This document shows positions 1 through 42,119 of a DNA stretch of 42,119 nt, one piece after another. Position 1 is the first letter of the stretch. The number at the start of each line of letters is the position of its first letter. The stretch comes from an archaeon (lineage in GTDB: Archaea; Nanobdellota; Nanobdellia; Pacearchaeales; GW2011-AR1), in the NCBI GenBank assembly GCA_009992175.1, contig JAACWA010000011.1, forward strand, positions 1 through 42,119, written 5' to 3'. Both the position numbers and the translations under genes were made by a program. The notes under the pieces are model-generated. The model was not told where the DNA came from, made no database searches, and worked only from the letters and a program-made list of their open reading frames with translations.

Positions 1-3000
1 TGTTTTTTCAAATTTTCTTCTAATGTTGCTCCCAAACTTGTAAGAGTGTCTCCTTTAGTTTTATCAAAATTAAAAACATCAGTACCAGAAAGACTTTGTT
101 TATCTATCCAACAACGTATATTTAAATTTCCACAATAACCAACATCAATCCATCTCTGATTTGTTCCAGGATAAAGTGGATCATTTCCTTTTCCAGGATT
201 TTCAGTTGCACAAACTCTAGTAACTCCTTCATTTGCTAAATCTGGAGAAACTGCATTAGAGATTCCTGCTTCTAAATTTGGATTCAAAAGACTAATTAAA
301 TTTGGACTTCCAGAGACACATTCTTGTTGACTTGTAATGTTAGAATTTATTGCTTGGTCTTTGATATATTGGTCACTCAAATAATCCACTGCAAAGTCTG
401 TACTTACAGTTCCAAAACCACACTCTTCTTGATTATTCACTTGAACACAGAGTTGGTTATATCCTTCAGCAGCTGTAAAGTCTTTAGTTTGAGTTTCATA
501 TTCTCCAGGAGGAATATATCCAGAATCAACTGAAATTGGGCTTGAAGAATCACTATAATATGAAGACCCATCTCCTTTCAAATAAACCCTATAATATGCC
601 CCTTGACTATTTCCAGCAAAAATATGGTAAAACACTTTATACTGAACTTGTGGGGGATTTGTTACACTTGAAAAAGGAATCACATCAAACTTAGCAGTAA
701 ATTGTGGGGGACTTCTAGATTGAGTTAAAGCATCTAGTGCTCCTTGACCTTCTGGATAAACTACTGACAAAAAGTTTTTACAAACAAGACTTCCAACTTC
801 TTCTTGACTTCTTGCTTTAAAGGCACTGTTAGCATTAAGTGAATAATATTGAACTAAGTAATCAGCTGAACTTTTGGCATTTGCAAGTGCTCCTTGTATT
901 CCTCCAACATACTCTCCTCCATTTCTTGCTCCTCCTCCAAAAATCCAACTGTCAATTTTTGGAACAGCTAAGTTTAACAAAGGTAATGCTTGTCTCCAGA
1001 AAAATTCACACATATAAATACTATTAATTTCGTCACAAATTCCAACAGTTTCTCCCTTTTCAAGACTAGTGTTTAAACATTCTCTGTAAGACTTTGCAAC
1101 TGAAAGGAAGTTATCTACTCCAGCTTTAACTCCCGTTAAACAAACAGGGACATAAATTCCTTCATCCCAATTTGGTAAACAAAGCATAACACTTCCAACA
1201 ACTCCAGATTGAATTACATCTCTTACAGTGTAGTCTCCACCATAATTACATCTAGAGCTCGGACAAATTACTGGGTCACAAGCATTAAATAAAATTTTAC
1301 AATCGGCTGGACTCATAATATCAGTACATTCTACTAATGGAACATCAACTGCAGGAGAACCAACTTTGTAAATAGTGTCATCATTGTCAAGCTTCAAATT
1401 TTTTATTCCATCTTTGTAAGCCCTTGAAACTTTTTCTATATTTTTAACAGCCCTATCAACCAAAGTTATCGCTTCCCCTCCTTTTAGTGAACCAATACTT
1501 GTGTAACTGTTAGAATTTCCTAAATTAATTAATTGACAATTGTCATTCATTGGATTGTATTCCACCACTCCATCTGAACCTGCATTACAAATCCAAAAGC
1601 TGTTTATTCTAGCGGATAAGTCATAAGTTCTCGAGGAAGAAGATGCTGAAACAGTCTGAGGAATATAAGCATACCACCCTTTTTGAGCTTCAACTGGAAC
1701 CAAAGCTGGAAGTCCTTTATAGGGATCTGTTTCATAATATTTTATTTCAGGATTTTTAATTGGAGTTCCTTCAGAAGTATCTTTCTTTTTGAATGAAGAA
1801 TATTTTGATTTAATTGATTTTGAAACTTCATCTGAAACCTTATTTTTATTTTCCCCATAAACTTCATTGATATAATACTCTCCAGAAGAAGCTGGTTTCA
1901 AAGTAACATAATATAAATTATTTTCATAAACAATTGGTTGAACCGGTTCTCCAGCTTTGAGTGAACCAAATCCATTAGGAACAACTGCTCCATCATAAAT
2001 TTCTTCAATACTATTTTTGTCTGAACGAATTCTAATTGTTGCTCCTTCTAAACCAGAATCTTTTATTTTTTGGTCCGCATTAAGTCTAACAAGGTTTTCA
2101 TTAACATTGTTTTCAACGCCCTTAAGAAGAATAAACAATCTTTCTCCATATTCTAATTCTTTATTTCCCAAATATAAATTTGCATAAAGTTCAATTTGCT
2201 TTGCATCTTCAAGGCTATAAATTCTTCCAAGGTTTTCTCCAGTTAAATATTCTTTAACCTTTTTAACATCAACAAATTCTCCTTTAGTTTTTGGATTTTC
2301 AAAATTATCTCCCAGGAAATTCAAACTCTCTTTAATTTTTTGTGAATACCCTTTGTCCATCAAAGTCTTTTGATTAACAATATCCTCTCCAAAAATTCCT
2401 CCCGAGTTTGTTACTCCATCAATTTCTTGAAGAGTTTTAAGTCCATCATTTTGTTTCTCCATTTCTTTAGTCATCTGACTAACTTGGTCTTCTATTTTTC
2501 CAGAATTGTCAAACAAACATTGTTCTTTAGTAGAATATTTTATATCAATTTGACCTTCACAATAAGAATTCCATTCCCTCATAACATTTTTTCTTGCAAG
2601 AGATTCAACTCCTGAATTAAGAAGTAAATTTTTGAGTGTCAAAACTGCTCCAGTAATTTCACAAGTTGTTTGGAAAGTTTTAACAACAGTTCCAAGGTTG
2701 TCTGAAATTCCCTGTAAAACATTAATTCTATTTGTCCAACTTTCAATTCTAGCTTTTGTTTCTTCTGGAGAAAGTTGAATAGACCTTTTTTCAATTCCAA
2801 TTGTGAAATTAAAGTCAACATTACTAATGTCTCTAACCTTTGTGTTCACTGAAACTTTAGCAACCTTTTTGAGATTAATTTTTGTAACAACAAAGATATA
2901 ATCTGTTCCTCCAATATTGAATGGAACATCTTTTTCTAAATTTGAATTTATTGAAGTTAAAAAAGATCCAGTTTTTGAAAGAATACTTCTTCCTTGCAAA

Positions 3001-5261
3001 CTAAAATCTAAACTTGCCCATTTTTCATCTTTAATTTCATTTAATTTAATGTACTCTTGATTATTTGAATTTTCCGAACTAGTTACAGAAGAAGTTCCAG
3101 TTATTTGAAGTTGTCCGTCTTGAAAATTTTTCCATTTAAGAGAATTCAAGAAAGTAATTGACTCTTGGGGAAGAGTGTAATCTTTAAAAGATCCAGAAAC
3201 AACTTTATATTCAGAGGTATCCATCCAAACCGATTTATCTGGAGACCATAACCACCCTATTTTAGGAGATTGATATGTTGTTAAAGGTTGATTTAAAGGA
3301 ACCCCATATTTAAAATATAAAACACCGGATCCTCCTGGTTTATTCATTGTAAAAATTTGATTTTGTTGGGTTGATGAACTAGTAGAAGATTTGAATAAAT
3401 TTCCTAGATAAACAATCTCTCCTTTTCTCATTTGAATTGAATTTTTAACAACCTCCTCTCCTTTTTTTATACTAATTTCAATTCCATACTCCTCGAAACT
3501 TGGTTCACGAACTCCTTCAAAAGAAATTTCTTTGTAATCTCCATCTATTAAAAAAGTCTGTCTTGAAACTCCAACATTAGAATATCTTGGAATGTTTTCA
3601 CAAGGGGATATGTCTAAATTAGAACCAGAATATTTTGATTTAAAGTCTTCACAATATTTTTTCAAGTCTTCACTTTGGTACAATTTATCTGAAAGATTAA
3701 TTAATTGTGCTAAAGCTTGTTCTCCTAAATATCCATCTAACTTTTCTTCATATTTTTGATTCGCAAAGTTTTCTTGAATTTGTTTATAATCTCTAACTGC
3801 ATTATTTTGGTATCCAATAAGAGTTTGATTCTTCAAATCTAAATTTGTTCCAACTCCAAAACTTTTAATTTGTACTTTTGTTCCAAAGGCCTCTTGAGCT
3901 GAACCATAATTAATTCTTTTAAAATTGTTTCCATCAAATAACCAATTAAATTTGGGTTCTACAAAACCAAAAATGGTTTTGAAAACATCCGAAGCTGATT
4001 TATCCTTTCTCAAATCATTTTTTGCATATCTTGCAACTTTACTTAATGTATCTGAATCTAATTTATCAACCGGTTTACCAGGAACTGTAACTAAATAAAT
4101 TAAAGAATTTTGAATGGCATCTAATTTGGATTTGGGGTCTGTTCCAACATACCCCAAGTAAACTGCCTTTTCATCATAATTAAATGGAAGACGATCTCCA
4201 ACTTGATAAGTCTTCTCTGAAGAGCCACCAATAGATAAATCAATTGTAGGTTCAATTCTTAAAGGAAAAGTTTGTGTTTTTTCATCCCCTTCACAACGAA
4301 CATCAACTGTTTGCCTTAACCCTTCCTTAATTGGATCCGAAACAACTTGACATTTATTGTCATAAAAATATTCTCCTTTTTTTACTTCAAAAGTTTCAGA
4401 ATTAACTTTCATAACTGCTCTTGTGTCTTGCCCTTCTACTGAATCTAATTTTAATGTTGAAGAAGCCATACATCCAAAACCAGGAAGGAAAAAACTAGAA
4501 GATTCTTCACCAACATTTAATTTTTTGCTTAAAACTTTTTGTTTTTCGGCTCCTCCAGAATTTGCATTGAGTCCTGAATAAATTGAAATTGAGGCAGAGG
4601 TGGTTTGAATGTCATCGGCCCTCAAGTAACCCATATGATTAAAAAAAGCATATTGACCATATAATTCTTTGAATTCGGGGTCAGTCATAAGGGAAAGGTA
4701 AAACCTATAATTTTCTAAACCAAAAGAATTTCTCAAGTCATAAATAATTCTTGCTGAAAGTCCTCCAACAATTGATTCAGGCATTGAAGACTCATTTCCA
4801 TTTCTTGCTAAAAATATTATTGCATAACCTATATTATTCCATTGTCCATTACTTAGTTGAGTATTTAATCCTAAAGCAGGATAACTCGGAATAAACCCAA
4901 CACTACTAACTCCTTCTGGTAAACTTGATCCAAAATCAATTGATTTAATTGAAGTAACTGTGATTAAAGGATTAACTTTTAATGCTTGAAGTTGGCAATA
5001 AACTGGAACATTTTGTTCTTCAAGTAAATCACTTCTAACAACTGGAGGAGTACATCCACCTGGAACAACTCTTATGATAAAATCCTGTCCACTAGAACAA
5101 ACTTCATTATTAAAATTGAAATCTTGGTTTGTTCCAAAACCAAAAGAAGAACCAGCTAATCCTGGTTGAGTAAGTTGAAAACTAGATTTTTCATAAGCAG
5201 AAGTAAAACTAAGAATAAAAATAAGAATAAAAATTCCAAGAAAAATTTTATTTATTTTCAT
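1..5261 (-). CDS. Giant secreted Cys-rich protein (>1750 aa, 3' end runs off the left edge)
   Basis: ATG at 5261 overlaps the stop of the upstream gene (ATGA). Translates as MKINKIFLGIFILIFILSFTSA (signal peptide) then ...GCTPPVVRSDLLEEQNVPVYCQL..., with a Cys-rich block near 950-1340 (ECTDIMSPADCKILFNACDPVICPSSRCNYGG...LCLPNW...VCLTG...CDEINSIYMCEFFW). The same frame is still open at position 3. It is absent from the ORF track, as expected for a frame with no stop in the window. Confidence 0.9.
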   Translation of the reverse strand, partial: MKINKIFLGIFILIFILSFTSAYEKSSFQLTQPGLAGSSFGFGTNQDFNFNNEVCSSGQDFIIRVVPGGCTPPVVRSDLLEEQNVPVYCQLQALKVNPLITVTSIKSIDFGSSLPEGVSSVGFIPSYPALGLNTQLSNGQWNNIGYAIIFLARNGNESSMPESIVGGLSARIIYDLRNSFGLENYRFYLSLMTDPEFKELYGQYAFFNHMGYLRADDIQTTSASISIYSGLNANSGGAEKQKVLSKKLNVGEESSSFFLPGFGCMASSTLKLDSVEGQDTRAVMKVNSETFEVKKGEYFYDNKCQVVSDPIKEGLRQTVDVRCEGDEKTQTFPLRIEPTIDLSIGGSSEKTYQVGDRLPFNYDEKAVYLGYVGTDPKSKLDAIQNSLIYLVTVPGKPVDKLDSDTLSKVARYAKNDLRKDKSASDVFKTIFGFVEPKFNWLFDGNNFKRINYGSAQEAFGTKVQIKSFGVGTNLDLKNQTLIGYQNNAVRDYKQIQENFANQKYEEKLDGYLGEQALAQLINLSDKLYQSEDLKKYCEDFKSKYSGSNLDISPCENIPRYSNVGVSRQTFLIDGDYKEISFEGVREPSFEEYGIEISIKKGEEVVKNSIQMRKGEIVYLGNLFKSSTSSSTQQNQIFTMNKPGGSGVLYFKYGVPLNQPLTTYQSPKIGWLWSPDKSVWMDTSEYKVVSGSFKDYTLPQESITFLNSLKWKNFQDGQLQITGTSSVTSSENSNNQEYIKLNEIKDEKWASLDFSLQGRSILSKTGSFLTSINSNLEKDVPFNIGGTDYIFVVTKINLKKVAKVSVNTKVRDISNVDFNFTIGIEKRSIQLSPEETKARIESWTNRINVLQGISDNLGTVVKTFQTTCEITGAVLTLKNLLLNSGVESLARKNVMREWNSYCEGQIDIKYSTKEQCLFDNSGKIEDQVSQMTKEMEKQNDGLKTLQEIDGVTNSGGIFGEDIVNQKTLMDKGYSQKIKESLNFLGDNFENPKTKGEFVDVKKVKEYLTGENLGRIYSLEDAKQIELYANLYLGNKELEYGERLFILLKGVENNVNENLVRLNADQKIKDSGLEGATIRIRSDKNSIEEIYDGAVVPNGFGSLKAGEPVQPIVYENNLYYVTLKPASSGEYYINEVYGENKNKVSDEVSKSIKSKYSSFKKKDTSEGTPIKNPEIKYYETDPYKGLPALVPVEAQKGWYAYIPQTVSASSSSRTYDLSARINSFWICNAGSDGVVEYNPMNDNCQLINLGNSNSYTSIGSLKGGEAITLVDRAVKNIEKVSRAYKDGIKNLKLDNDDTIYKVGSPAVDVPLVECTDIMSPADCKILFNACDPVICPSSRCNYGGDYTVRDVIQSGVVGSVMLCLPNWDEGIYVPVCLTGVKAGVDNFLSVAKSYRECLNTSLEKGETVGICDEINSIYMCEFFWRQALPLLNLAVPKIDSWIFGGGARNGGEYVGGIQGALANAKSSADYLVQYYSLNANSAFKARSQEEVGSLVCKNFLSVVYPEGQGALDALTQSRSPPQFTAKFDVIPFSSVTNPPQVQYKVFYHIFAGNSQGAYYRVYLKGDGSSYYSDSSSPISVDSGYIPPGEYETQTKDFTAAEGYNQLCVQVNNQEECGFGTVSTDFAVDYLSDQYIKDQAINSNITSQQECVSGSPNLISLLNPNLEAGISNAVSPDLANEGVTRVCATENPGKGNDPLYPGTNQRWIDVGYCGNLNIRCWIDKQSLSGTDVFNFDKTKGDTLTSLGATLEENLKK

Positions 5262-7093
5262 ATGAAACTAACCTCCACTTTTTTTGAATCAACTAAAGTA
5301 TAAACCACTTGAAGTTCCTCGAGGGAAGTTGGAGAATTATACCTATCAACATCAATCTGAAGTTTATTGTTTGAACTTAAACTTGATTCACTTACAGTAA
5401 AAGTTTCACTCCCCCCTCCAACTAAAACGTTTGAAATATTTTGTTCAGGTACAGCTACATCACTACATTCTTCATGAGTTATTCCAAAAATTCCTCCAAT
5501 TCCAGAAGGAACGTCTACACATTGTTTAATTGTTGTTGCATCAAACTTTATACTTGAATTGTCATACAAATAAACTTTAAGATTATACTCTCCAGCACTC
5601 AATTTTATTTTATTTTGTTCAGGATAAAGAAATACTTTGGAATCATCATCAGAAGAAAAATAAACTACCGCTTTTTCATTAAATTTACTGTTTTTAATTT
5701 TTAATGAAACTTGTTTTTCATATTCTTTATCTAAAATTAATGAAACACTTCCCCCATTAACTGTTGAAATTTCTTCAGATTTTTCTTTATATCCTTTTGA
5801 ATTTACAATTATTTTTCCATTTGCACATTGAGGGAAAGCGCCTTCCAGAGTTCCCCCTTTAGTTTCTCCAATTTGGCAACTTGAACCTAAACAGTCATAA
5901 CTTATATTTCCCTCGACATTTCTTAAATCTGAACTAGAAAGCTCAACTGTAAAATTAGAAAATGGACCATCACACAAAGGATAAGAATTTTCAACGAACT
6001 CTCCAGCTGTTGAAACTTTTTTTGCAACGTTTCCATCAATCACAATTGCTAAAGGAAATTGAAATGTTTCGCCATTATTTGTTAACTGTACTAAAACGGG
6101 ATATTTCAAACTATAAACAAAATGGTAAGGAGCATAACAGAACCCTAAAATTCCCAATCCTTGTTGAATTCCAACAGGTTTTGAAACTAAAACCGCAGAA
6201 CTTGCAGGTTCAACTTGATAATTACTGGGCCATTCTTGAAAATTAAGAACTTTTACTTCGGAATCTATTGGAATCTTTAAATTAAAATAATCATTCTTCT
6301 CTCCTGAATTTTTTAAAGCAAAAAAATTGTCTTGGGTTGCTCTCTTTAATGTTGAAAAAATTTCATCTGCATTCCAAATTTTTGGAGCACAAGTAAGTTC
6401 TACTCCATCAACAGGAGCATAAGTTCTTAAAACATCAACCGAATAATTTTCTAAGAAAAGTTCCTTTCTTTCCTTGTTGTCAAAACTAATTGCATCATTG
6501 TATAAATTTCCAAGTTCAGAATCAACTTCAACTTGATGTGTTGACATAGTAGCTGTCTCTGCATCTTTAGTTACTTGAATGTCCATATCCACAAAAACCT
6601 GAACTAAATTGTCCTTAATCACAACTTCTGAAGTTGGAACTCCTTTAGTAATTTTATATCCTTCTTTAACAAAAGAATCAAAATTACAATTTGGAATTTC
6701 TTGGTCTAAATAAGTTTGCATTTGATTTTGAAGTTCTTTTTTTTCAGGAACTTGATTTATTTCTAAATTGTTTTCACTAATTGAATGCCAATAAGGAATT
6801 CCGGTCCCTAAGAAATCTAACTGTGAAGAAAAAGGCATGTAACTTGAACCAGGAATAAATTCAGGATTAAAGATATACCCTCCTTTTGACTCCATAATTT
6901 TTATTCCAACTAAAGTTTTTTCCTTTACACAATTTAAAAAATTTGTTTTAATAGGTTCAAAAGTAGAAGAAACTGAACTAGGAAAAAGAGTATCTTTAAA
7001 CACAAAATAAGAAGCAATTGCAACAACTAAAACAATTGCAATAATTACAAAAAATGTAACTTGTCCTCCCTTGTTTACACCCCTCCTGGCCAT
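5258..7093 (-). CDS. 611-aa surface protein with class III (prepilin-like) signal peptide
   Basis: N-terminus MARRGVNKGG/QVTFFVIIAIVLVV has a basic leader, a G|Q site and a hydrophobic helix. The extracellular part is Cys-containing and beta-rich. Translationally coupled to the giant gene. Confidence 0.8.
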   Translation of the reverse strand: MARRGVNKGGQVTFFVIIAIVLVVAIASYFVFKDTLFPSSVSSTFEPIKTNFLNCVKEKTLVGIKIMESKGGYIFNPEFIPGSSYMPFSSQLDFLGTGIPYWHSISENNLEINQVPEKKELQNQMQTYLDQEIPNCNFDSFVKEGYKITKGVPTSEVVIKDNLVQVFVDMDIQVTKDAETATMSTHQVEVDSELGNLYNDAISFDNKERKELFLENYSVDVLRTYAPVDGVELTCAPKIWNADEIFSTLKRATQDNFFALKNSGEKNDYFNLKIPIDSEVKVLNFQEWPSNYQVEPASSAVLVSKPVGIQQGLGILGFCYAPYHFVYSLKYPVLVQLTNNGETFQFPLAIVIDGNVAKKVSTAGEFVENSYPLCDGPFSNFTVELSSSDLRNVEGNISYDCLGSSCQIGETKGGTLEGAFPQCANGKIIVNSKGYKEKSEEISTVNGGSVSLILDKEYEKQVSLKIKNSKFNEKAVVYFSSDDDSKVFLYPEQNKIKLSAGEYNLKVYLYDNSSIKFDATTIKQCVDVPSGIGGIFGITHEECSDVAVPEQNISNVLVGGGSETFTVSESSLSSNNKLQIDVDRYNSPTSLEELQVVYTLVDSKKVEVSFI

Positions 7094-7170
7094 GAATAGA
7101 AAATGGAAAACACGTATATAAATATTTGTTTAAAAAAGAAGAAATGTTCGAGATAAAAAAAAGATAAAAA

Positions 7171-7380
7171 TTAAATCCTTCTCGAAAAGAAGATTAAATA
7201 AAAAAGATTAAGAATGAATAAAATTCCTCCAAAAAGAACAAAAATTGAATCAACTGGAGCTCCAAAATTAAAATTTCCAAAAAAAGATAATTTAGAGTTT
7301 AAAAAATAAAAACCCAAAATTAAATTTAATAAAATTAAAACCCATTTTTTGCCATCTTTTTTGTAAACTCCACTTCCCAT
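7171..7380 (-). CDS. Small two-TM membrane protein
   Basis: 69 aa, two hydrophobic segments, ATG start. Confidence 0.6.
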   Translation of the reverse strand: MGSGVYKKDGKKWVLILLNLILGFYFLNSKLSFFGNFNFGAPVDSIFVLFGGILFILNLFYLIFFSRRI

Positions 7381-7417
7381 TCCTTTTTAAATGAATTTCT
7401 AAGTATTTAATTCTTAC

Positions 7418-7696
7418 TTAATTCTTAAGGCGAGTTCTTTTTCCTCCCTTAACTTGCCCCCAATTGTTATCTAAAATTTCAAAAACTAAATCTTTCTTTT
7501 CTAGTTTTGAAAGGTTACACAAGTTTTCTACAAGGTTTAAGGTAATTACTCTTCTCTCACAGTAATAATTTTTAAGAGAATTATAATTAACATCCACTCC
7601 TCGATTAATTAATTCTTTTAAATTTGGGCAACCCAATATTTCTAACACTTTTTTGATAAAATCTCTTTGTTTTCCTAGAGGAAATTTTGCTTTCAT
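7418..7696 (-). CDS. Hypothetical protein, possible HTH-type DNA-binding fold
   Basis: 92 aa, helical pattern LKELINRGVDVNYNSLKNYY, C-terminal WGQVKGGK. Confidence 0.6.
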   Translation of the reverse strand: MKAKFPLGKQRDFIKKVLEILGCPNLKELINRGVDVNYNSLKNYYCERRVITLNLVENLCNLSKLEKKDLVFEILDNNWGQVKGGKRTRLKN

Positions 7697-7727
7697 AATT
7701 TAACTGCGACACCAAGCTATAAAAAAC

Positions 7728-7735
7728 TTTATAAA
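7728..7735 (+). promoter_or_regulatory. Archaeal TATA box for rpl44e (leaderless spacing)
   Basis: TTTATAAA preceded by an A-rich BRE-like tract, 21 nt upstream of ATG 7757. Confidence 0.6.
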
Positions 7736-7756
7736 GCAATTTTAACAGAAAATTAT

Positions 7757-8068
7757 ATGAAGATTCCAAAAACTACAAAAAGATATTGCCCACATTGTAA
7801 AAAAAGAACTGAGCAGAAAATAAAAGCAGTTTCAACTGGAGGAAAAAGAGGAACCTTGAAAAGAGGAGGAATTGCAAGGGCAAAACTTAGGGGATTAGGA
7901 ATAGGAATTGGAAACAAAGGTAAATGGGGTTCAAGACCAGCAATTTCAAAATTCAAAAGAAAATCAAAAACAACTAAAAAGACAAACATTATGTACACTT
8001 GTAAAGTTTGTGGAAAGTCAAAATATCAAAAGAAAGGTACAAGAGCAGGGAGGGTAATACAAGAATGA
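7757..8068 (+). CDS. rpl44e: 50S ribosomal protein L44e (eL42)
   Basis: MKIPK..KRYCPHCKK and KTTKK....YTCKVCGK zinc-ribbon motifs. Confidence 0.95.
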   Translation: MKIPKTTKRYCPHCKKRTEQKIKAVSTGGKRGTLKRGGIARAKLRGLGIGIGNKGKWGSRPAISKFKRKSKTTKKTNIMYTCKVCGKSKYQKKGTRAGRVIQE

Positions 8069-8129
8069 TAGAATATCAAAAACAAACTAAGGGAAAGTTT
8101 CATAAAGAAAACCGGAGGTTGTCTTTATA

Positions 8130-8672
8130 ATGGCACAAGCAAAAAGAAAAAAAAGATTTTTTAATGTTGAAATTCCACTAATAAAAAAGACCACTCAGCT
8201 TCAAGCTTATGAAATAAAAGAGTTGGATAAAAGATTCATAAAATATGACCTTACAAGAATTTTGAAAGGAAAAGCAACAATTATCACTCTTAAAACTAAA
8301 GTAAACGGAGAGGAAGTTTTAACCTTTCCAAAAGAAATGAGACTTCTTCCATACTACTTGAGAAGAATGGTAAGACGTGGAACAAATTATGTTGAAGACT
8401 CTTTCTCTACTGAATCTAAAGATTCTCAAATAAGAATTAAACCTTTCTTAGTTACAAGAAGAAAAGTTTCAAGAGAAGTAAGAAAAACACTTCGAAACAA
8501 AGCAAGAGAAGAATTGATTTTATGGGCAAAAGAAAGTTCAACAGAGAAAATATTTGACGAGACTCTTAAAGGAAAAATCCAAAGAGAACTTAGTATCAAA
8601 TTAAAAAAGATTTATCCTCTTTCACTCTGTGAAATAAGAGTTTTGAATGTGGAAAAAGAAAAGAAGAAATAA
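8130..8672 (+). CDS. rps3ae: 30S ribosomal protein S3Ae (eS1)
   Basis: YLRRMVRRG..YVEDSF and LKKIYPL..CEIR motifs; GGAGGT Shine-Dalgarno upstream. Confidence 0.9.
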   Translation: MAQAKRKKRFFNVEIPLIKKTTQLQAYEIKELDKRFIKYDLTRILKGKATIITLKTKVNGEEVLTFPKEMRLLPYYLRRMVRRGTNYVEDSFSTESKDSQIRIKPFLVTRRKVSREVRKTLRNKAREELILWAKESSTEKIFDETLKGKIQRELSIKLKKIYPLSLCEIRVLNVEKEKKK

Positions 8673-8724
8673 TTTTCCAAGACAACAACTTTTAAAAAAC
8701 ATCGATTTCTCTAAATTTAATCAT

Positions 8725-8796
8725 GCCTGTATAGCTCAGTGATAGAGCAACTCACTTGTAATGAGTAGGTCGGGGGTTTGAATCCCTCTACAGGCT
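8725..8796 (+). tRNA. tRNA-Thr (UGU)
   Basis: Cloverleaf: acceptor GCCTGTA/TACAGGC, D-arm GCTC/GAGC, anticodon arm ACTCA-CT-TGT-AA-TGAGT, T-arm GGGGG-TTTGAAT-CCCTC. No encoded CCA. Confidence 0.93.
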
Positions 8797-8817
8797 TTTA
8801 TTTTTTTAAAAATAACT

Positions 8818-9141
8818 TTATTTTAATTTAACAGCTGTACCAAAAGCAAGCATTTCTGAAGCACCAGCCATTATGGTTGAAGTCATAAACCTCATCCCAA
8901 TTATTGCGTCAGCTCCTAAACTAATTGCTTCATTTACCATTCTGTTATATGCTTCATCTCTTGAGTGGCTTGCCATATCAGTATAAGTTTTTATTTCTCC
9001 ACCTACAAGATTTTTAAAAGCAGCACCAATATCTCGTCCGACATTTCTTGCTCGGACAGTGTTTCCACGAGCAACACCTAAAATTTGAACAATTTTTTTT
9101 CCAGGAATTTCTTCTCCGGTTGTAACAATCATTTCTTTCAT
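8818..9141 (-). CDS. UPF0145/YbjQ family protein
   Basis: TTGEEIPG, VGGEIKTYT, GADAIIGMRF and AFGTAVKL motifs. Confidence 0.92.
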   Translation of the reverse strand: MKEMIVTTGEEIPGKKIVQILGVARGNTVRARNVGRDIGAAFKNLVGGEIKTYTDMASHSRDEAYNRMVNEAISLGADAIIGMRFMTSTIMAGASEMLAFGTAVKLK

Positions 9142-9332
9142 TTTTTCTTACCCCCTTTTTTGTAGACTATTTCTTCAATTTCATCTTCTTCCTTATTAAA
9201 AAAAACAATGATCCCAATAATTAAGAGGGGAATTCCATAAATTAAAGTTATAAAAGATGCCAAAGGAGAAATAACAATTAAAACAATTCCCGCCAAAGCC
9301 AAAATTAATCCTGAAACTTCTCTCTTATTCAT
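9138..9332 (-). CDS. Small membrane protein (2 TM)
   Basis: 64-aa hydrophobic hairpin; overlaps the ybjQ-like start. Confidence 0.65.
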   Translation of the reverse strand: MNKREVSGLILALAGIVLIVISPLASFITLIYGIPLLIIGIIVFFNKEEDEIEEIVYKKGGKKK

Positions 9333-9363
9333 ATAAAAATCAACCTTCTATGATTATTAAATC

Positions 9364-9708
9364 TTACCAAACAACAATCCTCTTCTTAAAAGTTCCAACC
9401 CAATTGTCAAGAGTCTCATTAACCAATTTTCTTATATTCTCTTTATCTTTAATTCTGTATAAAAAAATATATCCTCCAACAGACTGATTTATTTGTGAAC
9501 GAAAAACTAAATTTTTTTCATGTAATTTTTTTATCGATCTTTGAATTGTTGATTTATCTAACCTTAACTTTTTTGAAAGTTCATCGGTTGTGAACTTATT
9601 TTCATGTTCTGACAAAAATTTTAATAGACGAAACTCTGACTTGCTAAGTCCAAGTACACATTTTATGACTTCTTCTAAGTCAAATTTTTTACATGCAAAG
9701 TCTATCAT
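9364..9708 (-). CDS. Winged-HTH transcriptional regulator (TrmB/MarR-like)
   Basis: IKCVLGLSKSE...TTDELSKKLRLDKSTIQRSIKKL...GGYIFLY. Confidence 0.85.
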   Translation of the reverse strand: MIDFACKKFDLEEVIKCVLGLSKSEFRLLKFLSEHENKFTTDELSKKLRLDKSTIQRSIKKLHEKNLVFRSQINQSVGGYIFLYRIKDKENIRKLVNETLDNWVGTFKKRIVVW

Positions 9709-9725
9709 TTTAAAAATTTAATATT

Positions 9726-10055
9726 TTAAATTTTTGAAAGAATTGAATCAATTTTTGATTTTAGTTGTTCTTCACCCATGAAACCCACAATTCTTCCAAC
9801 TTCCTTTTTATCATTAACTAAAACCAATGCAGGAATTCCTTGTATTCCAAATTGCATTGCAATCATTTCTTCGTTCTCAGTGTTAAGTCTTCTAAAATTA
9901 AGTTTCCCTTCATATTCTCCACTTAATTTTTCAAAAACAGGTTTCAACATTTGACATGGACCACACCAATCAGCAAAGAAATCAATGATTACAGGAGTCT
10001 TTGAATTCACAACTTCTTCTTCAAAATTATTCACGGTTAAATCTTTTACTACCAT
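9726..10055 (-). CDS. trxA: Thioredoxin
   Basis: DFFADWCGPC active site and GIQGIP cis-Pro loop. Confidence 0.95.
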   Translation of the reverse strand: MVVKDLTVNNFEEEVVNSKTPVIIDFFADWCGPCQMLKPVFEKLSGEYEGKLNFRRLNTENEEMIAMQFGIQGIPALVLVNDKKEVGRIVGFMGEEQLKSKIDSILSKI

Positions 10056-10185
10056 TTTTTTGTTTTTATCAATTTAATTACTGCAAGAAGTTAGCAGTAC
10101 TTTATAAACCCTGTCAAGAACTGCAAAAAAGAACGAAAAAATCACAAAACTTAAAAAATAAAAAATAAAAAAAATTGAATTGAAT

Positions 10186-10356
10186 TTACTTTTGGTAAAA
10201 TATCAATTTTAAAAGACTTCCCAGAACAAGAACTGCTCCAACAAATCCTCCCCAACTTAAGAAAGGCCAGTAGACGTTTAAAAGAATTAAAATTCCTAAA
10301 ACAAGCATCCAAATAGACTTTCCTTTATGGTCGCAACTTTCCATCGCTTTTGCCAT
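10186..10356 (-). CDS. 56-aa membrane protein (not in ORF track)
   Basis: GGAGGT Shine-Dalgarno before ATG; MAKAMESCDHKGKSIWMLVLGILILLNVYWPFLSWGGFVGAVLVLGSLLKLIFYQK. Confidence 0.7.
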   Translation of the reverse strand: MAKAMESCDHKGKSIWMLVLGILILLNVYWPFLSWGGFVGAVLVLGSLLKLIFYQK

Positions 10357-10415
10357 TTATTTTACCTCCATAAATCTAAAGAAATGCTCATTTTTAACTT
10401 TTTCTTTTTAAAGAA

Positions 10416-10973
10416 CTATCTCTCCATACTTTCAGCTACCTTGTCTGAAAGAAAAATCTGGGCTATTTCTTTTGGAAGGTTTGAAAATTGACCAATTGCA
10501 TAAGGCCCATACTTTTCTCCTTCTGAAGATTTAAATTCATTAACGTCTTCCAAAAAAACGACAAGCATGTTATTTTGAATTTCCTCTTCACTTCCAGAAT
10601 TAAGAATATCATTCAATTTCTTGTCTGAACTCTCAATACATTTCATAAGCTCTTCAAAAAGATTTTTTTCGACTAAAAGCATATTATTAAAATCTAATTT
10701 AGAAATTCCTGTTTCACTTGCAATTAAAACCAAATTTAAAATTTTCTTTCTCCTTCTTCTTAAAAGCTCTTGAAAAAGAGTTACAGCATTCTCAAGTTGT
10801 TTTTTTGTCTTTAACAAAACATCAGAAAAAACATCATCATCCTTTGAAGCTGCGGCTTTTTTGTCCTTAAGATATCTCGAGACATCTTTTACAAAATTTT
10901 TTGAAATAGGTTGTAATTTTTCAGAATATCTCTCTTTTTTTGCTGCCTCATAAATATCTTTGTAAGTAATCAT
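10416..10973 (-). CDS. DNA replication complex GINS family protein (Gins51-like)
   Basis: ITYKDIYE..KKER.SEKLQ, RRRKKIL, and C-terminal B-domain YGPY..G...NLP.EIA. ATG 10973 preferred over TTG 10982. Confidence 0.8.
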   Translation of the reverse strand: MITYKDIYEAAKKERYSEKLQPISKNFVKDVSRYLKDKKAAASKDDDVFSDVLLKTKKQLENAVTLFQELLRRRRKKILNLVLIASETGISKLDFNNMLLVEKNLFEELMKCIESSDKKLNDILNSGSEEEIQNNMLVVFLEDVNEFKSSEGEKYGPYAIGQFSNLPKEIAQIFLSDKVAESMER

Positions 10974-11043
10974 AGTTATCAAAAAATCATCTTTCTTTTT
11001 AATTATTGTTGTTCCACTTTAAAATAAAAACAAATCAAGAAAT

Positions 11044-12288
11044 TTATTTTAAAAATCCAATTTTTTTTATCAAATCCTTACCAAAAACTCTTCCAAATTT
11101 ACCTTTTCTCGCTTCAGCCTCGCTAAAATGTTTTTTTCCTTTTGGAATTTCTCCATTATAAAACAAAACTGGTACAGGGTCATCCGAATGACCTTTAAGT
11201 TTGCATGGAGTTGAATGGTCTCCTGTCACAACCACTTTTATTTTTTTCATGGGGGCTGTTCTTGCCAGAAACTTAAACAAGGTTTTATCCAAATATTCAA
11301 TCATCTCTTTTTTTTCATAAGGTTTGTTATCGTGGCCAGGTAAATCTGTTTCTTTAATATGAATATAACAATAATCTGCCTTTTTCAAATTTCTTTTTAT
11401 AACTTTTATTGAATGTTTTGATGCTTTTTTTAGTCCTTTCCAAAGGTTTTCATAGGCATCTAATCCTTTCAAAGGGGGATACTTAAAAGAAAAATTCTTC
11501 ATTGAACTTAAACTAGAAAACCCTATTTCAAGAGGCATATAATGTGCTGAAACCCAATTTGAATATTTTTTTAATTTGGGTTTTTCAGTTCCTGCTCCCC
11601 TAACAAGTAAATAATTTGCAGGAAGAAGCCCTCTTTTTTTTCTTTTGATGTTAACTGGATGATTTCTTAAAACTTCATAACTTAAAATTAAAAATTCATT
11701 TAAAACTTTAGCAGTATGAACTGCCTTTTCTTGTTTTACGGTTGCCTGACATTCTGAAAATTTTTCTATTTCTCTTGCACTTCCTTTGTGATAAGTTAAA
11801 TCATTTCCAAGAATTTTTTCTGAAAAATCCCCTTTTATGACTAAAACTGCTCTATGTTGATTTGTTGCAACAAATTCAAACTTATAGGAAAATTCTATTT
11901 TATTAATTGCAAAGGCAAGTTCTTTAGCCTCCTTAGTGGTTAAAGTTCTTCCCGCACGTCTATTTACTACTTTTCCTTCCCCTAAGGAGCTAATCGTTCC
12001 CATGTCTACCCTCAAGGCTAAATCTCCTTTCCTTAAATTTAATCCTGCCCCTCTTGCTTCAATTTCACCCCTACTTATGTTTTTAATATCATTTCCAAAT
12101 AAATTGAGTATTGATTCATCCGAACTAGGAGCATATCCTGGCTTAATAGGATACATATACCCCATTTCTCCTCGAGTTGCTAAAAAATCAAGGTGAGGGG
12201 TCTCTGCTGCTTCAAGGGGGGTCTTATCTCCGAGTTGTCTATTAGGTAAATCCCCGAGTCCATCAAGAATAACTAAAATTCCTTTCAT
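11044..12288 (-). CDS. apgM: 2,3-BPG-independent phosphoglycerate mutase (archaeal ApgM)
   Basis: ILDGLGD, KTPLEAA.TP.LD, TDLPGHD and TGDHSTP...GHS.DPVP motifs. Confidence 0.93.
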   Translation of the reverse strand: MKGILVILDGLGDLPNRQLGDKTPLEAAETPHLDFLATRGEMGYMYPIKPGYAPSSDESILNLFGNDIKNISRGEIEARGAGLNLRKGDLALRVDMGTISSLGEGKVVNRRAGRTLTTKEAKELAFAINKIEFSYKFEFVATNQHRAVLVIKGDFSEKILGNDLTYHKGSAREIEKFSECQATVKQEKAVHTAKVLNEFLILSYEVLRNHPVNIKRKKRGLLPANYLLVRGAGTEKPKLKKYSNWVSAHYMPLEIGFSSLSSMKNFSFKYPPLKGLDAYENLWKGLKKASKHSIKVIKRNLKKADYCYIHIKETDLPGHDNKPYEKKEMIEYLDKTLFKFLARTAPMKKIKVVVTGDHSTPCKLKGHSDDPVPVLFYNGEIPKGKKHFSEAEARKGKFGRVFGKDLIKKIGFLK

Positions 12289-12322
12289 GATTTAACAAAT
12301 TAGGACTTATTTATAAAAATTC

Positions 12323-13627
12323 CTAAAGAAAAAACAACAACCCCAGTCCAACAAGTAAAACAATTGAAAAAACTCCCACAATTGTTTTTCCATATTTTTT
12401 ACTTCCTAAAAAGAATGCAATTCCCATTTTTACAAGAGTATTTGAAATAGCAGCAAAAAGAATGGAAGTGGATGCAACAACAGAAGTAATTTCTCCAGTT
12501 TTGCTCAAACTAGACATAGATAAGGTAATTGCATCAACATCTACTAAACCGGAAAGAATACTTGCCCCATAAATTCCAAGGTGACCAAAAAGAATTTGAC
12601 CTATTTTTGAAACCAACAAAACCAAAAGAAAAAGAAGACCAAATTTAATTGCTGGACCCATTGCAAAAGGTTGTTTGAATTCTATTTCCTTTGCATGAGG
12701 ATTTTTATCTTCTGTTCTTAAAAAATAAAATGAAAAAACTAATCCTAAAACAAACATCCCCATTAAAGGCAAAAATAATTTTCCTAAAAGAATTGGATTT
12801 AAAACTGCAACTTCAAAGATAATTCTAATAAACATAATTGACATTGCAATAATTGTTGCGAGAATGTATGGTGAAACTTTTGTTTTTCCTTGACTTTCTT
12901 TTGACATTGAAAGGGTTACAGCAGTTGAAGAAACAAGTCCTCCAACAAAACCGGTAAGACCATGTCCTTTCTTTGAACCCAAAAAACGAACTAAAAAATA
13001 TCCAAAAAAACTAATTCCGGCAACAAGGATAACCATCCACCAGATATGATAAAAATTAAAAACATTTAATTGAGAAAGAAATTCATTGCTCACTCCAAAA
13101 TTATTTAATATTTCATTTAATCCGGGAAGGTCTGCAGGGGAGAAATTTTTATCTGGTAAAAGGGGTAAAACAACTAAAGAAATAATTGCAAACTTTATTA
13201 CTCCAGAAACTTCTTTTCTATTCATTTTTTTGATGAGTCCATGAAGTCTTTCTTTAAATGCTAAAAATGCCACAATTAAAATTCCAAAAATAATTGCAAG
13301 ATTCATAAACCCAGTTGTACACATCACTCCTAAAATAAATGCCATAATAGACACAACTTCAGTAATAATTGACATTACCTTAAACTTTACAAAAGTTAAA
13401 ATATATGAAAGCGCTGAAAAAAGAATAATTCCTGCAAAACCAATAATCACAGGGAGAGAATTAAAATCTCCTCCTAAAAAACCTAAAATTGCTCCAAACA
13501 ATGTAATTAAAATAAAAGTTCTAATTCCTGCAAAACGAGTAAAATTTTCTTTTTGAGGAGCAAATTCTCTTTGCATCCCAATTAATGCCCCTAAAAAGAT
13601 TGCAATCCCAAAATTGAGGAAATCCAT
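12323..13627 (-). CDS. MgtC/SapB family membrane protein with DUF4010
   Basis: GALIGMQRE, FAGIRTF, GGLVSSTAVT and GLVDVDAIT motifs; polytopic membrane protein. Confidence 0.88.
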   Translation of the reverse strand: MDFLNFGIAIFLGALIGMQREFAPQKENFTRFAGIRTFILITLFGAILGFLGGDFNSLPVIIGFAGIILFSALSYILTFVKFKVMSIITEVVSIMAFILGVMCTTGFMNLAIIFGILIVAFLAFKERLHGLIKKMNRKEVSGVIKFAIISLVVLPLLPDKNFSPADLPGLNEILNNFGVSNEFLSQLNVFNFYHIWWMVILVAGISFFGYFLVRFLGSKKGHGLTGFVGGLVSSTAVTLSMSKESQGKTKVSPYILATIIAMSIMFIRIIFEVAVLNPILLGKLFLPLMGMFVLGLVFSFYFLRTEDKNPHAKEIEFKQPFAMGPAIKFGLLFLLVLLVSKIGQILFGHLGIYGASILSGLVDVDAITLSMSSLSKTGEITSVVASTSILFAAISNTLVKMGIAFFLGSKKYGKTIVGVFSIVLLVGLGLLFFL

Positions 13628-13678
13628 AATTAAGAAAAATAAAAAAAACTATTTAAACATTTAGAATTTAGATTTTTA

Positions 13679-14887
13679 ATGTTCGGAAAGCTAAAAGACA
13701 AGTTAAAATCATGGATTGGGAAAGTTTCTGAGGAAACTCCAAAAATTGAAGAAGCAGTTGAAAAACCAAAAGAGAAAATTTCTAGAAAAGAAAAGAAAAA
13801 AACTGAAAAACAAATTAAAAAGAAAAACGAAAAAAAGAAAGTTTTTGAAAAAATTGATGAAGAAAATATTGATGAAAAATTAAAGAAAGAAGTTTCAAAA
13901 GAAAAATATGTTGAACCTGAAAAAGAATTTAATAACGGAATGGAAATGTTCCAACCTGAACCAGAAAAAACTCTTGAAAAAATAAAAGAAATCTCAAAAG
14001 AACCTGAAAAAGAAAAAAAACATTTTTTTAAAGATATTTTCTCCGGGAAAAAAAGAATTTCAAGTGAAGAATTTGAATCTTATTCTGAGGACTTAGAAAT
14101 GATTCTTTTAGAAAATAATGTTGCCCTAGAAGTTGCTGAAAAAATAATTTATGAATTAAAAGAAAAAATTGTGGGTAAAGACCTTGAAAAGAAAGAAATA
14201 GAAAATTTAATTAAAAAAAGCCTAAAAGAAATTATAGAAAATGTTCTTGTCAAACCTTTTGATATTGTTAAAGAAATAGAAGAAAAAAAGTCTCCTTATG
14301 TAATCATTTTTTGTGGAATAAATGGGGCTGGAAAAACAACTACTATTGCAAAATTTGCAAACCTCCTAAAAACAAAAAAAATAAGTTCGGTTTTGGCAGC
14401 AGGAGACACTTTTCGTGCAGCATCAATAGAACAATTAAACCAACATGGAGAAAAATTGAATTTGAAAGTAATAAGTCATGAATATGGTTCAGACCCTGCA
14501 GCAGTTGGTTTTGATGCCGTAAAATATGCTGAAAAAAATAAAATAAAAGCAGTATTAATTGATACTGCTGGAAGGATGCACACTGCAACTAACCTTTTGA
14601 AAGAGATGGAAAAAATAAAAAGAGTTTGTAAGCCTGATAGAGTAATCTTTCTGGGGGAATCAATTACAGGTAATGATTCAGTTGACCAAGTTAAAGCATT
14701 TGATGACACAATTGGAATTGATGGAATAATTTTGAGTAAAGCTGATATCGATGAAAAAGGTGGAACAGCTCTTAGTGTGGGATATATTACAAAAAAACCA
14801 ATTATATATCTAGGAACAGGACAAGAATACAAGGACTTTGAAAAGTTTGACAAAGAAAAATTTATTGAAAAATTAGGATTGGATTAA
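13679..14887 (+). CDS. ftsY: SRP receptor FtsY
   Basis: Charged N-region; GINGAGKTTTIAK, DTFRAA, DTAGR and KGG motifs. Confidence 0.96.
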   Translation: MFGKLKDKLKSWIGKVSEETPKIEEAVEKPKEKISRKEKKKTEKQIKKKNEKKKVFEKIDEENIDEKLKKEVSKEKYVEPEKEFNNGMEMFQPEPEKTLEKIKEISKEPEKEKKHFFKDIFSGKKRISSEEFESYSEDLEMILLENNVALEVAEKIIYELKEKIVGKDLEKKEIENLIKKSLKEIIENVLVKPFDIVKEIEEKKSPYVIIFCGINGAGKTTTIAKFANLLKTKKISSVLAAGDTFRAASIEQLNQHGEKLNLKVISHEYGSDPAAVGFDAVKYAEKNKIKAVLIDTAGRMHTATNLLKEMEKIKRVCKPDRVIFLGESITGNDSVDQVKAFDDTIGIDGIILSKADIDEKGGTALSVGYITKKPIIYLGTGQEYKDFEKFDKEKFIEKLGLD

Positions 14888-14889
14888 AA

Positions 14890-15183
14890 ATGAAAGAAGT
14901 AAAAACTGGAATATATAAAAGGATTATAATAAGACTTCCTGAAAAAGAATTAACAATTCCAGTAAAAAATCTTGAATCAAAAATTAAAGAATTAAATATT
15001 CTAATTAAAGAAAGGTCCCAAGATCTGGAAAAGAGAGGAAAAAGGGAAAATATTGAAAGACTTAAAAAAATTTGTAAAACGGGCAATTTATTGATGAGAG
15101 GATAATTAATAAATGAAATCACAAAAGAACTAAATTTAAAATATTCAACCGTTGAAAGTTACATTTCTTACTTAGAAAATTAA
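14890..15183 (+). pseudogene. Small protein with C-terminal HTH-like segment interrupted by an in-frame TAA
   Basis: The ORF stops at TAA 15103-15105, but the same frame continues LINEITKELNLKYSTVESYISYLEN to TAA 15181-15183. Confidence 0.5.
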
Positions 15184-15222
15184 ACCCAAAAACTTAATAA
15201 TCAACCATTTACTTCTAAAAGA

Positions 15223-16593
15223 ATGTTAGAAAAGTTAGGAAACGCTCTGAAAAAGGCAACAGACAAAATATCCAATGCTATATTTTTGGATAAAAACTTA
15301 GTGGATACAATCGTTCGTGAACTTCAACGTGCCCTAATTGAAGCAGATGTAAATATTACCTTAATAAAAGAAATTTCTGAAAAGTTAAGAAAAGTTGCAT
15401 TTGATGAAAAAATAAAGGGAATTGAAAAAAAGGAGCACTTAATTAAAACTCTCCATGATGAACTCGTTAAAATTTTAGGAAAGAAAAAAGAATTAAAAGT
15501 TAGTGAGAAAAACCAAACAAAAATTATGTTAGTTGGGCTCTATGCTTCAGGTAAAACAACAACTGTTGCAAAATTGGGAAATTATTTTCAAAAAAGGGGT
15601 AAAAAGGTTGCACTTGTGGGGCTTGACGTTTGGAGACCTGCAGCAAAAGAACAATTAATGCAACTTGGAGACCAAAATAAATTGCACATTTTTACAGATT
15701 TGAAAGAAAAAGATCCATTGAAAATATGGAAAAAAATTAAGCCTGACTTAAAAAAGTTTGATATTATAATTGTGGACACTGCAGGAAGGCACGACTTAGA
15801 CAAAGAACTTGTTGAAGAAATTAAAAAATTGAATAAAGAAATCAAACCTGATGAAACTGTTCTTGTTATGCCAGGGGATATTGGTCAAGCAGCAAAAAAT
15901 CAATCTCAAAAATTTTCAGAAAATTTGAACATCACAGGAGTAATTGTAACCCGAATGGATTCAACTGCAAAAGGAGGGGGAGCTCTAACTGCATGTGCTG
16001 AAACAAAATCTGGAGTTTATTTTATCACCACAGGTGAAAAAATAAATGATATAGAACACTTTAATCCTGAATCATTTTTGTCACGTCTTCTTGGAATGGG
16101 GGATTTAAATGCTTTAATTGAAAAAGTAAGGTTAGCTACTGATGAAAAAACAACCAAAAAACTTGAAGAAAATCTCAAAGAGGGAAAATTAACCCTAAAA
16201 GATGTTGTTGAACAAATAAAATCAATGAATTCTATGGGAGGATTTGAAAAATTAAAATCAATGGTCCCGGGAATAAACACTGCAAAGATTCCTGAAAATG
16301 TTTTGGAAAATCAACAAAAAAAAGTTTCAAAATGGGAACACATTTTAAAATCTATGACTGAAAATGAAAAGGAAAACCCTGAAATTTTAAAAAAACAAAC
16401 AACAAGGATTGGAAGAATTGCAAAAGGAGCAGGAGTAAATTCTTCAGACGTCCGAAGCCTCTTAAAACAATATGATATGCTTGCGAGTATGGTAAAAGAT
16501 TCTGATGGACTTGACATGAGTGAAGGAATGAGCCAAAAACAAATGCAGAAACTAATGAAAAAATTTGCCCGTGGTGGCAAGATGAAACTTTAA
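15223..16593 (+). CDS. srp54: Signal recognition particle protein SRP54
   Basis: ALIEADVN, GLYASGKTTT, DTAGRH, AKGGGALT and the Met-rich M domain (RIGRIAKGAG). Confidence 0.96.
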   Translation: MLEKLGNALKKATDKISNAIFLDKNLVDTIVRELQRALIEADVNITLIKEISEKLRKVAFDEKIKGIEKKEHLIKTLHDELVKILGKKKELKVSEKNQTKIMLVGLYASGKTTTVAKLGNYFQKRGKKVALVGLDVWRPAAKEQLMQLGDQNKLHIFTDLKEKDPLKIWKKIKPDLKKFDIIIVDTAGRHDLDKELVEEIKKLNKEIKPDETVLVMPGDIGQAAKNQSQKFSENLNITGVIVTRMDSTAKGGGALTACAETKSGVYFITTGEKINDIEHFNPESFLSRLLGMGDLNALIEKVRLATDEKTTKKLEENLKEGKLTLKDVVEQIKSMNSMGGFEKLKSMVPGINTAKIPENVLENQQKKVSKWEHILKSMTENEKENPEILKKQTTRIGRIAKGAGVNSSDVRSLLKQYDMLASMVKDSDGLDMSEGMSQKQMQKLMKKFARGGKMKL

Positions 16594-16650
16594 ACTTCCC
16601 AAAACCCCTCTCCCCAAAACCCTTTTAAAATATATTTCCCCCCCATTAAA

Positions 16651-17049
16651 ATGAAACACAAAGTTTTAGTCTTGATATTGACCGTTTGTTTATTTGCATC
16701 TATAGTTCTTGCTTTTTTGCCTGTTGAACAAATATGTGGAATAAAGTCAGGTTGTGAAGCAGTTCAAAGTTCTCAATATAAAGATTTTTTAGGGGTTAAC
16801 AATGGTTACCTTGGAATTCTTGCATTTTTTATCCTCTTAACATTAACAATCTCCCACATTAAAGCTCCTAGAAAATATAAACATGCTTTAATTCTAATTG
16901 GAATATCTATTGGTTCATTAATTGCTCTTTTCTTTATATATCTCCAAATATTTGTGATAAAAGCATTTTGCACATATTGTCTTGTGGTTGATATTGGAAT
17001 GATTCTTGGTCTTATTTTGATATTTCCAAGAAAGAAAAAGGCAGAATGA
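16651..17049 (+). CDS. Vitamin K epoxide reductase (VKOR) family protein
   Basis: Loop cysteines CGIKSGCEAVQSS, TM helices and C-terminal FCTYC CxxC. Confidence 0.88.
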   Translation: MKHKVLVLILTVCLFASIVLAFLPVEQICGIKSGCEAVQSSQYKDFLGVNNGYLGILAFFILLTLTISHIKAPRKYKHALILIGISIGSLIALFFIYLQIFVIKAFCTYCLVVDIGMILGLILIFPRKKKAE

Positions 17050-17657
17050 CAAAAAAAATTCTAAGTCAGGGAGCTGAAGCAATAATTTATTTAGATAAAG
17101 GAAAAATAATAAAAAAAAGAGTTTCAAAAGAATACAGAATTAAAGAATTGGATAAAAAAATAATAAAAAGAAGAACTAAAGCTGAGACAAAAATTTTAAA
17201 AAAAGCTTCTGAAATAATTAATTCTCCTTTCCCTGAATTTTCAAAGAATGAAGATACAATTTTAATGCCCCTAATTAAAGGAGATAAACTCTCTAAAGAA
17301 TTAAACAATTATTCACTAAACAAACAAAAAGCAATTACTAAAAAAATTGGAAAATCAATTGGTTTGTTACACAAAGAAGGAATAATTCATGGAGATCTCA
17401 CAACTTCAAACATTATTTTTAGAAATAATGAAATTTATGTAATAGATTTCGGATTGGGTTCATTAAATGGAAAATATGAAGAAAAGGGTGTAGATATTCA
17501 TTTGTTTAAAGAAGCCTTAGAATCAAAACATTTTGAAAATTCAAAAAAACTTTTTGAATCATTTAAATCTGGTTATGAATCAATAGATAAAAATGAATCA
17601 AACAAAGTTTTTGAACGCCTTAAAGCAATTGAAAAACGTGGGAGGTATAGGCATTAA
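17046..17657 (+). CDS. bud32: KEOPS complex kinase Bud32
   Basis: QGAEA, RRTKAE, IIHGDLTTSN, IDFGLG and C-terminal RGRY. Confidence 0.93.
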   Translation: MTKKILSQGAEAIIYLDKGKIIKKRVSKEYRIKELDKKIIKRRTKAETKILKKASEIINSPFPEFSKNEDTILMPLIKGDKLSKELNNYSLNKQKAITKKIGKSIGLLHKEGIIHGDLTTSNIIFRNNEIYVIDFGLGSLNGKYEEKGVDIHLFKEALESKHFENSKKLFESFKSGYESIDKNESNKVFERLKAIEKRGRYRH

Positions 17658-17870
17658 TTTTTAAAATAATTAATTAAAGGTTCAATAAAAAAAAGAATAA
17701 ATATTATTTGAATAATTTTCAATTTTTTCATAAAAAGTATCCTTTAAAAGAAAATCTAATTCTTTATTAATTTGATTTGTAGTTGGAAAATTATCAACAA
17801 AACTATCTAAACCCAAACAACTTGAATCACAATGGTTATCTAAACTCATCACCAAGAGGAATATTTAAAA

Positions 17871-18962
17871 TTATCCAAAAGTAAAAGTGTAGATTTTAAA
17901 CCCTTTTTCCACTTTAAGTTTTAAAGTATGAGAATTGTAATCTCCTTCACTAATTACATTATAGAGCTTTTGGTCTTTAACTTCTACTTCCTTTCTTTTT
18001 TCTCCATCTAAGTAAGAAGTAACTTGAACTAAAGAATTTGCTCCAGCAACAATATTTACATCCTTTGAAAAATATTTTAAATCAACTTCTCCAGTGTCAG
18101 AAACCAATTCCATACTATCTAAATTATTTTTCCAACTTCCAGATAAATAAAATTTATCTTCTTTAAGTTTTTCTGGAAGAGAATATTCCCCAACTTGTTC
18201 TGGCTTCCATCCTCCCCTGTTTCCAAGCTGTCCTCTTGAAAATTTATAACCAAAATAAATTTCAGGAGTTTTTATTCCTGAAAATTGGATAGTTGAATTT
18301 CCTTGGGTTAATCCCGAGTTTATTGTTTCATTCATTCCTAAAACTTCAAGCCTTTCCTTTAGAGCATCTTGAATTGCAGTTTCAGTTTCAGCATAACCTC
18401 CCTCTCCAATATGATCATGAACAATAAATCCATCAATATCAATTAAGTATTCTCTTGGCCAATACTGATTTCCATAAGCTTGCCAAGTTAAATAATTGTT
18501 ATCAAGAACAACTGGATATTTTATTCCAAATTCTTCAGTTGCTTTTTGCACATTATTATATTCTTTCTCAAAATTAAATTCGGGTGTGTGAATCCCTATA
18601 ATTAACAACCCCTTGTCAGAATATTTTTCATTCCAACTCTCTAAATAAGGAAAAGTTCTCTGACAATTTATACAACTGTAAGTCCAAAAATCAAGCAAGA
18701 TTACTTTTTTTCCAATGTAGTCTGACAAATTAAAAGGATTAATATTGATAAATCCATCCGGATGAACCAGTTCTTTTGCAGCAGGATAAAGTTTACTTTT
18801 CTCAAGAACTCTTTCACTTACAGAATTTGAATTTATTTTTGAAGAATTCTCTAGTTTAATAAAAGATACCTTACTAAACTGTAAAATTACAATTATTAAT
18901 ACAATTGCAATTACCACTAAGATTGAAATAATCTTTTTATTTTTTAATTTTTGTTTTTCCAT
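17871..18962 (-). CDS. Membrane-anchored thioredoxin-like protein (DipZ C-terminal type)
   Basis: N-terminal TM, DFWTYSCINC, HTPEF, NQYWP, TPEIYFG and terminal YTFTFG typical of DipZ. Confidence 0.9.
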   Translation of the reverse strand: MEKQKLKNKKIISILVVIAIVLIIVILQFSKVSFIKLENSSKINSNSVSERVLEKSKLYPAAKELVHPDGFININPFNLSDYIGKKVILLDFWTYSCINCQRTFPYLESWNEKYSDKGLLIIGIHTPEFNFEKEYNNVQKATEEFGIKYPVVLDNNYLTWQAYGNQYWPREYLIDIDGFIVHDHIGEGGYAETETAIQDALKERLEVLGMNETINSGLTQGNSTIQFSGIKTPEIYFGYKFSRGQLGNRGGWKPEQVGEYSLPEKLKEDKFYLSGSWKNNLDSMELVSDTGEVDLKYFSKDVNIVAGANSLVQVTSYLDGEKRKEVEVKDQKLYNVISEGDYNSHTLKLKVEKGFKIYTFTFG

Positions 18963-18964
18963 TT

Positions 18965-19675
18965 TTAATTTCCAATAAATAATTTATTTAATACACTGAA
19001 ATTGGCAAGTAAATTCAAATTTTGAGTAAAAACTAATATTCCAAGGATAATTAGAAATCCTCCAATCACCCAATTATAATACTTCATTTTAGGGCCTATT
19101 TTCTTTATAATTCCTTGAGACCGGTCCAAGAAAAGTCCAACAATTAAGAAAGGAATTCCAAGCCCTAATGAATAAATAAACAAAAGGATGAAACTCATTC
19201 CAGGTTGAGTAATTGCAAGAGTTAAAATGCTTCCCAGTACAACTCCAACGCAAGGAGTCCATCCAACCGCAAAAACAACTCCGAATAAGAAACTGTTTAA
19301 GTAAGTTATTTTAAATTTCTTTTTTACATCAACAGTATAACTTCTCTTTAAATAAGGAATTTCAACTAATCCTGTTAAATGCAAACCAAAAATAATTATT
19401 AAAATGCCCCCAATTCTAGCAAGCCAGGTTTGCACAATATATGAAGACCCGCTTAAGACAGTATTAAATAAAATTCCAATAAGTGAAAAAACAAGAGTGA
19501 AACCTAAAACATAAAAAAGACTATTAAAAAAAACAACCCTTCTTTGTGCCTTTTCTTTTGGGGAAATTGTTCCCGCTAAATACCCTAAAAACCCAGGAAC
19601 AATAGGTAAAATGCAAGGACTAAAAAAGGACACTATTCCTGCAAAGAAAACAATTAGAATACTTGCTTGAACCAT
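18965..19675 (-). CDS. ccdA: CcdA/DsbD-type transmembrane electron transporter
   Basis: SFFSPCILP and GWTPCVG motifs; about 6 TM. Confidence 0.92.
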   Translation of the reverse strand: MVQASILIVFFAGIVSFFSPCILPIVPGFLGYLAGTISPKEKAQRRVVFFNSLFYVLGFTLVFSLIGILFNTVLSGSSYIVQTWLARIGGILIIIFGLHLTGLVEIPYLKRSYTVDVKKKFKITYLNSFLFGVVFAVGWTPCVGVVLGSILTLAITQPGMSFILLFIYSLGLGIPFLIVGLFLDRSQGIIKKIGPKMKYYNWVIGGFLIILGILVFTQNLNLLANFSVLNKLFIGN

Positions 19676-19681
19676 TTGAAG

Positions 19682-19966
19682 TTATCTCCAGGTAATAAAA
19701 TTTAATATTGAAAATGCAATAGTTTGAAGAATTGAAAAAACAAAAGCATAAACTTCAACACCTTGAGAATAATAAGGCATCATGGTAAAAAGAAAGTAAA
19801 GAGCAATCACATTTTGGACCAAAAACAAAAATGCAAAAATAAACAATCCAAAAGTGAAAGAAGATTTGAATTTAACTAAATTTTTTAGATAAACATAAAG
19901 AAGAGATACAATTAAAAATAAATTAAGAATTAAAATCCATTTCGAAACTTCCATCATAAATACCAT
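19682..19966 (-). CDS. Three-TM membrane protein
   Basis: 94 aa hydrophobic; co-oriented with the HTH regulator and ccdA. Confidence 0.75.
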   Translation of the reverse strand: MVFMMEVSKWILILNLFLIVSLLYVYLKNLVKFKSSFTFGLFIFAFLFLVQNVIALYFLFTMMPYYSQGVEVYAFVFSILQTIAFSILNFITWR

Positions 19967-19989
19967 AAATAAAACGAGAAAAAAGCCTT

Positions 19990-20289
19990 TTAATAACTTT
20001 TTCCCAAATCTTTACCTAATTTGTTCCATATCTCCTTAAAAAAAGAAAAATTCATTTCGAGTTCCTTGCTCAAAAAAAACATTGCTCCATAATTTCCTTT
20101 ATTTATTATTTCGAGAAATCCATGTTTCTCTAGAACTTTTAAATGATGTTTTACAGTTTTATAATCCATTCCAAGAACACTTGAAATTCTATGTGCATTC
20201 AGGGGGGTACTTTTCAAAAGATTGATTATTCTTCCCCTAGTTTCTCCACCACGGGTCCCAGTTATTAAGTACAAAATAATGTTTTTCAT
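19990..20289 (-). CDS. ArsR-like winged-HTH regulator
   Basis: GTRGGETR.RII..L...P.NA..I...L..DYKTVKHHL.VL...YG..FF. Confidence 0.88.
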   Translation of the reverse strand: MKNIILYLITGTRGGETRGRIINLLKSTPLNAHRISSVLGMDYKTVKHHLKVLEKHGFLEIINKGNYGAMFFLSKELEMNFSFFKEIWNKLGKDLGKSY

Positions 20290-20427
20290 AAGAAATAAAA
20301 AATAAAATTGTATTTAAAATTAATTATCTCTCATTATTTCAACCTAATCCACTCTAGAGGGAGAATACTCCTTAGTTACTTTTTTGTTAACACGAATCTA
20401 TTAAAAGAATTCTAAATTTTACTCCAA

Positions 20428-20529
20428 ATGGAAACTGAATTTTGTATTGTTTGTGGACTTGAAACAACTGGAATAAAATGTAAATTTACTTGTCCAAACT
20501 GTGGAACGAAAAAAGACTGCTCTAACTAA
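20428..20529 (+). CDS. 33-aa CPxCG zinc-finger microprotein (HVO_2523-like; not in ORF track)
   Basis: METEFCIVCGLETTGIKCKFTCPNCGTKKDCSN, six Cys including CxxCG and CPNCG. Confidence 0.7.
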   Translation: METEFCIVCGLETTGIKCKFTCPNCGTKKDCSN

Positions 20530-20534
20530 AAAAA

Positions 20535-20607
20535 TAGCCCCCCCAGGATTCGAACCTGGGTCCCTGGCTTCAAAGGCCAGTATACTTGACCACTGTACTA
20601 GGGGGCT
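20535..20607 (-). tRNA. tRNA-Gln (UUG)
   Basis: Acceptor AGCCCCC/GGGGGCT with the archaeal A1-U72 pair, anticodon arm CTGGC-CT-TTG-AA-GCCAG, T-arm CCAGG-TTCGAAT-CCTGG. Confidence 0.95.
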
Positions 20608-20901
20608 TTAATAGAAATTTAATCTAAAAAGAATTTATAAGAGTTTTGATATTGAAAAATCAATTAAAGCCTTTTAAAAGAAAACAATTGGCCAAAGTGA
20701 CAAAATTAATGAAAAATTTTAAACTAAACCTCCTCCTTTTTTTAACAAGTAAAAAGTTCTGATAATTCATTCACATTCCTTCCTTTATGCAAGTGTCCTT
20801 TTAACTGGAGGAAAGGAACCTCTTCCTTTAACTCTTCAATCCTAACTCCTAACCCCTACTTAATAATTTTAATGAATTAATATAAAGAATTTTCAACAAA
20901 A

Positions 20902-21132
20902 ATGAATATGGAAAAAGCAACACTTTATTGCCCTAGGCAAAAAGTTTTTTTCAAAAACCTGTTAATTGAGAGGTATATTGTTCCCGCAAAGGAATTTATG
21001 CTCTCAAAAACAAGTAGACTAGAAGTAAATATATTGGGAATCGTCGGAGAACAAGCTTTGGTACTCTTACCAAAGAAAACAGCTAGAGGGGAACAAAATA
21101 CGGCACTAATTGATATGAATTACTTTGTATAA
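20902..21132 (+). CDS. Hypothetical protein
   Basis: 76-aa ORF with an upstream TATA-like element; converges on minD. Confidence 0.65.
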   Translation: MNMEKATLYCPRQKVFFKNLLIERYIVPAKEFMLSKTSRLEVNILGIVGEQALVLLPKKTARGEQNTALIDMNYFV

Positions 21133-21160
21133 TTTGAAAAAAAAGTCTTGAATTTTTAGG

Positions 21161-21197
21161 GCTTTGTCAAAAGTTTATTTTCTTTTTTTGACAAAGC
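21161..21197. terminator. 12-bp inverted repeat between convergent genes (possible bidirectional terminator)
   Basis: GCTTTGTCAAAA-N13-TTTTGACAAAGC followed by a T-rich tract. Confidence 0.5.
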
Positions 21198-21219
21198 ACT
21201 TTATTTTTTTATCTTTCTA

Positions 21220-22011
21220 TTAAAAAATAGTTTTATAAAAAAGTTCCCGATTAACGTCTTGCCTTTTTGGAGAAACATTCTGAAATATTTCTTTTATTCT
21301 AAAAGGGGCATATTTTTCTCCAGTTAAACAAGCTGCAAGTTTTTTATATTCTATACTCAAATTGGAATTTGGTTTTAAATAAGTTGAAGGAGTAAAATAA
21401 TACTGAGCCTTTAAAACTCCCACATCATGAGGAATAACTGCAAGAACTGGTACTTCACTAGTTTTTTCAATGTCCTCTAGACTAAGTTCAAATTTATTAT
21501 TATAAACCTTATTTAAGATTAAACCTGAGATTGGAGTTCCCCTTTTTTTTGCAAGAGCAATTGCTTTTAGGGTCATAGTAAGAGTAGAATAATCTGGAGT
21601 TGAAACAACAAAAAGTTCATCTGAAGAAACTATTGCTGCAAGAGTTTCATTATTCAAAGCTGGAGAAGAATCGATTAATACAAAATCATAATCTCCCTTC
21701 AACTGTTTTATTTTTTCTTTTAATTTTAATGGATCAAATTGTTTTTTAGGATACATTGAAGCGGGAATTAAATCAAAACTATCGAGTTGATGTATTGCCT
21801 CTTTAATAGAAAAATCTCCATTCAAAACATGATGAATTGTTTTTTCTGGATTTATAACATTTAAATGAATTCCTAAGTTTGGAGCAGAAAAATTTGCATC
21901 CACTAAAAGAACCTTCTTACCAAAAGAAGCGAGTGCTGCACCAAGTGAAACAACACTAGAAGTCTTTCCAACCCCTCCTTTTAAACTTAAAATTCCAATC
22001 ACCTTGCCCAT
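21220..22011 (-). CDS. minD: MinD/ParA-family ATPase
   Basis: Deviant Walker A KGGVGKT, VDAN, LIDS.P and LNK motifs. ATG 22011 lies 21 nt from a TATA box and is preferred over the 22071 start. Confidence 0.88.
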   Translation of the reverse strand: MGKVIGILSLKGGVGKTSSVVSLGAALASFGKKVLLVDANFSAPNLGIHLNVINPEKTIHHVLNGDFSIKEAIHQLDSFDLIPASMYPKKQFDPLKLKEKIKQLKGDYDFVLIDSSPALNNETLAAIVSSDELFVVSTPDYSTLTMTLKAIALAKKRGTPISGLILNKVYNNKFELSLEDIEKTSEVPVLAVIPHDVGVLKAQYYFTPSTYLKPNSNLSIEYKKLAACLTGEKYAPFRIKEIFQNVSPKRQDVNRELFYKTIF

Positions 22012-22104
22012 ACCTAAAAGAGAAAAGAATAATTTAAATACCTTGTCTTTTAATACTAAAACACTTGCCACAAGCTTTAAAAAAGAAAATTACAACTAAA
22101 TAAC

Positions 22105-22470
22105 ATGACAAAAGAAGTTAAAGAAAAAATGAAAGAGAAAAAAAAGGAAGTTAAAGAAGAAAAAAAGCTTTCCCAAAAAAAATTTGAAGAAAAGGTAAAA
22201 AAACTCGCTAAAGAAGGATTAACCTCAGAAAAGATTGGGCAAAAATTAAGGGATGAAGGAATTCACCCAAAAGAATATTCTGGAAAAATTTCCCATATTT
22301 TGGGAGAACTTTATAAAAACCCCGATTTAAAAAATGTGGAAGAAAAACTCAACAGAATTGAAAGTCACTCAAAAAAGAATAAGCAAGATAAAAGAGCAAA
22401 AAGAGAAAAAGATAGAGTTTTCTCTCAATTAAGAAAGTTAAAAAAATATTTTGGAATAGAAATTAAATAG
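22105..22470 (+). CDS. rps15: 30S ribosomal protein S15 (uS15)
   Basis: LAKEG.TSEKIG..LRD, H.KKNKQDK and LKKY motifs; conserved adjacency to the DHH nuclease. Confidence 0.85.
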   Translation: MTKEVKEKMKEKKKEVKEEKKLSQKKFEEKVKKLAKEGLTSEKIGQKLRDEGIHPKEYSGKISHILGELYKNPDLKNVEEKLNRIESHSKKNKQDKRAKREKDRVFSQLRKLKKYFGIEIK

Positions 22471-22500
22471 TCTTGTTTCTTTCGGAAGTTAGTAATTAAA

Positions 22501-23856
22501 ATGAAAGATGGTGAATTAGAAATAAAATTGGAAGAGACTGTGAATTCATTTTTAGAAAATTCAAAAGGAAAAAATATTGAAATTATTAGCCATTTTGACA
22601 CAGATGGAATTACTTCTGCATCAATAATTATCCAAGCATTAAAAAGGTTAGATCAAAAATTTTCATTGAGAATTATAAAAGGACTAAATAAAGAAATAAT
22701 TAATTCACTTAGCAAAGAAAAAATAATTCTTTTTTTAGATTTGGCTTCCGGAAGTTTAAAAGATATTGAAGAAAGAAATTTAAAAAAAGTTTATATAATT
22801 GATCATCACGAAATAGATTCTAAAAAAATTCCCTCAAACGTGGAAATAATTAATCCCGAGTTAACTTCTAAACAAAAAATTTCTTCCTCAGGTTTGACTT
22901 ACCTTTTTTGTAAAAAAATTGATGAAAGAAATAAAGATTTGGCTAAACTTGCTGTACTCGGAATGATTGGAGATATGCTCGAAAAAGAAATTGATGAATT
23001 AAATAACGGAATTTTAGAAGAAAGTGAAATTTTAAGAAAAAGAGGATTAACAATCTACCCTTCAACAAGACCATTAAATAGAGTTTTGGAATTTTCCTCC
23101 AACCCATTTATCCCTGGAGTAACTGGAAACCCTAAAGGAGTCTTTGAATTATTAAGGGAAGCGGGATTAAACCCTGAAGGAGGGAAATACAAAAATTTGA
23201 TTGACTTAACTGAAGAAGAAATGGAGAGACTAGTTACTTCAATAGTCTTAAGAAACCCTGAAAAAAAACATAAAGATTTAATTGGAGACCTTTTTTTACT
23301 CAAATTCTTTGGAAAACTTGAAGATGCAAGAGAAATCTCTGCAAAAATAAATGCATGTTCAAGAGAAGGAAGGCCTGAAGCAGCAATAGGCTTCTGCCTT
23401 GAAAATCTAGAATACAAAAAGAAAGCTGAATCAATACATACTAAATATAAACAACAATTAATTTCTGGAATAAAATTTGCACAAGACCAGAAAAAAATAA
23501 ATGGGAAAGGATACATCATTCTAAACGCAAAGGACAATATAAAAGACACCATGATTGGAACCATTTCAAGTATTCTTGCAAACTCTCCTGATTATGAGAA
23601 AGGAACTGTAATTATTGGAATGGGATATGATGGTAAAGAAAAAATAAAAGTTTCTGGAAGAAATTGTGGAAGAAAAGGAAGAAATTTAAGAGAACTTTTG
23701 TCAAACGTGATGGAATCCTTTAATGGAGAAGTTGGAGGACACCATTCTGCAGCAGGATGTGTTCTGGACATAAAAGATGAAGAGGAATTTATTGAAAGAA
23801 TAAAAAGAGAATTGGAACTAGAAATAGTAAAAATTGGTGAACATCAAAACCTTTAA
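22501..23856 (+). CDS. RecJ/Cdc45-like DHH nuclease (GAN-type)
   Basis: HFDTDG, LDLAS, IDHH and DHHA1 GGHHSAAG motifs; follows rps15. Confidence 0.88.
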   Translation: MKDGELEIKLEETVNSFLENSKGKNIEIISHFDTDGITSASIIIQALKRLDQKFSLRIIKGLNKEIINSLSKEKIILFLDLASGSLKDIEERNLKKVYIIDHHEIDSKKIPSNVEIINPELTSKQKISSSGLTYLFCKKIDERNKDLAKLAVLGMIGDMLEKEIDELNNGILEESEILRKRGLTIYPSTRPLNRVLEFSSNPFIPGVTGNPKGVFELLREAGLNPEGGKYKNLIDLTEEEMERLVTSIVLRNPEKKHKDLIGDLFLLKFFGKLEDAREISAKINACSREGRPEAAIGFCLENLEYKKKAESIHTKYKQQLISGIKFAQDQKKINGKGYIILNAKDNIKDTMIGTISSILANSPDYEKGTVIIGMGYDGKEKIKVSGRNCGRKGRNLRELLSNVMESFNGEVGGHHSAAGCVLDIKDEEEFIERIKRELELEIVKIGEHQNL

Positions 23857-23880
23857 AACACAAGCTTTCTCTCTTATTTT

Positions 23881-24582
23881 ATGGAAATTGAACCAGGAGA
23901 TATCTTAATCTGTAATGTTGAAAAAATTGTTGGAACAACTGTTTTTGTTGAAATAGTTGGAACAAAAATGCCTGGAACAATCATTTTAAGTGAAATTGCA
24001 GCTGGAAGAATAAGAAATTTAAGGGATTATGTCGTTCCAAAAAAAACAATTATTTGTAAAGTATTGAGGATTATGAATGACCATATCGAACTTTCTCTAA
24101 GAAGAGTAAAAGAAAAGGAACAAAAAGAAGTTCTTGAAAAAAATAAATTAGAAAAAAGTTATATTAATATTTTAAAATCAATTTTAAAAGAAAAAACTTC
24201 AGAAATAGTAGAAAAAATTAAAGAAAAGGCTCCACTACAAGAATTTCTAAACCTCTCAAAAGAAAATCCAAAAGAACTTGAAAAATTAATCGGAAAAGAA
24301 GACTCAAAAAAAGTAATTGATATCTTAAAAAAACAAAAAGAAAAAGTTTTTTATCTGAAAAAGGAGATTAAACTCACTTCAACAAATCCAGAAGGAATTA
24401 ATTTAATCAAAAAGATCCTCTCAAATAGGAAGGGAGTGGAAGTAAAATATATTGCTGCAGGAAGATATTCCCTAATTTCAGAAGGAGAAAATTTAAAGAA
24501 AACAGATCAGAAAATAAAAGAATTTATAGAAGAAATAGAAAAAGAATGTAAGAAAGAAAATATGGAAATGATTGTTGCCTAA
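23881..24582 (+). CDS. eif2a: Translation initiation factor aIF2 alpha
   Basis: S1 domain PGDILIC.VEKI...SEIAAGRIRNLRDYV...LSLRRV, C-terminal YIAAGRY. Confidence 0.88.
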   Translation: MEIEPGDILICNVEKIVGTTVFVEIVGTKMPGTIILSEIAAGRIRNLRDYVVPKKTIICKVLRIMNDHIELSLRRVKEKEQKEVLEKNKLEKSYINILKSILKEKTSEIVEKIKEKAPLQEFLNLSKENPKELEKLIGKEDSKKVIDILKKQKEKVFYLKKEIKLTSTNPEGINLIKKILSNRKGVEVKYIAAGRYSLISEGENLKKTDQKIKEFIEEIEKECKKENMEMIVA

Positions 24583-24637
24583 ATATCACTCAAAAAAGAA
24601 ACTAAATACTTAAATACCCGAAATTTCTAAAAAAAAT

Positions 24638-25030
24638 ATGGAAACCTCAAAATTTTATGTAAAAATTGTGGGAATAATTTTTGACCCGAAAAAGAGAAAA
24701 CTCTTAATTGGAAAAAATGTAGGAGATGAAAGATACTCTTTTTTAGAAGGGGACTTAGGGTATGAGCAAGAATTGGATGAGAAGTTAAAAGAAGTAACAA
24801 AGGAAAAAACAGGATATAAAGTTCATAATTTGGGTGCAGTTTATGCAGAAAACATGCTAAAAAACCAAGAAAAATTAAAAATTCATTTTTTATGTGAAGC
24901 TACTGAAGGAGAAGAAAAACCGGGGGAAAATGTAGAAGAACTAGTTTGGGTTAAACCTTCTGAAATAGAAGAAAAACTGGGAGTAAAACTTCCATCAAGA
25001 TTAAGGGGATACTTAATTGGGTTAGAATAA
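24638..25030 (+). CDS. NUDIX-fold protein with degenerate Nudix box
   Basis: V.GIIFD...KLLIGK, G-x-EQELDEKLKEVTKEKTG and ELVWV motifs. Confidence 0.7.
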   Translation: METSKFYVKIVGIIFDPKKRKLLIGKNVGDERYSFLEGDLGYEQELDEKLKEVTKEKTGYKVHNLGAVYAENMLKNQEKLKIHFLCEATEGEEKPGENVEELVWVKPSEIEEKLGVKLPSRLRGYLIGLE

Positions 25031-25036
25031 ATTTCT

Positions 25037-25162
25037 ATGAAATTGAAAAAATGTGTGAATTGTTCTGAATATACTCTTAAAGAAATTTGTAAAAAATGTG
25101 GAAAGAAAACTTCTGAAGCCCATTATAAATTTATTAATTTGAAACCCTTTCAAAAAAAGTAA
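25037..25162 (+). CDS. nop10: Nop10-like zinc-ribbon protein (41 aa; not in ORF track)
   Basis: MKLKKCVNCSEYTLKEICKKCGKKTSEAHY matches the CxxC-YTLK-CxxCG-T-H pattern; lies near aIF2-alpha as in other archaea. Confidence 0.8.
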   Translation: MKLKKCVNCSEYTLKEICKKCGKKTSEAHYKFINLKPFQKK

Positions 25163-25203
25163 TTCTAAATGAATTATATAAACTTCAACCTCCTTAATTA
25201 ATC

Positions 25204-27024
25204 ATGGAAGATTTATTTGAAATAGATAAAGAAAAAAAAGATTTTTTTAGAGAAGCGATTGACTTTTTAGAAAAGTATAAAGAATTTTTTGATAGGGATT
25301 TGAATATTAAGGTGGGAAACTATCTCATTTTAGAAGACCATTCTAAAGAACAAATTTACGCTGGATTTTTTCAAAATCCTAAAGAAGAAATAAAAGAAGA
25401 AATAAGGAAGAAATTTGGAAAAGAAGTTCTAAAAATACTTGAAGAACAAAAAAAATTAAAAGAAATAATCAAAAAATCTAATAAAGAAAATAGTGAAATT
25501 TTAAGAAAAGTGATTATTTCTTCAATTGAAAATATTGAAGGGATTGAAATTGAAACTATATCTAAATTTATAGTCCTTTGTGAGAAAAAAGAAAAAAATC
25601 TTGCAAAGGAAATGAATGAATTCTATGCTCCTCTTTTGGGAAGATTAGGTTTAGAAAATATTAGAAAAAAAATACTAAATGAATCTTTCAAAATTTTAAA
25701 TCCCAAAAAATACTTAGAAATTTCTAATTTTCTTAAAATGTCTAAAAATGAAAGAGAAGAATTTATAAAAAAAATCATAAAAGAATTTGAGATAAGATTA
25801 AAAAAGGAATTAAAAGGAATTAAAATAAAGGGAAGAGAAAAACAAATTTATAGTATTTATGAAAAAATAACAAAAAGAAAGGTTCCATTAAACGAACAAA
25901 AAGATCAATTTGCAATAAGGATAATTACTCCAAATATTAAAGATTGTTATAGTGTATTTGAAATAATTTCTCAAGATTATGAAGTATTGGAAGAAACAAT
26001 AAAAGATTATATTAAAAATCAAAAAGAAAATGGATATCAATCCTTACACTTTTGCATTTTATTTGAAAAAAAACTTTTAGAAATACAAATAAGAACCAAA
26101 GAAATGGATGAATTTGCAGAAGAAGGAAAAGCTGCACATTGGGCATATAAAAAAATAAAGGGGGATAAAAAATTTGAAAAGAAAACAGGTTGGTTTAAAG
26201 AATTATTAAAGTTAAAAGAAAATAAGAACTCTTTAATTAATGAACTAAAAATTAATATTTTCCAGGATAAAATTTATTGTTATACTCCAAAAGGAAAAGT
26301 GATTGAATTAAAAAATGGTTCAACTGTCTTAGATTTTGCTTATAAAATTCATGCTGAAATAGGAAATCAGTCAATAGGAGGTGTAGTTGATGGAAAATTT
26401 GTTCCATTAAAAACAATTTTAAAAAACAACCAAACAATAGAAATTACCACAAATAAGTTTCAAAGACCAAGAAGAGATTGGATGAAATTTGTAAAGACTA
26501 GTTATGCCAAAAAGATTATTTCGAGGGAGGTAAAAAGATTTGAGAATATTCCTGTGCCCAGGTCAAAACCTCTTGAAAATTCTAAGGAAAACAAAACTGA
26601 AAACCCTGTAATAATGAAAGAATTTAAAAATCATTTGTTAACATTTGCAAAATGTTGTAATCCTCTCCCTGGAGAAAAAATAATTGGAATAATCAAATCC
26701 CATAAAAGGGGTTTAATACACAAAAAAGGATGTAATAGAATTAAAGAAGCAAAAAAAAACCAAGTAGAAGCATCTTGGAAAGAAACTTTTGAAAAACAAA
26801 TAAAATTAACAGTGGAGGGAAGAGATAGGCCAGGAATTTTGGCTGACATTTTGAACACCATCTCAAGAAAAGGATTTAAAGTCGTTGAAGCAAACGCAAA
26901 ATTAGCAGGAAATGAAAATACAGAATGTTATTTTATTTTAAAATTAAACTCTCTTGAAGAATTAGAAGAAATTATTGAAAGGGTTAAAAAAATAGAGGGA
27001 ATAAAAAAAATTTGGTTAGATTAA
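25204..27024 (+). CDS. Long RelA/SpoT homologue (pseudo-HD, synthetase, TGS, ZFD, ACT)
   Basis: YAPLLGRLG, GREKQIYSIYEK, DQFAIRII, KDYI...KENGYQSLH, EIQIRT..M...AE.G.AAHW.YK, TGS (YTPKG..LDFAYKIH), AKCCNPLPG and ACT (DRPGILADI) motifs. Confidence 0.93.
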   Translation: MEDLFEIDKEKKDFFREAIDFLEKYKEFFDRDLNIKVGNYLILEDHSKEQIYAGFFQNPKEEIKEEIRKKFGKEVLKILEEQKKLKEIIKKSNKENSEILRKVIISSIENIEGIEIETISKFIVLCEKKEKNLAKEMNEFYAPLLGRLGLENIRKKILNESFKILNPKKYLEISNFLKMSKNEREEFIKKIIKEFEIRLKKELKGIKIKGREKQIYSIYEKITKRKVPLNEQKDQFAIRIITPNIKDCYSVFEIISQDYEVLEETIKDYIKNQKENGYQSLHFCILFEKKLLEIQIRTKEMDEFAEEGKAAHWAYKKIKGDKKFEKKTGWFKELLKLKENKNSLINELKINIFQDKIYCYTPKGKVIELKNGSTVLDFAYKIHAEIGNQSIGGVVDGKFVPLKTILKNNQTIEITTNKFQRPRRDWMKFVKTSYAKKIISREVKRFENIPVPRSKPLENSKENKTENPVIMKEFKNHLLTFAKCCNPLPGEKIIGIIKSHKRGLIHKKGCNRIKEAKKNQVEASWKETFEKQIKLTVEGRDRPGILADILNTISRKGFKVVEANAKLAGNENTECYFILKLNSLEELEEIIERVKKIEGIKKIWLD

Positions 27025-27605
27025 AAAAATTTCTCTTGTGAAATTTCTTTTTTTACAATTTCCATATCTTTTTCCCAAAGTGGAAGTAATTTCCGATTGT
27101 AAATTATTGCGGCAGGATGAAATAAAGGAATGAGCTTAATTTCCACTCCATTAATTTTAACAAAATTAACTTTTCCATGAACTTGAGTAATTCCAGGTTG
27201 CTTACCCATCAATTCAAGATTTCCTTCACTTAAAAAAAATTTAGTTGAATAATTTCCGAGTGAACAAATTACTTTTGGTTTTATTTTTTTTATTTGTTCC
27301 AATAACCAAGGAGTGTGTGCCTTAATTTCTTCTGGTAAAGGGTCTCTGTTTTCAGGAGGTCTACATTTCAAAATATTTGCAACATAAATTTCATCCAAAC
27401 TAAGTCCAACATTACTAAGAAGTTTATCTAGATTTTTTCCTGAAGCCCCAACAAAAGGTAAACCTTGTAAATCTTCATTTTTTCCTGGAGCTTCCCCCAC
27501 AAAAAGAATATCAGAAGTAGGATTTCCCTTCCCAACAACAATGTTTGTGCAAAGCTTACAAATTTCTGTTTCTTTCACAAGACGAATATAATCTGGTTCA
27601 ACCAT
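27021..27605 (-). CDS. Uracil-DNA glycosylase family 4
   Basis: CKLC, VGEAPG..ED..G.PFVG, NILKCRPPENR and FHPAA motifs. ATG 27605 preferred on TATA spacing. Confidence 0.93.
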   Translation of the reverse strand: MVEPDYIRLVKETEICKLCTNIVVGKGNPTSDILFVGEAPGKNEDLQGLPFVGASGKNLDKLLSNVGLSLDEIYVANILKCRPPENRDPLPEEIKAHTPWLLEQIKKIKPKVICSLGNYSTKFFLSEGNLELMGKQPGITQVHGKVNFVKINGVEIKLIPLFHPAAIIYNRKLLPLWEKDMEIVKKEISQEKFF

Positions 27606-27653
27606 ACAAAAAAGAAAACAAATCTTTTTAAATAAATTTTTATTCAACCAATT

Positions 27654-28109
27654 ATGGAAAGAACATTAGTTTTAATAAAACCGGATGCAGTTGCAAAAAG
27701 AATTGCTGGACATGTAATAAGTGATCTTTATTCTACTAATTTGAAGATGATTGGATTAAAAATAGTCAATGTCAAAAAAGAACTTGCTGAAAAACATTAT
27801 TATGATATTCCTCAAAAACATGGTCAAGAAGTTTTTGAAAAATTAATTAAACATCTTATAGGTGATCTTCACAACCACGCAAATGTAATTGCAATCGTTT
27901 ATGAGGGTGAAAATGCAATTAAAAAAATAAGAGAACTTGCAGGAAGCACCCATCCTGAAAAAGCAGATTTTTGCACACTACGTGGAAAGTATGGAAGAGT
28001 TAATTCTGAAACAGACTGTTTTGAAAATGTAATTCATGCCTCGGATTCTCCAGAATCTGCAGAAAAAGAGATTTCTTTATGGTTTGATGAAAAAGAATTA
28101 ATAAATTAA
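27654..28109 (+). CDS. ndk: Nucleoside diphosphate kinase
   Basis: MERTLVLIKPDAV, TLRGKYG and NVIHASDS motifs. Confidence 0.96.
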   Translation: MERTLVLIKPDAVAKRIAGHVISDLYSTNLKMIGLKIVNVKKELAEKHYYDIPQKHGQEVFEKLIKHLIGDLHNHANVIAIVYEGENAIKKIRELAGSTHPEKADFCTLRGKYGRVNSETDCFENVIHASDSPESAEKEISLWFDEKELIN

Positions 28110-28162
28110 AACAGCTCTTTTTCCCCAATAATACTTAAAAAACATCGAATTAATTTTAATTT

Positions 28163-29551
28163 ATGAAACTTAAAAAAAGTCTTTTACTTTTACTCTCTCC
28201 CCTCTTCCTAATAGGATGTTCAAATTTTCCAAATATTTCCAAAGAAGAAACTCCAAAACCTAAAATTGATACAGTTTATGTAACAAAAGAAATTCCAGTA
28301 AAAATAAATCCCCTTGACACTTTGAATGGACCTAATGCTTATTCAAAAGCAAAAGAATTTTTTGAAAGAGGACAAAATTTTTATGAAGAAGGAAAAGATG
28401 ATTCTTCAAAAGTTTATTTCCAAAAAGGAATGAGACTACTTTCACAATCAGCCCTTTCATTAGAAGATTATAATTTTATAGACCCTCTTGAAAATTTGTA
28501 CAACCTTGAACAATATAAATCACAAAAAGAAGCTTTAGAAAATGAAATAGAAGTTTCAAAAGAAGAGATAGCAAATGCTGAAAAAAAATTCCCAATGGGA
28601 GAAAGATTTGCAGAAAAAATTGCTTATTATAAAAAACTTTACGAAACTAGACAAAACAAATGGTTTATGAATTCCTTAGAAAAATTTTTACAATATAAAC
28701 CTTTTATAGATTCTGTCTCGAATGAAAAAGCAATTCCAAATTTGATAAAATATATGTATCCTGTAGAAAGTGGTATGGAAACCTACATAAAATCTAGAGC
28801 AGGAGCAAAAGGAATTGCTCAATTCATGACTCAAACAGCAAAATTATGGGGACTAAAAGTAATGGGAATCTGGTATGATGAGAGGATGGACCCATTAAAA
28901 GCAATCCCTGCTTCAATGGATTACATAAATTTTCTTTATTCTGATTTGGGGGATCCTAGTCTTGCAATAGCTGCTTACAACTGTGGAGAAGGAAGAGTCA
29001 TTGACAAATTAAAAAGATTTAACTCTTTTAACTTTGATGAACTTTTAAAAAAAAGAGTTTTGCCAAGAGAAACATTAGAACACCTTCCAAAAATATATGC
29101 ATATCAGGAAAAAAGCGAAGGAATAAATTTTGAAAATCCTAAAAAAGATACTATTCTAGACAATTTATTAACAAAAAATTTTGATACCTTAAATGTACAC
29201 CAACAAGCTAGTTTTGGAATTCTTGCAAAAATTTTGGGAATCTCAAAAAAAGATTTAAAAAAATATAATCCTGCATATGGGCTCGATGCAACCCCTCCAG
29301 AAAAAATAGTAAAAGGTGAATATTCTTTTGAAATAAGAGTTCCTAAAGGAACAAAAGAAAATTTAGTAAAAAAATTTTCAAAATTAAAAGAAAAGTATGT
29401 TTTTGAAGGGGGAACTTACACCATAAGAAAAGGAGATAACCTTGGAAAAATAGCAAGAAAATTTGGAGTTTCTTTATATCAATTAAAAAAAGCAAATGGA
29501 TTTCCAATAATTATTTATGCAGGACACAGATTAATTATTCCGGGAAATTAA
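28163..29551 (+). CDS. MltD-type lytic transglycosylase (GH23/SLT) with LysM, predicted lipoprotein
   Basis: Signal peptide ending LIGC, catalytic VESG, SRAGAKGIAQFM..TA..WGL, DERMDP, LAIAAYNCGEG, PRET, and C-terminal LysM YTIRKGDNLGKIARKFGVS...N....IYAGHRLIIP. Confidence 0.93.
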   Translation: MKLKKSLLLLLSPLFLIGCSNFPNISKEETPKPKIDTVYVTKEIPVKINPLDTLNGPNAYSKAKEFFERGQNFYEEGKDDSSKVYFQKGMRLLSQSALSLEDYNFIDPLENLYNLEQYKSQKEALENEIEVSKEEIANAEKKFPMGERFAEKIAYYKKLYETRQNKWFMNSLEKFLQYKPFIDSVSNEKAIPNLIKYMYPVESGMETYIKSRAGAKGIAQFMTQTAKLWGLKVMGIWYDERMDPLKAIPASMDYINFLYSDLGDPSLAIAAYNCGEGRVIDKLKRFNSFNFDELLKKRVLPRETLEHLPKIYAYQEKSEGINFENPKKDTILDNLLTKNFDTLNVHQQASFGILAKILGISKKDLKKYNPAYGLDATPPEKIVKGEYSFEIRVPKGTKENLVKKFSKLKEKYVFEGGTYTIRKGDNLGKIARKFGVSLYQLKKANGFPIIIYAGHRLIIPGN

Positions 29552-29554
29552 TAT

Positions 29555-29824
29555 TCACTCTTCCTTTTTATTAAAATAAAAAAAATTTCCTTGGTTTTTA
29601 ATTTTAAAATCTCCCATTGATTTTTCATCAAATTTAGGATTTTTTTCAAAAAAGTTTTCAAGTCTTCTTCTAGTAACAAAAATTCCTGAAATATTCTTCT
29701 TCTTTTCAGCGTTAATTTTAGAAAGATAAAGAACAAAATTTTTATGATGTTGACCTAACTTCAAACTTCTTCCAAAATAATACCATCCTAAATTTGAAGA
29801 TTCCCCATAATTATTTGATTCCAT
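29555..29824 (-). CDS. Hypothetical protein
   Basis: 89-aa ORF starting 2 nt after the radA stop. Confidence 0.55.
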   Translation of the reverse strand: MESNNYGESSNLGWYYFGRSLKLGQHHKNFVLYLSKINAEKKKNISGIFVTRRRLENFFEKNPKFDEKSMGDFKIKNQGNFFYFNKKEE

Positions 29825-29826
29825 CT

Positions 29827-30858
29827 TTATAATTTATCTTTAATTCCTTGGTTTGTCACAAAATAAACCGCTTCACCATCTGGTAAGTTTGGACTATCAA
29901 TTAATTTTGCAACACGACTTCCTTGTTTTGCTCGACGTAAATAAAGACGAAAAGTTGAAGCATGACCTACAATATTTCCTCCAATTGGAGAAGTTGGATC
30001 TCCAAAAAGTTGAGCAGGATTAGCCATCACTTGATTTGTAACATAAACTGCTAAGTTATAAGTTTCAGCAATTTTCATTAATTCATGCATATACCTATTA
30101 AGTTTTTGTTGTCTATCTGCTAATTGCCCTCTTCCTGCAAACTCTGCTCTAAAATGAGCAGTAAGTGAATCAATAACAATTAATCTGATTGGTTCCCCTG
30201 CTTTTATCATTTCCCCAATTTTTTCTAAAAGAAGAATTTGATGGTCTGAATTAAATGCTCTCGCAACTAAAATATTTTTTAAAACCATTTCAGGGTTAGC
30301 CCCAATTCCATCCGAAATTTGATTTATTCTTTCTGGTCTAAAAGTTCCTTCAGTATCAATATAAACCGATTTTCCTCCTGCTCCCCCTTGTTCAATTGGA
30401 AGTTGTGCATTTACCGCTAAGGAAAGCCCTAACTGAGTTTTACCCGAACCATAAGCCCCAAAAGCTTCTGTTATTGCCTTACTTTCAATCCCTCTTCCAC
30501 CCAGAAGTTCATCTAAACTTTTACTTCCGGTAGTAATATGTAAAACGTTAGATCTTTTTTTTGCAAATTCCATTCCATCACTAAAACCTAATTCCAAAAT
30601 ATTTCGAGCAGCTTGAATTGCCTTTCTTGCAACTGCACCACTAACTCCTGCAGCATCAGAAAGTGAAGCTGGACTCATTACTGCCAACCCCATCATGTCA
30701 TATACTCCTGCATTTTCCAATTTTGAAAGAGCAGCAGGTCCAATTCCAGGTAAATCAGTTAATTCTAAGGATTTTTCTTCTTTTTTAGATTTAGATTTTT
30801 TCTTTTCATCGTCAGAAATTGCGTCTTTAATCTCCTCAATTTCTTTTTTTGTAGCCAT
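29827..30858 (-). CDS. radA: DNA repair and recombination protein RadA
   Basis: N-terminal HhH (LPGIGPA), Walker A GAYGSGKTQ, YIDTEGTFRPER, RGQLADRQQKL and GGNIVGH motifs. Confidence 0.97.
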   Translation of the reverse strand: MATKKEIEEIKDAISDDEKKKSKSKKEEKSLELTDLPGIGPAALSKLENAGVYDMMGLAVMSPASLSDAAGVSGAVARKAIQAARNILELGFSDGMEFAKKRSNVLHITTGSKSLDELLGGRGIESKAITEAFGAYGSGKTQLGLSLAVNAQLPIEQGGAGGKSVYIDTEGTFRPERINQISDGIGANPEMVLKNILVARAFNSDHQILLLEKIGEMIKAGEPIRLIVIDSLTAHFRAEFAGRGQLADRQQKLNRYMHELMKIAETYNLAVYVTNQVMANPAQLFGDPTSPIGGNIVGHASTFRLYLRRAKQGSRVAKLIDSPNLPDGEAVYFVTNQGIKDKL

Positions 30859-30898
30859 AAAAAATTAAAAGACCCTTCGTTTATAAAGTTTATAACAA

Positions 30899-31360
30899 TT
30901 AAAGATATACTTCAAAGATTAATTTAAAAATTAAAAACAAATCAAAAATTCCAAAGAATAAAAATAAAAAACTTTCAATTTTTCCTCCTGTTTTTAAAAA
31001 TCCATGAATTCTAAATTTAAATGGATAAAACAACCTCAATCCTTGTTTGGTAACTAAATCTCCCAATAGGTGAGTTCCATAACCAACTAAAAAGCCCAAG
31101 GAAATACTTGGAAAATAAAAATAGAATAAAAAATAAAAAACTCCCAAAAAGAGTAAACTATGCATAACCCCTCTATGTTTTGTAAAAGCAGTCAAAACAC
31201 GAGAAAAAAACCTCTTTCCAAATTTTGAAGTATAAGAATCCAAATCAGGAAGAAAAGTAGAAATTAAAACAGCAATTAAAAAAATTATTGGATTTGAAAC
31301 ACTTTGAATTAAAAGAAGACCAACAAATAAAGAGAAAACTAAGTGTGTTCTTGATAACAT
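30899..31360 (-). CDS. Membrane-bound metal-dependent hydrolase (YdjM/DUF457-like)
   Basis: RTH, LPDLD, HRGVMHS and HLLGD..T..G..LFYPF motifs. Confidence 0.9.
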   Translation of the reverse strand: MLSRTHLVFSLFVGLLLIQSVSNPIIFLIAVLISTFLPDLDSYTSKFGKRFFSRVLTAFTKHRGVMHSLLFLGVFYFLFYFYFPSISLGFLVGYGTHLLGDLVTKQGLRLFYPFKFRIHGFLKTGGKIESFLFLFFGIFDLFLIFKLIFEVYL

Positions 31361-31361
31361 C

Positions 31362-32285
31362 CTAAATATCTAATTCATCAATAAGTCTTTCAACATTAAT
31401 TTCGTCTACTGAATCAACAATTAATTCTGGATTATTAAAATATGAATTGAGCCTTACATTTCCTCCAAATACAAATTCTTTCCCTAAAAGATTATTTTTT
31501 TGTTCTTTCATTTTTTGTTCATCTTCGTATTCAGTTAAACCTGTTTTTTGAACCATCTCATGAAAAAGGACTGCACGTGTGTTTTCAGTTCCATCATCAA
31601 TTACTACGTTTAGAATTGCACGTTTCTCTGTTGGAACTCCTGAAGAAACTTCTTCCTCCGTCGCTTTTCTACCTGTATCGATATTTGCATTAAAAAATCT
31701 TAAATCAAAAGCTTGAACAACAAAGGCACGAGTATTAACTTTATCCCCCACATTAAATTCTTGAATATCTTTCTTTTTTATTGGTTTTTCAGTTTTTACT
31801 TCTGGAAATTTTTCTTCACTTAATTTTAATTCGGCAAAACTTCCCATATGAACTTCTCCCTGCCTCATATTTCCTGAAGAAACCTCAATAGAAACTCCTT
31901 CTTTAATTGTCCCATCTTCAATCATTTTAATGTGGTTTGTATCCCAAAGAACAAGTTTTATGTTGGAGGTTTCATCCGCAACAATCATATTAACAACTTT
32001 TCCCTCTTCCCCTGACTTAGTAGTGAAAGTTCTTATGGGATAAACAGTTATAACCTTCCCAGAAAAATGCACTTTTCTCATTCCTGGAAGAAGTTCATCA
32101 ATTTTTAATTTTTCATTGTCAAAAGAAATACCTAACTCGGCAGCAATAACCTGAAGAGCTCCTTCACGACTAATCAAACCAGATAATTTAGACCTTTTAG
32201 CTTCAACCCTCCTATCAATTTCTCCCTCTTCTATCCCAGAAACCTTAGATAATTTAGATAAAATTTTTTCATAACTTCCTTCCAT
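31362..32285 (-). CDS. Replication protein A / OB-fold ssDNA-binding protein
   Basis: GLISREGA..IAAELG N-terminus and two OB folds (VADETSNIKLVLWD; IDDGTEN.RAVLF). Confidence 0.85.
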   Translation of the reverse strand: MEGSYEKILSKLSKVSGIEEGEIDRRVEAKRSKLSGLISREGALQVIAAELGISFDNEKLKIDELLPGMRKVHFSGKVITVYPIRTFTTKSGEEGKVVNMIVADETSNIKLVLWDTNHIKMIEDGTIKEGVSIEVSSGNMRQGEVHMGSFAELKLSEEKFPEVKTEKPIKKKDIQEFNVGDKVNTRAFVVQAFDLRFFNANIDTGRKATEEEVSSGVPTEKRAILNVVIDDGTENTRAVLFHEMVQKTGLTEYEDEQKMKEQKNNLLGKEFVFGGNVRLNSYFNNPELIVDSVDEINVERLIDELDI

Positions 32286-32439
32286 TATATTTTTCTCCCA
32301 ACAAAAATTAAATTTCTATTAATCATCTCTTAAAAAAATCAACATTCTTTTTAAGCATTTTGTAAATTTCAAAGTAACAATTCAAAAAAGATTTACCAAA
32401 ACCCTAAACGTTTATAAACTCTTGAAATTTTTAAAAAAA

Positions 32440-32712
32440 ATGACTGGAATAAACGGAGCAAAATATAAACTAATGCCTACCTCTCCAGAAGTGAGTCTAG
32501 AAAATATTTCTGAAAAAGCAAAAAAAATTGTTGAGGAATTTGGTGGAAACAATAAAGAATATTCCATTGAACCAATTGCATTTGGATTAAAATCAGTAAT
32601 TGTTTTCTTCTTTTATCCTGATGACAAGAGTACAGAAGAATTAATTGCCAAATTTGAGGGTATTGAAGATGTATCTTCAGCTGAACTTATTGATATGAGA
32701 AAGATTGCCTAA
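32440..32712 (+). CDS. ef1b: Elongation factor 1-beta
   Basis: KLMPTSPEV and EPIAFGLKS motifs; ATG 32440 lies 21 nt after TTTATAAA. Confidence 0.92.
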   Translation: MTGINGAKYKLMPTSPEVSLENISEKAKKIVEEFGGNNKEYSIEPIAFGLKSVIVFFFYPDDKSTEELIAKFEGIEDVSSAELIDMRKIA

Positions 32713-32744
32713 ATATTTATTAATAAAAATTTCTTAAAAAAAGT

Positions 32745-33014
32745 ATGAAATTAACTCTTAAAGATAAAATTGAATTAATCAATCTTTCAGAAAAGGCTTC
32801 GGATCTCTTAATAAAAGTTTTAGAAGAAAAAATTCCAAAAAAAGAAACTCCAACAAAAAATGATGTTGAATTTCAAAGAACTTTAACTTATATAAATAAA
32901 ATTTCTCCCCTTTTGTCAGAGGGATACACTAAAATGTACAATTATATTCAAGAAAAAAAATTAAATGAAAATAGCACTTATCTAAAAAAATTAACAAAAA
33001 ATGACACAAACTAA
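32745..33014 (+). CDS. Hypothetical protein
   Basis: 89-aa ORF with ATG and an upstream TATA-like element. Confidence 0.55.
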   Translation: MKLTLKDKIELINLSEKASDLLIKVLEEKIPKKETPTKNDVEFQRTLTYINKISPLLSEGYTKMYNYIQEKKLNENSTYLKKLTKNDTN

Positions 33015-33660
33015 AAAAGATTTGGAAAACATTAAAGAAAAGCTAATTGAACACATAAATTCCAATTATGAAAAATCGCAAGCAGAAGAATTTATAAAAA
33101 ATATAAAAGGGATGAATGATGAAGAATTTACTAAATTTTTAAAAGAACAAGGGTTAATTGGGGGGGAAAATCAAAAATCTCAATGTATCTTTTGCTCGAT
33201 TATTTTTGGAGATATTCCTTCCACTAAAATTGGAGAAAATGAAAAAGCGATTGCAATTTTAGATATAAAACCAGCTTCATTAGGACATTCTTTAATAATT
33301 CCTAAAGAACATATTGAATCAAAAGAAAAGTTACCTGGAGAAGTAGGTAAATTGGCAATCACAATTCAGGAAAAACTAAAGAAAACTTTTAATCCTAAAA
33401 AAATAGACTTAATTTCAACAAATGTTATGGGCCATGAAGTTTTGAACGTTCTCCCTATTTATGAAGAGGAATCTCTTGAATCGGATAGAAAAAACTTAAC
33501 CCCCGAAGAATTAAAAAAAGTAAAAGAAAAAATAGAAAAAGAAACTAAAAAAGAAGAACCCAAAGTTAAAGAAAAAGATAATAACAAAGAAGATTCGGAA
33601 GAAAAAACAAAAGAAGAAATTAATGAAAAAAATACTTGGCTCCCAAAAAGGATTCCTTAA
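33001..33660 (+). CDS. HIT-family protein with degenerate histidine triad
   Basis: CIFCSI..G.IPS.KI.E...A.LDI.P...GHSLIIPKEH present; the triad region reads VMGHEVLNVLP. Confidence 0.82.
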   Translation: MTQTKKDLENIKEKLIEHINSNYEKSQAEEFIKNIKGMNDEEFTKFLKEQGLIGGENQKSQCIFCSIIFGDIPSTKIGENEKAIAILDIKPASLGHSLIIPKEHIESKEKLPGEVGKLAITIQEKLKKTFNPKKIDLISTNVMGHEVLNVLPIYEEESLESDRKNLTPEELKKVKEKIEKETKKEEPKVKEKDNNKEDSEEKTKEEINEKNTWLPKRIP

Positions 33661-34511
33661 AACCCAATACTTCTAAAAAACAAATCAAAAAAAGTTGTCT
33701 CTAAAAAAATCCAAAGAAGAATAAAACTAATAAGAAAAACTGGAGCAAACTGAATTCCATAACGAATCAATACCTTTTTTCCTCTTTTCTTTAAACGATT
33801 AATTTCTTCTTCACTAAGTCCATCCCAATTTGCTCTAAAAGTTTTACCTTTAACTTTAATGTCTTCGCTTAACCAATCTCCTGGAGTCAATTTAGAGGGA
33901 ATAACTTCACGCACCATACAAAAATCATCAACAGATTTTAAGAATAAATAAAAATAAGGAAAAACAAAAATAAGAATTCCAAAATAAAAGAGATAATTGA
34001 TATAAAAACTTAACAAGATAAAAACAAAAGCAAAGAAGGTACCCCAAATTATCAATTTTTTATTTTTATTAAATAAAACTAAAAATCCTTTTTTAAATTT
34101 TTTAAAATTAATAACTCCAATTATTAAACTTAAAAATATTCCATATATTGCTCCCACAAAAAGATAAATCAAAATAAACAATAAAAATAATTTCAAATTC
34201 TGAGCAAAACTAGAAAAAATAGGAAGAACAGCTCCTAAAGAAATCATAAGTTTCATATCTCCTCCAGCAAACATTTTATTATAATAAAATAAATTTCCCA
34301 ACACTAAAAAAATTGAAAAACCTAAAATTCCTTGATAAAAAAGTGAAAAATCAGTTGAAACAAAAAGAGAGTAAAAAAACCTAAATCCAAAAGCAAAAGC
34401 AATTAAACTAAAATTAAGCCAATTTGGAATCTCTCTAGATTTGAGGTCTGAAATTACTGCAAAGATTAACCACACAAAGGCCAACCCATATAAAAAAATT
34501 ACCTCAATCAT
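33657..34511 (-). CDS. Prepilin/prearchaellin peptidase (A24, PibD/FlaK-like)
   Basis: SDLKSREIPNW and AGGDMKL aspartates, GDW..EDI insert and C-terminal FAPVFL. Confidence 0.9.
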   Translation of the reverse strand: MIEVIFLYGLAFVWLIFAVISDLKSREIPNWLNFSLIAFAFGFRFFYSLFVSTDFSLFYQGILGFSIFLVLGNLFYYNKMFAGGDMKLMISLGAVLPIFSSFAQNLKLFLLFILIYLFVGAIYGIFLSLIIGVINFKKFKKGFLVLFNKNKKLIIWGTFFAFVFILLSFYINYLFYFGILIFVFPYFYLFLKSVDDFCMVREVIPSKLTPGDWLSEDIKVKGKTFRANWDGLSEEEINRLKKRGKKVLIRYGIQFAPVFLISFILLWIFLETTFFDLFFRSIGF

Positions 34512-34542
34512 CAAGATAAATAGGATTTAGAGTTTATAAAAA

Positions 34543-34692
34543 TTAATTTTTCTTCTTTTTCTTTTTGTCAGCCGATTCTTTCATCTTGATATTTCCAAGC
34601 CTAAACTTTCCCCCTGTTTTGTAGGGATGCTTCTTCTTCTCTCTGAGCTTATCTTTCTTCTTATTTCTTCTTTCTTCACTATCTCTTGCCAT
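34543..34692 (-). CDS. 49-aa highly basic protein (not in ORF track)
   Basis: MARDSEERRNKKKDKLREKKKHPYKTGGKFRLGNIKMKESADKKKKKKN; TTTAAA element about 21 nt upstream. Confidence 0.6.
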   Translation of the reverse strand: MARDSEERRNKKKDKLREKKKHPYKTGGKFRLGNIKMKESADKKKKKKN

Positions 34693-34752
34693 AAATATCT
34701 AAAGAAGAATAAGTTTAAAACAATTACTAATTATTAAAAAACAAATAAAAGA

Positions 34753-35196
34753 CTAATTAATAAAACACTTGTCTTCTTTTGCTAAAGAACTAACATCATA
34801 CTTTCCTGTGCTTACACTGTTAACTCCTTTCTTTCCATCAATTACAATGTCTTCACATTTTAAATCACAAGAGATTGAGGCACATGAAGGAATTTTATAT
34901 TTTGCAAAAGTTTTTTCGCTTGAAAAAACTGCACAACTAGATTTAATCTTTAAATTATCTTCATTTGATTTCAAAGTTCTCTCACCAGAACAATAACCAT
35001 ATTGATTGTTTAAAGTACATGCAACATTACAATCGTCAATAACCGAATCTACATTTGAGGGATTAAAATATTTCTGAAAAGCACTCCATCCTGTGGCAAA
35101 ACCCCAAACAAGAGCAACAAGAACAATTAAACCTAAAATTAAAAGAATTATGGTATTTGTACTCATCCCTTGTCCTTTTTTATTTTGAATTGTCAT
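34753..35196 (-). CDS. Pilin-like protein (class III signal peptide), Cys-rich
   Basis: NKKG/QGMSTNTIILLILGLIVLVAL; 8 Cys in the globular part. Confidence 0.8.
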   Translation of the reverse strand: MTIQNKKGQGMSTNTIILLILGLIVLVALVWGFATGWSAFQKYFNPSNVDSVIDDCNVACTLNNQYGYCSGERTLKSNEDNLKIKSSCAVFSSEKTFAKYKIPSCASISCDLKCEDIVIDGKKGVNSVSTGKYDVSSLAKEDKCFIN

Positions 35197-35238
35197 CTCT
35201 CTTCAAGTAAATAGAGTAAAAAATATTTATAAAACTTC

Positions 35239-35598
35239 CTATGAGGGGACCTGGTACTGAACTGAAAACAAAAGAACCTTTTTACCTCCAAAAAATAAGA
35301 CTCCCCCCTTGGTCTCAAACTTTTCTTCATAAAAATAATTTCTCCCGTACTCCTCTGTAATATTAAAAAAAGTTTTTAATTTGTCCTCCTTCATTCCATT
35401 ATTTTTATAAAAAGAATATTCATCCGCATTTGAATTAACCTTTTGTAAGATACTTATTCCTACAAAAGAATTACCTGCCCTAAAATCTGAAATAAAAAAG
35501 GTGAGAAGGGCAAATCCACAAAGAGCAAAAATTCCAATAACTAAAAGAGTTACTGGAAGGTCTCCTTTCTTATTAAAAGTTTTAATTTTTTTAATCAT
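35239..35598 (-). CDS. Pilin-like protein
   Basis: NKKG/DLPVTLLVIGIFAL. Confidence 0.75.
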   Translation of the reverse strand: MIKKIKTFNKKGDLPVTLLVIGIFALCGFALLTFFISDFRAGNSFVGISILQKVNSNADEYSFYKNNGMKEDKLKTFFNITEEYGRNYFYEEKFETKGGVLFFGGKKVLLFSVQYQVPS

Positions 35599-35930
35599 TT
35601 TTTACTATATCTCAAAGCAACCTCCGCTTTTGTTTGATTATAATCTAAATTAAATTTATCTTCACTTGCCATTTTAGAAAGAGTTTTTTCCATAATCAGT
35701 CTTTTTGTTTCAGAACCAATTGAAACATAAGTGAAAAGAGATTTTTTCAAAAAAGGGTCTCCTCCCTCAAATGAAGATTTTCCAGTAATTCCTGGACGGA
35801 AATTTCCTATCTTTTTTGTTCCCCCCAAAAGAGAAGCTCCAAAAATAAAAAAAACCATCATAATTACAATTAAAATAGTTGCAACTAACCAAGTTAGAGT
35901 CTCACCTATTTGTGCTTTTTTAGTTTTCAT
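35595..35930 (-). CDS. Pilin-like protein
   Basis: MKTKKA/QIGETLTWLVATILIVIMM; ATG 35930 preferred. Confidence 0.78.
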   Translation of the reverse strand: MKTKKAQIGETLTWLVATILIVIMMVFFIFGASLLGGTKKIGNFRPGITGKSSFEGGDPFLKKSLFTYVSIGSETKRLIMEKTLSKMASEDKFNLDYNQTKAEVALRYSKK

Positions 35931-35931
35931 T

Positions 35932-36606
35932 TTAATTTGTGTTTTCTTCAACTTTCCCCACAATTGAAAGAACCTTAATCAAATAAACTGAATCTGAATT
36001 TAATTTCGCAAAAAATTCCTGATTAAAACAAGTTGCAAGTTTACTTTTTCCTGAAACGGAAACATCACAATCAGATTTCCAATTTTTATTCCCTTCTGAA
36101 ATTAAAAGAGAAGATTTTCTTAAATCTTCCTCTAAAAAAAATTCAACTTCGAAGTAATAAGGGGGCCTTTTAAATTCTTCATTAATTGTTAAATTTAAAG
36201 AACATTTTTCTAAAAAATTATCTTTAAAGTCTTCTCTGAATCCTCCTTGGTTATTTAATAAAAGAGGATTAAATTCCCCCCCAAAATAAATACAATCTGC
36301 AACTTTTTGACCTAAAATTTCGGATTCTTGCTTTCTTACATCATAATTTTTTCCATAAAAAGAATTTACCATTAACACTACTCCTACTGCAACAATAACA
36401 AGAATTGCAAACCAGTAAATAGAAAGAAGTTTATCTCCCTTTTTATTTATGCCCTTGGGAGTATTTATGCCCTTGGGGGTATTTATGCCCTTGGGAGTAT
36501 TTATGCCCTTTAGGGTATTTATGCCCTTGGGAGTATTTATGCCCTTTAGGGTATTTATGCCCTTGGGAGTATTTATGCCCTTTAGGGTATTTATTTTTTT
36601 TATCAT
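35932..36606 (-). CDS. Pilin-like protein with repeat-expanded leader
   Basis: (INT[P/L]KG)x8 then INKKG/DKLLSIYWFAILVIVAVGVV. Confidence 0.8.
   Translation of the reverse strand: MIKKINTLKGINTPKGINTLKGINTPKGINTLKGINTPKGINTPKGINTPKGINKKGDKLLSIYWFAILVIVAVGVVLMVNSFYGKNYDVRKQESEILGQKVADCIYFGGEFNPLLLNNQGGFREDFKDNFLEKCSLNLTINEEFKRPPYYFEVEFFLEEDLRKSSLLISEGNKNWKSDCDVSVSGKSKLATCFNQEFFAKLNSDSVYLIKVLSIVGKVEENTN
36445..36594. repeat. Tandem repeat, 8 x 18 bp plus 6 bp
   Basis: Unit ATTTATGCCCTT(GGGA/GGGG/TAGG)GT; two variants alternate. Confidence 0.97.
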
Positions 36607-37016
36607 TTTATTTTTGAAAAAGTTAAGATATAAAATCCTTCACGGCCAGGATCAGTATCCTTGTACGCGGTCACATTTATATCATTAAAGAAGTGATACT
36701 TTGTTCCTCCTTTTTCGCTTAATTTAATTGTAACATCATTTCCTTCAATTTTTAAAATATCTGAAAAATCAATTCCATTTTTATCTGAAACTTCTTTTAA
36801 ATCTTGAAGATTCACATACATTTTCATTGTGGGTCTTGCTGAATCAATCAAAAGAGCTATATTCTTAGAATATGCATCTTCAAGTAAAACTGCTCCACTT
36901 CCTTGTTTAATAAGAAATAAAACAAGAATCATTAAAAAAAGAATATTTAGAACAATAAAGATTATATTCTCCACCAAAAACTCTCCTCTTTTATTTTTAC
37001 CTTTGAATGAGTTCAT
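36603..37016 (-). CDS. Pilin-like protein
   Basis: NKRG/EFLVENIIFIVLNILFLMIL, with Glu at +5. Confidence 0.78.
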   Translation of the reverse strand: MNSFKGKNKRGEFLVENIIFIVLNILFLMILVLFLIKQGSGAVLLEDAYSKNIALLIDSARPTMKMYVNLQDLKEVSDKNGIDFSDILKIEGNDVTIKLSEKGGTKYHFFNDINVTAYKDTDPGREGFYILTFSKIK

Positions 37017-37051
37017 AACTTAGAGAAGAAAAAAGGAATTAATAAAGTTTT

Positions 37052-37960
37052 TTAACTTGAAGTTAAAATTTGATCACAATTTAAAGCCTTAAATTCAGGA
37101 GAATTTACTTCAACAATCCAGGAAGGAACATATTCATTTCCACTTTGTCCTCTTACAACCGCAGCAACCAAAACTCCTCCAGTAAGCCCGGTAACAACTC
37201 CTCCAGCAACTGCAACCTTTGCTCCAGTTAGTAATGCTGCTGCACCAAATCCACTCGCTCCTCCTGTTAAAGGAGTCAAAGCAAGACCTCCTGCAACGAG
37301 ACCTGCACCCGCTCCAATTCTCCAAATCCATCCCCAAGTACTAACATCACTAGTAATTCCCATCAAAGAATAATATTGTTTATCCAAATTTATTTTTCCA
37401 TAATCTCCAGAATAAGAACTAAGAAAGTTTCTTAAATTTAAATAATCTAGATAAGTCTGGCCATCAGCTCTTTTTGTTTTATCAAGATAATTATAAAGTT
37501 CCTTTTTATCAAATTCTCCAGTTCCATTAAAAATTTCTTTTTTAACCGAATCATCAAAAGCTATCATGTCACAAATTGAACATTGCAAATCAGGAATTAC
37601 TTCCGAACCCACATAATTTACCTTACCCTCACCAAACATCCACCAACATTCTGCTAATTGGTCCGCAAGAGCTTGATAAATTTCATCCTTTGTCTCAACT
37701 TTAATGACATCTGGTTTAGTCATTACTTCACAACTTCCATCCACACTTAAACAAAGATACTCTCTTTTACATTGTAATGGAAAAGTGTCAGTGGGTAAAA
37801 TTGATTTTCCCCGGGTTATAACAGAATTGTGACATATATCTTGTTCAGTTTCTTTTCCTAAATTCAACCTAAAAATAAAAAATAAAATAACTGCAAAACT
37901 TACAACTAAAATTATTAAAATAACAATTTGTTGTGTTGTAAGTTCTCCTTTTTTAAACAT
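37052..37960 (-). CDS. Pilin-like protein with C-terminal Gly/Ala-rich hydrophobic segment
   Basis: MFKKG/ELTTQQIVILIILVV, Cys-rich middle (LAECWWMFGEG, CSICD) and a Gly-zipper tail. Confidence 0.82.
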   Translation of the reverse strand: MFKKGELTTQQIVILIILVVSFAVILFFIFRLNLGKETEQDICHNSVITRGKSILPTDTFPLQCKREYLCLSVDGSCEVMTKPDVIKVETKDEIYQALADQLAECWWMFGEGKVNYVGSEVIPDLQCSICDMIAFDDSVKKEIFNGTGEFDKKELYNYLDKTKRADGQTYLDYLNLRNFLSSYSGDYGKINLDKQYYSLMGITSDVSTWGWIWRIGAGAGLVAGGLALTPLTGGASGFGAAALLTGAKVAVAGGVVTGLTGGVLVAAVVRGQSGNEYVPSWIVEVNSPEFKALNCDQILTSS

Positions 37961-38062
37961 CTAAATTACCCCCAGATTTCTAAACAAAGTATAAAGTCCT
38001 ATTAAAGCTATCGAAAAAAATACAATCCAGATAAGATATTTTATGAATTCATCTAAATTCAT
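37961..38062 (-). CDS. 33-aa single-TM microprotein (not in ORF track)
   Basis: MNLDEFIKYLIWIVFFSIALIGLYTLFRNLGVI; ATGA overlap upstream and abuts the next start. Confidence 0.7.
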   Translation of the reverse strand: MNLDEFIKYLIWIVFFSIALIGLYTLFRNLGVI

Positions 38063-38565
38063 TTTTTCTTAACCTCAATTTTATCTTCAGATTTGGAAAT
38101 TTCAACATTTGTTCCCCCATTAGATGGTTTTTCTATTTCGAAAGTAGTAAATTTGTTTAAATTTTCTACTATCAAGCAAACTCCTGAATTGTCACACTCA
38201 CTAATTTGTCTGTCTTTAAACCATAAAGCATTGTCAAAACTAACTTCATCACAAATACATAAACAATTTTCTCCTGCACAAGAATTAGGTTTGGTTTCTC
38301 CCCCTACAAAACTAAAAATGCTCCATGAAGAAGGAGTAATGTCTGTTAATTTTTCACTAGAAATATCTCCTGAATTAACCCTTTGAAGAATCTCTTTCAT
38401 TCTTCCAATCGTTGACTTTGCCTCATTTAATTTTTGATCCTGAGAACTTGAATAATAGATAGAAAATAAAAGATAAATTAAAAGAGAAATTCCAATTAAA
38501 GCAATAACTAATTTTACTACTTCTGTTGCGAGAAACATCCCTTTTTTATTCTTTTTTTTATCCAT
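38059..38565 (-). CDS. Pilin-like protein, Cys-rich
   Basis: NKKG/MFLATEVVKLVIALIG and C.GENCLCIC motif. Confidence 0.8.
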   Translation of the reverse strand: MDKKKNKKGMFLATEVVKLVIALIGISLLIYLLFSIYYSSSQDQKLNEAKSTIGRMKEILQRVNSGDISSEKLTDITPSSWSIFSFVGGETKPNSCAGENCLCICDEVSFDNALWFKDRQISECDNSGVCLIVENLNKFTTFEIEKPSNGGTNVEISKSEDKIEVKKK

Positions 38566-38728
38566 AAAAAATTCTCCAAAAGTTTCCTAAGCTAGCGTTC
38601 GTTGGAAGAAGATTAAAAAATTCCAAAATTCTATCTTTAAAAATAAAATAAACTCCTAAAACTACAGCGACAACTACAAGAGCTCCAACAATTAATTTAA
38701 TTATTTGTTCTACCGTTAATTCCGACAT
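38558..38728 (-). CDS. 56-aa pilin-like microprotein without basic leader (not in ORF track)
   Basis: MSELTVEQIIKLIVGALVVVAVVLGVYFIFKDRILEFFNLLP...; GGAGG Shine-Dalgarno upstream. Confidence 0.7.
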   Translation of the reverse strand: MSELTVEQIIKLIVGALVVVAVVLGVYFIFKDRILEFFNLLPTNASLGNFWRIFYG

Positions 38729-38734
38729 TTTATT

Positions 38735-38905
38735 TTATCCTCCCCTAAAAATTCCTTTTAATCCATCTAAAACGGAAATCCCCTTTCCCTTTAAGAAAAA
38801 AATTGAAATCATTAAAACAGTAAGGATAGCAAGAGAAATTAAAATCCATGGAAGATACTCTGAAACAATTCCTTTTTTACCAAAAAATCTCCTCTTTCTA
38901 TTCAT
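38735..38905 (-). CDS. 56-aa pilin-like microprotein (not in ORF track)
   Basis: MNRKRRFFGKKG/IVSEYLPWILISLAILTVLMISIFFLKGKG... Confidence 0.75.
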   Translation of the reverse strand: MNRKRRFFGKKGIVSEYLPWILISLAILTVLMISIFFLKGKGISVLDGLKGIFRGG

Positions 38906-38948
38906 AAAATTAAGAAGTTAAATGGATTTAATAAAGATTACTAAAACC

Positions 38949-41099
38949 TTATCCTAGTAAACCACTAAGCACAGTTCCACTTAAAATTGAAAGGGCAAGA
39001 ACACTTAAAAGTGCAACAATGAAATAAAGAATCATTCCTTTCTTTAAATTAATTCCAATTTTATTTGTCATTTCTAATTTGTCTTCCCCTGAATCAATTG
39101 TTACAAGTGTTGAAGTTAAAATAAAAATTATTTCAATTAAATAAATTCCAACAGAAATTTGTAAAAAATATGGAGGAATCATGTCCTTATATTTAAAAAT
39201 ATCAACCAAATTTCCAATGGAACCTAAACTACTTGCCCCCACCCCGGAGAGGTCAGCAACATTTAACATCCCCAAAATTGAAGTAATCATCGCTGCAAGA
39301 CCAACAACAATTCCTGAAAGAAGAGGAGCTAAAAAAGTCATATTACTTTTCATGTCACTAGTAATTTCTGCGAGTAAATCTCTTAACCTCATCGTAATCT
39401 TATCTAAATTTTTTATATATTCAGAAATACTCATTAAACTCACAGCTGCAATTTTTAATCCTTTTTTACTTGATTCAATTAAAACCCTCATTGAAGTTGA
39501 AATCAAATCCGAGGGGAAAAATCTTATTGCTCCCCTAGTTTTGTCAAAGATTGCTTTTTCGACACTCATTCCCATTTGTCGAATATTATAATTTACTTTT
39601 CCAAAAAATTCTCCAGTCATAAGGCCTCTATTTGATTCTGCAACTTTACCAAAAACCAATTCCGGAGGAACTCCATTTCCAAGTCTATTCCCCAATTGAA
39701 ATAATGAATTATTGAATTCACTCTCAAGTTCTTTTGTTTTCTTTCTCTCTTTAATTAAATCTTTTGTTTTTTCTTTATACGCGATTGAAAAATAAAGAGC
39801 AATTGAAATTGGAAAAAGCATTCCTAAAAGAAGTGCTCCAAGTCCAAAGGGACCTTTAACTCCCGTAGGAGTTTCAATAAAATCAAAAAAGTTTCCATTT
39901 CCTAAAAAACTAAGTCCAACTTGACTAAAAGAAAAATCTTTTGCAATTCCGAGTGATTCTGGAATAGGTGTAAACTGAAAGATTAAGGGAATTAAACTTA
40001 AAATTATGAATGGCAATACTATCCAAAAAGCTTTTCTGTAGGGGGCACTACTTTTATACTTAGGATAAAGAGGATTTTTTTCAAGCAAAGTTGTTTCTCC
40101 ATATCCTCCTGGACGCATATTCAAAACTTTATCTGTTAAGTAATAAACCATAAAAGGAACAATTAAGTTAAACAAAATAAAAACATGAACATAAGTTAAA
40201 ATTCCTCCAATCATTGCTGAAGCAAGAGGAATTAAAGCTAAACCTAAAGTGGGTAAAACTACTCCCAACATATACACATTTGTTAATGGACTTCTAACCG
40301 AATGACTAAATTTAAGCATCTTCTCATAAACTCCATCAAGAACAACTTGTAATCCTTTTTCTAAAGTTGAAATACGACGTGAAGAATCTGGTTCAAATAA
40401 ACTAGATTCAATTAAGTGAAAACCTTCAATAAATTCTGTAGAATATCCTCTCCAACTTTCTAAGTAGTGATCTAAACTTTCTTTAATTGTGGAATATTTC
40501 CCTATTTCAACATTATAGAATATTTTTTTGAAATCAAGTGCAAGAGGATATTGTAAATGTTCTGATGCAAACTGAATTGCTTTTTCTAAATTGGGAGTGT
40601 GTCTCATATAAACCACAATATAAAGAATTGCAGGTACCATTTGACTTGATGCCTTAAGCCTCCATTTGTTAGCAAGTCTCTCAGGATATTGATTCAAAAA
40701 ATAAAAAAGAAAAATTGAAAAAATAACCATTAAAAAAAAGAAAAGAAAAGGAAACTCACTTCCAATTAAAGTTACACCAACTGAAAACAAAAGTCCAATT
40801 AAAAAAACTGCTAAAAATGCAGTAACTGAAAGCCCTATCGCTTGCCAAGGTTCAACAGAAAGGTGAGCAGATTCTAAACTTTTAACAATTTTCTCTTCAT
40901 CTTTTTTAGAAGGTTTTATATGAATAAAATTTCCAAGGCTGTTAGCCCATCTTTCATAAGTTGTATACTCTCTTGAAATTTCTCCCTTAAATTTGTCATA
41001 TGAACTACTGTAATCACTAACACTACCAGAAGAATTCATTTGACCTTCTATTTTAGCTCCATATTTTTTCAAAACCTCATCTACACTTTCTCTTTTCAA
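38949..41099 (-). CDS. Type IV pilus/T2SS platform membrane protein (TadC/FlaJ-like, two T2SS-F-like domains)
   Basis: Two cytoplasmic domains (MRHTPNLEKAI..A; LFQLGNRLGNGVPPE) each followed by TM helices; TTG start with GAGGTG Shine-Dalgarno; adjacent to the pilin array. Confidence 0.78.
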   Translation of the reverse strand: MKRESVDEVLKKYGAKIEGQMNSSGSVSDYSSSYDKFKGEISREYTTYERWANSLGNFIHIKPSKKDEEKIVKSLESAHLSVEPWQAIGLSVTAFLAVFLIGLLFSVGVTLIGSEFPFLFFFLMVIFSIFLFYFLNQYPERLANKWRLKASSQMVPAILYIVVYMRHTPNLEKAIQFASEHLQYPLALDFKKIFYNVEIGKYSTIKESLDHYLESWRGYSTEFIEGFHLIESSLFEPDSSRRISTLEKGLQVVLDGVYEKMLKFSHSVRSPLTNVYMLGVVLPTLGLALIPLASAMIGGILTYVHVFILFNLIVPFMVYYLTDKVLNMRPGGYGETTLLEKNPLYPKYKSSAPYRKAFWIVLPFIILSLIPLIFQFTPIPESLGIAKDFSFSQVGLSFLGNGNFFDFIETPTGVKGPFGLGALLLGMLFPISIALYFSIAYKEKTKDLIKERKKTKELESEFNNSLFQLGNRLGNGVPPELVFGKVAESNRGLMTGEFFGKVNYNIRQMGMSVEKAIFDKTRGAIRFFPSDLISTSMRVLIESSKKGLKIAAVSLMSISEYIKNLDKITMRLRDLLAEITSDMKSNMTFLAPLLSGIVVGLAAMITSILGMLNVADLSGVGASSLGSIGNLVDIFKYKDMIPPYFLQISVGIYLIEIIFILTSTLVTIDSGEDKLEMTNKIGINLKKGMILYFIVALLSVLALSILSGTVLSGLLG

Positions 41100-41159
41100 A
41101 ATTGCTCACCTCTGAAATAACAGTTAAAAATAATTAATAAATGTTTAGAAAACCAAGTT

Positions 41160-42080
41160 TTACGGAGAAGGGTTTGTGGCATTATCTCCTAAAATACATT
41201 TTCTATAATTAACAGAGCCAAGAGAAACAATATTTAGAATTCTACACCCTATAGATTTGAAGAGTCCTGTTTGGGTGTCTATTTGAGCTCCTAAACCAAT
41301 ACAAATTCCATTTGAACATTGATTACTAGAACACTCATAATTATTTTGACATTTGATTAAAACATCTTTAACTCCCTCTTTTTGGGGTTTTACAGTCCCA
41401 TCAATATCACAATAAGCATTAATTGTATCTGCAACTCTTCCTAGAGCAGTATAGGTTAAAGTGAGACGAATATAACTGTTCTCATAATTTTCAGAATCAT
41501 AAAAAACTTCATCAACAAAGAAACTTAAGTTTGTGATTTCATTTTGCCATCCTTCAACATTCACTTTAACTGTATCTCCCTTAACAAAAGTATAGTTCTG
41601 GTTCCCCCAATCTTTAACATTAAATTTCACAACTCCCTTTGGAGAAATAGAAAAACTGACTCCTTCGTCTTGAGTATCATTTATTCTTAAAGTTACAGAT
41701 TGTTTTCCATCTTGTAATTCAAGATTCCATCCAATTTGACTCTCAAACCTAAATCCATAAGGGATACACCTGTTATCTCCAATTGCATTACTTTCAAACC
41801 ACTTTGGAACCAAACATCCAGAACAAATTCCTGGATTACAAGAAATCTGACTCTTTATTTCTTGATTTTCACAACCATAATCTTTACAAGTTTGAGTTTG
41901 ATATCCATATTCTGGACAAATAGTAGGTTCAGTTATACAAATCCATTGAGGACTACAAAAATCTTGAGGAATTTCAGAAGGACAAATATTTATTGAATTA
42001 AAAACTTGATTCGAAAAAAGCCATTCAAGATCGAAATGTTTCCAATCTAAATATTTGGCTCGATTGTCTTCTAAAGAATA
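41160..42080 (-). CDS. 3' part of a Cys-rich extracellular protein, 5' end missing or interrupted
   Basis: CP.YGYQTQTC.D.GC and CQNNYECSSNQCSNGIC motifs; no signal peptide in the window; the frame runs into an IS-like end. Confidence 0.75.
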   Translation of the reverse strand, partial: YSLEDNRAKYLDWKHFDLEWLFSNQVFNSINICPSEIPQDFCSPQWICITEPTICPEYGYQTQTCKDYGCENQEIKSQISCNPGICSGCLVPKWFESNAIGDNRCIPYGFRFESQIGWNLELQDGKQSVTLRINDTQDEGVSFSISPKGVVKFNVKDWGNQNYTFVKGDTVKVNVEGWQNEITNLSFFVDEVFYDSENYENSYIRLTLTYTALGRVADTINAYCDIDGTVKPQKEGVKDVLIKCQNNYECSSNQCSNGICIGLGAQIDTQTGLFKSIGCRILNIVSLGSVNYRKCILGDNATNPSP

Positions 42081-42119
42081 TGACGTCCTCCGCACCCTGA
42101 AGGTTTGATGCTTCGCATC
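42081..42119 (-). mobile_element. Probable right end of an IS200/IS605-type (TnpB) element or derived MITE
   Basis: The minus strand reads GATGCGAAGCATCAAACCTTCAGGGTGCGGAGGACGTCA: GC-rich, with hairpins GATGC-GAA-GCATC and CCT-TC-AGG, resembling the GAAGC...CCTTCAGG...GGAGGATGTCA right-end pattern. Confidence 0.5.

Follow-up and report, generated by a model that had tools for sequence, protein, structure and literature searches.

The window analysed here, the whole stretch of 42,119 nucleotides, comes from a tiny groundwater archaeon and carries on its forward strand an open reading frame of 606 codons plus stop, with an ATG start, that encodes a long RelA/SpoT homologue (RSH; Table 1). In Pfam profile searches the protein matches RelA_SpoT (PF04607) at residues 210–317 with 114.2 bits against a cut-off of 27 (119.2 bits in the genome-wide search), TGS (PF02824) at residues 357–416 with 72 bits, and ACT_4 (PF13291) at residues 533–603 with 47 bits, while PF01842 scores 29 bits. 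The zinc-finger motif is C484-C485...H506...C510, and the N-terminal domain is recognized weakly by HD_4 (residues 47–150, 30.9 bits against a cut-off of 27.2, profile positions 37–155 only) and aligns to the corresponding domains of Rel, RelA and SpoT. The NCBIfam model TIGR00691 (spoT_relA) gives 391.6 bits and stays under its cut-off of 499.2. Matches to PDB sequences of Rel and RelA are found at about 3e-75, and an AF2 model with a mean pLDDT of 92.4 and a pTM of 0.88 has ribosome-bound RelA (5iqr), full-length SpoT (7qpr) and B. subtilis Rel (6yxa) as its top Foldseek matches. A long RSH with a degenerate HD domain followed by synthetase (SYNTH), TGS, zinc-finger and ACT domains is thus confirmed as a real gene, and the domain composition given in an earlier note on this DNA, i.e., a full-length RSH with synthetase motifs, TGS, zinc finger and ACT, is borne out by the Pfam matches and the motif comparison.

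Table 1 Features of the RSH locus and the separate hydrolase gene. Positions refer to the window unless a contig is named.
Feature	Position	Strand	Evidence or remark
Nop10-like zinc-ribbon ORF, 41 aa	25037..25162	+	Upstream edge of RSH slot; CxxC...CxxC pattern
TATA-box-like element TTATATAA	25174..25181	+	23–30 nt upstream of ATG; TATATA core positionally conserved
Complete long RSH ORF	25204..27024	+	Pfam, NCBIfam, PDB matches, AF2, Foldseek
Predicted pseudo-hydrolase (HD) domain, aa 1–195	25204..25788	+	HD_4 30.9 bits; helices only in AF2 model
Synthetase (SYNTH) domain, aa 196–345	25789..26238	+	PF04607 114 bits, motifs, invariant columns
TGS domain, aa 346–420, including H383	26239..26463	+	PF02824 72 bits, RelA alignment
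Short linker replacing bacterial alpha-helical (AH) domain, aa 421–478	26464..26637	+	W426–C484 spacing
Zinc-finger / ribosome-intersubunit domain, aa 479–530	26638..26793	+	Second stretch aligned to RelA 589–695; C484 C485...H506...C510
ACT (RRM-like) domain, aa 531–606	26794..27021	+	PF13291, PF01842; beta-alpha-beta-beta-alpha-beta in AF2 model
Uracil-DNA glycosylase (UDG) gene	27021..27647	-	PF03167 118 bits; downstream edge of RSH slot
Mesh1-like small alarmone hydrolase (SAH), 172 aa	G000 contig C40, 19449-19964	-	Single HD_4

The flanks of the RSH gene are archaeal, comprising RadA, eIF2-alpha, an S13/S15 N-domain protein, a DHH/RecJ-like protein, S3Ae, Gins51, SRP54, RIO kinase and also Nop10, the ORF of which lies beside a Nudix-like gene in the 14 loci of the genus that were inspected. 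The name Nop10 derives from the CxxC...CxxC pattern and the gene order, not from a family search, and leans on the eIF2-alpha/Nop10 order of other archaea. The UDG gene is convergent with the RSH gene and overlaps its stop by 4 nt. The order eIF2a, Nudix-like, Nop10, RSH, UDG, NDK is seen, whole or in part, at 12 genus loci with RSH, the same order surrounding the gene in 11 other genus genomes, and RSH is cleanly absent between Nop10 and UDG or NDK in seven; UDG directly follows Nop10 in the RSH-less genomes G005, G013, G017 and G018. Across genomes the identity of RSH tracks that of the neighbouring eIF2-alpha, the G+C content of the gene is the same low value as that of the rest of the contig, and contigs from four of four further sequencing runs bridge the Nop10/RSH junction (junction matches with sides of 21–23 letters, which are low-complexity matches of other contigs, were disregarded). 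The contig is archaeal and RSH belongs to the archaeon. A bacterial origin of the contig, which the earlier note had named as an objection to its reading, was not found, with archaeal flanks, synteny in 12 genomes and four bridging runs standing against it.

Two neighbours were considered as functional partners of RSH and rejected. The Nudix-like gene upstream (24638-25030), considered as an alarmone hydrolase dedicated to RSH, is without a Pfam match at E 0.01, occurs in 22 of 22 genus genomes with or without RSH, and has nothing that links it to RSH; for NDK, two genes downstream, the order Nop10, UDG, NDK exists without RSH.

The TATA box proposed upstream of the gene is upheld in its position and not as a string. 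Taken by itself, TTATATAA is not enriched: the window has 3 copies where 2.1 would be expected, 3 is reached in 40 of 100 shuffles, and the string was rejected as a statistical signal. Of the 12 genus orthologues, however, 9 have a TATATA core at about -31 to -22 relative to the start codon. The promoter reading rests on this positional conservation rather than on string frequency, and TTATATAA is likely the archaeal promoter from which a transcript with a short leader or none is made.

The N-terminal domain of RSH has lost the sequence features of a hydrolase. AGFFQN aligns with GGFLHD of B. subtilis Rel, and ETISKFIVL stands where KLADRxHN is expected, so that both departures pointed out earlier, at the HD motif and at the missing KLADRLHN motif, hold on alignment. 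The hydrolase signature was defined by SpoT R39, H48, H72, D73, E76, D77, D139 and N143 (Arg, His, HD pair, ED pair, KLADR Asp and Asn), which are reportedly the catalytic residues (Hogg et al. 2004). At these eight columns RSH reads -LQNEESV against RHHDEDDN in E. coli SpoT, i.e., all are lost or changed, and all eight are likewise lost in 12 of 12 genus orthologues. An active-site Asp of the hydrolase is described as essential in the accessible part of 10.1101/575399, and the Asp of the HD pair (SpoT D73) is kept in none of the 120 closest homologues of RSH. The R..SG..Y..H loop is deleted, and the N-terminal segment measures 148 aa, compared with 157–193 in other archaeal and 168–253 in bacterial forms; the domain is all-helical and about 25–40 aa shorter than in relatives, and its HD_4 score of 31–34 bits compares with 88–133 bits for other pseudo-HD forms. 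Among close orthologues the signature columns vary (LQNEESV, LQNKEFD, AVMEDTL), and variable residues at lost ligand positions are the pattern of a site that is no longer under selection. By its sequence, the N-terminal HD domain is predicted to be a pseudo-enzyme, a helical scaffold without any metal-binding or catalytic position.

All 20 columns that are invariant in an alignment of archaeal and bacterial long RSHs (A1, 120 rows) are present in RSH, namely R211, K213, K221, D234, R239, D268, Y278, H282, E293, Q295, M301, G308 and Y315 on the synthetase side, the others being P362, D377, H383, G387, C485, H506 and C510. The SYNTH motifs GRxK, D234, R239, KDY, NGYQSLH and ExQIRT...AEEGxAAHWxYK match the 90% consensus of 92 bacterial long RSHs, and were compared also with E. 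coli RelA, SpoT and the clade consensus. In the TGS domain, H383 aligns with His432 of RelA, which has a role in sensing uncharged tRNA, and is invariant in 120 of 120 rows. By sequence, the synthetase active site, TGS, zinc finger and ACT domain of RSH are intact. The charge-reversal motif is TIKD, the consensus of 120 archaeal homologues being.lKD; with the RXKD and EXDD forms understood as in the accessible text of PMC3153485, TIKD matches neither, and the substrate preference of RSH is therefore unreadable from this motif.

The C-terminal region retains TGS, CC..H..C and ACT, but differs from the bacterial arrangement in the AH segment, which comprises 58 aa as against 116–139 in bacteria, so that one of the four C-terminal modules (TGS, AH, zinc finger, ACT) is largely missing. 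The spacing from W426 to C484 is 58 aa in RSH, 49–63 in the other 42 archaeal rows and 116–139 in 32 bacterial rows; about 70 residues of helical linker between TGS and zinc finger are absent in 54 of 54 archaeal forms, and the pLDDT of the AF2 model falls to 60 near residues 451–460. Because these residues are absent, ribosome binding of the bacterial style is not to be assumed, and activation of RSH by the ribosome may fail or work differently.

All RSH domains are under purifying selection, with a dN/dS of 0.11–0.20 for the whole gene, 0.09–0.13 for SYNTH, 0.08–0.14 for TGS and 0.18–0.32 for the pseudo-HD domain, figures that are rough since dS is near saturation (0.8 to above 2) in this comparison. 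Mean identity is 0.64 for SYNTH and 0.46 for the pseudo-HD domain, and SYNTH is the slowest or second-slowest evolving domain. Relaxed selection with a dN/dS near 1, another objection foreseen in the earlier note, is not seen, the whole-gene value being about 0.1–0.2.

A long RSH is present in 171 of 400 high-quality genomes of the phylum (43%). The accessible part of PMC8407392 (2021) reports RelA/SpoT in 41.7% of Woesearchaeota, 21.3% of Pacearchaeota and 19.0% of Nanoarchaeota, and predicts the DPANN genes to be lateral transfers from bacteria. The statement that most archaea lack long RSHs applies to archaea at large, in agreement with what is accessible of PMC3153485, but not to this phylum; the presence of RSH is less surprising than was held at first, since such genes are common in the phylum and already in print for DPANN. 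Outside the genus, 30 of 42 sampled genome-anchored archaeal long RSHs carry the full hydrolase signature, and the archaeal forms span apparently bifunctional proteins, single-residue hydrolase lesions and fully decayed pseudo-hydrolases. The homologues include a second group of short degenerate RSHs (P0141-P0235); rows below 560 aa were left out before alignment and tree calculation. In a tree built with FastTree only, with a bacterial outgroup of 30 representatives from the top matches plus two E. coli proteins, support is 1.0 for the archaeal/bacterial split, 0.887 for the pseudo-HD clade, 1.0 for f23+f20+g1 and 1.0 for the genus; monophyly of the archaeal long RSHs holds for the sampled outgroup alone, as this was drawn from the top matches. 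The long RSHs of the phylum appear to be a single group, separate from the sampled bacteria, and most of them are bifunctional as judged by their residues; the hydrolase site was apparently lost in one nested lineage, with degeneration furthest in the genus of RSH (12 of 12).

RSH resembles E. coli RelA (RelA[hS] in the naming of Atkinson et al. 2011, PMC3153485) in that both keep an inactive HD scaffold, an active-looking SYNTH domain, TGS, zinc finger and ACT; the His equivalent to RelA H432 is kept, hydrolysis appears to be left to another protein, and RelA 5iqr is matched in sequence at 3.7e-75 and is the top Foldseek match. However, RSH is not a RelA orthologue: it scores 284.4 bits with the RelA equivalog NF008124 against a cut-off of 728, and branches inside the archaeal group, whereas RelA falls in a bacterial subclade (FastTree). 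The two differ further in the charge-reversal motif (TIKD versus EFDD in RelA), in the linker between TGS and zinc finger (58 aa versus 137), in the length of the N-terminal domain up to the APLxxRLG motif (148 aa versus 189) and in the partner hydrolase, a small Mesh1-like protein versus the long SpoT. Being far under the RelA equivalog cut-off and having xxKD instead of EXDD, RSH would have lost its hydrolase independently of proteobacterial RelA.

Its best overall sequence match is the bifunctional B. subtilis Rel (6yxa, 3.3e-75, about 40% identity over SYNTH and TGS); RSH keeps the KD half of the RXKD motif of bifunctional Rel/SpoT, and its compact AF2 model superposes best on full-length SpoT from A. 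baumannii (7qpr, TMq 0.51–0.53). In contrast to Rel[HS]/SpoT[HS], the R-H-HD-ED-D-N signature is wholly absent, TIGR00691 is under its cut-off and the AH linker is short. With the other Nanoarchaeota/DPANN long RSHs it shares family, phylum and short-linker architecture, at 610–675 aa in those proteins; what sets the lineage of RSH apart is the missing hydrolase signature, which is complete in 30 of 42 of the others.

The search of the genome for a separate small alarmone hydrolase, suggested in the earlier note, located an intact Mesh1-like SAH on contig C40. It scores 55.6–58.4 bits with HD_4 against a cut-off of 27.2, the motifs H..Q.RK.GG.PY..H, ALLHDTLEDT and KLADRLNN are all intact, and its closest solved structure is human MESH1 (3nr1, 6e-17), followed by 5vxa and Drosophila Mesh1 (3nqw). 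Like MESH1 and other small alarmone hydrolases it consists of a single HD_4 domain with all catalytic motifs, but its gene is far from the synthetase gene, shares no operon with it and is found also in three genus genomes that lack RSH. Within the genus, RSH and SAH occur together in 8 genomes, RSH only in 3, the orthologous SAH only in 3 and neither in 8, one of which (G002) has a divergent stand-alone HD_4 ORF. Whole-genome Pfam HD_4 searches of ten pseudo-HD genomes identified a stand-alone hydrolase in G104 and none in the other nine (G051, G201, G127, G130, G422, G050, G010, G011 and G019; completeness 78 to 100%), and a protein search found one in an eleventh, G212. The rule that a pseudo-HD RSH is always accompanied by a SAH is ruled out by these nine genomes, and the trans-hydrolase arrangement is not general across pseudo-HD genomes.

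We consider RSH probably to be a monofunctional long RSH, restricted to synthesis, within an archaeal lineage. All sequence tests agree with the earlier proposal of such an enzyme in a genuine archaeon, the hydrolase signature being gone and the synthetase invariants intact, with the qualification that the loss of hydrolysis appears independent of proteobacterial RelA. The enzyme would make (p)ppGpp with ATP as pyrophosphate donor and the 3'-OH of GDP or GTP as acceptor, the C-terminal region keeping the synthetase off until a signal arrives. The likeliest signal would be the 3' end of an uncharged tRNA that TGS recognizes on the stalled ribosome, and as the linker between TGS and zinc finger is about 70 residues shorter, the geometry of RSH on the ribosome must differ from the bacterial one. 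The alarmone would be removed in trans by the Mesh1-like SAH on contig C40, possibly with the help of Nudix hydrolases, in a RelA-plus-hydrolase division of labour that would have arisen independently of Proteobacteria; the RSH gene occupies a fixed Nop10–UDG slot in the genus and has been lost from many members. A more far-reaching proposal is put forward tentatively and with considerable doubt: DPANN archaea would have a working alarmone cycle, which in the lineage of RSH, independently of Proteobacteria, was divided between a long RSH that only synthesizes and is coupled to a sensor, and a Mesh1-like hydrolase that acts freely. RSH would dock on the archaeal ribosome by way of its TGS, zinc-finger and ACT domains although most of the helical linker is missing, and uncharged tRNA on the stalled ribosome would trigger (p)ppGpp synthesis. 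If true, no stringent response would have been seen in the domain Archaea before this one.

Among the alternatives, RSH could be a catalytically silent relic or a pure regulator that persists as a tRNA-, ribosome- or small-molecule-binding (ACT) factor. The hydrolase site is certainly gone, the TIGR00691 score is under its cut-off, the gene is dispensable in the genus and cleanly missing at its slot in seven genomes, and the many pseudo-HD genomes with no detectable hydrolase partner would come to no harm if nothing were synthesized. A silent synthetase would, however, be expected to decay like the HD domain, whereas RSH keeps every synthetase residue that is invariant across 120 long RSHs, and its SYNTH domain combines a dN/dS of 0.09–0.13 with an identity of 0.64 versus 0.46 in the pseudo-HD domain, for which reason we regard a silent protein as unlikely. 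Still less likely, it appears, is an active RSH that differs in product or acceptor, e.g., making (p)ppApp or pyrophosphorylating the tRNA 3' end as some toxic small alarmone synthetases (SAS) do, and that serves as a growth-arrest or defence switch and not as a stringent factor: the acceptor-side motifs of long RSHs that use GDP or GTP are kept (KDYI, PK.NGYQSLH), and no antitoxin-like gene adjoins, the neighbours being housekeeping genes that are also present without RSH. In its favour are the atypical TIKD in place of RXKD or EXDD, the patchy, accessory-like distribution in the genus, the (p)ppApp hydrolase 7smg among the relatives of SAH, with a weak score (E 0.0012), and the TGS domain, which in RSH relatives reads tRNA 3' ends. 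Toxic synthetases are single-domain SAS and not long RSHs, according to the accessible part of 10.1101/575399.

That RSH is still bifunctional, hydrolysing through a remodelled, non-canonical N-terminal site, is very improbable. In its favour, the N-terminal domain is retained as a confident helical bundle (AF2) with a dN/dS of 0.18–0.32, and no separate hydrolase is found in three genus genomes that carry RSH or in six genomes from other families that have a pseudo-HD form; but close orthologues carry differing residues where the four metal ligands (H, HD, D) and the ED pair should be, the R..SG..Y..H loop is deleted, and E. coli RelA retains the same scaffold without activity (PMC3153485, accessible part). 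Finally, a bacterial contaminant or chimeric assembly was tested and rejected, and we give it next to no weight. In its favour, bacteria are the usual carriers of long RSHs, and the accessible part of PMC8407392 predicts that the DPANN genes came from there by lateral transfer; against this stand the G+C content shared with the contig, the archaeal genes on both sides, the gene order in 11 other genus genomes with RSH identity tracking that of eIF2-alpha, the junction spanned by contigs of four further runs, a homologue in 171 of 400 high-quality genomes of the phylum and the archaeal-type TATA element at conserved distance.

The preferred reading of RSH as a synthetase-only enzyme is relevant to the question of (p)ppGpp, a bacterial signal, being in use in some archaea. 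In their accessible parts, reviews up to 2023 describe (p)ppGpp as undescribed in archaea and its enzymes as rare there (PMC10249747, PMC8646023), which contrasts with a full-length RSH in 43% of 400 high-quality genomes. No earlier account of archaeal long RSHs with a dead hydrolase or a short linker was found, PMC8204110 included and subscription journals aside; PMC8407392, as far as its text is accessible, mentions the genes in one sentence and is silent on hydrolase state, linker length and partner hydrolases. RelA/SpoT in DPANN were thus already known, and the hydrolase-less nested lineage, the short linker and the separate Mesh1-like hydrolase seem to be new here. Jimmy et al. in 2020 reportedly distinguished 13 long-RSH subfamilies, and archaeal members may be among those in the supplementary tables.

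The lineage of RSH would constitute a natural experiment in which the RelA/SpoT split was repeated by another route, and the absence of the helical linker, a defined structural difference, could reveal which C-terminal parts ribosome sensing requires. The RSH proteins, small (606 aa) and with a confident fold in silico, should lend themselves to expression in ppGpp-null E. coli, by which the use of (p)ppGpp in archaea and the reading of the archaeal ribosome by a long RSH become directly testable. Close relatives of RSH are found in records titled 'Nanoarchaeota archaeon' and 'archaeon', and a search for related loci with the single RSH protein returned two close archaeal loci together with distant SAS-like matches.

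The query is a 606-residue long RelA/SpoT homologue (RSH), and all modules attributed to it in the earlier note, i.e., synthetase motifs (SYNTH domain), TGS, zinc finger and ACT, are found by Pfam, motif comparison and a 120-row alignment, in which it carries the invariant residue in 20 of 20 invariant columns. It scores 391.6 bits against the NCBIfam spoT_relA subfamily model, under the 499.2 cut-off, and below the cut-offs of both equivalogs (SpoT, 288 bits, cut-off 947; RelA, 284 bits, cut-off 728). Among solved structures, sequence similarity is highest to B. subtilis Rel (6yxa; 3.3e-75), followed by E. coli RelA bound to the ribosome (5iqr; 3.7e-75), which aligns in a second stretch too, spanning the zinc-finger and ACT region. 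A Foldseek search with an AlphaFold2 model (mean pLDDT 92.4, pTM 0.88; input alignment of 120 rows) ranks ribosome-bound RelA, full-length SpoT (TMq 0.51-0.53) and Rel highest.

Location of the features discussed (window positions unless another contig, locus or the query protein is named)
Feature	Location	Strand	Basis
Long RSH ORF	25204-27024	+	606 open codons from ATG
HD_4 domain, marginal	query residues 47-150		Pfam, 30.9 bits (cut-off 27.2)
RelA_SpoT domain	query residues 210-317		Pfam, 114 bits
TGS domain	query residues 357-416		Pfam, 72 bits
ACT_4 domain	query residues 533-603		Pfam, 47 bits
TATA-box-like element	25174-25181		TTATATAA, upstream of the RSH ATG
Nop10-like zinc-ribbon ORF, 41 aa	25037-25162		Name by reading of sequence
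Nudix-like ORF, 130 aa	24638-25030	+	By eye
Second HD_4 gene (predicted small alarmone hydrolase)	G000 (window's genome), contig C40, 19449-19964	-	Genome family search
Neighbourhood of second HD_4 gene	locus L016, 749-2952
SLT/LysM protein, 462 aa	28163-29551	+	SLT domain, 75 bits
HIT-domain protein	33001-33660	+	42 bits
Type IV prepilin-like peptidase (A24)	33657-34514	-
A24 peptidase and nine further ORFs	33657-42095	-
Very large ORF, 1753 aa	3-5261	-	Runs off window end
Very large ORF, 611 aa	5258-7093	-

Alignment of the query with E. coli SpoT and RelA from the K-12 record places Gln-Asn at the His-Asp pair of SpoT and ETISKFIVL at its KLADRTHNM position, while the R..SG..Y..H loop of the hydrolase (HD) domain is deleted; over eight hydrolase signature columns the query reads -LQNEESV versus RHHDEDDN in SpoT. 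This bears out the proposed loss of the HD and KLADR motifs. The synthetase blocks of the query (GRxK..YSIY, D..A.R, CY, KDYI..PK.NGYQSLH and E.QIRT..M...AEEG.AAHW.YK) each match the 90% consensus of 92 bacterial long RSHs. Invariant residues retained include TGS H383 and zinc-finger C485, H506 and C510; H383 aligns with RelA His432, which is needed for sensing uncharged tRNA. The RXKD/EXDD motif, with the meaning given to it in the accessible text of PMC3153485, is represented by TIKD.

The Asp of the HD pair is kept in none of the 120 closest database homologues, a set biased toward the query, and therefore a wider sample of the phylum was taken, comprising 40 RSH genes from other families and two from the query's order. 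The complete hydrolase signature is present in 30 of these 42 genes. Families f19, f20 (4/4), f23, f30 (2/2) and f57 have degenerate versions, f91 a partly degenerate one and f55 one degenerate member of two, and the 12 genus sequences lack the signature altogether. In a FastTree LG+gamma tree of 54 archaeal and 32 bacterial rows, the two sets split at support 1.0, f30, f19, f23, f20 and the genus form a clade (0.887), and support is 1.0 both for f23, f20 and the genus and for the genus alone. The tree is consistent with the catalytic Asp having been lost once and the domain then decaying step by step, lesions in f57, f91 and f55 being separate events; decay of the domain shows in the HD_4 score, which falls from 88-133 bits in the tested f19, f20, f23, f30 and f57 genes to 39-43 bits in three further members of the genus and to 31-34 bits for the query itself. 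The genus RSH clusters with the RSHs of another order, apart from the intact enzymes of its own (genomes G033 and G038), a placement that would require either transfer inside the phylum or many losses. A larger homologue tree also contains, intermediate between archaeal and bacterial enzymes, another group of long RSHs of only 610-640 aa (representatives P0141-P0235), whose hydrolase signatures are degenerate in various ways and which may come from other DPANN phyla or from small-genome bacteria.

Pairwise Nei-Gojobori estimates among genus orthologues, which are rough because dS is near saturation, put dN/dS at 0.11-0.20 over the gene as a whole, with 0.09-0.13 in SYNTH, 0.08-0.14 in TGS and 0.18-0.32 in the pseudo-HD domain (HD lacking the catalytic signature), and no ratio approaches 1, the mark of relaxed selection named in the earlier note. 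Mean amino-acid identity over 12 orthologues is 0.64, 0.70 and 0.46 for the three domains, respectively. By these ratios the pseudo-HD domain is relaxed but still constrained, and the dead HD domain of RelA is described as likewise relaxed yet not free in the accessible text of PMC3153485.

A bacterial origin of the contig, raised in the same note, would make the gene a contaminant; this reading is rejected on the archaeal flanks, shared gene order, even G+C and contigs of other runs bridging the junction. The window also encodes RadA, eIF2-alpha, an S13/S15 N-terminal-domain ribosomal protein, a DHH/RecJ-like protein, S3Ae, Gins51, SRP54, the SRP54 receptor and a RIO-type kinase, with G+C at 25-34% throughout, in a genome of 609 kb and 45 contigs (83.7% complete). 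The order eIF2a, Nudix-like ORF, Nop10, RSH, UDG (opposite strand) and NDK recurs at 12 RSH-holding genus loci, counted for genes within reach only, and RSH identity (50-72%) tracks eIF2-alpha identity (54-80%) across the loci. Furthermore, the Nop10/RSH junction is bridged by contigs from four other aquifer/groundwater runs, possibly of one campaign, one of these contigs spans 23800-28200 in one piece, and named relatives are labeled Nanoarchaeota, Pacearchaeota or 'archaeon'. The Nudix-like ORF, between eIF2-alpha and Nop10, has an irregular Nudix box and no Pfam match at E 0.01; all 22 genus genomes keep it (63-80% identity), whether or not they have RSH.

The archaeal TATA box proposed for the gene holds in position: TTATATAA is present, and 9 of 12 genus orthologues have a TATATA core ~22-31 nt upstream of the start codon, a tenth having TTATAAA there; as a string, however, TTATATAA is no more frequent than chance. 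The conserved core agrees with an archaeal promoter whose transcript has little or no leader, and with this promoter-like element directly before it, the RSH gene is probably transcribed on its own.

A feature absent from the earlier note is the short linker between TGS and zinc finger. In the query, the distance from the conserved Trp after TGS (W426) to the first Cys of the zinc finger (C484) is 58 residues, and it is 49-63 in the other 42 archaeal rows versus 116-139 in 32 bacterial rows, the remaining inter-motif distances being equal to within a few residues. Judged by alignment, archaeal long RSHs therefore lack ~70 residues of the bacterial helical domain separating TGS from the zinc finger. 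The N-terminal domain of the query is also short, with 148 residues up to the APLxxRLG motif versus 157-193 in other archaeal forms.

A search with the query protein found orthologues in 11 of 22 other genus genomes and in 171 of 400 phylum genomes (all ≥90% complete), the 171 spread over 130 of 280 genera, the query's included; its own family has RSH in only 2 of 27 genomes. Locus inspection indicates true absence in at least seven genus genomes: UDG or NDK directly follows Nop10 in G002, G005, G013, G017, G018 and G020, and in G014 a 430-nt gap separates Nop10 from UDG. At genus loci L039-L057, RSH is present or cleanly missing at one Nop10/UDG junction; in G001, G004, G008 and G016 the gene after Nop10 is neither UDG nor NDK.

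The RSH family and its presence in DPANN are already known. The accessible text of PMC8407392 gives RelA/SpoT in 69.0% of Diapherotrites, 41.7% of Woesearchaeota, 21.3% of Pacearchaeota and 19.0% of Nanoarchaeota, with a predicted bacterial origin, that of the 2011 RSH survey (PMC3153485) records no long RSH in archaea, and those of a 2021 and a 2023 paper (PMC8646023, PMC10249747) still treat (p)ppGpp as not detected in archaea, where its enzymes are said to be rare. In the literature searched, no account was found of which archaeal long RSHs keep an active hydrolase site, how long their linkers are or which hydrolases partner them. By that search, the hydrolase-dead sublineage, the genus free-hydrolase partner, the clade-wide linker deletion and the presence or absence at a fixed slot appear to be new.

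A predicted small alarmone hydrolase, the separate gene that the earlier note had advised looking for, is found on contig C40. It has 172 residues, scores 58.4 bits against HD_4, keeps H..Q.RK.GG.PY..H, ALLHDTLEDT and KLADRLNN intact, and has human MESH1 (6e-17) and Drosophila Mesh1 as its nearest solved relatives. Its neighbours, 228- and 221-aa ORFs without Pfam match and a 123-aa PIN-like protein, give no functional clue. Among the 22 other genus genomes, RSH and an orthologous hydrolase occur together in eight, RSH alone in three (G010, G011 and G019; 82, 78 and 93% complete), the hydrolase alone in three (G001, G016 and G020) and neither in eight, one of the latter, G002, holding a stand-alone but divergent HD_4 ORF. 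Computed by hand, a one-sided Fisher test on these counts gives ~0.04, which overstates the link because the genomes are kin. Outside the genus, stand-alone hydrolases are found in G104 and G212, and a Pfam HD_4 search of G051, G201, G127, G130, G422 and G050 (92-100% complete) returned only the RSH's own N-terminal domain; by these searches the pairing is not general there. Archaeal and eukaryotic synthetases without RSH-type hydrolase were noted in 2011, with Nudix substitutes suggested, in the accessible text of PMC3153485; two Nudix genes score above the Pfam cut-off in the window's genome.

At the level of sequence, these comparisons establish an archaeal long RSH that is conserved and under selection; its hydrolase site is predicted to be dead, its synthetase site is complete, TGS, zinc finger and ACT are all intact, the linker is truncated, and the gene has a promoter-like element of its own. 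The protein is probably a synthetase-only enzyme, which would synthesise (p)ppGpp, be regulated by its C-terminal region, perhaps via uncharged tRNA on the ribosome, and have its synthesis balanced by the free C40 hydrolase in the window's genome. A ribosome-coupled stringent response through it is considerably more doubtful.

Several other window genes deserve mention. The SLT/LysM protein, with a lipoprotein-like N-terminal signal, an SLT lytic transglycosylase domain and a C-terminal LysM, is a predicted enzyme of peptidoglycan cleavage encoded by an archaeon, and its role could be to contact or attack neighbouring bacteria; at least one further genome of the genus (L006) has a homologue after NDK. 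The two adjacent very large ORFs have no Pfam match at E 1e-4 and may encode proteins of the cell surface or of host contact, as small symbiotic archaea typically do. Nine ORFs (119-716 aa), none with a Pfam match, come after the A24 peptidase gene on its strand, and the whole may be a pilus or archaellum-like surface-structure cluster. The HIT-domain protein, whose family includes dinucleoside-polyphosphate hydrolases, is a candidate for another nucleotide-signal enzyme on the same contig.

What the first reader, a model, noticed from the sequence alone, without database searches (positions are those of the whole stretch)
28163..29551. Intact peptidoglycan lytic transglycosylase (MltD-LysM lipoprotein) in an archaeon
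Seen: lipobox signal (LIGC), catalytic Glu motif VESG, GIAQFM, AAYNCG and a C-terminal LysM, between ndk and archaeal radA, with host-like AT-rich composition and a TATA-like element 21 nt upstream. Known: GH23/SLT enzymes cleave MurNAc-GlcNAc bonds and LysM binds peptidoglycan; archaea do not make bacterial peptidoglycan. Inference: a surface-anchored enzyme aimed at bacterial walls, implying a bacterial host, prey or necromass substrate for a small-genome archaeon.
Basis: partly seen in the sequence, partly recalled or inferred. Interest (0 to 1): 0.85.

Follow-up and report, generated by a model that had tools for sequence, protein, structure and literature searches.

The report
MltD-like cell-wall cutter in a Pacearchaeon
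A tiny groundwater archaeon carries an intact, long-kept copy of a bacterial enzyme that cuts bacterial cell walls, probably to attack or attach to bacteria, but such genes are already well reported in this archaeal group.

Summary
Window 28163-29551 (+) is an intact 462-aa ORF with a signal peptide ending in a lipobox (LIGC, Cys19), an SLT/GH23 domain, a cryptic LysM-like module and a canonical C-terminal LysM. It lies between ndk and archaeal radA.

It is not a chimera. Independent metagenome contigs bridge both junctions. Six other species of the genus carry the orthologue in the same slot. All seven share a BRE/TATA-like box at -28, the genome's modal promoter position.

Sequence, motifs and predicted fold match family-1D lytic transglycosylases; the top structural hit is Pseudomonas aeruginosa MltD. 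The catalytic Glu-Ser, GxxQ and AYNxG motifs are invariant. One Tyr that positions the Glu is His in 10 of 10 archaeal copies.

The 84%-complete genome shows no peptidoglycan synthesis or muropeptide catabolism genes, and no Lgt or LspA. An extracellular enzyme acting on bacterial peptidoglycan is the best reading. Activity, lipidation and expression are untested.

The kind is already published (Castelle 2021, Vigneron 2022, Strock 2025). SLT domains occur in 99 of 201 genomes of the order. The same window holds the cut-off N-terminal part of the known giant SLT protein. Verdict: real, ordinary for this lineage, a new member of a known kind.

The parts
28126..28142 (+). BRE/TATA-like promoter box (CAATAAT + ACTTAAAAAA). 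TTAAA starts at -28 from the ATG, which implies a leaderless or near-leaderless mRNA.
   Evidence: Sequence. Present in 7 of 7 orthologous loci at the same distance; invariant columns in the alignment of 6 of them. The genome-wide TTAAA peak is at -28 (55 of 437 ORFs) and -26 (26 of 437). Promoter function is inferred.
28163..29551 (+). Whole ORF, 462 aa: an MltD-like (family 1D) lytic transglycosylase precursor.
28163..28219 (+). Signal peptide with lipobox: n-region MKLKK, hydrophobic core, L-I-G-C, Cys19 at 28217-28219.
   Evidence: Cys19 is invariant and Gly18 nearly invariant in 10 of 10 orthologues. Cleavage and lipidation are inferred, not shown.
28220..28303 (+). Low-confidence, probably disordered linker (aa 20-47) after the lipobox Cys.
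   Evidence: pLDDT below 50 for residues 1-47. PaMltD also has a long linker after its lipobox (PMC11327851, passages).
28310..28723 (+). N-terminal helical region (aa 50-187). Its last helices (about aa 133-189) correspond to the extra helices upstream of the Pfam SLT domain in family 1D.
   Evidence: DSSP helices. The phmmer alignment to 8rhe starts at aa 174. Bryobacterales homologues match from aa 62.
28724..29038 (+). SLT/GH23 catalytic domain (aa 188-292). Catalytic Glu202-Ser203 (Glu codon 28766-28768), G217-I-A-Q220, A270-Y-N-x-G275.
29081..29083 (+). His307 codon. This position aligns with PaMltD Tyr249, which hydrogen-bonds the catalytic Glu. It is a clade-specific Tyr-to-His change.
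   Evidence: Alignment, with offset checked against PMC11327851. His in 10 of 10 archaeal orthologues; among 49 other rows, 45 Tyr, 3 Phe, 1 His.
29177..29344 (+). Cryptic LysM-like beta-alpha-alpha-beta module (aa 339-394), equivalent to PaMltD LysM1, which packs on the catalytic domain.
   Evidence: Secondary structure E340-345, H351-358, H362-368, E389-394. Aligned to 8rhe. N369, P370 and Y372 are invariant. PaMltD LysM1 is described in PMC11327851.
29417..29542 (+). Canonical C-terminal LysM domain (aa 419-460).
27654..28109 (+). ndk, the upstream flank of the insertion slot.
   Evidence: synteny.
29827..30858 (-). Archaeal radA, the convergent downstream flank of the slot.
   Evidence: synteny.
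3..5261 (-). N-terminal 1753 aa of a giant protein cut off by the contig end. It is the orthologue of the 2300-3000-aa SLT-bearing giant proteins of the genus, whose SLT domain lies C-terminal of the part held here. It is a second, separate part of the probable peptidoglycan toolkit.
   Evidence: No Pfam match in the held part. Matches in 23 of 23 genus genomes. In 6 genomes the same ORF carries PF01464 1.1-1.9 kb further on.

Best explanation
The gene encodes a family-1D (MltD-type) lytic transglycosylase. An ancestor of this Pacearchaeota genus took it from a bacterium long ago, and it is now a resident chromosomal gene.

Proposed mechanism, with shown and inferred steps marked:
1. It is transcribed from an archaeal BRE/TATA promoter at -28 (motif shown; use inferred).
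2. It is exported by its Sec-type signal peptide and cut or lipid-modified at the invariant lipobox Cys19 (inferred). This tethers it by a roughly 28-residue flexible linker to the outside of the archaeal membrane.
3. The cryptic LysM1 and the C-terminal LysM bind glycan strands, and the groove with Glu202 cleaves MurNAc-GlcNAc bonds of peptidoglycan (inferred from homology).

The archaeon has no detectable peptidoglycan synthesis genes, so the substrate must be foreign, that is bacterial walls. The likeliest use is to open or grip the wall of a bacterial host, prey or competitor at close contact. It would act alongside the giant SLT protein that every member of the genus carries. It is an accessory weapon, present in 7 of 23 species of the genus.
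For: Identity:
- Pfam SLT and LysM both pass their cut-offs.
- The NCBIfam MltD model aligns over aa 186-446.
- The best PDB match by sequence is 8rhe, E 1.9e-17, aa 174-448.
- The AF2 model has mean pLDDT 72.3. Its six best Foldseek hits are all PaMltD chains: E 2.8e-12 to 6.3e-8, target TM 0.54-0.65.

Active site: E202, S203, G217, Q220, Y272, N273 and G275 are invariant in 10 of 10 orthologues. They align with PaMltD E144-S145, G159xxQ and Y214-N215.

Selection: Nei-Gojobori dN/dS is 0.10-0.28 for six of the eight pairs computed.

Residency:
- 6 of 6 orthologue-bearing relatives have the gene between ndk and radA.
- Contigs from three other runs bridge both junctions with 0-2 mismatches.
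- The promoter box is conserved in 7 of 7 loci at the genome's modal position.
- GC matches the flanks.
- The orthologues form one clade (SH-aLRT 99 and 100) on a long stem of 1.13-1.23 changes per column within bacterial diversity.

Foreign substrate: Mur_ligase_M, Transpeptidase and FtsW/RodA were not found in the own genome.

Export: Cys19 is invariant.

Context: giant SLT orthologues occur in 23 of 23 genus genomes. Published work shows that archaeal peptidoglycan hydrolases can kill bacteria (PMC12352652, abstract and section 6 read).
Against: - There is no activity, lipidation or expression data.
- The Tyr that positions the catalytic Glu in PaMltD is His in all 10 archaeal copies. The effect is unknown, though 3 of 49 other rows have Phe there.
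- Lgt and LspA were not found, and only 5 of 756 ORFs have a lipobox-like N-terminus, two of which look like polytopic membrane proteins. Lipidation therefore depends on an untested archaeal route.
- A membrane tether with a short linker limits reach. It could not get past a Gram-negative outer membrane unaided.
- No companion amidases were found.
- The gene is dispensable: 16 of 23 genus genomes lack it.
- The genome is 83.7% complete, so the absences are provisional.
- LysM and the MltD groove also bind chitin oligomers (PMC11327851; PMC12352652).
Confidence: 0.65

Rival explanations
1. Necromass scavenging: the enzyme frees muropeptides from dead bacterial walls, and the archaeon takes them up as a source of amino sugars and amino acids.
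For: The genome is small (609 kb). The organism occurs in aquifer and groundwater metagenomes. The ISME J 2024 paper proposes peptidoglycan of dead bacteria as a resource for Pacearchaeota (PMC11537232, passages).
Against: AnmK, NagB (Glucosamine_iso), Amidase_2, Amidase_3 and LD-carboxypeptidase S66 were not found in the own genome, at 83.7% completeness. A lipid-tethered enzyme is poorly suited to digesting dispersed debris.
Confidence: 0.12
2. Non-murein glycan target: the enzyme and its LysM modules act on or bind chitin-like or other GlcNAc-containing polymers, for example the surface glycans of an archaeal or eukaryotic partner, rather than peptidoglycan.
For: LysM can bind chitin (PMC12352652, section 6). 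PaMltD crystallised with chitotetraose in its groove (PMC11327851). The clade-specific Tyr-to-His change next to the catalytic Glu could mark a shift in chemistry. Known cultivated DPANN hosts are archaea (abstract of PMC8204110).
Against: All family-1 LT motifs are invariant. The whole architecture is that of MltD. Nothing seen here points to chitin use.
Confidence: 0.1
3. Adhesin only: the protein has lost turnover and serves as a peptidoglycan-binding anchor that holds the archaeon on a bacterial surface.
For: There are two LysM-type modules. The Glu-positioning Tyr is replaced by His. Castelle 2021 suggests attachment as a role for the giant SLT proteins (PMC8204110).
Against: The catalytic Glu-Ser and the substrate-binding motifs are invariant across copies that are only 44-77% identical overall. 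That would not be expected for a binding-only role.
Confidence: 0.06
4. Artefact: bacterial contamination or a chimeric join in the assembled genome.
For: The gene family is bacterial. The genome is a 45-contig assembly with 2.48% estimated contamination.
Against: Contigs of three other runs bridge ndk-SLT and SLT-radA. The same ndk-SLT-radA order is found in 6 of 6 other species. The archaeal promoter box is conserved. GC is host-like. The nearest bacterial sequences are at most 36% identical, mostly about 30%.
Confidence: 0.01

Closest known systems
Pseudomonas aeruginosa MltD, family 1D lytic transglycosylase (PDB 8RHE, 8RHF, 8RHI; PMC11327851)
   Same: It has an N-terminal lipobox Cys followed by a long linker, and extra helices ahead of the SLT core. 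It shares the Glu-Ser motif, the GxxQ clamping-loop motif and AYN. A LysM1 module sits next to the catalytic domain, followed by a mobile canonical LysM. It is the best sequence hit and the best fold hit.
   Different: - Only 22-25% identity over the Foldseek alignments.
- Two LysM-type modules instead of four.
- His307 where PaMltD has Tyr249.
- An added helical stretch at aa 50-127.
- The host is an archaeon with no murein of its own, no periplasm and no Lgt or LspA.
Escherichia coli MltD (NCBIfam PRK10783 equivalog; LysM structure 1E0G)
   Same: The model aligns over aa 186-446. The LysM fold matches 1e0g (rank 41). The length is similar.
   Different: It scores 90.8 bits against a cut-off of 508, so it is not an equivalog.
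Giant murein-like lytic transglycosylase proteins of Pacearchaeota and Woesearchaeota (fam00969 of Castelle et al. 2021, PMC8204110; also Vigneron et al. 2022, PMC9723730)
   Same: Same lineage and same catalytic domain family. The published inference is the same: binding and degrading bacterial walls, with possible bacterial hosts or prey. An orthologue of such a giant protein lies in this very window (3-5261).
   Different: Those proteins are up to about 3000 aa, with no LysM reported in the passages read. This one is a compact 462-aa MltD-type protein with a lipobox and LysM. It is confined to 7 of 23 genomes of one genus and to ten 90%-identity clusters in the 5.8-billion-protein database.
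Modular archaeal peptidoglycan hydrolases (Strock et al. 2025, PMC12352652)
   Same: It has a catalytic domain plus a wall-binding domain, a signal peptide, a patchy distribution among close relatives and a bacterial origin. Nanoarchaeota are named in the paper as rich in such genes.
   Different: The tested examples are M23 peptidases with PG_binding_1 domains from a haloarchaeon, and they are often on plasmids or small contigs. This one is a glycan-strand cleaving LT at a fixed chromosomal slot. Its supplementary tables, which may list SLT-LysM proteins, could not be seen.

Membership tests
SLT / GH23 lytic transglycosylase domain (Pfam PF01464) | Profile match above the curated cut-off | tested here: met
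   75.4 bits against a cut-off of 21.3, aa 188-292; 78.8 bits in the six-frame genome search.
Family 1 lytic transglycosylases | [quoted passage not shown] | tested here: met
   E202-S203 is invariant in 10 of 10 orthologues and aligns to PaMltD E144-S145.
Family 1 lytic transglycosylases | Motif II (G-x-x-Q in the clamping loop) and motif III (A-Y-N-x-G) | tested here: met
   G217-I-A-Q220 and A270-Y272-N273-x-G275 are invariant.
Family 1 lytic transglycosylases | Conserved Tyr hydrogen-bonded to the catalytic Glu (PaMltD Y249) | tested here: not met
   His307 in 10 of 10 archaeal orthologues. Of 49 other rows, 45 have Tyr, 3 Phe and 1 His. His could still donate the bond; this was not tested.
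Family 1D (MltD type) | Extra helices ahead of the SLT core and a LysM1 module beside the catalytic domain, giving the fold of PaMltD | tested here: met
   The six top Foldseek hits are PaMltD chains, target TM 0.54-0.65. Helices lie at aa 133-189 and a beta-alpha-alpha-beta module at aa 340-394. The model has moderate confidence (pLDDT 72.3), so packing of LysM1 is not certain.
Family 1D (MltD type) | NCBIfam MltD equivalog score | tested here: not met
   90.8 bits against a cut-off of 508. It is a distant relative, not an equivalog.
LysM (PF01476) | Profile match above the cut-off | tested here: met
   41.5 bits against a cut-off of 20.9, aa 419-460. It is the only LysM match in the genome.
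Bacterial-type lipoprotein | Lipobox [LVI][ASTVI][GAS]C after a signal peptide | tested here: met
   L-I-G-C19. Cys is invariant in 10 of 10 orthologues.
Bacterial-type lipoprotein | Lgt and LspA processing enzymes in the genome | tested here: not met
   PF01790 and PF01252 gave no match in the 83.7%-complete genome.
Archaeal lipoprotein (AliA/AliB route, PMC12462473) | arCOG02177-type enzyme present, and Cys-dependent lipidation | not tested
   No profile or sequence for AliA or AliB was on hand. The paper says the family occurs in DPANN 'with some gaps' (passages).
Lytic transglycosylase (activity) | Non-hydrolytic cleavage that gives 1,6-anhydro-MurNAc products | not testable with these tools
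   Needs a biochemical assay.
DPANN giant SLT proteins (fam00969) | Very large extracellular protein (thousands of aa) with one SLT domain | tested here: not met
   This protein has 462 aa. The giant type is a separate gene in this window at 3-5261.

The most novel reading that the evidence does not exclude
A bacterial lipoprotein export signal has been kept invariant for a whole genus-level radiation in an archaeon that has no Lgt or LspA. This would mean the archaeal lipoprotein machinery reads it and plants a family-1D lytic transglycosylase on the archaeal cell surface. There, together with the genus-wide giant SLT protein, it opens the murein of a bacterial host at the contact site. If so, these Pacearchaeota are cross-domain episymbionts or predators of bacteria. 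The clade-specific Tyr-to-His change would then tune the enzyme for work outside a periplasm.
Probability: 0.25. Interest if true: 0.6.

Novelty: new member of a known kind. Interest (0 to 1): 0.33.

Why it matters
No DPANN archaeon has been shown experimentally to live on or prey on bacteria. Lytic transglycosylases are the main genomic argument for that idea.

This compact enzyme should be soluble once the signal peptide is removed. At 462 aa it is a far easier test object than the 2000-3000-aa giant proteins, and it could be expressed and assayed on sacculi directly.

Its invariant lipobox also makes it a natural test substrate for the newly found archaeal lipoprotein pathway in a DPANN setting.

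The fixed ndk-radA slot, with presence or absence among sister species, gives a clean case for studying how a bacterial weapon gene is domesticated and lost in a reduced archaeal genome.

As a discovery it adds a variant, not a new principle.

Tried and rejected
Donor of the gene. Two quick maximum-likelihood trees were built. One search had 62 rows; one search had 44 rows after I dropped 18 (L094_b and the three other archaeal SLT rows for their long branches, and 14 near-duplicate rows). Both put the orthologues in one clade. The sister group changed: a Treponema group at SH-aLRT 85, an unresolved polytomy. No donor can be named. The 'careful' search did not finish in 300 s, so only the quick tree is reported.

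Relation to other archaeal SLT proteins of the order. Three of them (250-397-aa frames, G047, G038, G058) joined next to the orthologues at SH-aLRT 84. All three are long branches and the tool warned of long-branch joins, so no conclusion is drawn.

Gain versus loss. In a radA protein tree of 21 genus genomes the presence label needs 4 changes, and starred branches force at least 2. G011 was left out because its radA is split over two contigs, and G017 because it had no radA match. The tree is weakly resolved (4 of 18 inner branches starred) and unrooted. 'One gain and several losses' is therefore my reading, not a result.

dN/dS. dS is 0.85-2.0, at or near saturation, and the two most distant pairs gave 0.48 and 0.56. 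The ratios are rough.

Expression. No RNA holder was listed for window 27000-31000. This says nothing either way.

Depth along the locus comes from contigs and cannot rank genes. One X5 contig showed a 434-base skip (27941 to 28376) with only 22 letters on its shorter side, at a depth of 53 unlike the rest. I take it as another organism or a repeat.

Rfam found only the two tRNAs in the window.

Lipobox census. This is my own regular expression on ORFs from the first ATG, not SignalP, so the counts are indicative only.

Supplementary files of papers are closed. Supplementary tables of PMC8204110, PMC9723730 and PMC12352652 may already list this very protein family.
Full report
WHAT IS THERE.
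Window 28163-29551 (+) is one open frame of 462 codons starting at ATG. Pfam finds an SLT domain (PF01464, E 3.6e-21, aa 188-292) and a LysM domain (PF01476, E 1.3e-10, aa 419-460), both well above their curated cut-offs. The NCBIfam model for murein transglycosylase D aligns over aa 186-446 (model positions 112-373 of 457). It scores only 90.8 bits against a cut-off of 508. The protein is therefore a distant MltD relative, not an equivalog.

The neighbours are as stated. ndk lies upstream on the same strand. An archaeal radA lies convergent downstream, scoring 449 bits against a cut-off of 259 for the RadA equivalog.

THE ORGANISM.
The window is a whole contig of a 609,405-base, 45-contig genome estimated at 83.7% complete and 2.5% contaminated. 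The contig carries archaeal radA, SRP54, FtsY, an aIF2-alpha-like gene and a prepilin peptidase. One source names an orthologue of the protein 'Candidatus Pacearchaeota archaeon'. Runs that hold the locus are labelled aquifer or groundwater metagenomes.

NOT A CHIMERA, AND NOT RECENT.
Contigs assembled from other runs bridge both junctions with 0-2 mismatches:
- X5 record 3 covers 27908-29408, and X6 record 9 covers 27000-29402. Both span ndk into the gene.
- X7 record 21 covers 28213-30136, and X5 record 4 covers 29385-29933. Both span the gene into radA.

Full-length orthologues (44-68% identity by the genome search) occur in 6 of the 22 other genomes of the genus, making 7 of 23 with the window's own. 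In 6 of 6 of these the gene lies between ndk and radA, within a block of conserved genes that runs from the DHH phosphoesterase to the prepilin peptidase.

For the 16 genus genomes without the gene, radA loci were obtained for 15:
- In 11, ndk abuts radA with a gap of roughly 110-610 bases.
- In one (G002), a MetK-like ORF fills the slot.
- In three (G010, G013, G007), no ndk lay within the 1.5 kb fetched.

The GC content of the gene matches its flanks.

Upstream of all 7 orthologues lies a conserved box, CAAyAAT-nyTTAAA, with TTAAA starting 28 bases before the ATG in the window and in G009. In the whole genome, TTAAA starts at -28 in 55 and at -26 in 26 of 437 ORFs of at least 150 aa. The other upstream positions from -80 to -6 hold 1-12 each, and -5 holds 26. 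The gene therefore has the host's standard BRE/TATA arrangement for leaderless messages. That it is used is inferred, because no RNA data were available.

EVOLUTION.
In a database of 5.8 billion proteins the family has ten 90%-identity clusters of 456-471 aa, the window's own plus nine at 42-76% identity to it. The next hit drops to 31% identity and belongs to the longer, multi-LysM bacterial MltD-like proteins. Named bacterial relatives come from many phyla at 23-34% identity.

In two quick maximum-likelihood trees the archaeal orthologues form one clade (SH-aLRT 99 and 100) on a long stem (1.13 and 1.23 changes per column) inside bacterial diversity. The sister group is not stable, so no donor can be named.

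Within the clade the branching is (G008-type, G004) versus (G019-type, ((window, G009), (G011, G022))). This agrees with the radA tree where that tree is resolved: G000 with G009, and G008 with G004. On the radA tree the presence of the gene needs 4 changes. My reading is one old acquisition at the ndk-radA slot followed by repeated loss, but the tree is weak and unrooted.

Nei-Gojobori dN/dS is 0.10-0.28 for six of eight pairs and 0.48-0.56 for the two most distant, with dS near saturation. This points to purifying selection.

WHAT KIND OF ENZYME.
The best solved relative by sequence is 8rhe (E 1.9e-17, aa 174-448). An AlphaFold2 model built on the ten-sequence alignment has mean pLDDT 72.3. 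Its six best Foldseek matches are all chains of Pseudomonas aeruginosa MltD (E 2.8e-12 to 6.3e-8, target TM-score 0.54-0.65).

The paper on that structure (PMC11327851, passages read) lists the hallmarks of family 1D:
- a lipobox Cys followed by a long linker;
- extra helices ahead of the SLT core;
- the Glu144-Ser145 motif;
- the G159LWQ clamping-loop motif;
- Tyr214 and Asn215 at the sugar subsites;
- Tyr249 hydrogen-bonded to the catalytic Glu;
- an unpredicted LysM1 packed on the catalytic domain;
- further mobile LysM modules.

In the window's protein I find:
- Cys19 followed by a low-confidence stretch to residue 47;
- helices up to residue 189;
- Glu202-Ser203, G217-I-A-Q220 and Tyr272-Asn273;
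- a beta-alpha-alpha-beta module at 340-394 that aligns to LysM1;
- the canonical LysM at 419-460.

All these catalytic and binding residues are invariant in 10 of 10 orthologues.

One feature differs. The position of Tyr249 is His307 in 10 of 10 archaeal copies. Among the 49 other rows of the alignment (36 named bacterial loci and 13 unnamed database proteins), 45 have Tyr, 3 Phe and 1 His. The effect is unknown.

WHAT IT ACTS ON.
The own genome gave no match to Mur_ligase_M, Transpeptidase or FtsW/RodA. The controls rang in the expected bacteria. The archaeon therefore has no detectable murein or pseudomurein synthesis, and the substrate must be foreign.

It also gave no match to AnmK, Glucosamine_iso (NagB), Amidase_3, Amidase_2 or Peptidase_S66. 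Nothing therefore supports feeding on muropeptides. All these absences hold for an 84%-complete assembly.

This is the only LysM match in the genome and the only SLT match. However, the giant ORF at window 3-5261 (-) is 1753 aa long and is cut off by the contig end. It is the orthologue of 2300-3000-aa proteins present in 23 of 23 genus genomes. In six of them (G022, G015, G006, G007, G019, G018) the same ORF carries an SLT domain 1.1-1.9 kb beyond the part that matches the window. The organism very probably has this second, giant SLT protein as well, with its catalytic part lying off the contig.

EXPORT AND ANCHORING.
The N-terminus is a textbook signal peptide with a lipobox, and Cys19 is invariant. 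Lgt and LspA were not found, as expected for archaea.

My own crude census found lipobox-like N-termini in only 5 of 756 ORFs of at least 80 aa. Two of these look like polytopic membrane proteins.

A 2025 paper reports that predicted lipoproteins and the candidate lipidation enzyme AliA (arCOG02177) occur in DPANN 'with some gaps' (PMC12462473, passages). I could not search for AliA. Anchoring is thus a reasonable inference, not a result.

MOST LIKELY MECHANISM.
- Shown: an intact, selected, host-integrated family-1D LT gene with export signal and two LysM-type modules, in an archaeon without murein genes.
- Inferred: export, tethering at Cys19, glycan binding by the LysM modules, cleavage of MurNAc-GlcNAc bonds by Glu202 in bacterial peptidoglycan, and use in close contact with bacteria as host, prey or competitor.

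I give the peptidoglycan-directed extracellular enzyme reading 0.65. The rivals are necromass feeding (0.12), a non-murein glycan target (0.10), a binding-only adhesin (0.06) and an artefact (0.01).

COMPARISON WITH WHAT IS KNOWN.
- Castelle et al. [quoted passage not shown] They say these may bind and degrade bacterial walls, and cite earlier notes from 2013 and 2015 (PMC8204110, abstract and one passage).
- Vigneron et al. 2022 argue for predation from GH23 genes in Woesearchaeota (PMC9723730, passages).
- A 2024 ISME J paper says many Pacearchaeota genomes include GH23 (PMC11537232, passages).
- A 2024 mBio paper reports the same in three DPANN genomes (PMC10936187, passages).
- Strock et al. 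2025 found modular peptidoglycan hydrolases in 175 of 3,706 archaeal genomes, prominently in Nanoarchaeota. They showed that two haloarchaeal ones kill a bacterium (PMC12352652, abstract and section 6).

In my own survey the SLT domain is present in 99 of 201 genomes of the order, and in 36 of 76 of the best-quality ones.

What is particular here:
- the compact MltD architecture with a kept lipobox;
- the fixed ndk-radA slot with a conserved archaeal promoter;
- the Tyr-to-His change;
- the coexistence with the giant SLT protein.

My searches for 'Pacearchaeota' with 'transglycosylase', 'DPANN' with 'lytic transglycosylase' and 'LysM' with 'DPANN' turned up no listed title or abstract start, and no passage I read, that describes an MltD-type SLT-LysM lipoprotein in these archaea. 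I did not open every paper they listed. Supplementary tables could not be read.

VERDICT.
This is a new member of a known kind. Its value is mainly practical, as a small, testable representative.

Noticed in passing
window 3-5261 (-): A giant ORF (1753 aa held, cut off by the contig end) with no Pfam match in the held part. It is the orthologue of 2300-3000-aa proteins in 23 of 23 genus genomes. In six of them the same ORF carries an SLT domain further towards the C-terminus. The next ORF, 5258-7093 (-), 611 aa, also has no Pfam match.
   Followed up: partly
window 25204-27024 (+): A long RelA/SpoT homologue in an archaeon: RelA_SpoT synthetase, TGS and ACT domains, plus a weak HD_4 match of 30.9 bits. 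It is conserved at the same place in 4 of the 6 relatives examined, at 57-70% identity. It is a bacterial-type stringent-response enzyme in a 0.6-Mb archaeal genome.
   Followed up: partly
slot between ndk and radA in relatives: L032 (G002) 246-1523; L038 (G007) 1483-3906: The ndk-radA slot is variable. G002 has a bacterial-type S-adenosylmethionine synthetase-like ORF of 426 aa there instead of the transglycosylase. In G007 the radA frame runs on for at least 808 aa after the conserved ATPase motifs, which looks like an intein insertion.
   Followed up: no
window 29555-29824 (-): An 89-aa ORF starts 3 bases after the radA stop on the same strand and fills the 275-base gap between the transglycosylase and radA. 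In G009 that gap is only about 12 bases, so the ORF is either strain-specific or spurious.
   Followed up: no
window 29308 and 29372: Two population variants lie inside the gene, A>G at each place, giving I382M and K404E. They are seen in contigs of runs X6 and X8 and in the database representative P0001.
   Followed up: partly
window 17871-19675 (-): A secreted-type thioredoxin/redoxin protein (363 aa) lies next to a DsbD/CcdA-type membrane electron transporter (236 aa). Together they look like an extracytoplasmic thiol-redox pair.
   Followed up: no
whole genome G000, upstream regions: TTAAA peaks sharply at -28 and -26 from the start codon (55 and 26 of 437 ORFs). This implies that most messages in this genome are leaderless.
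   Followed up: partly
window 33657-34514 (-): A type IV prepilin-like peptidase (Peptidase_A24) lies 4 kb from the transglycosylase and is conserved in the syntenic block of relatives. Pili are the usual candidates for host attachment in such small-celled organisms.
   Followed up: no
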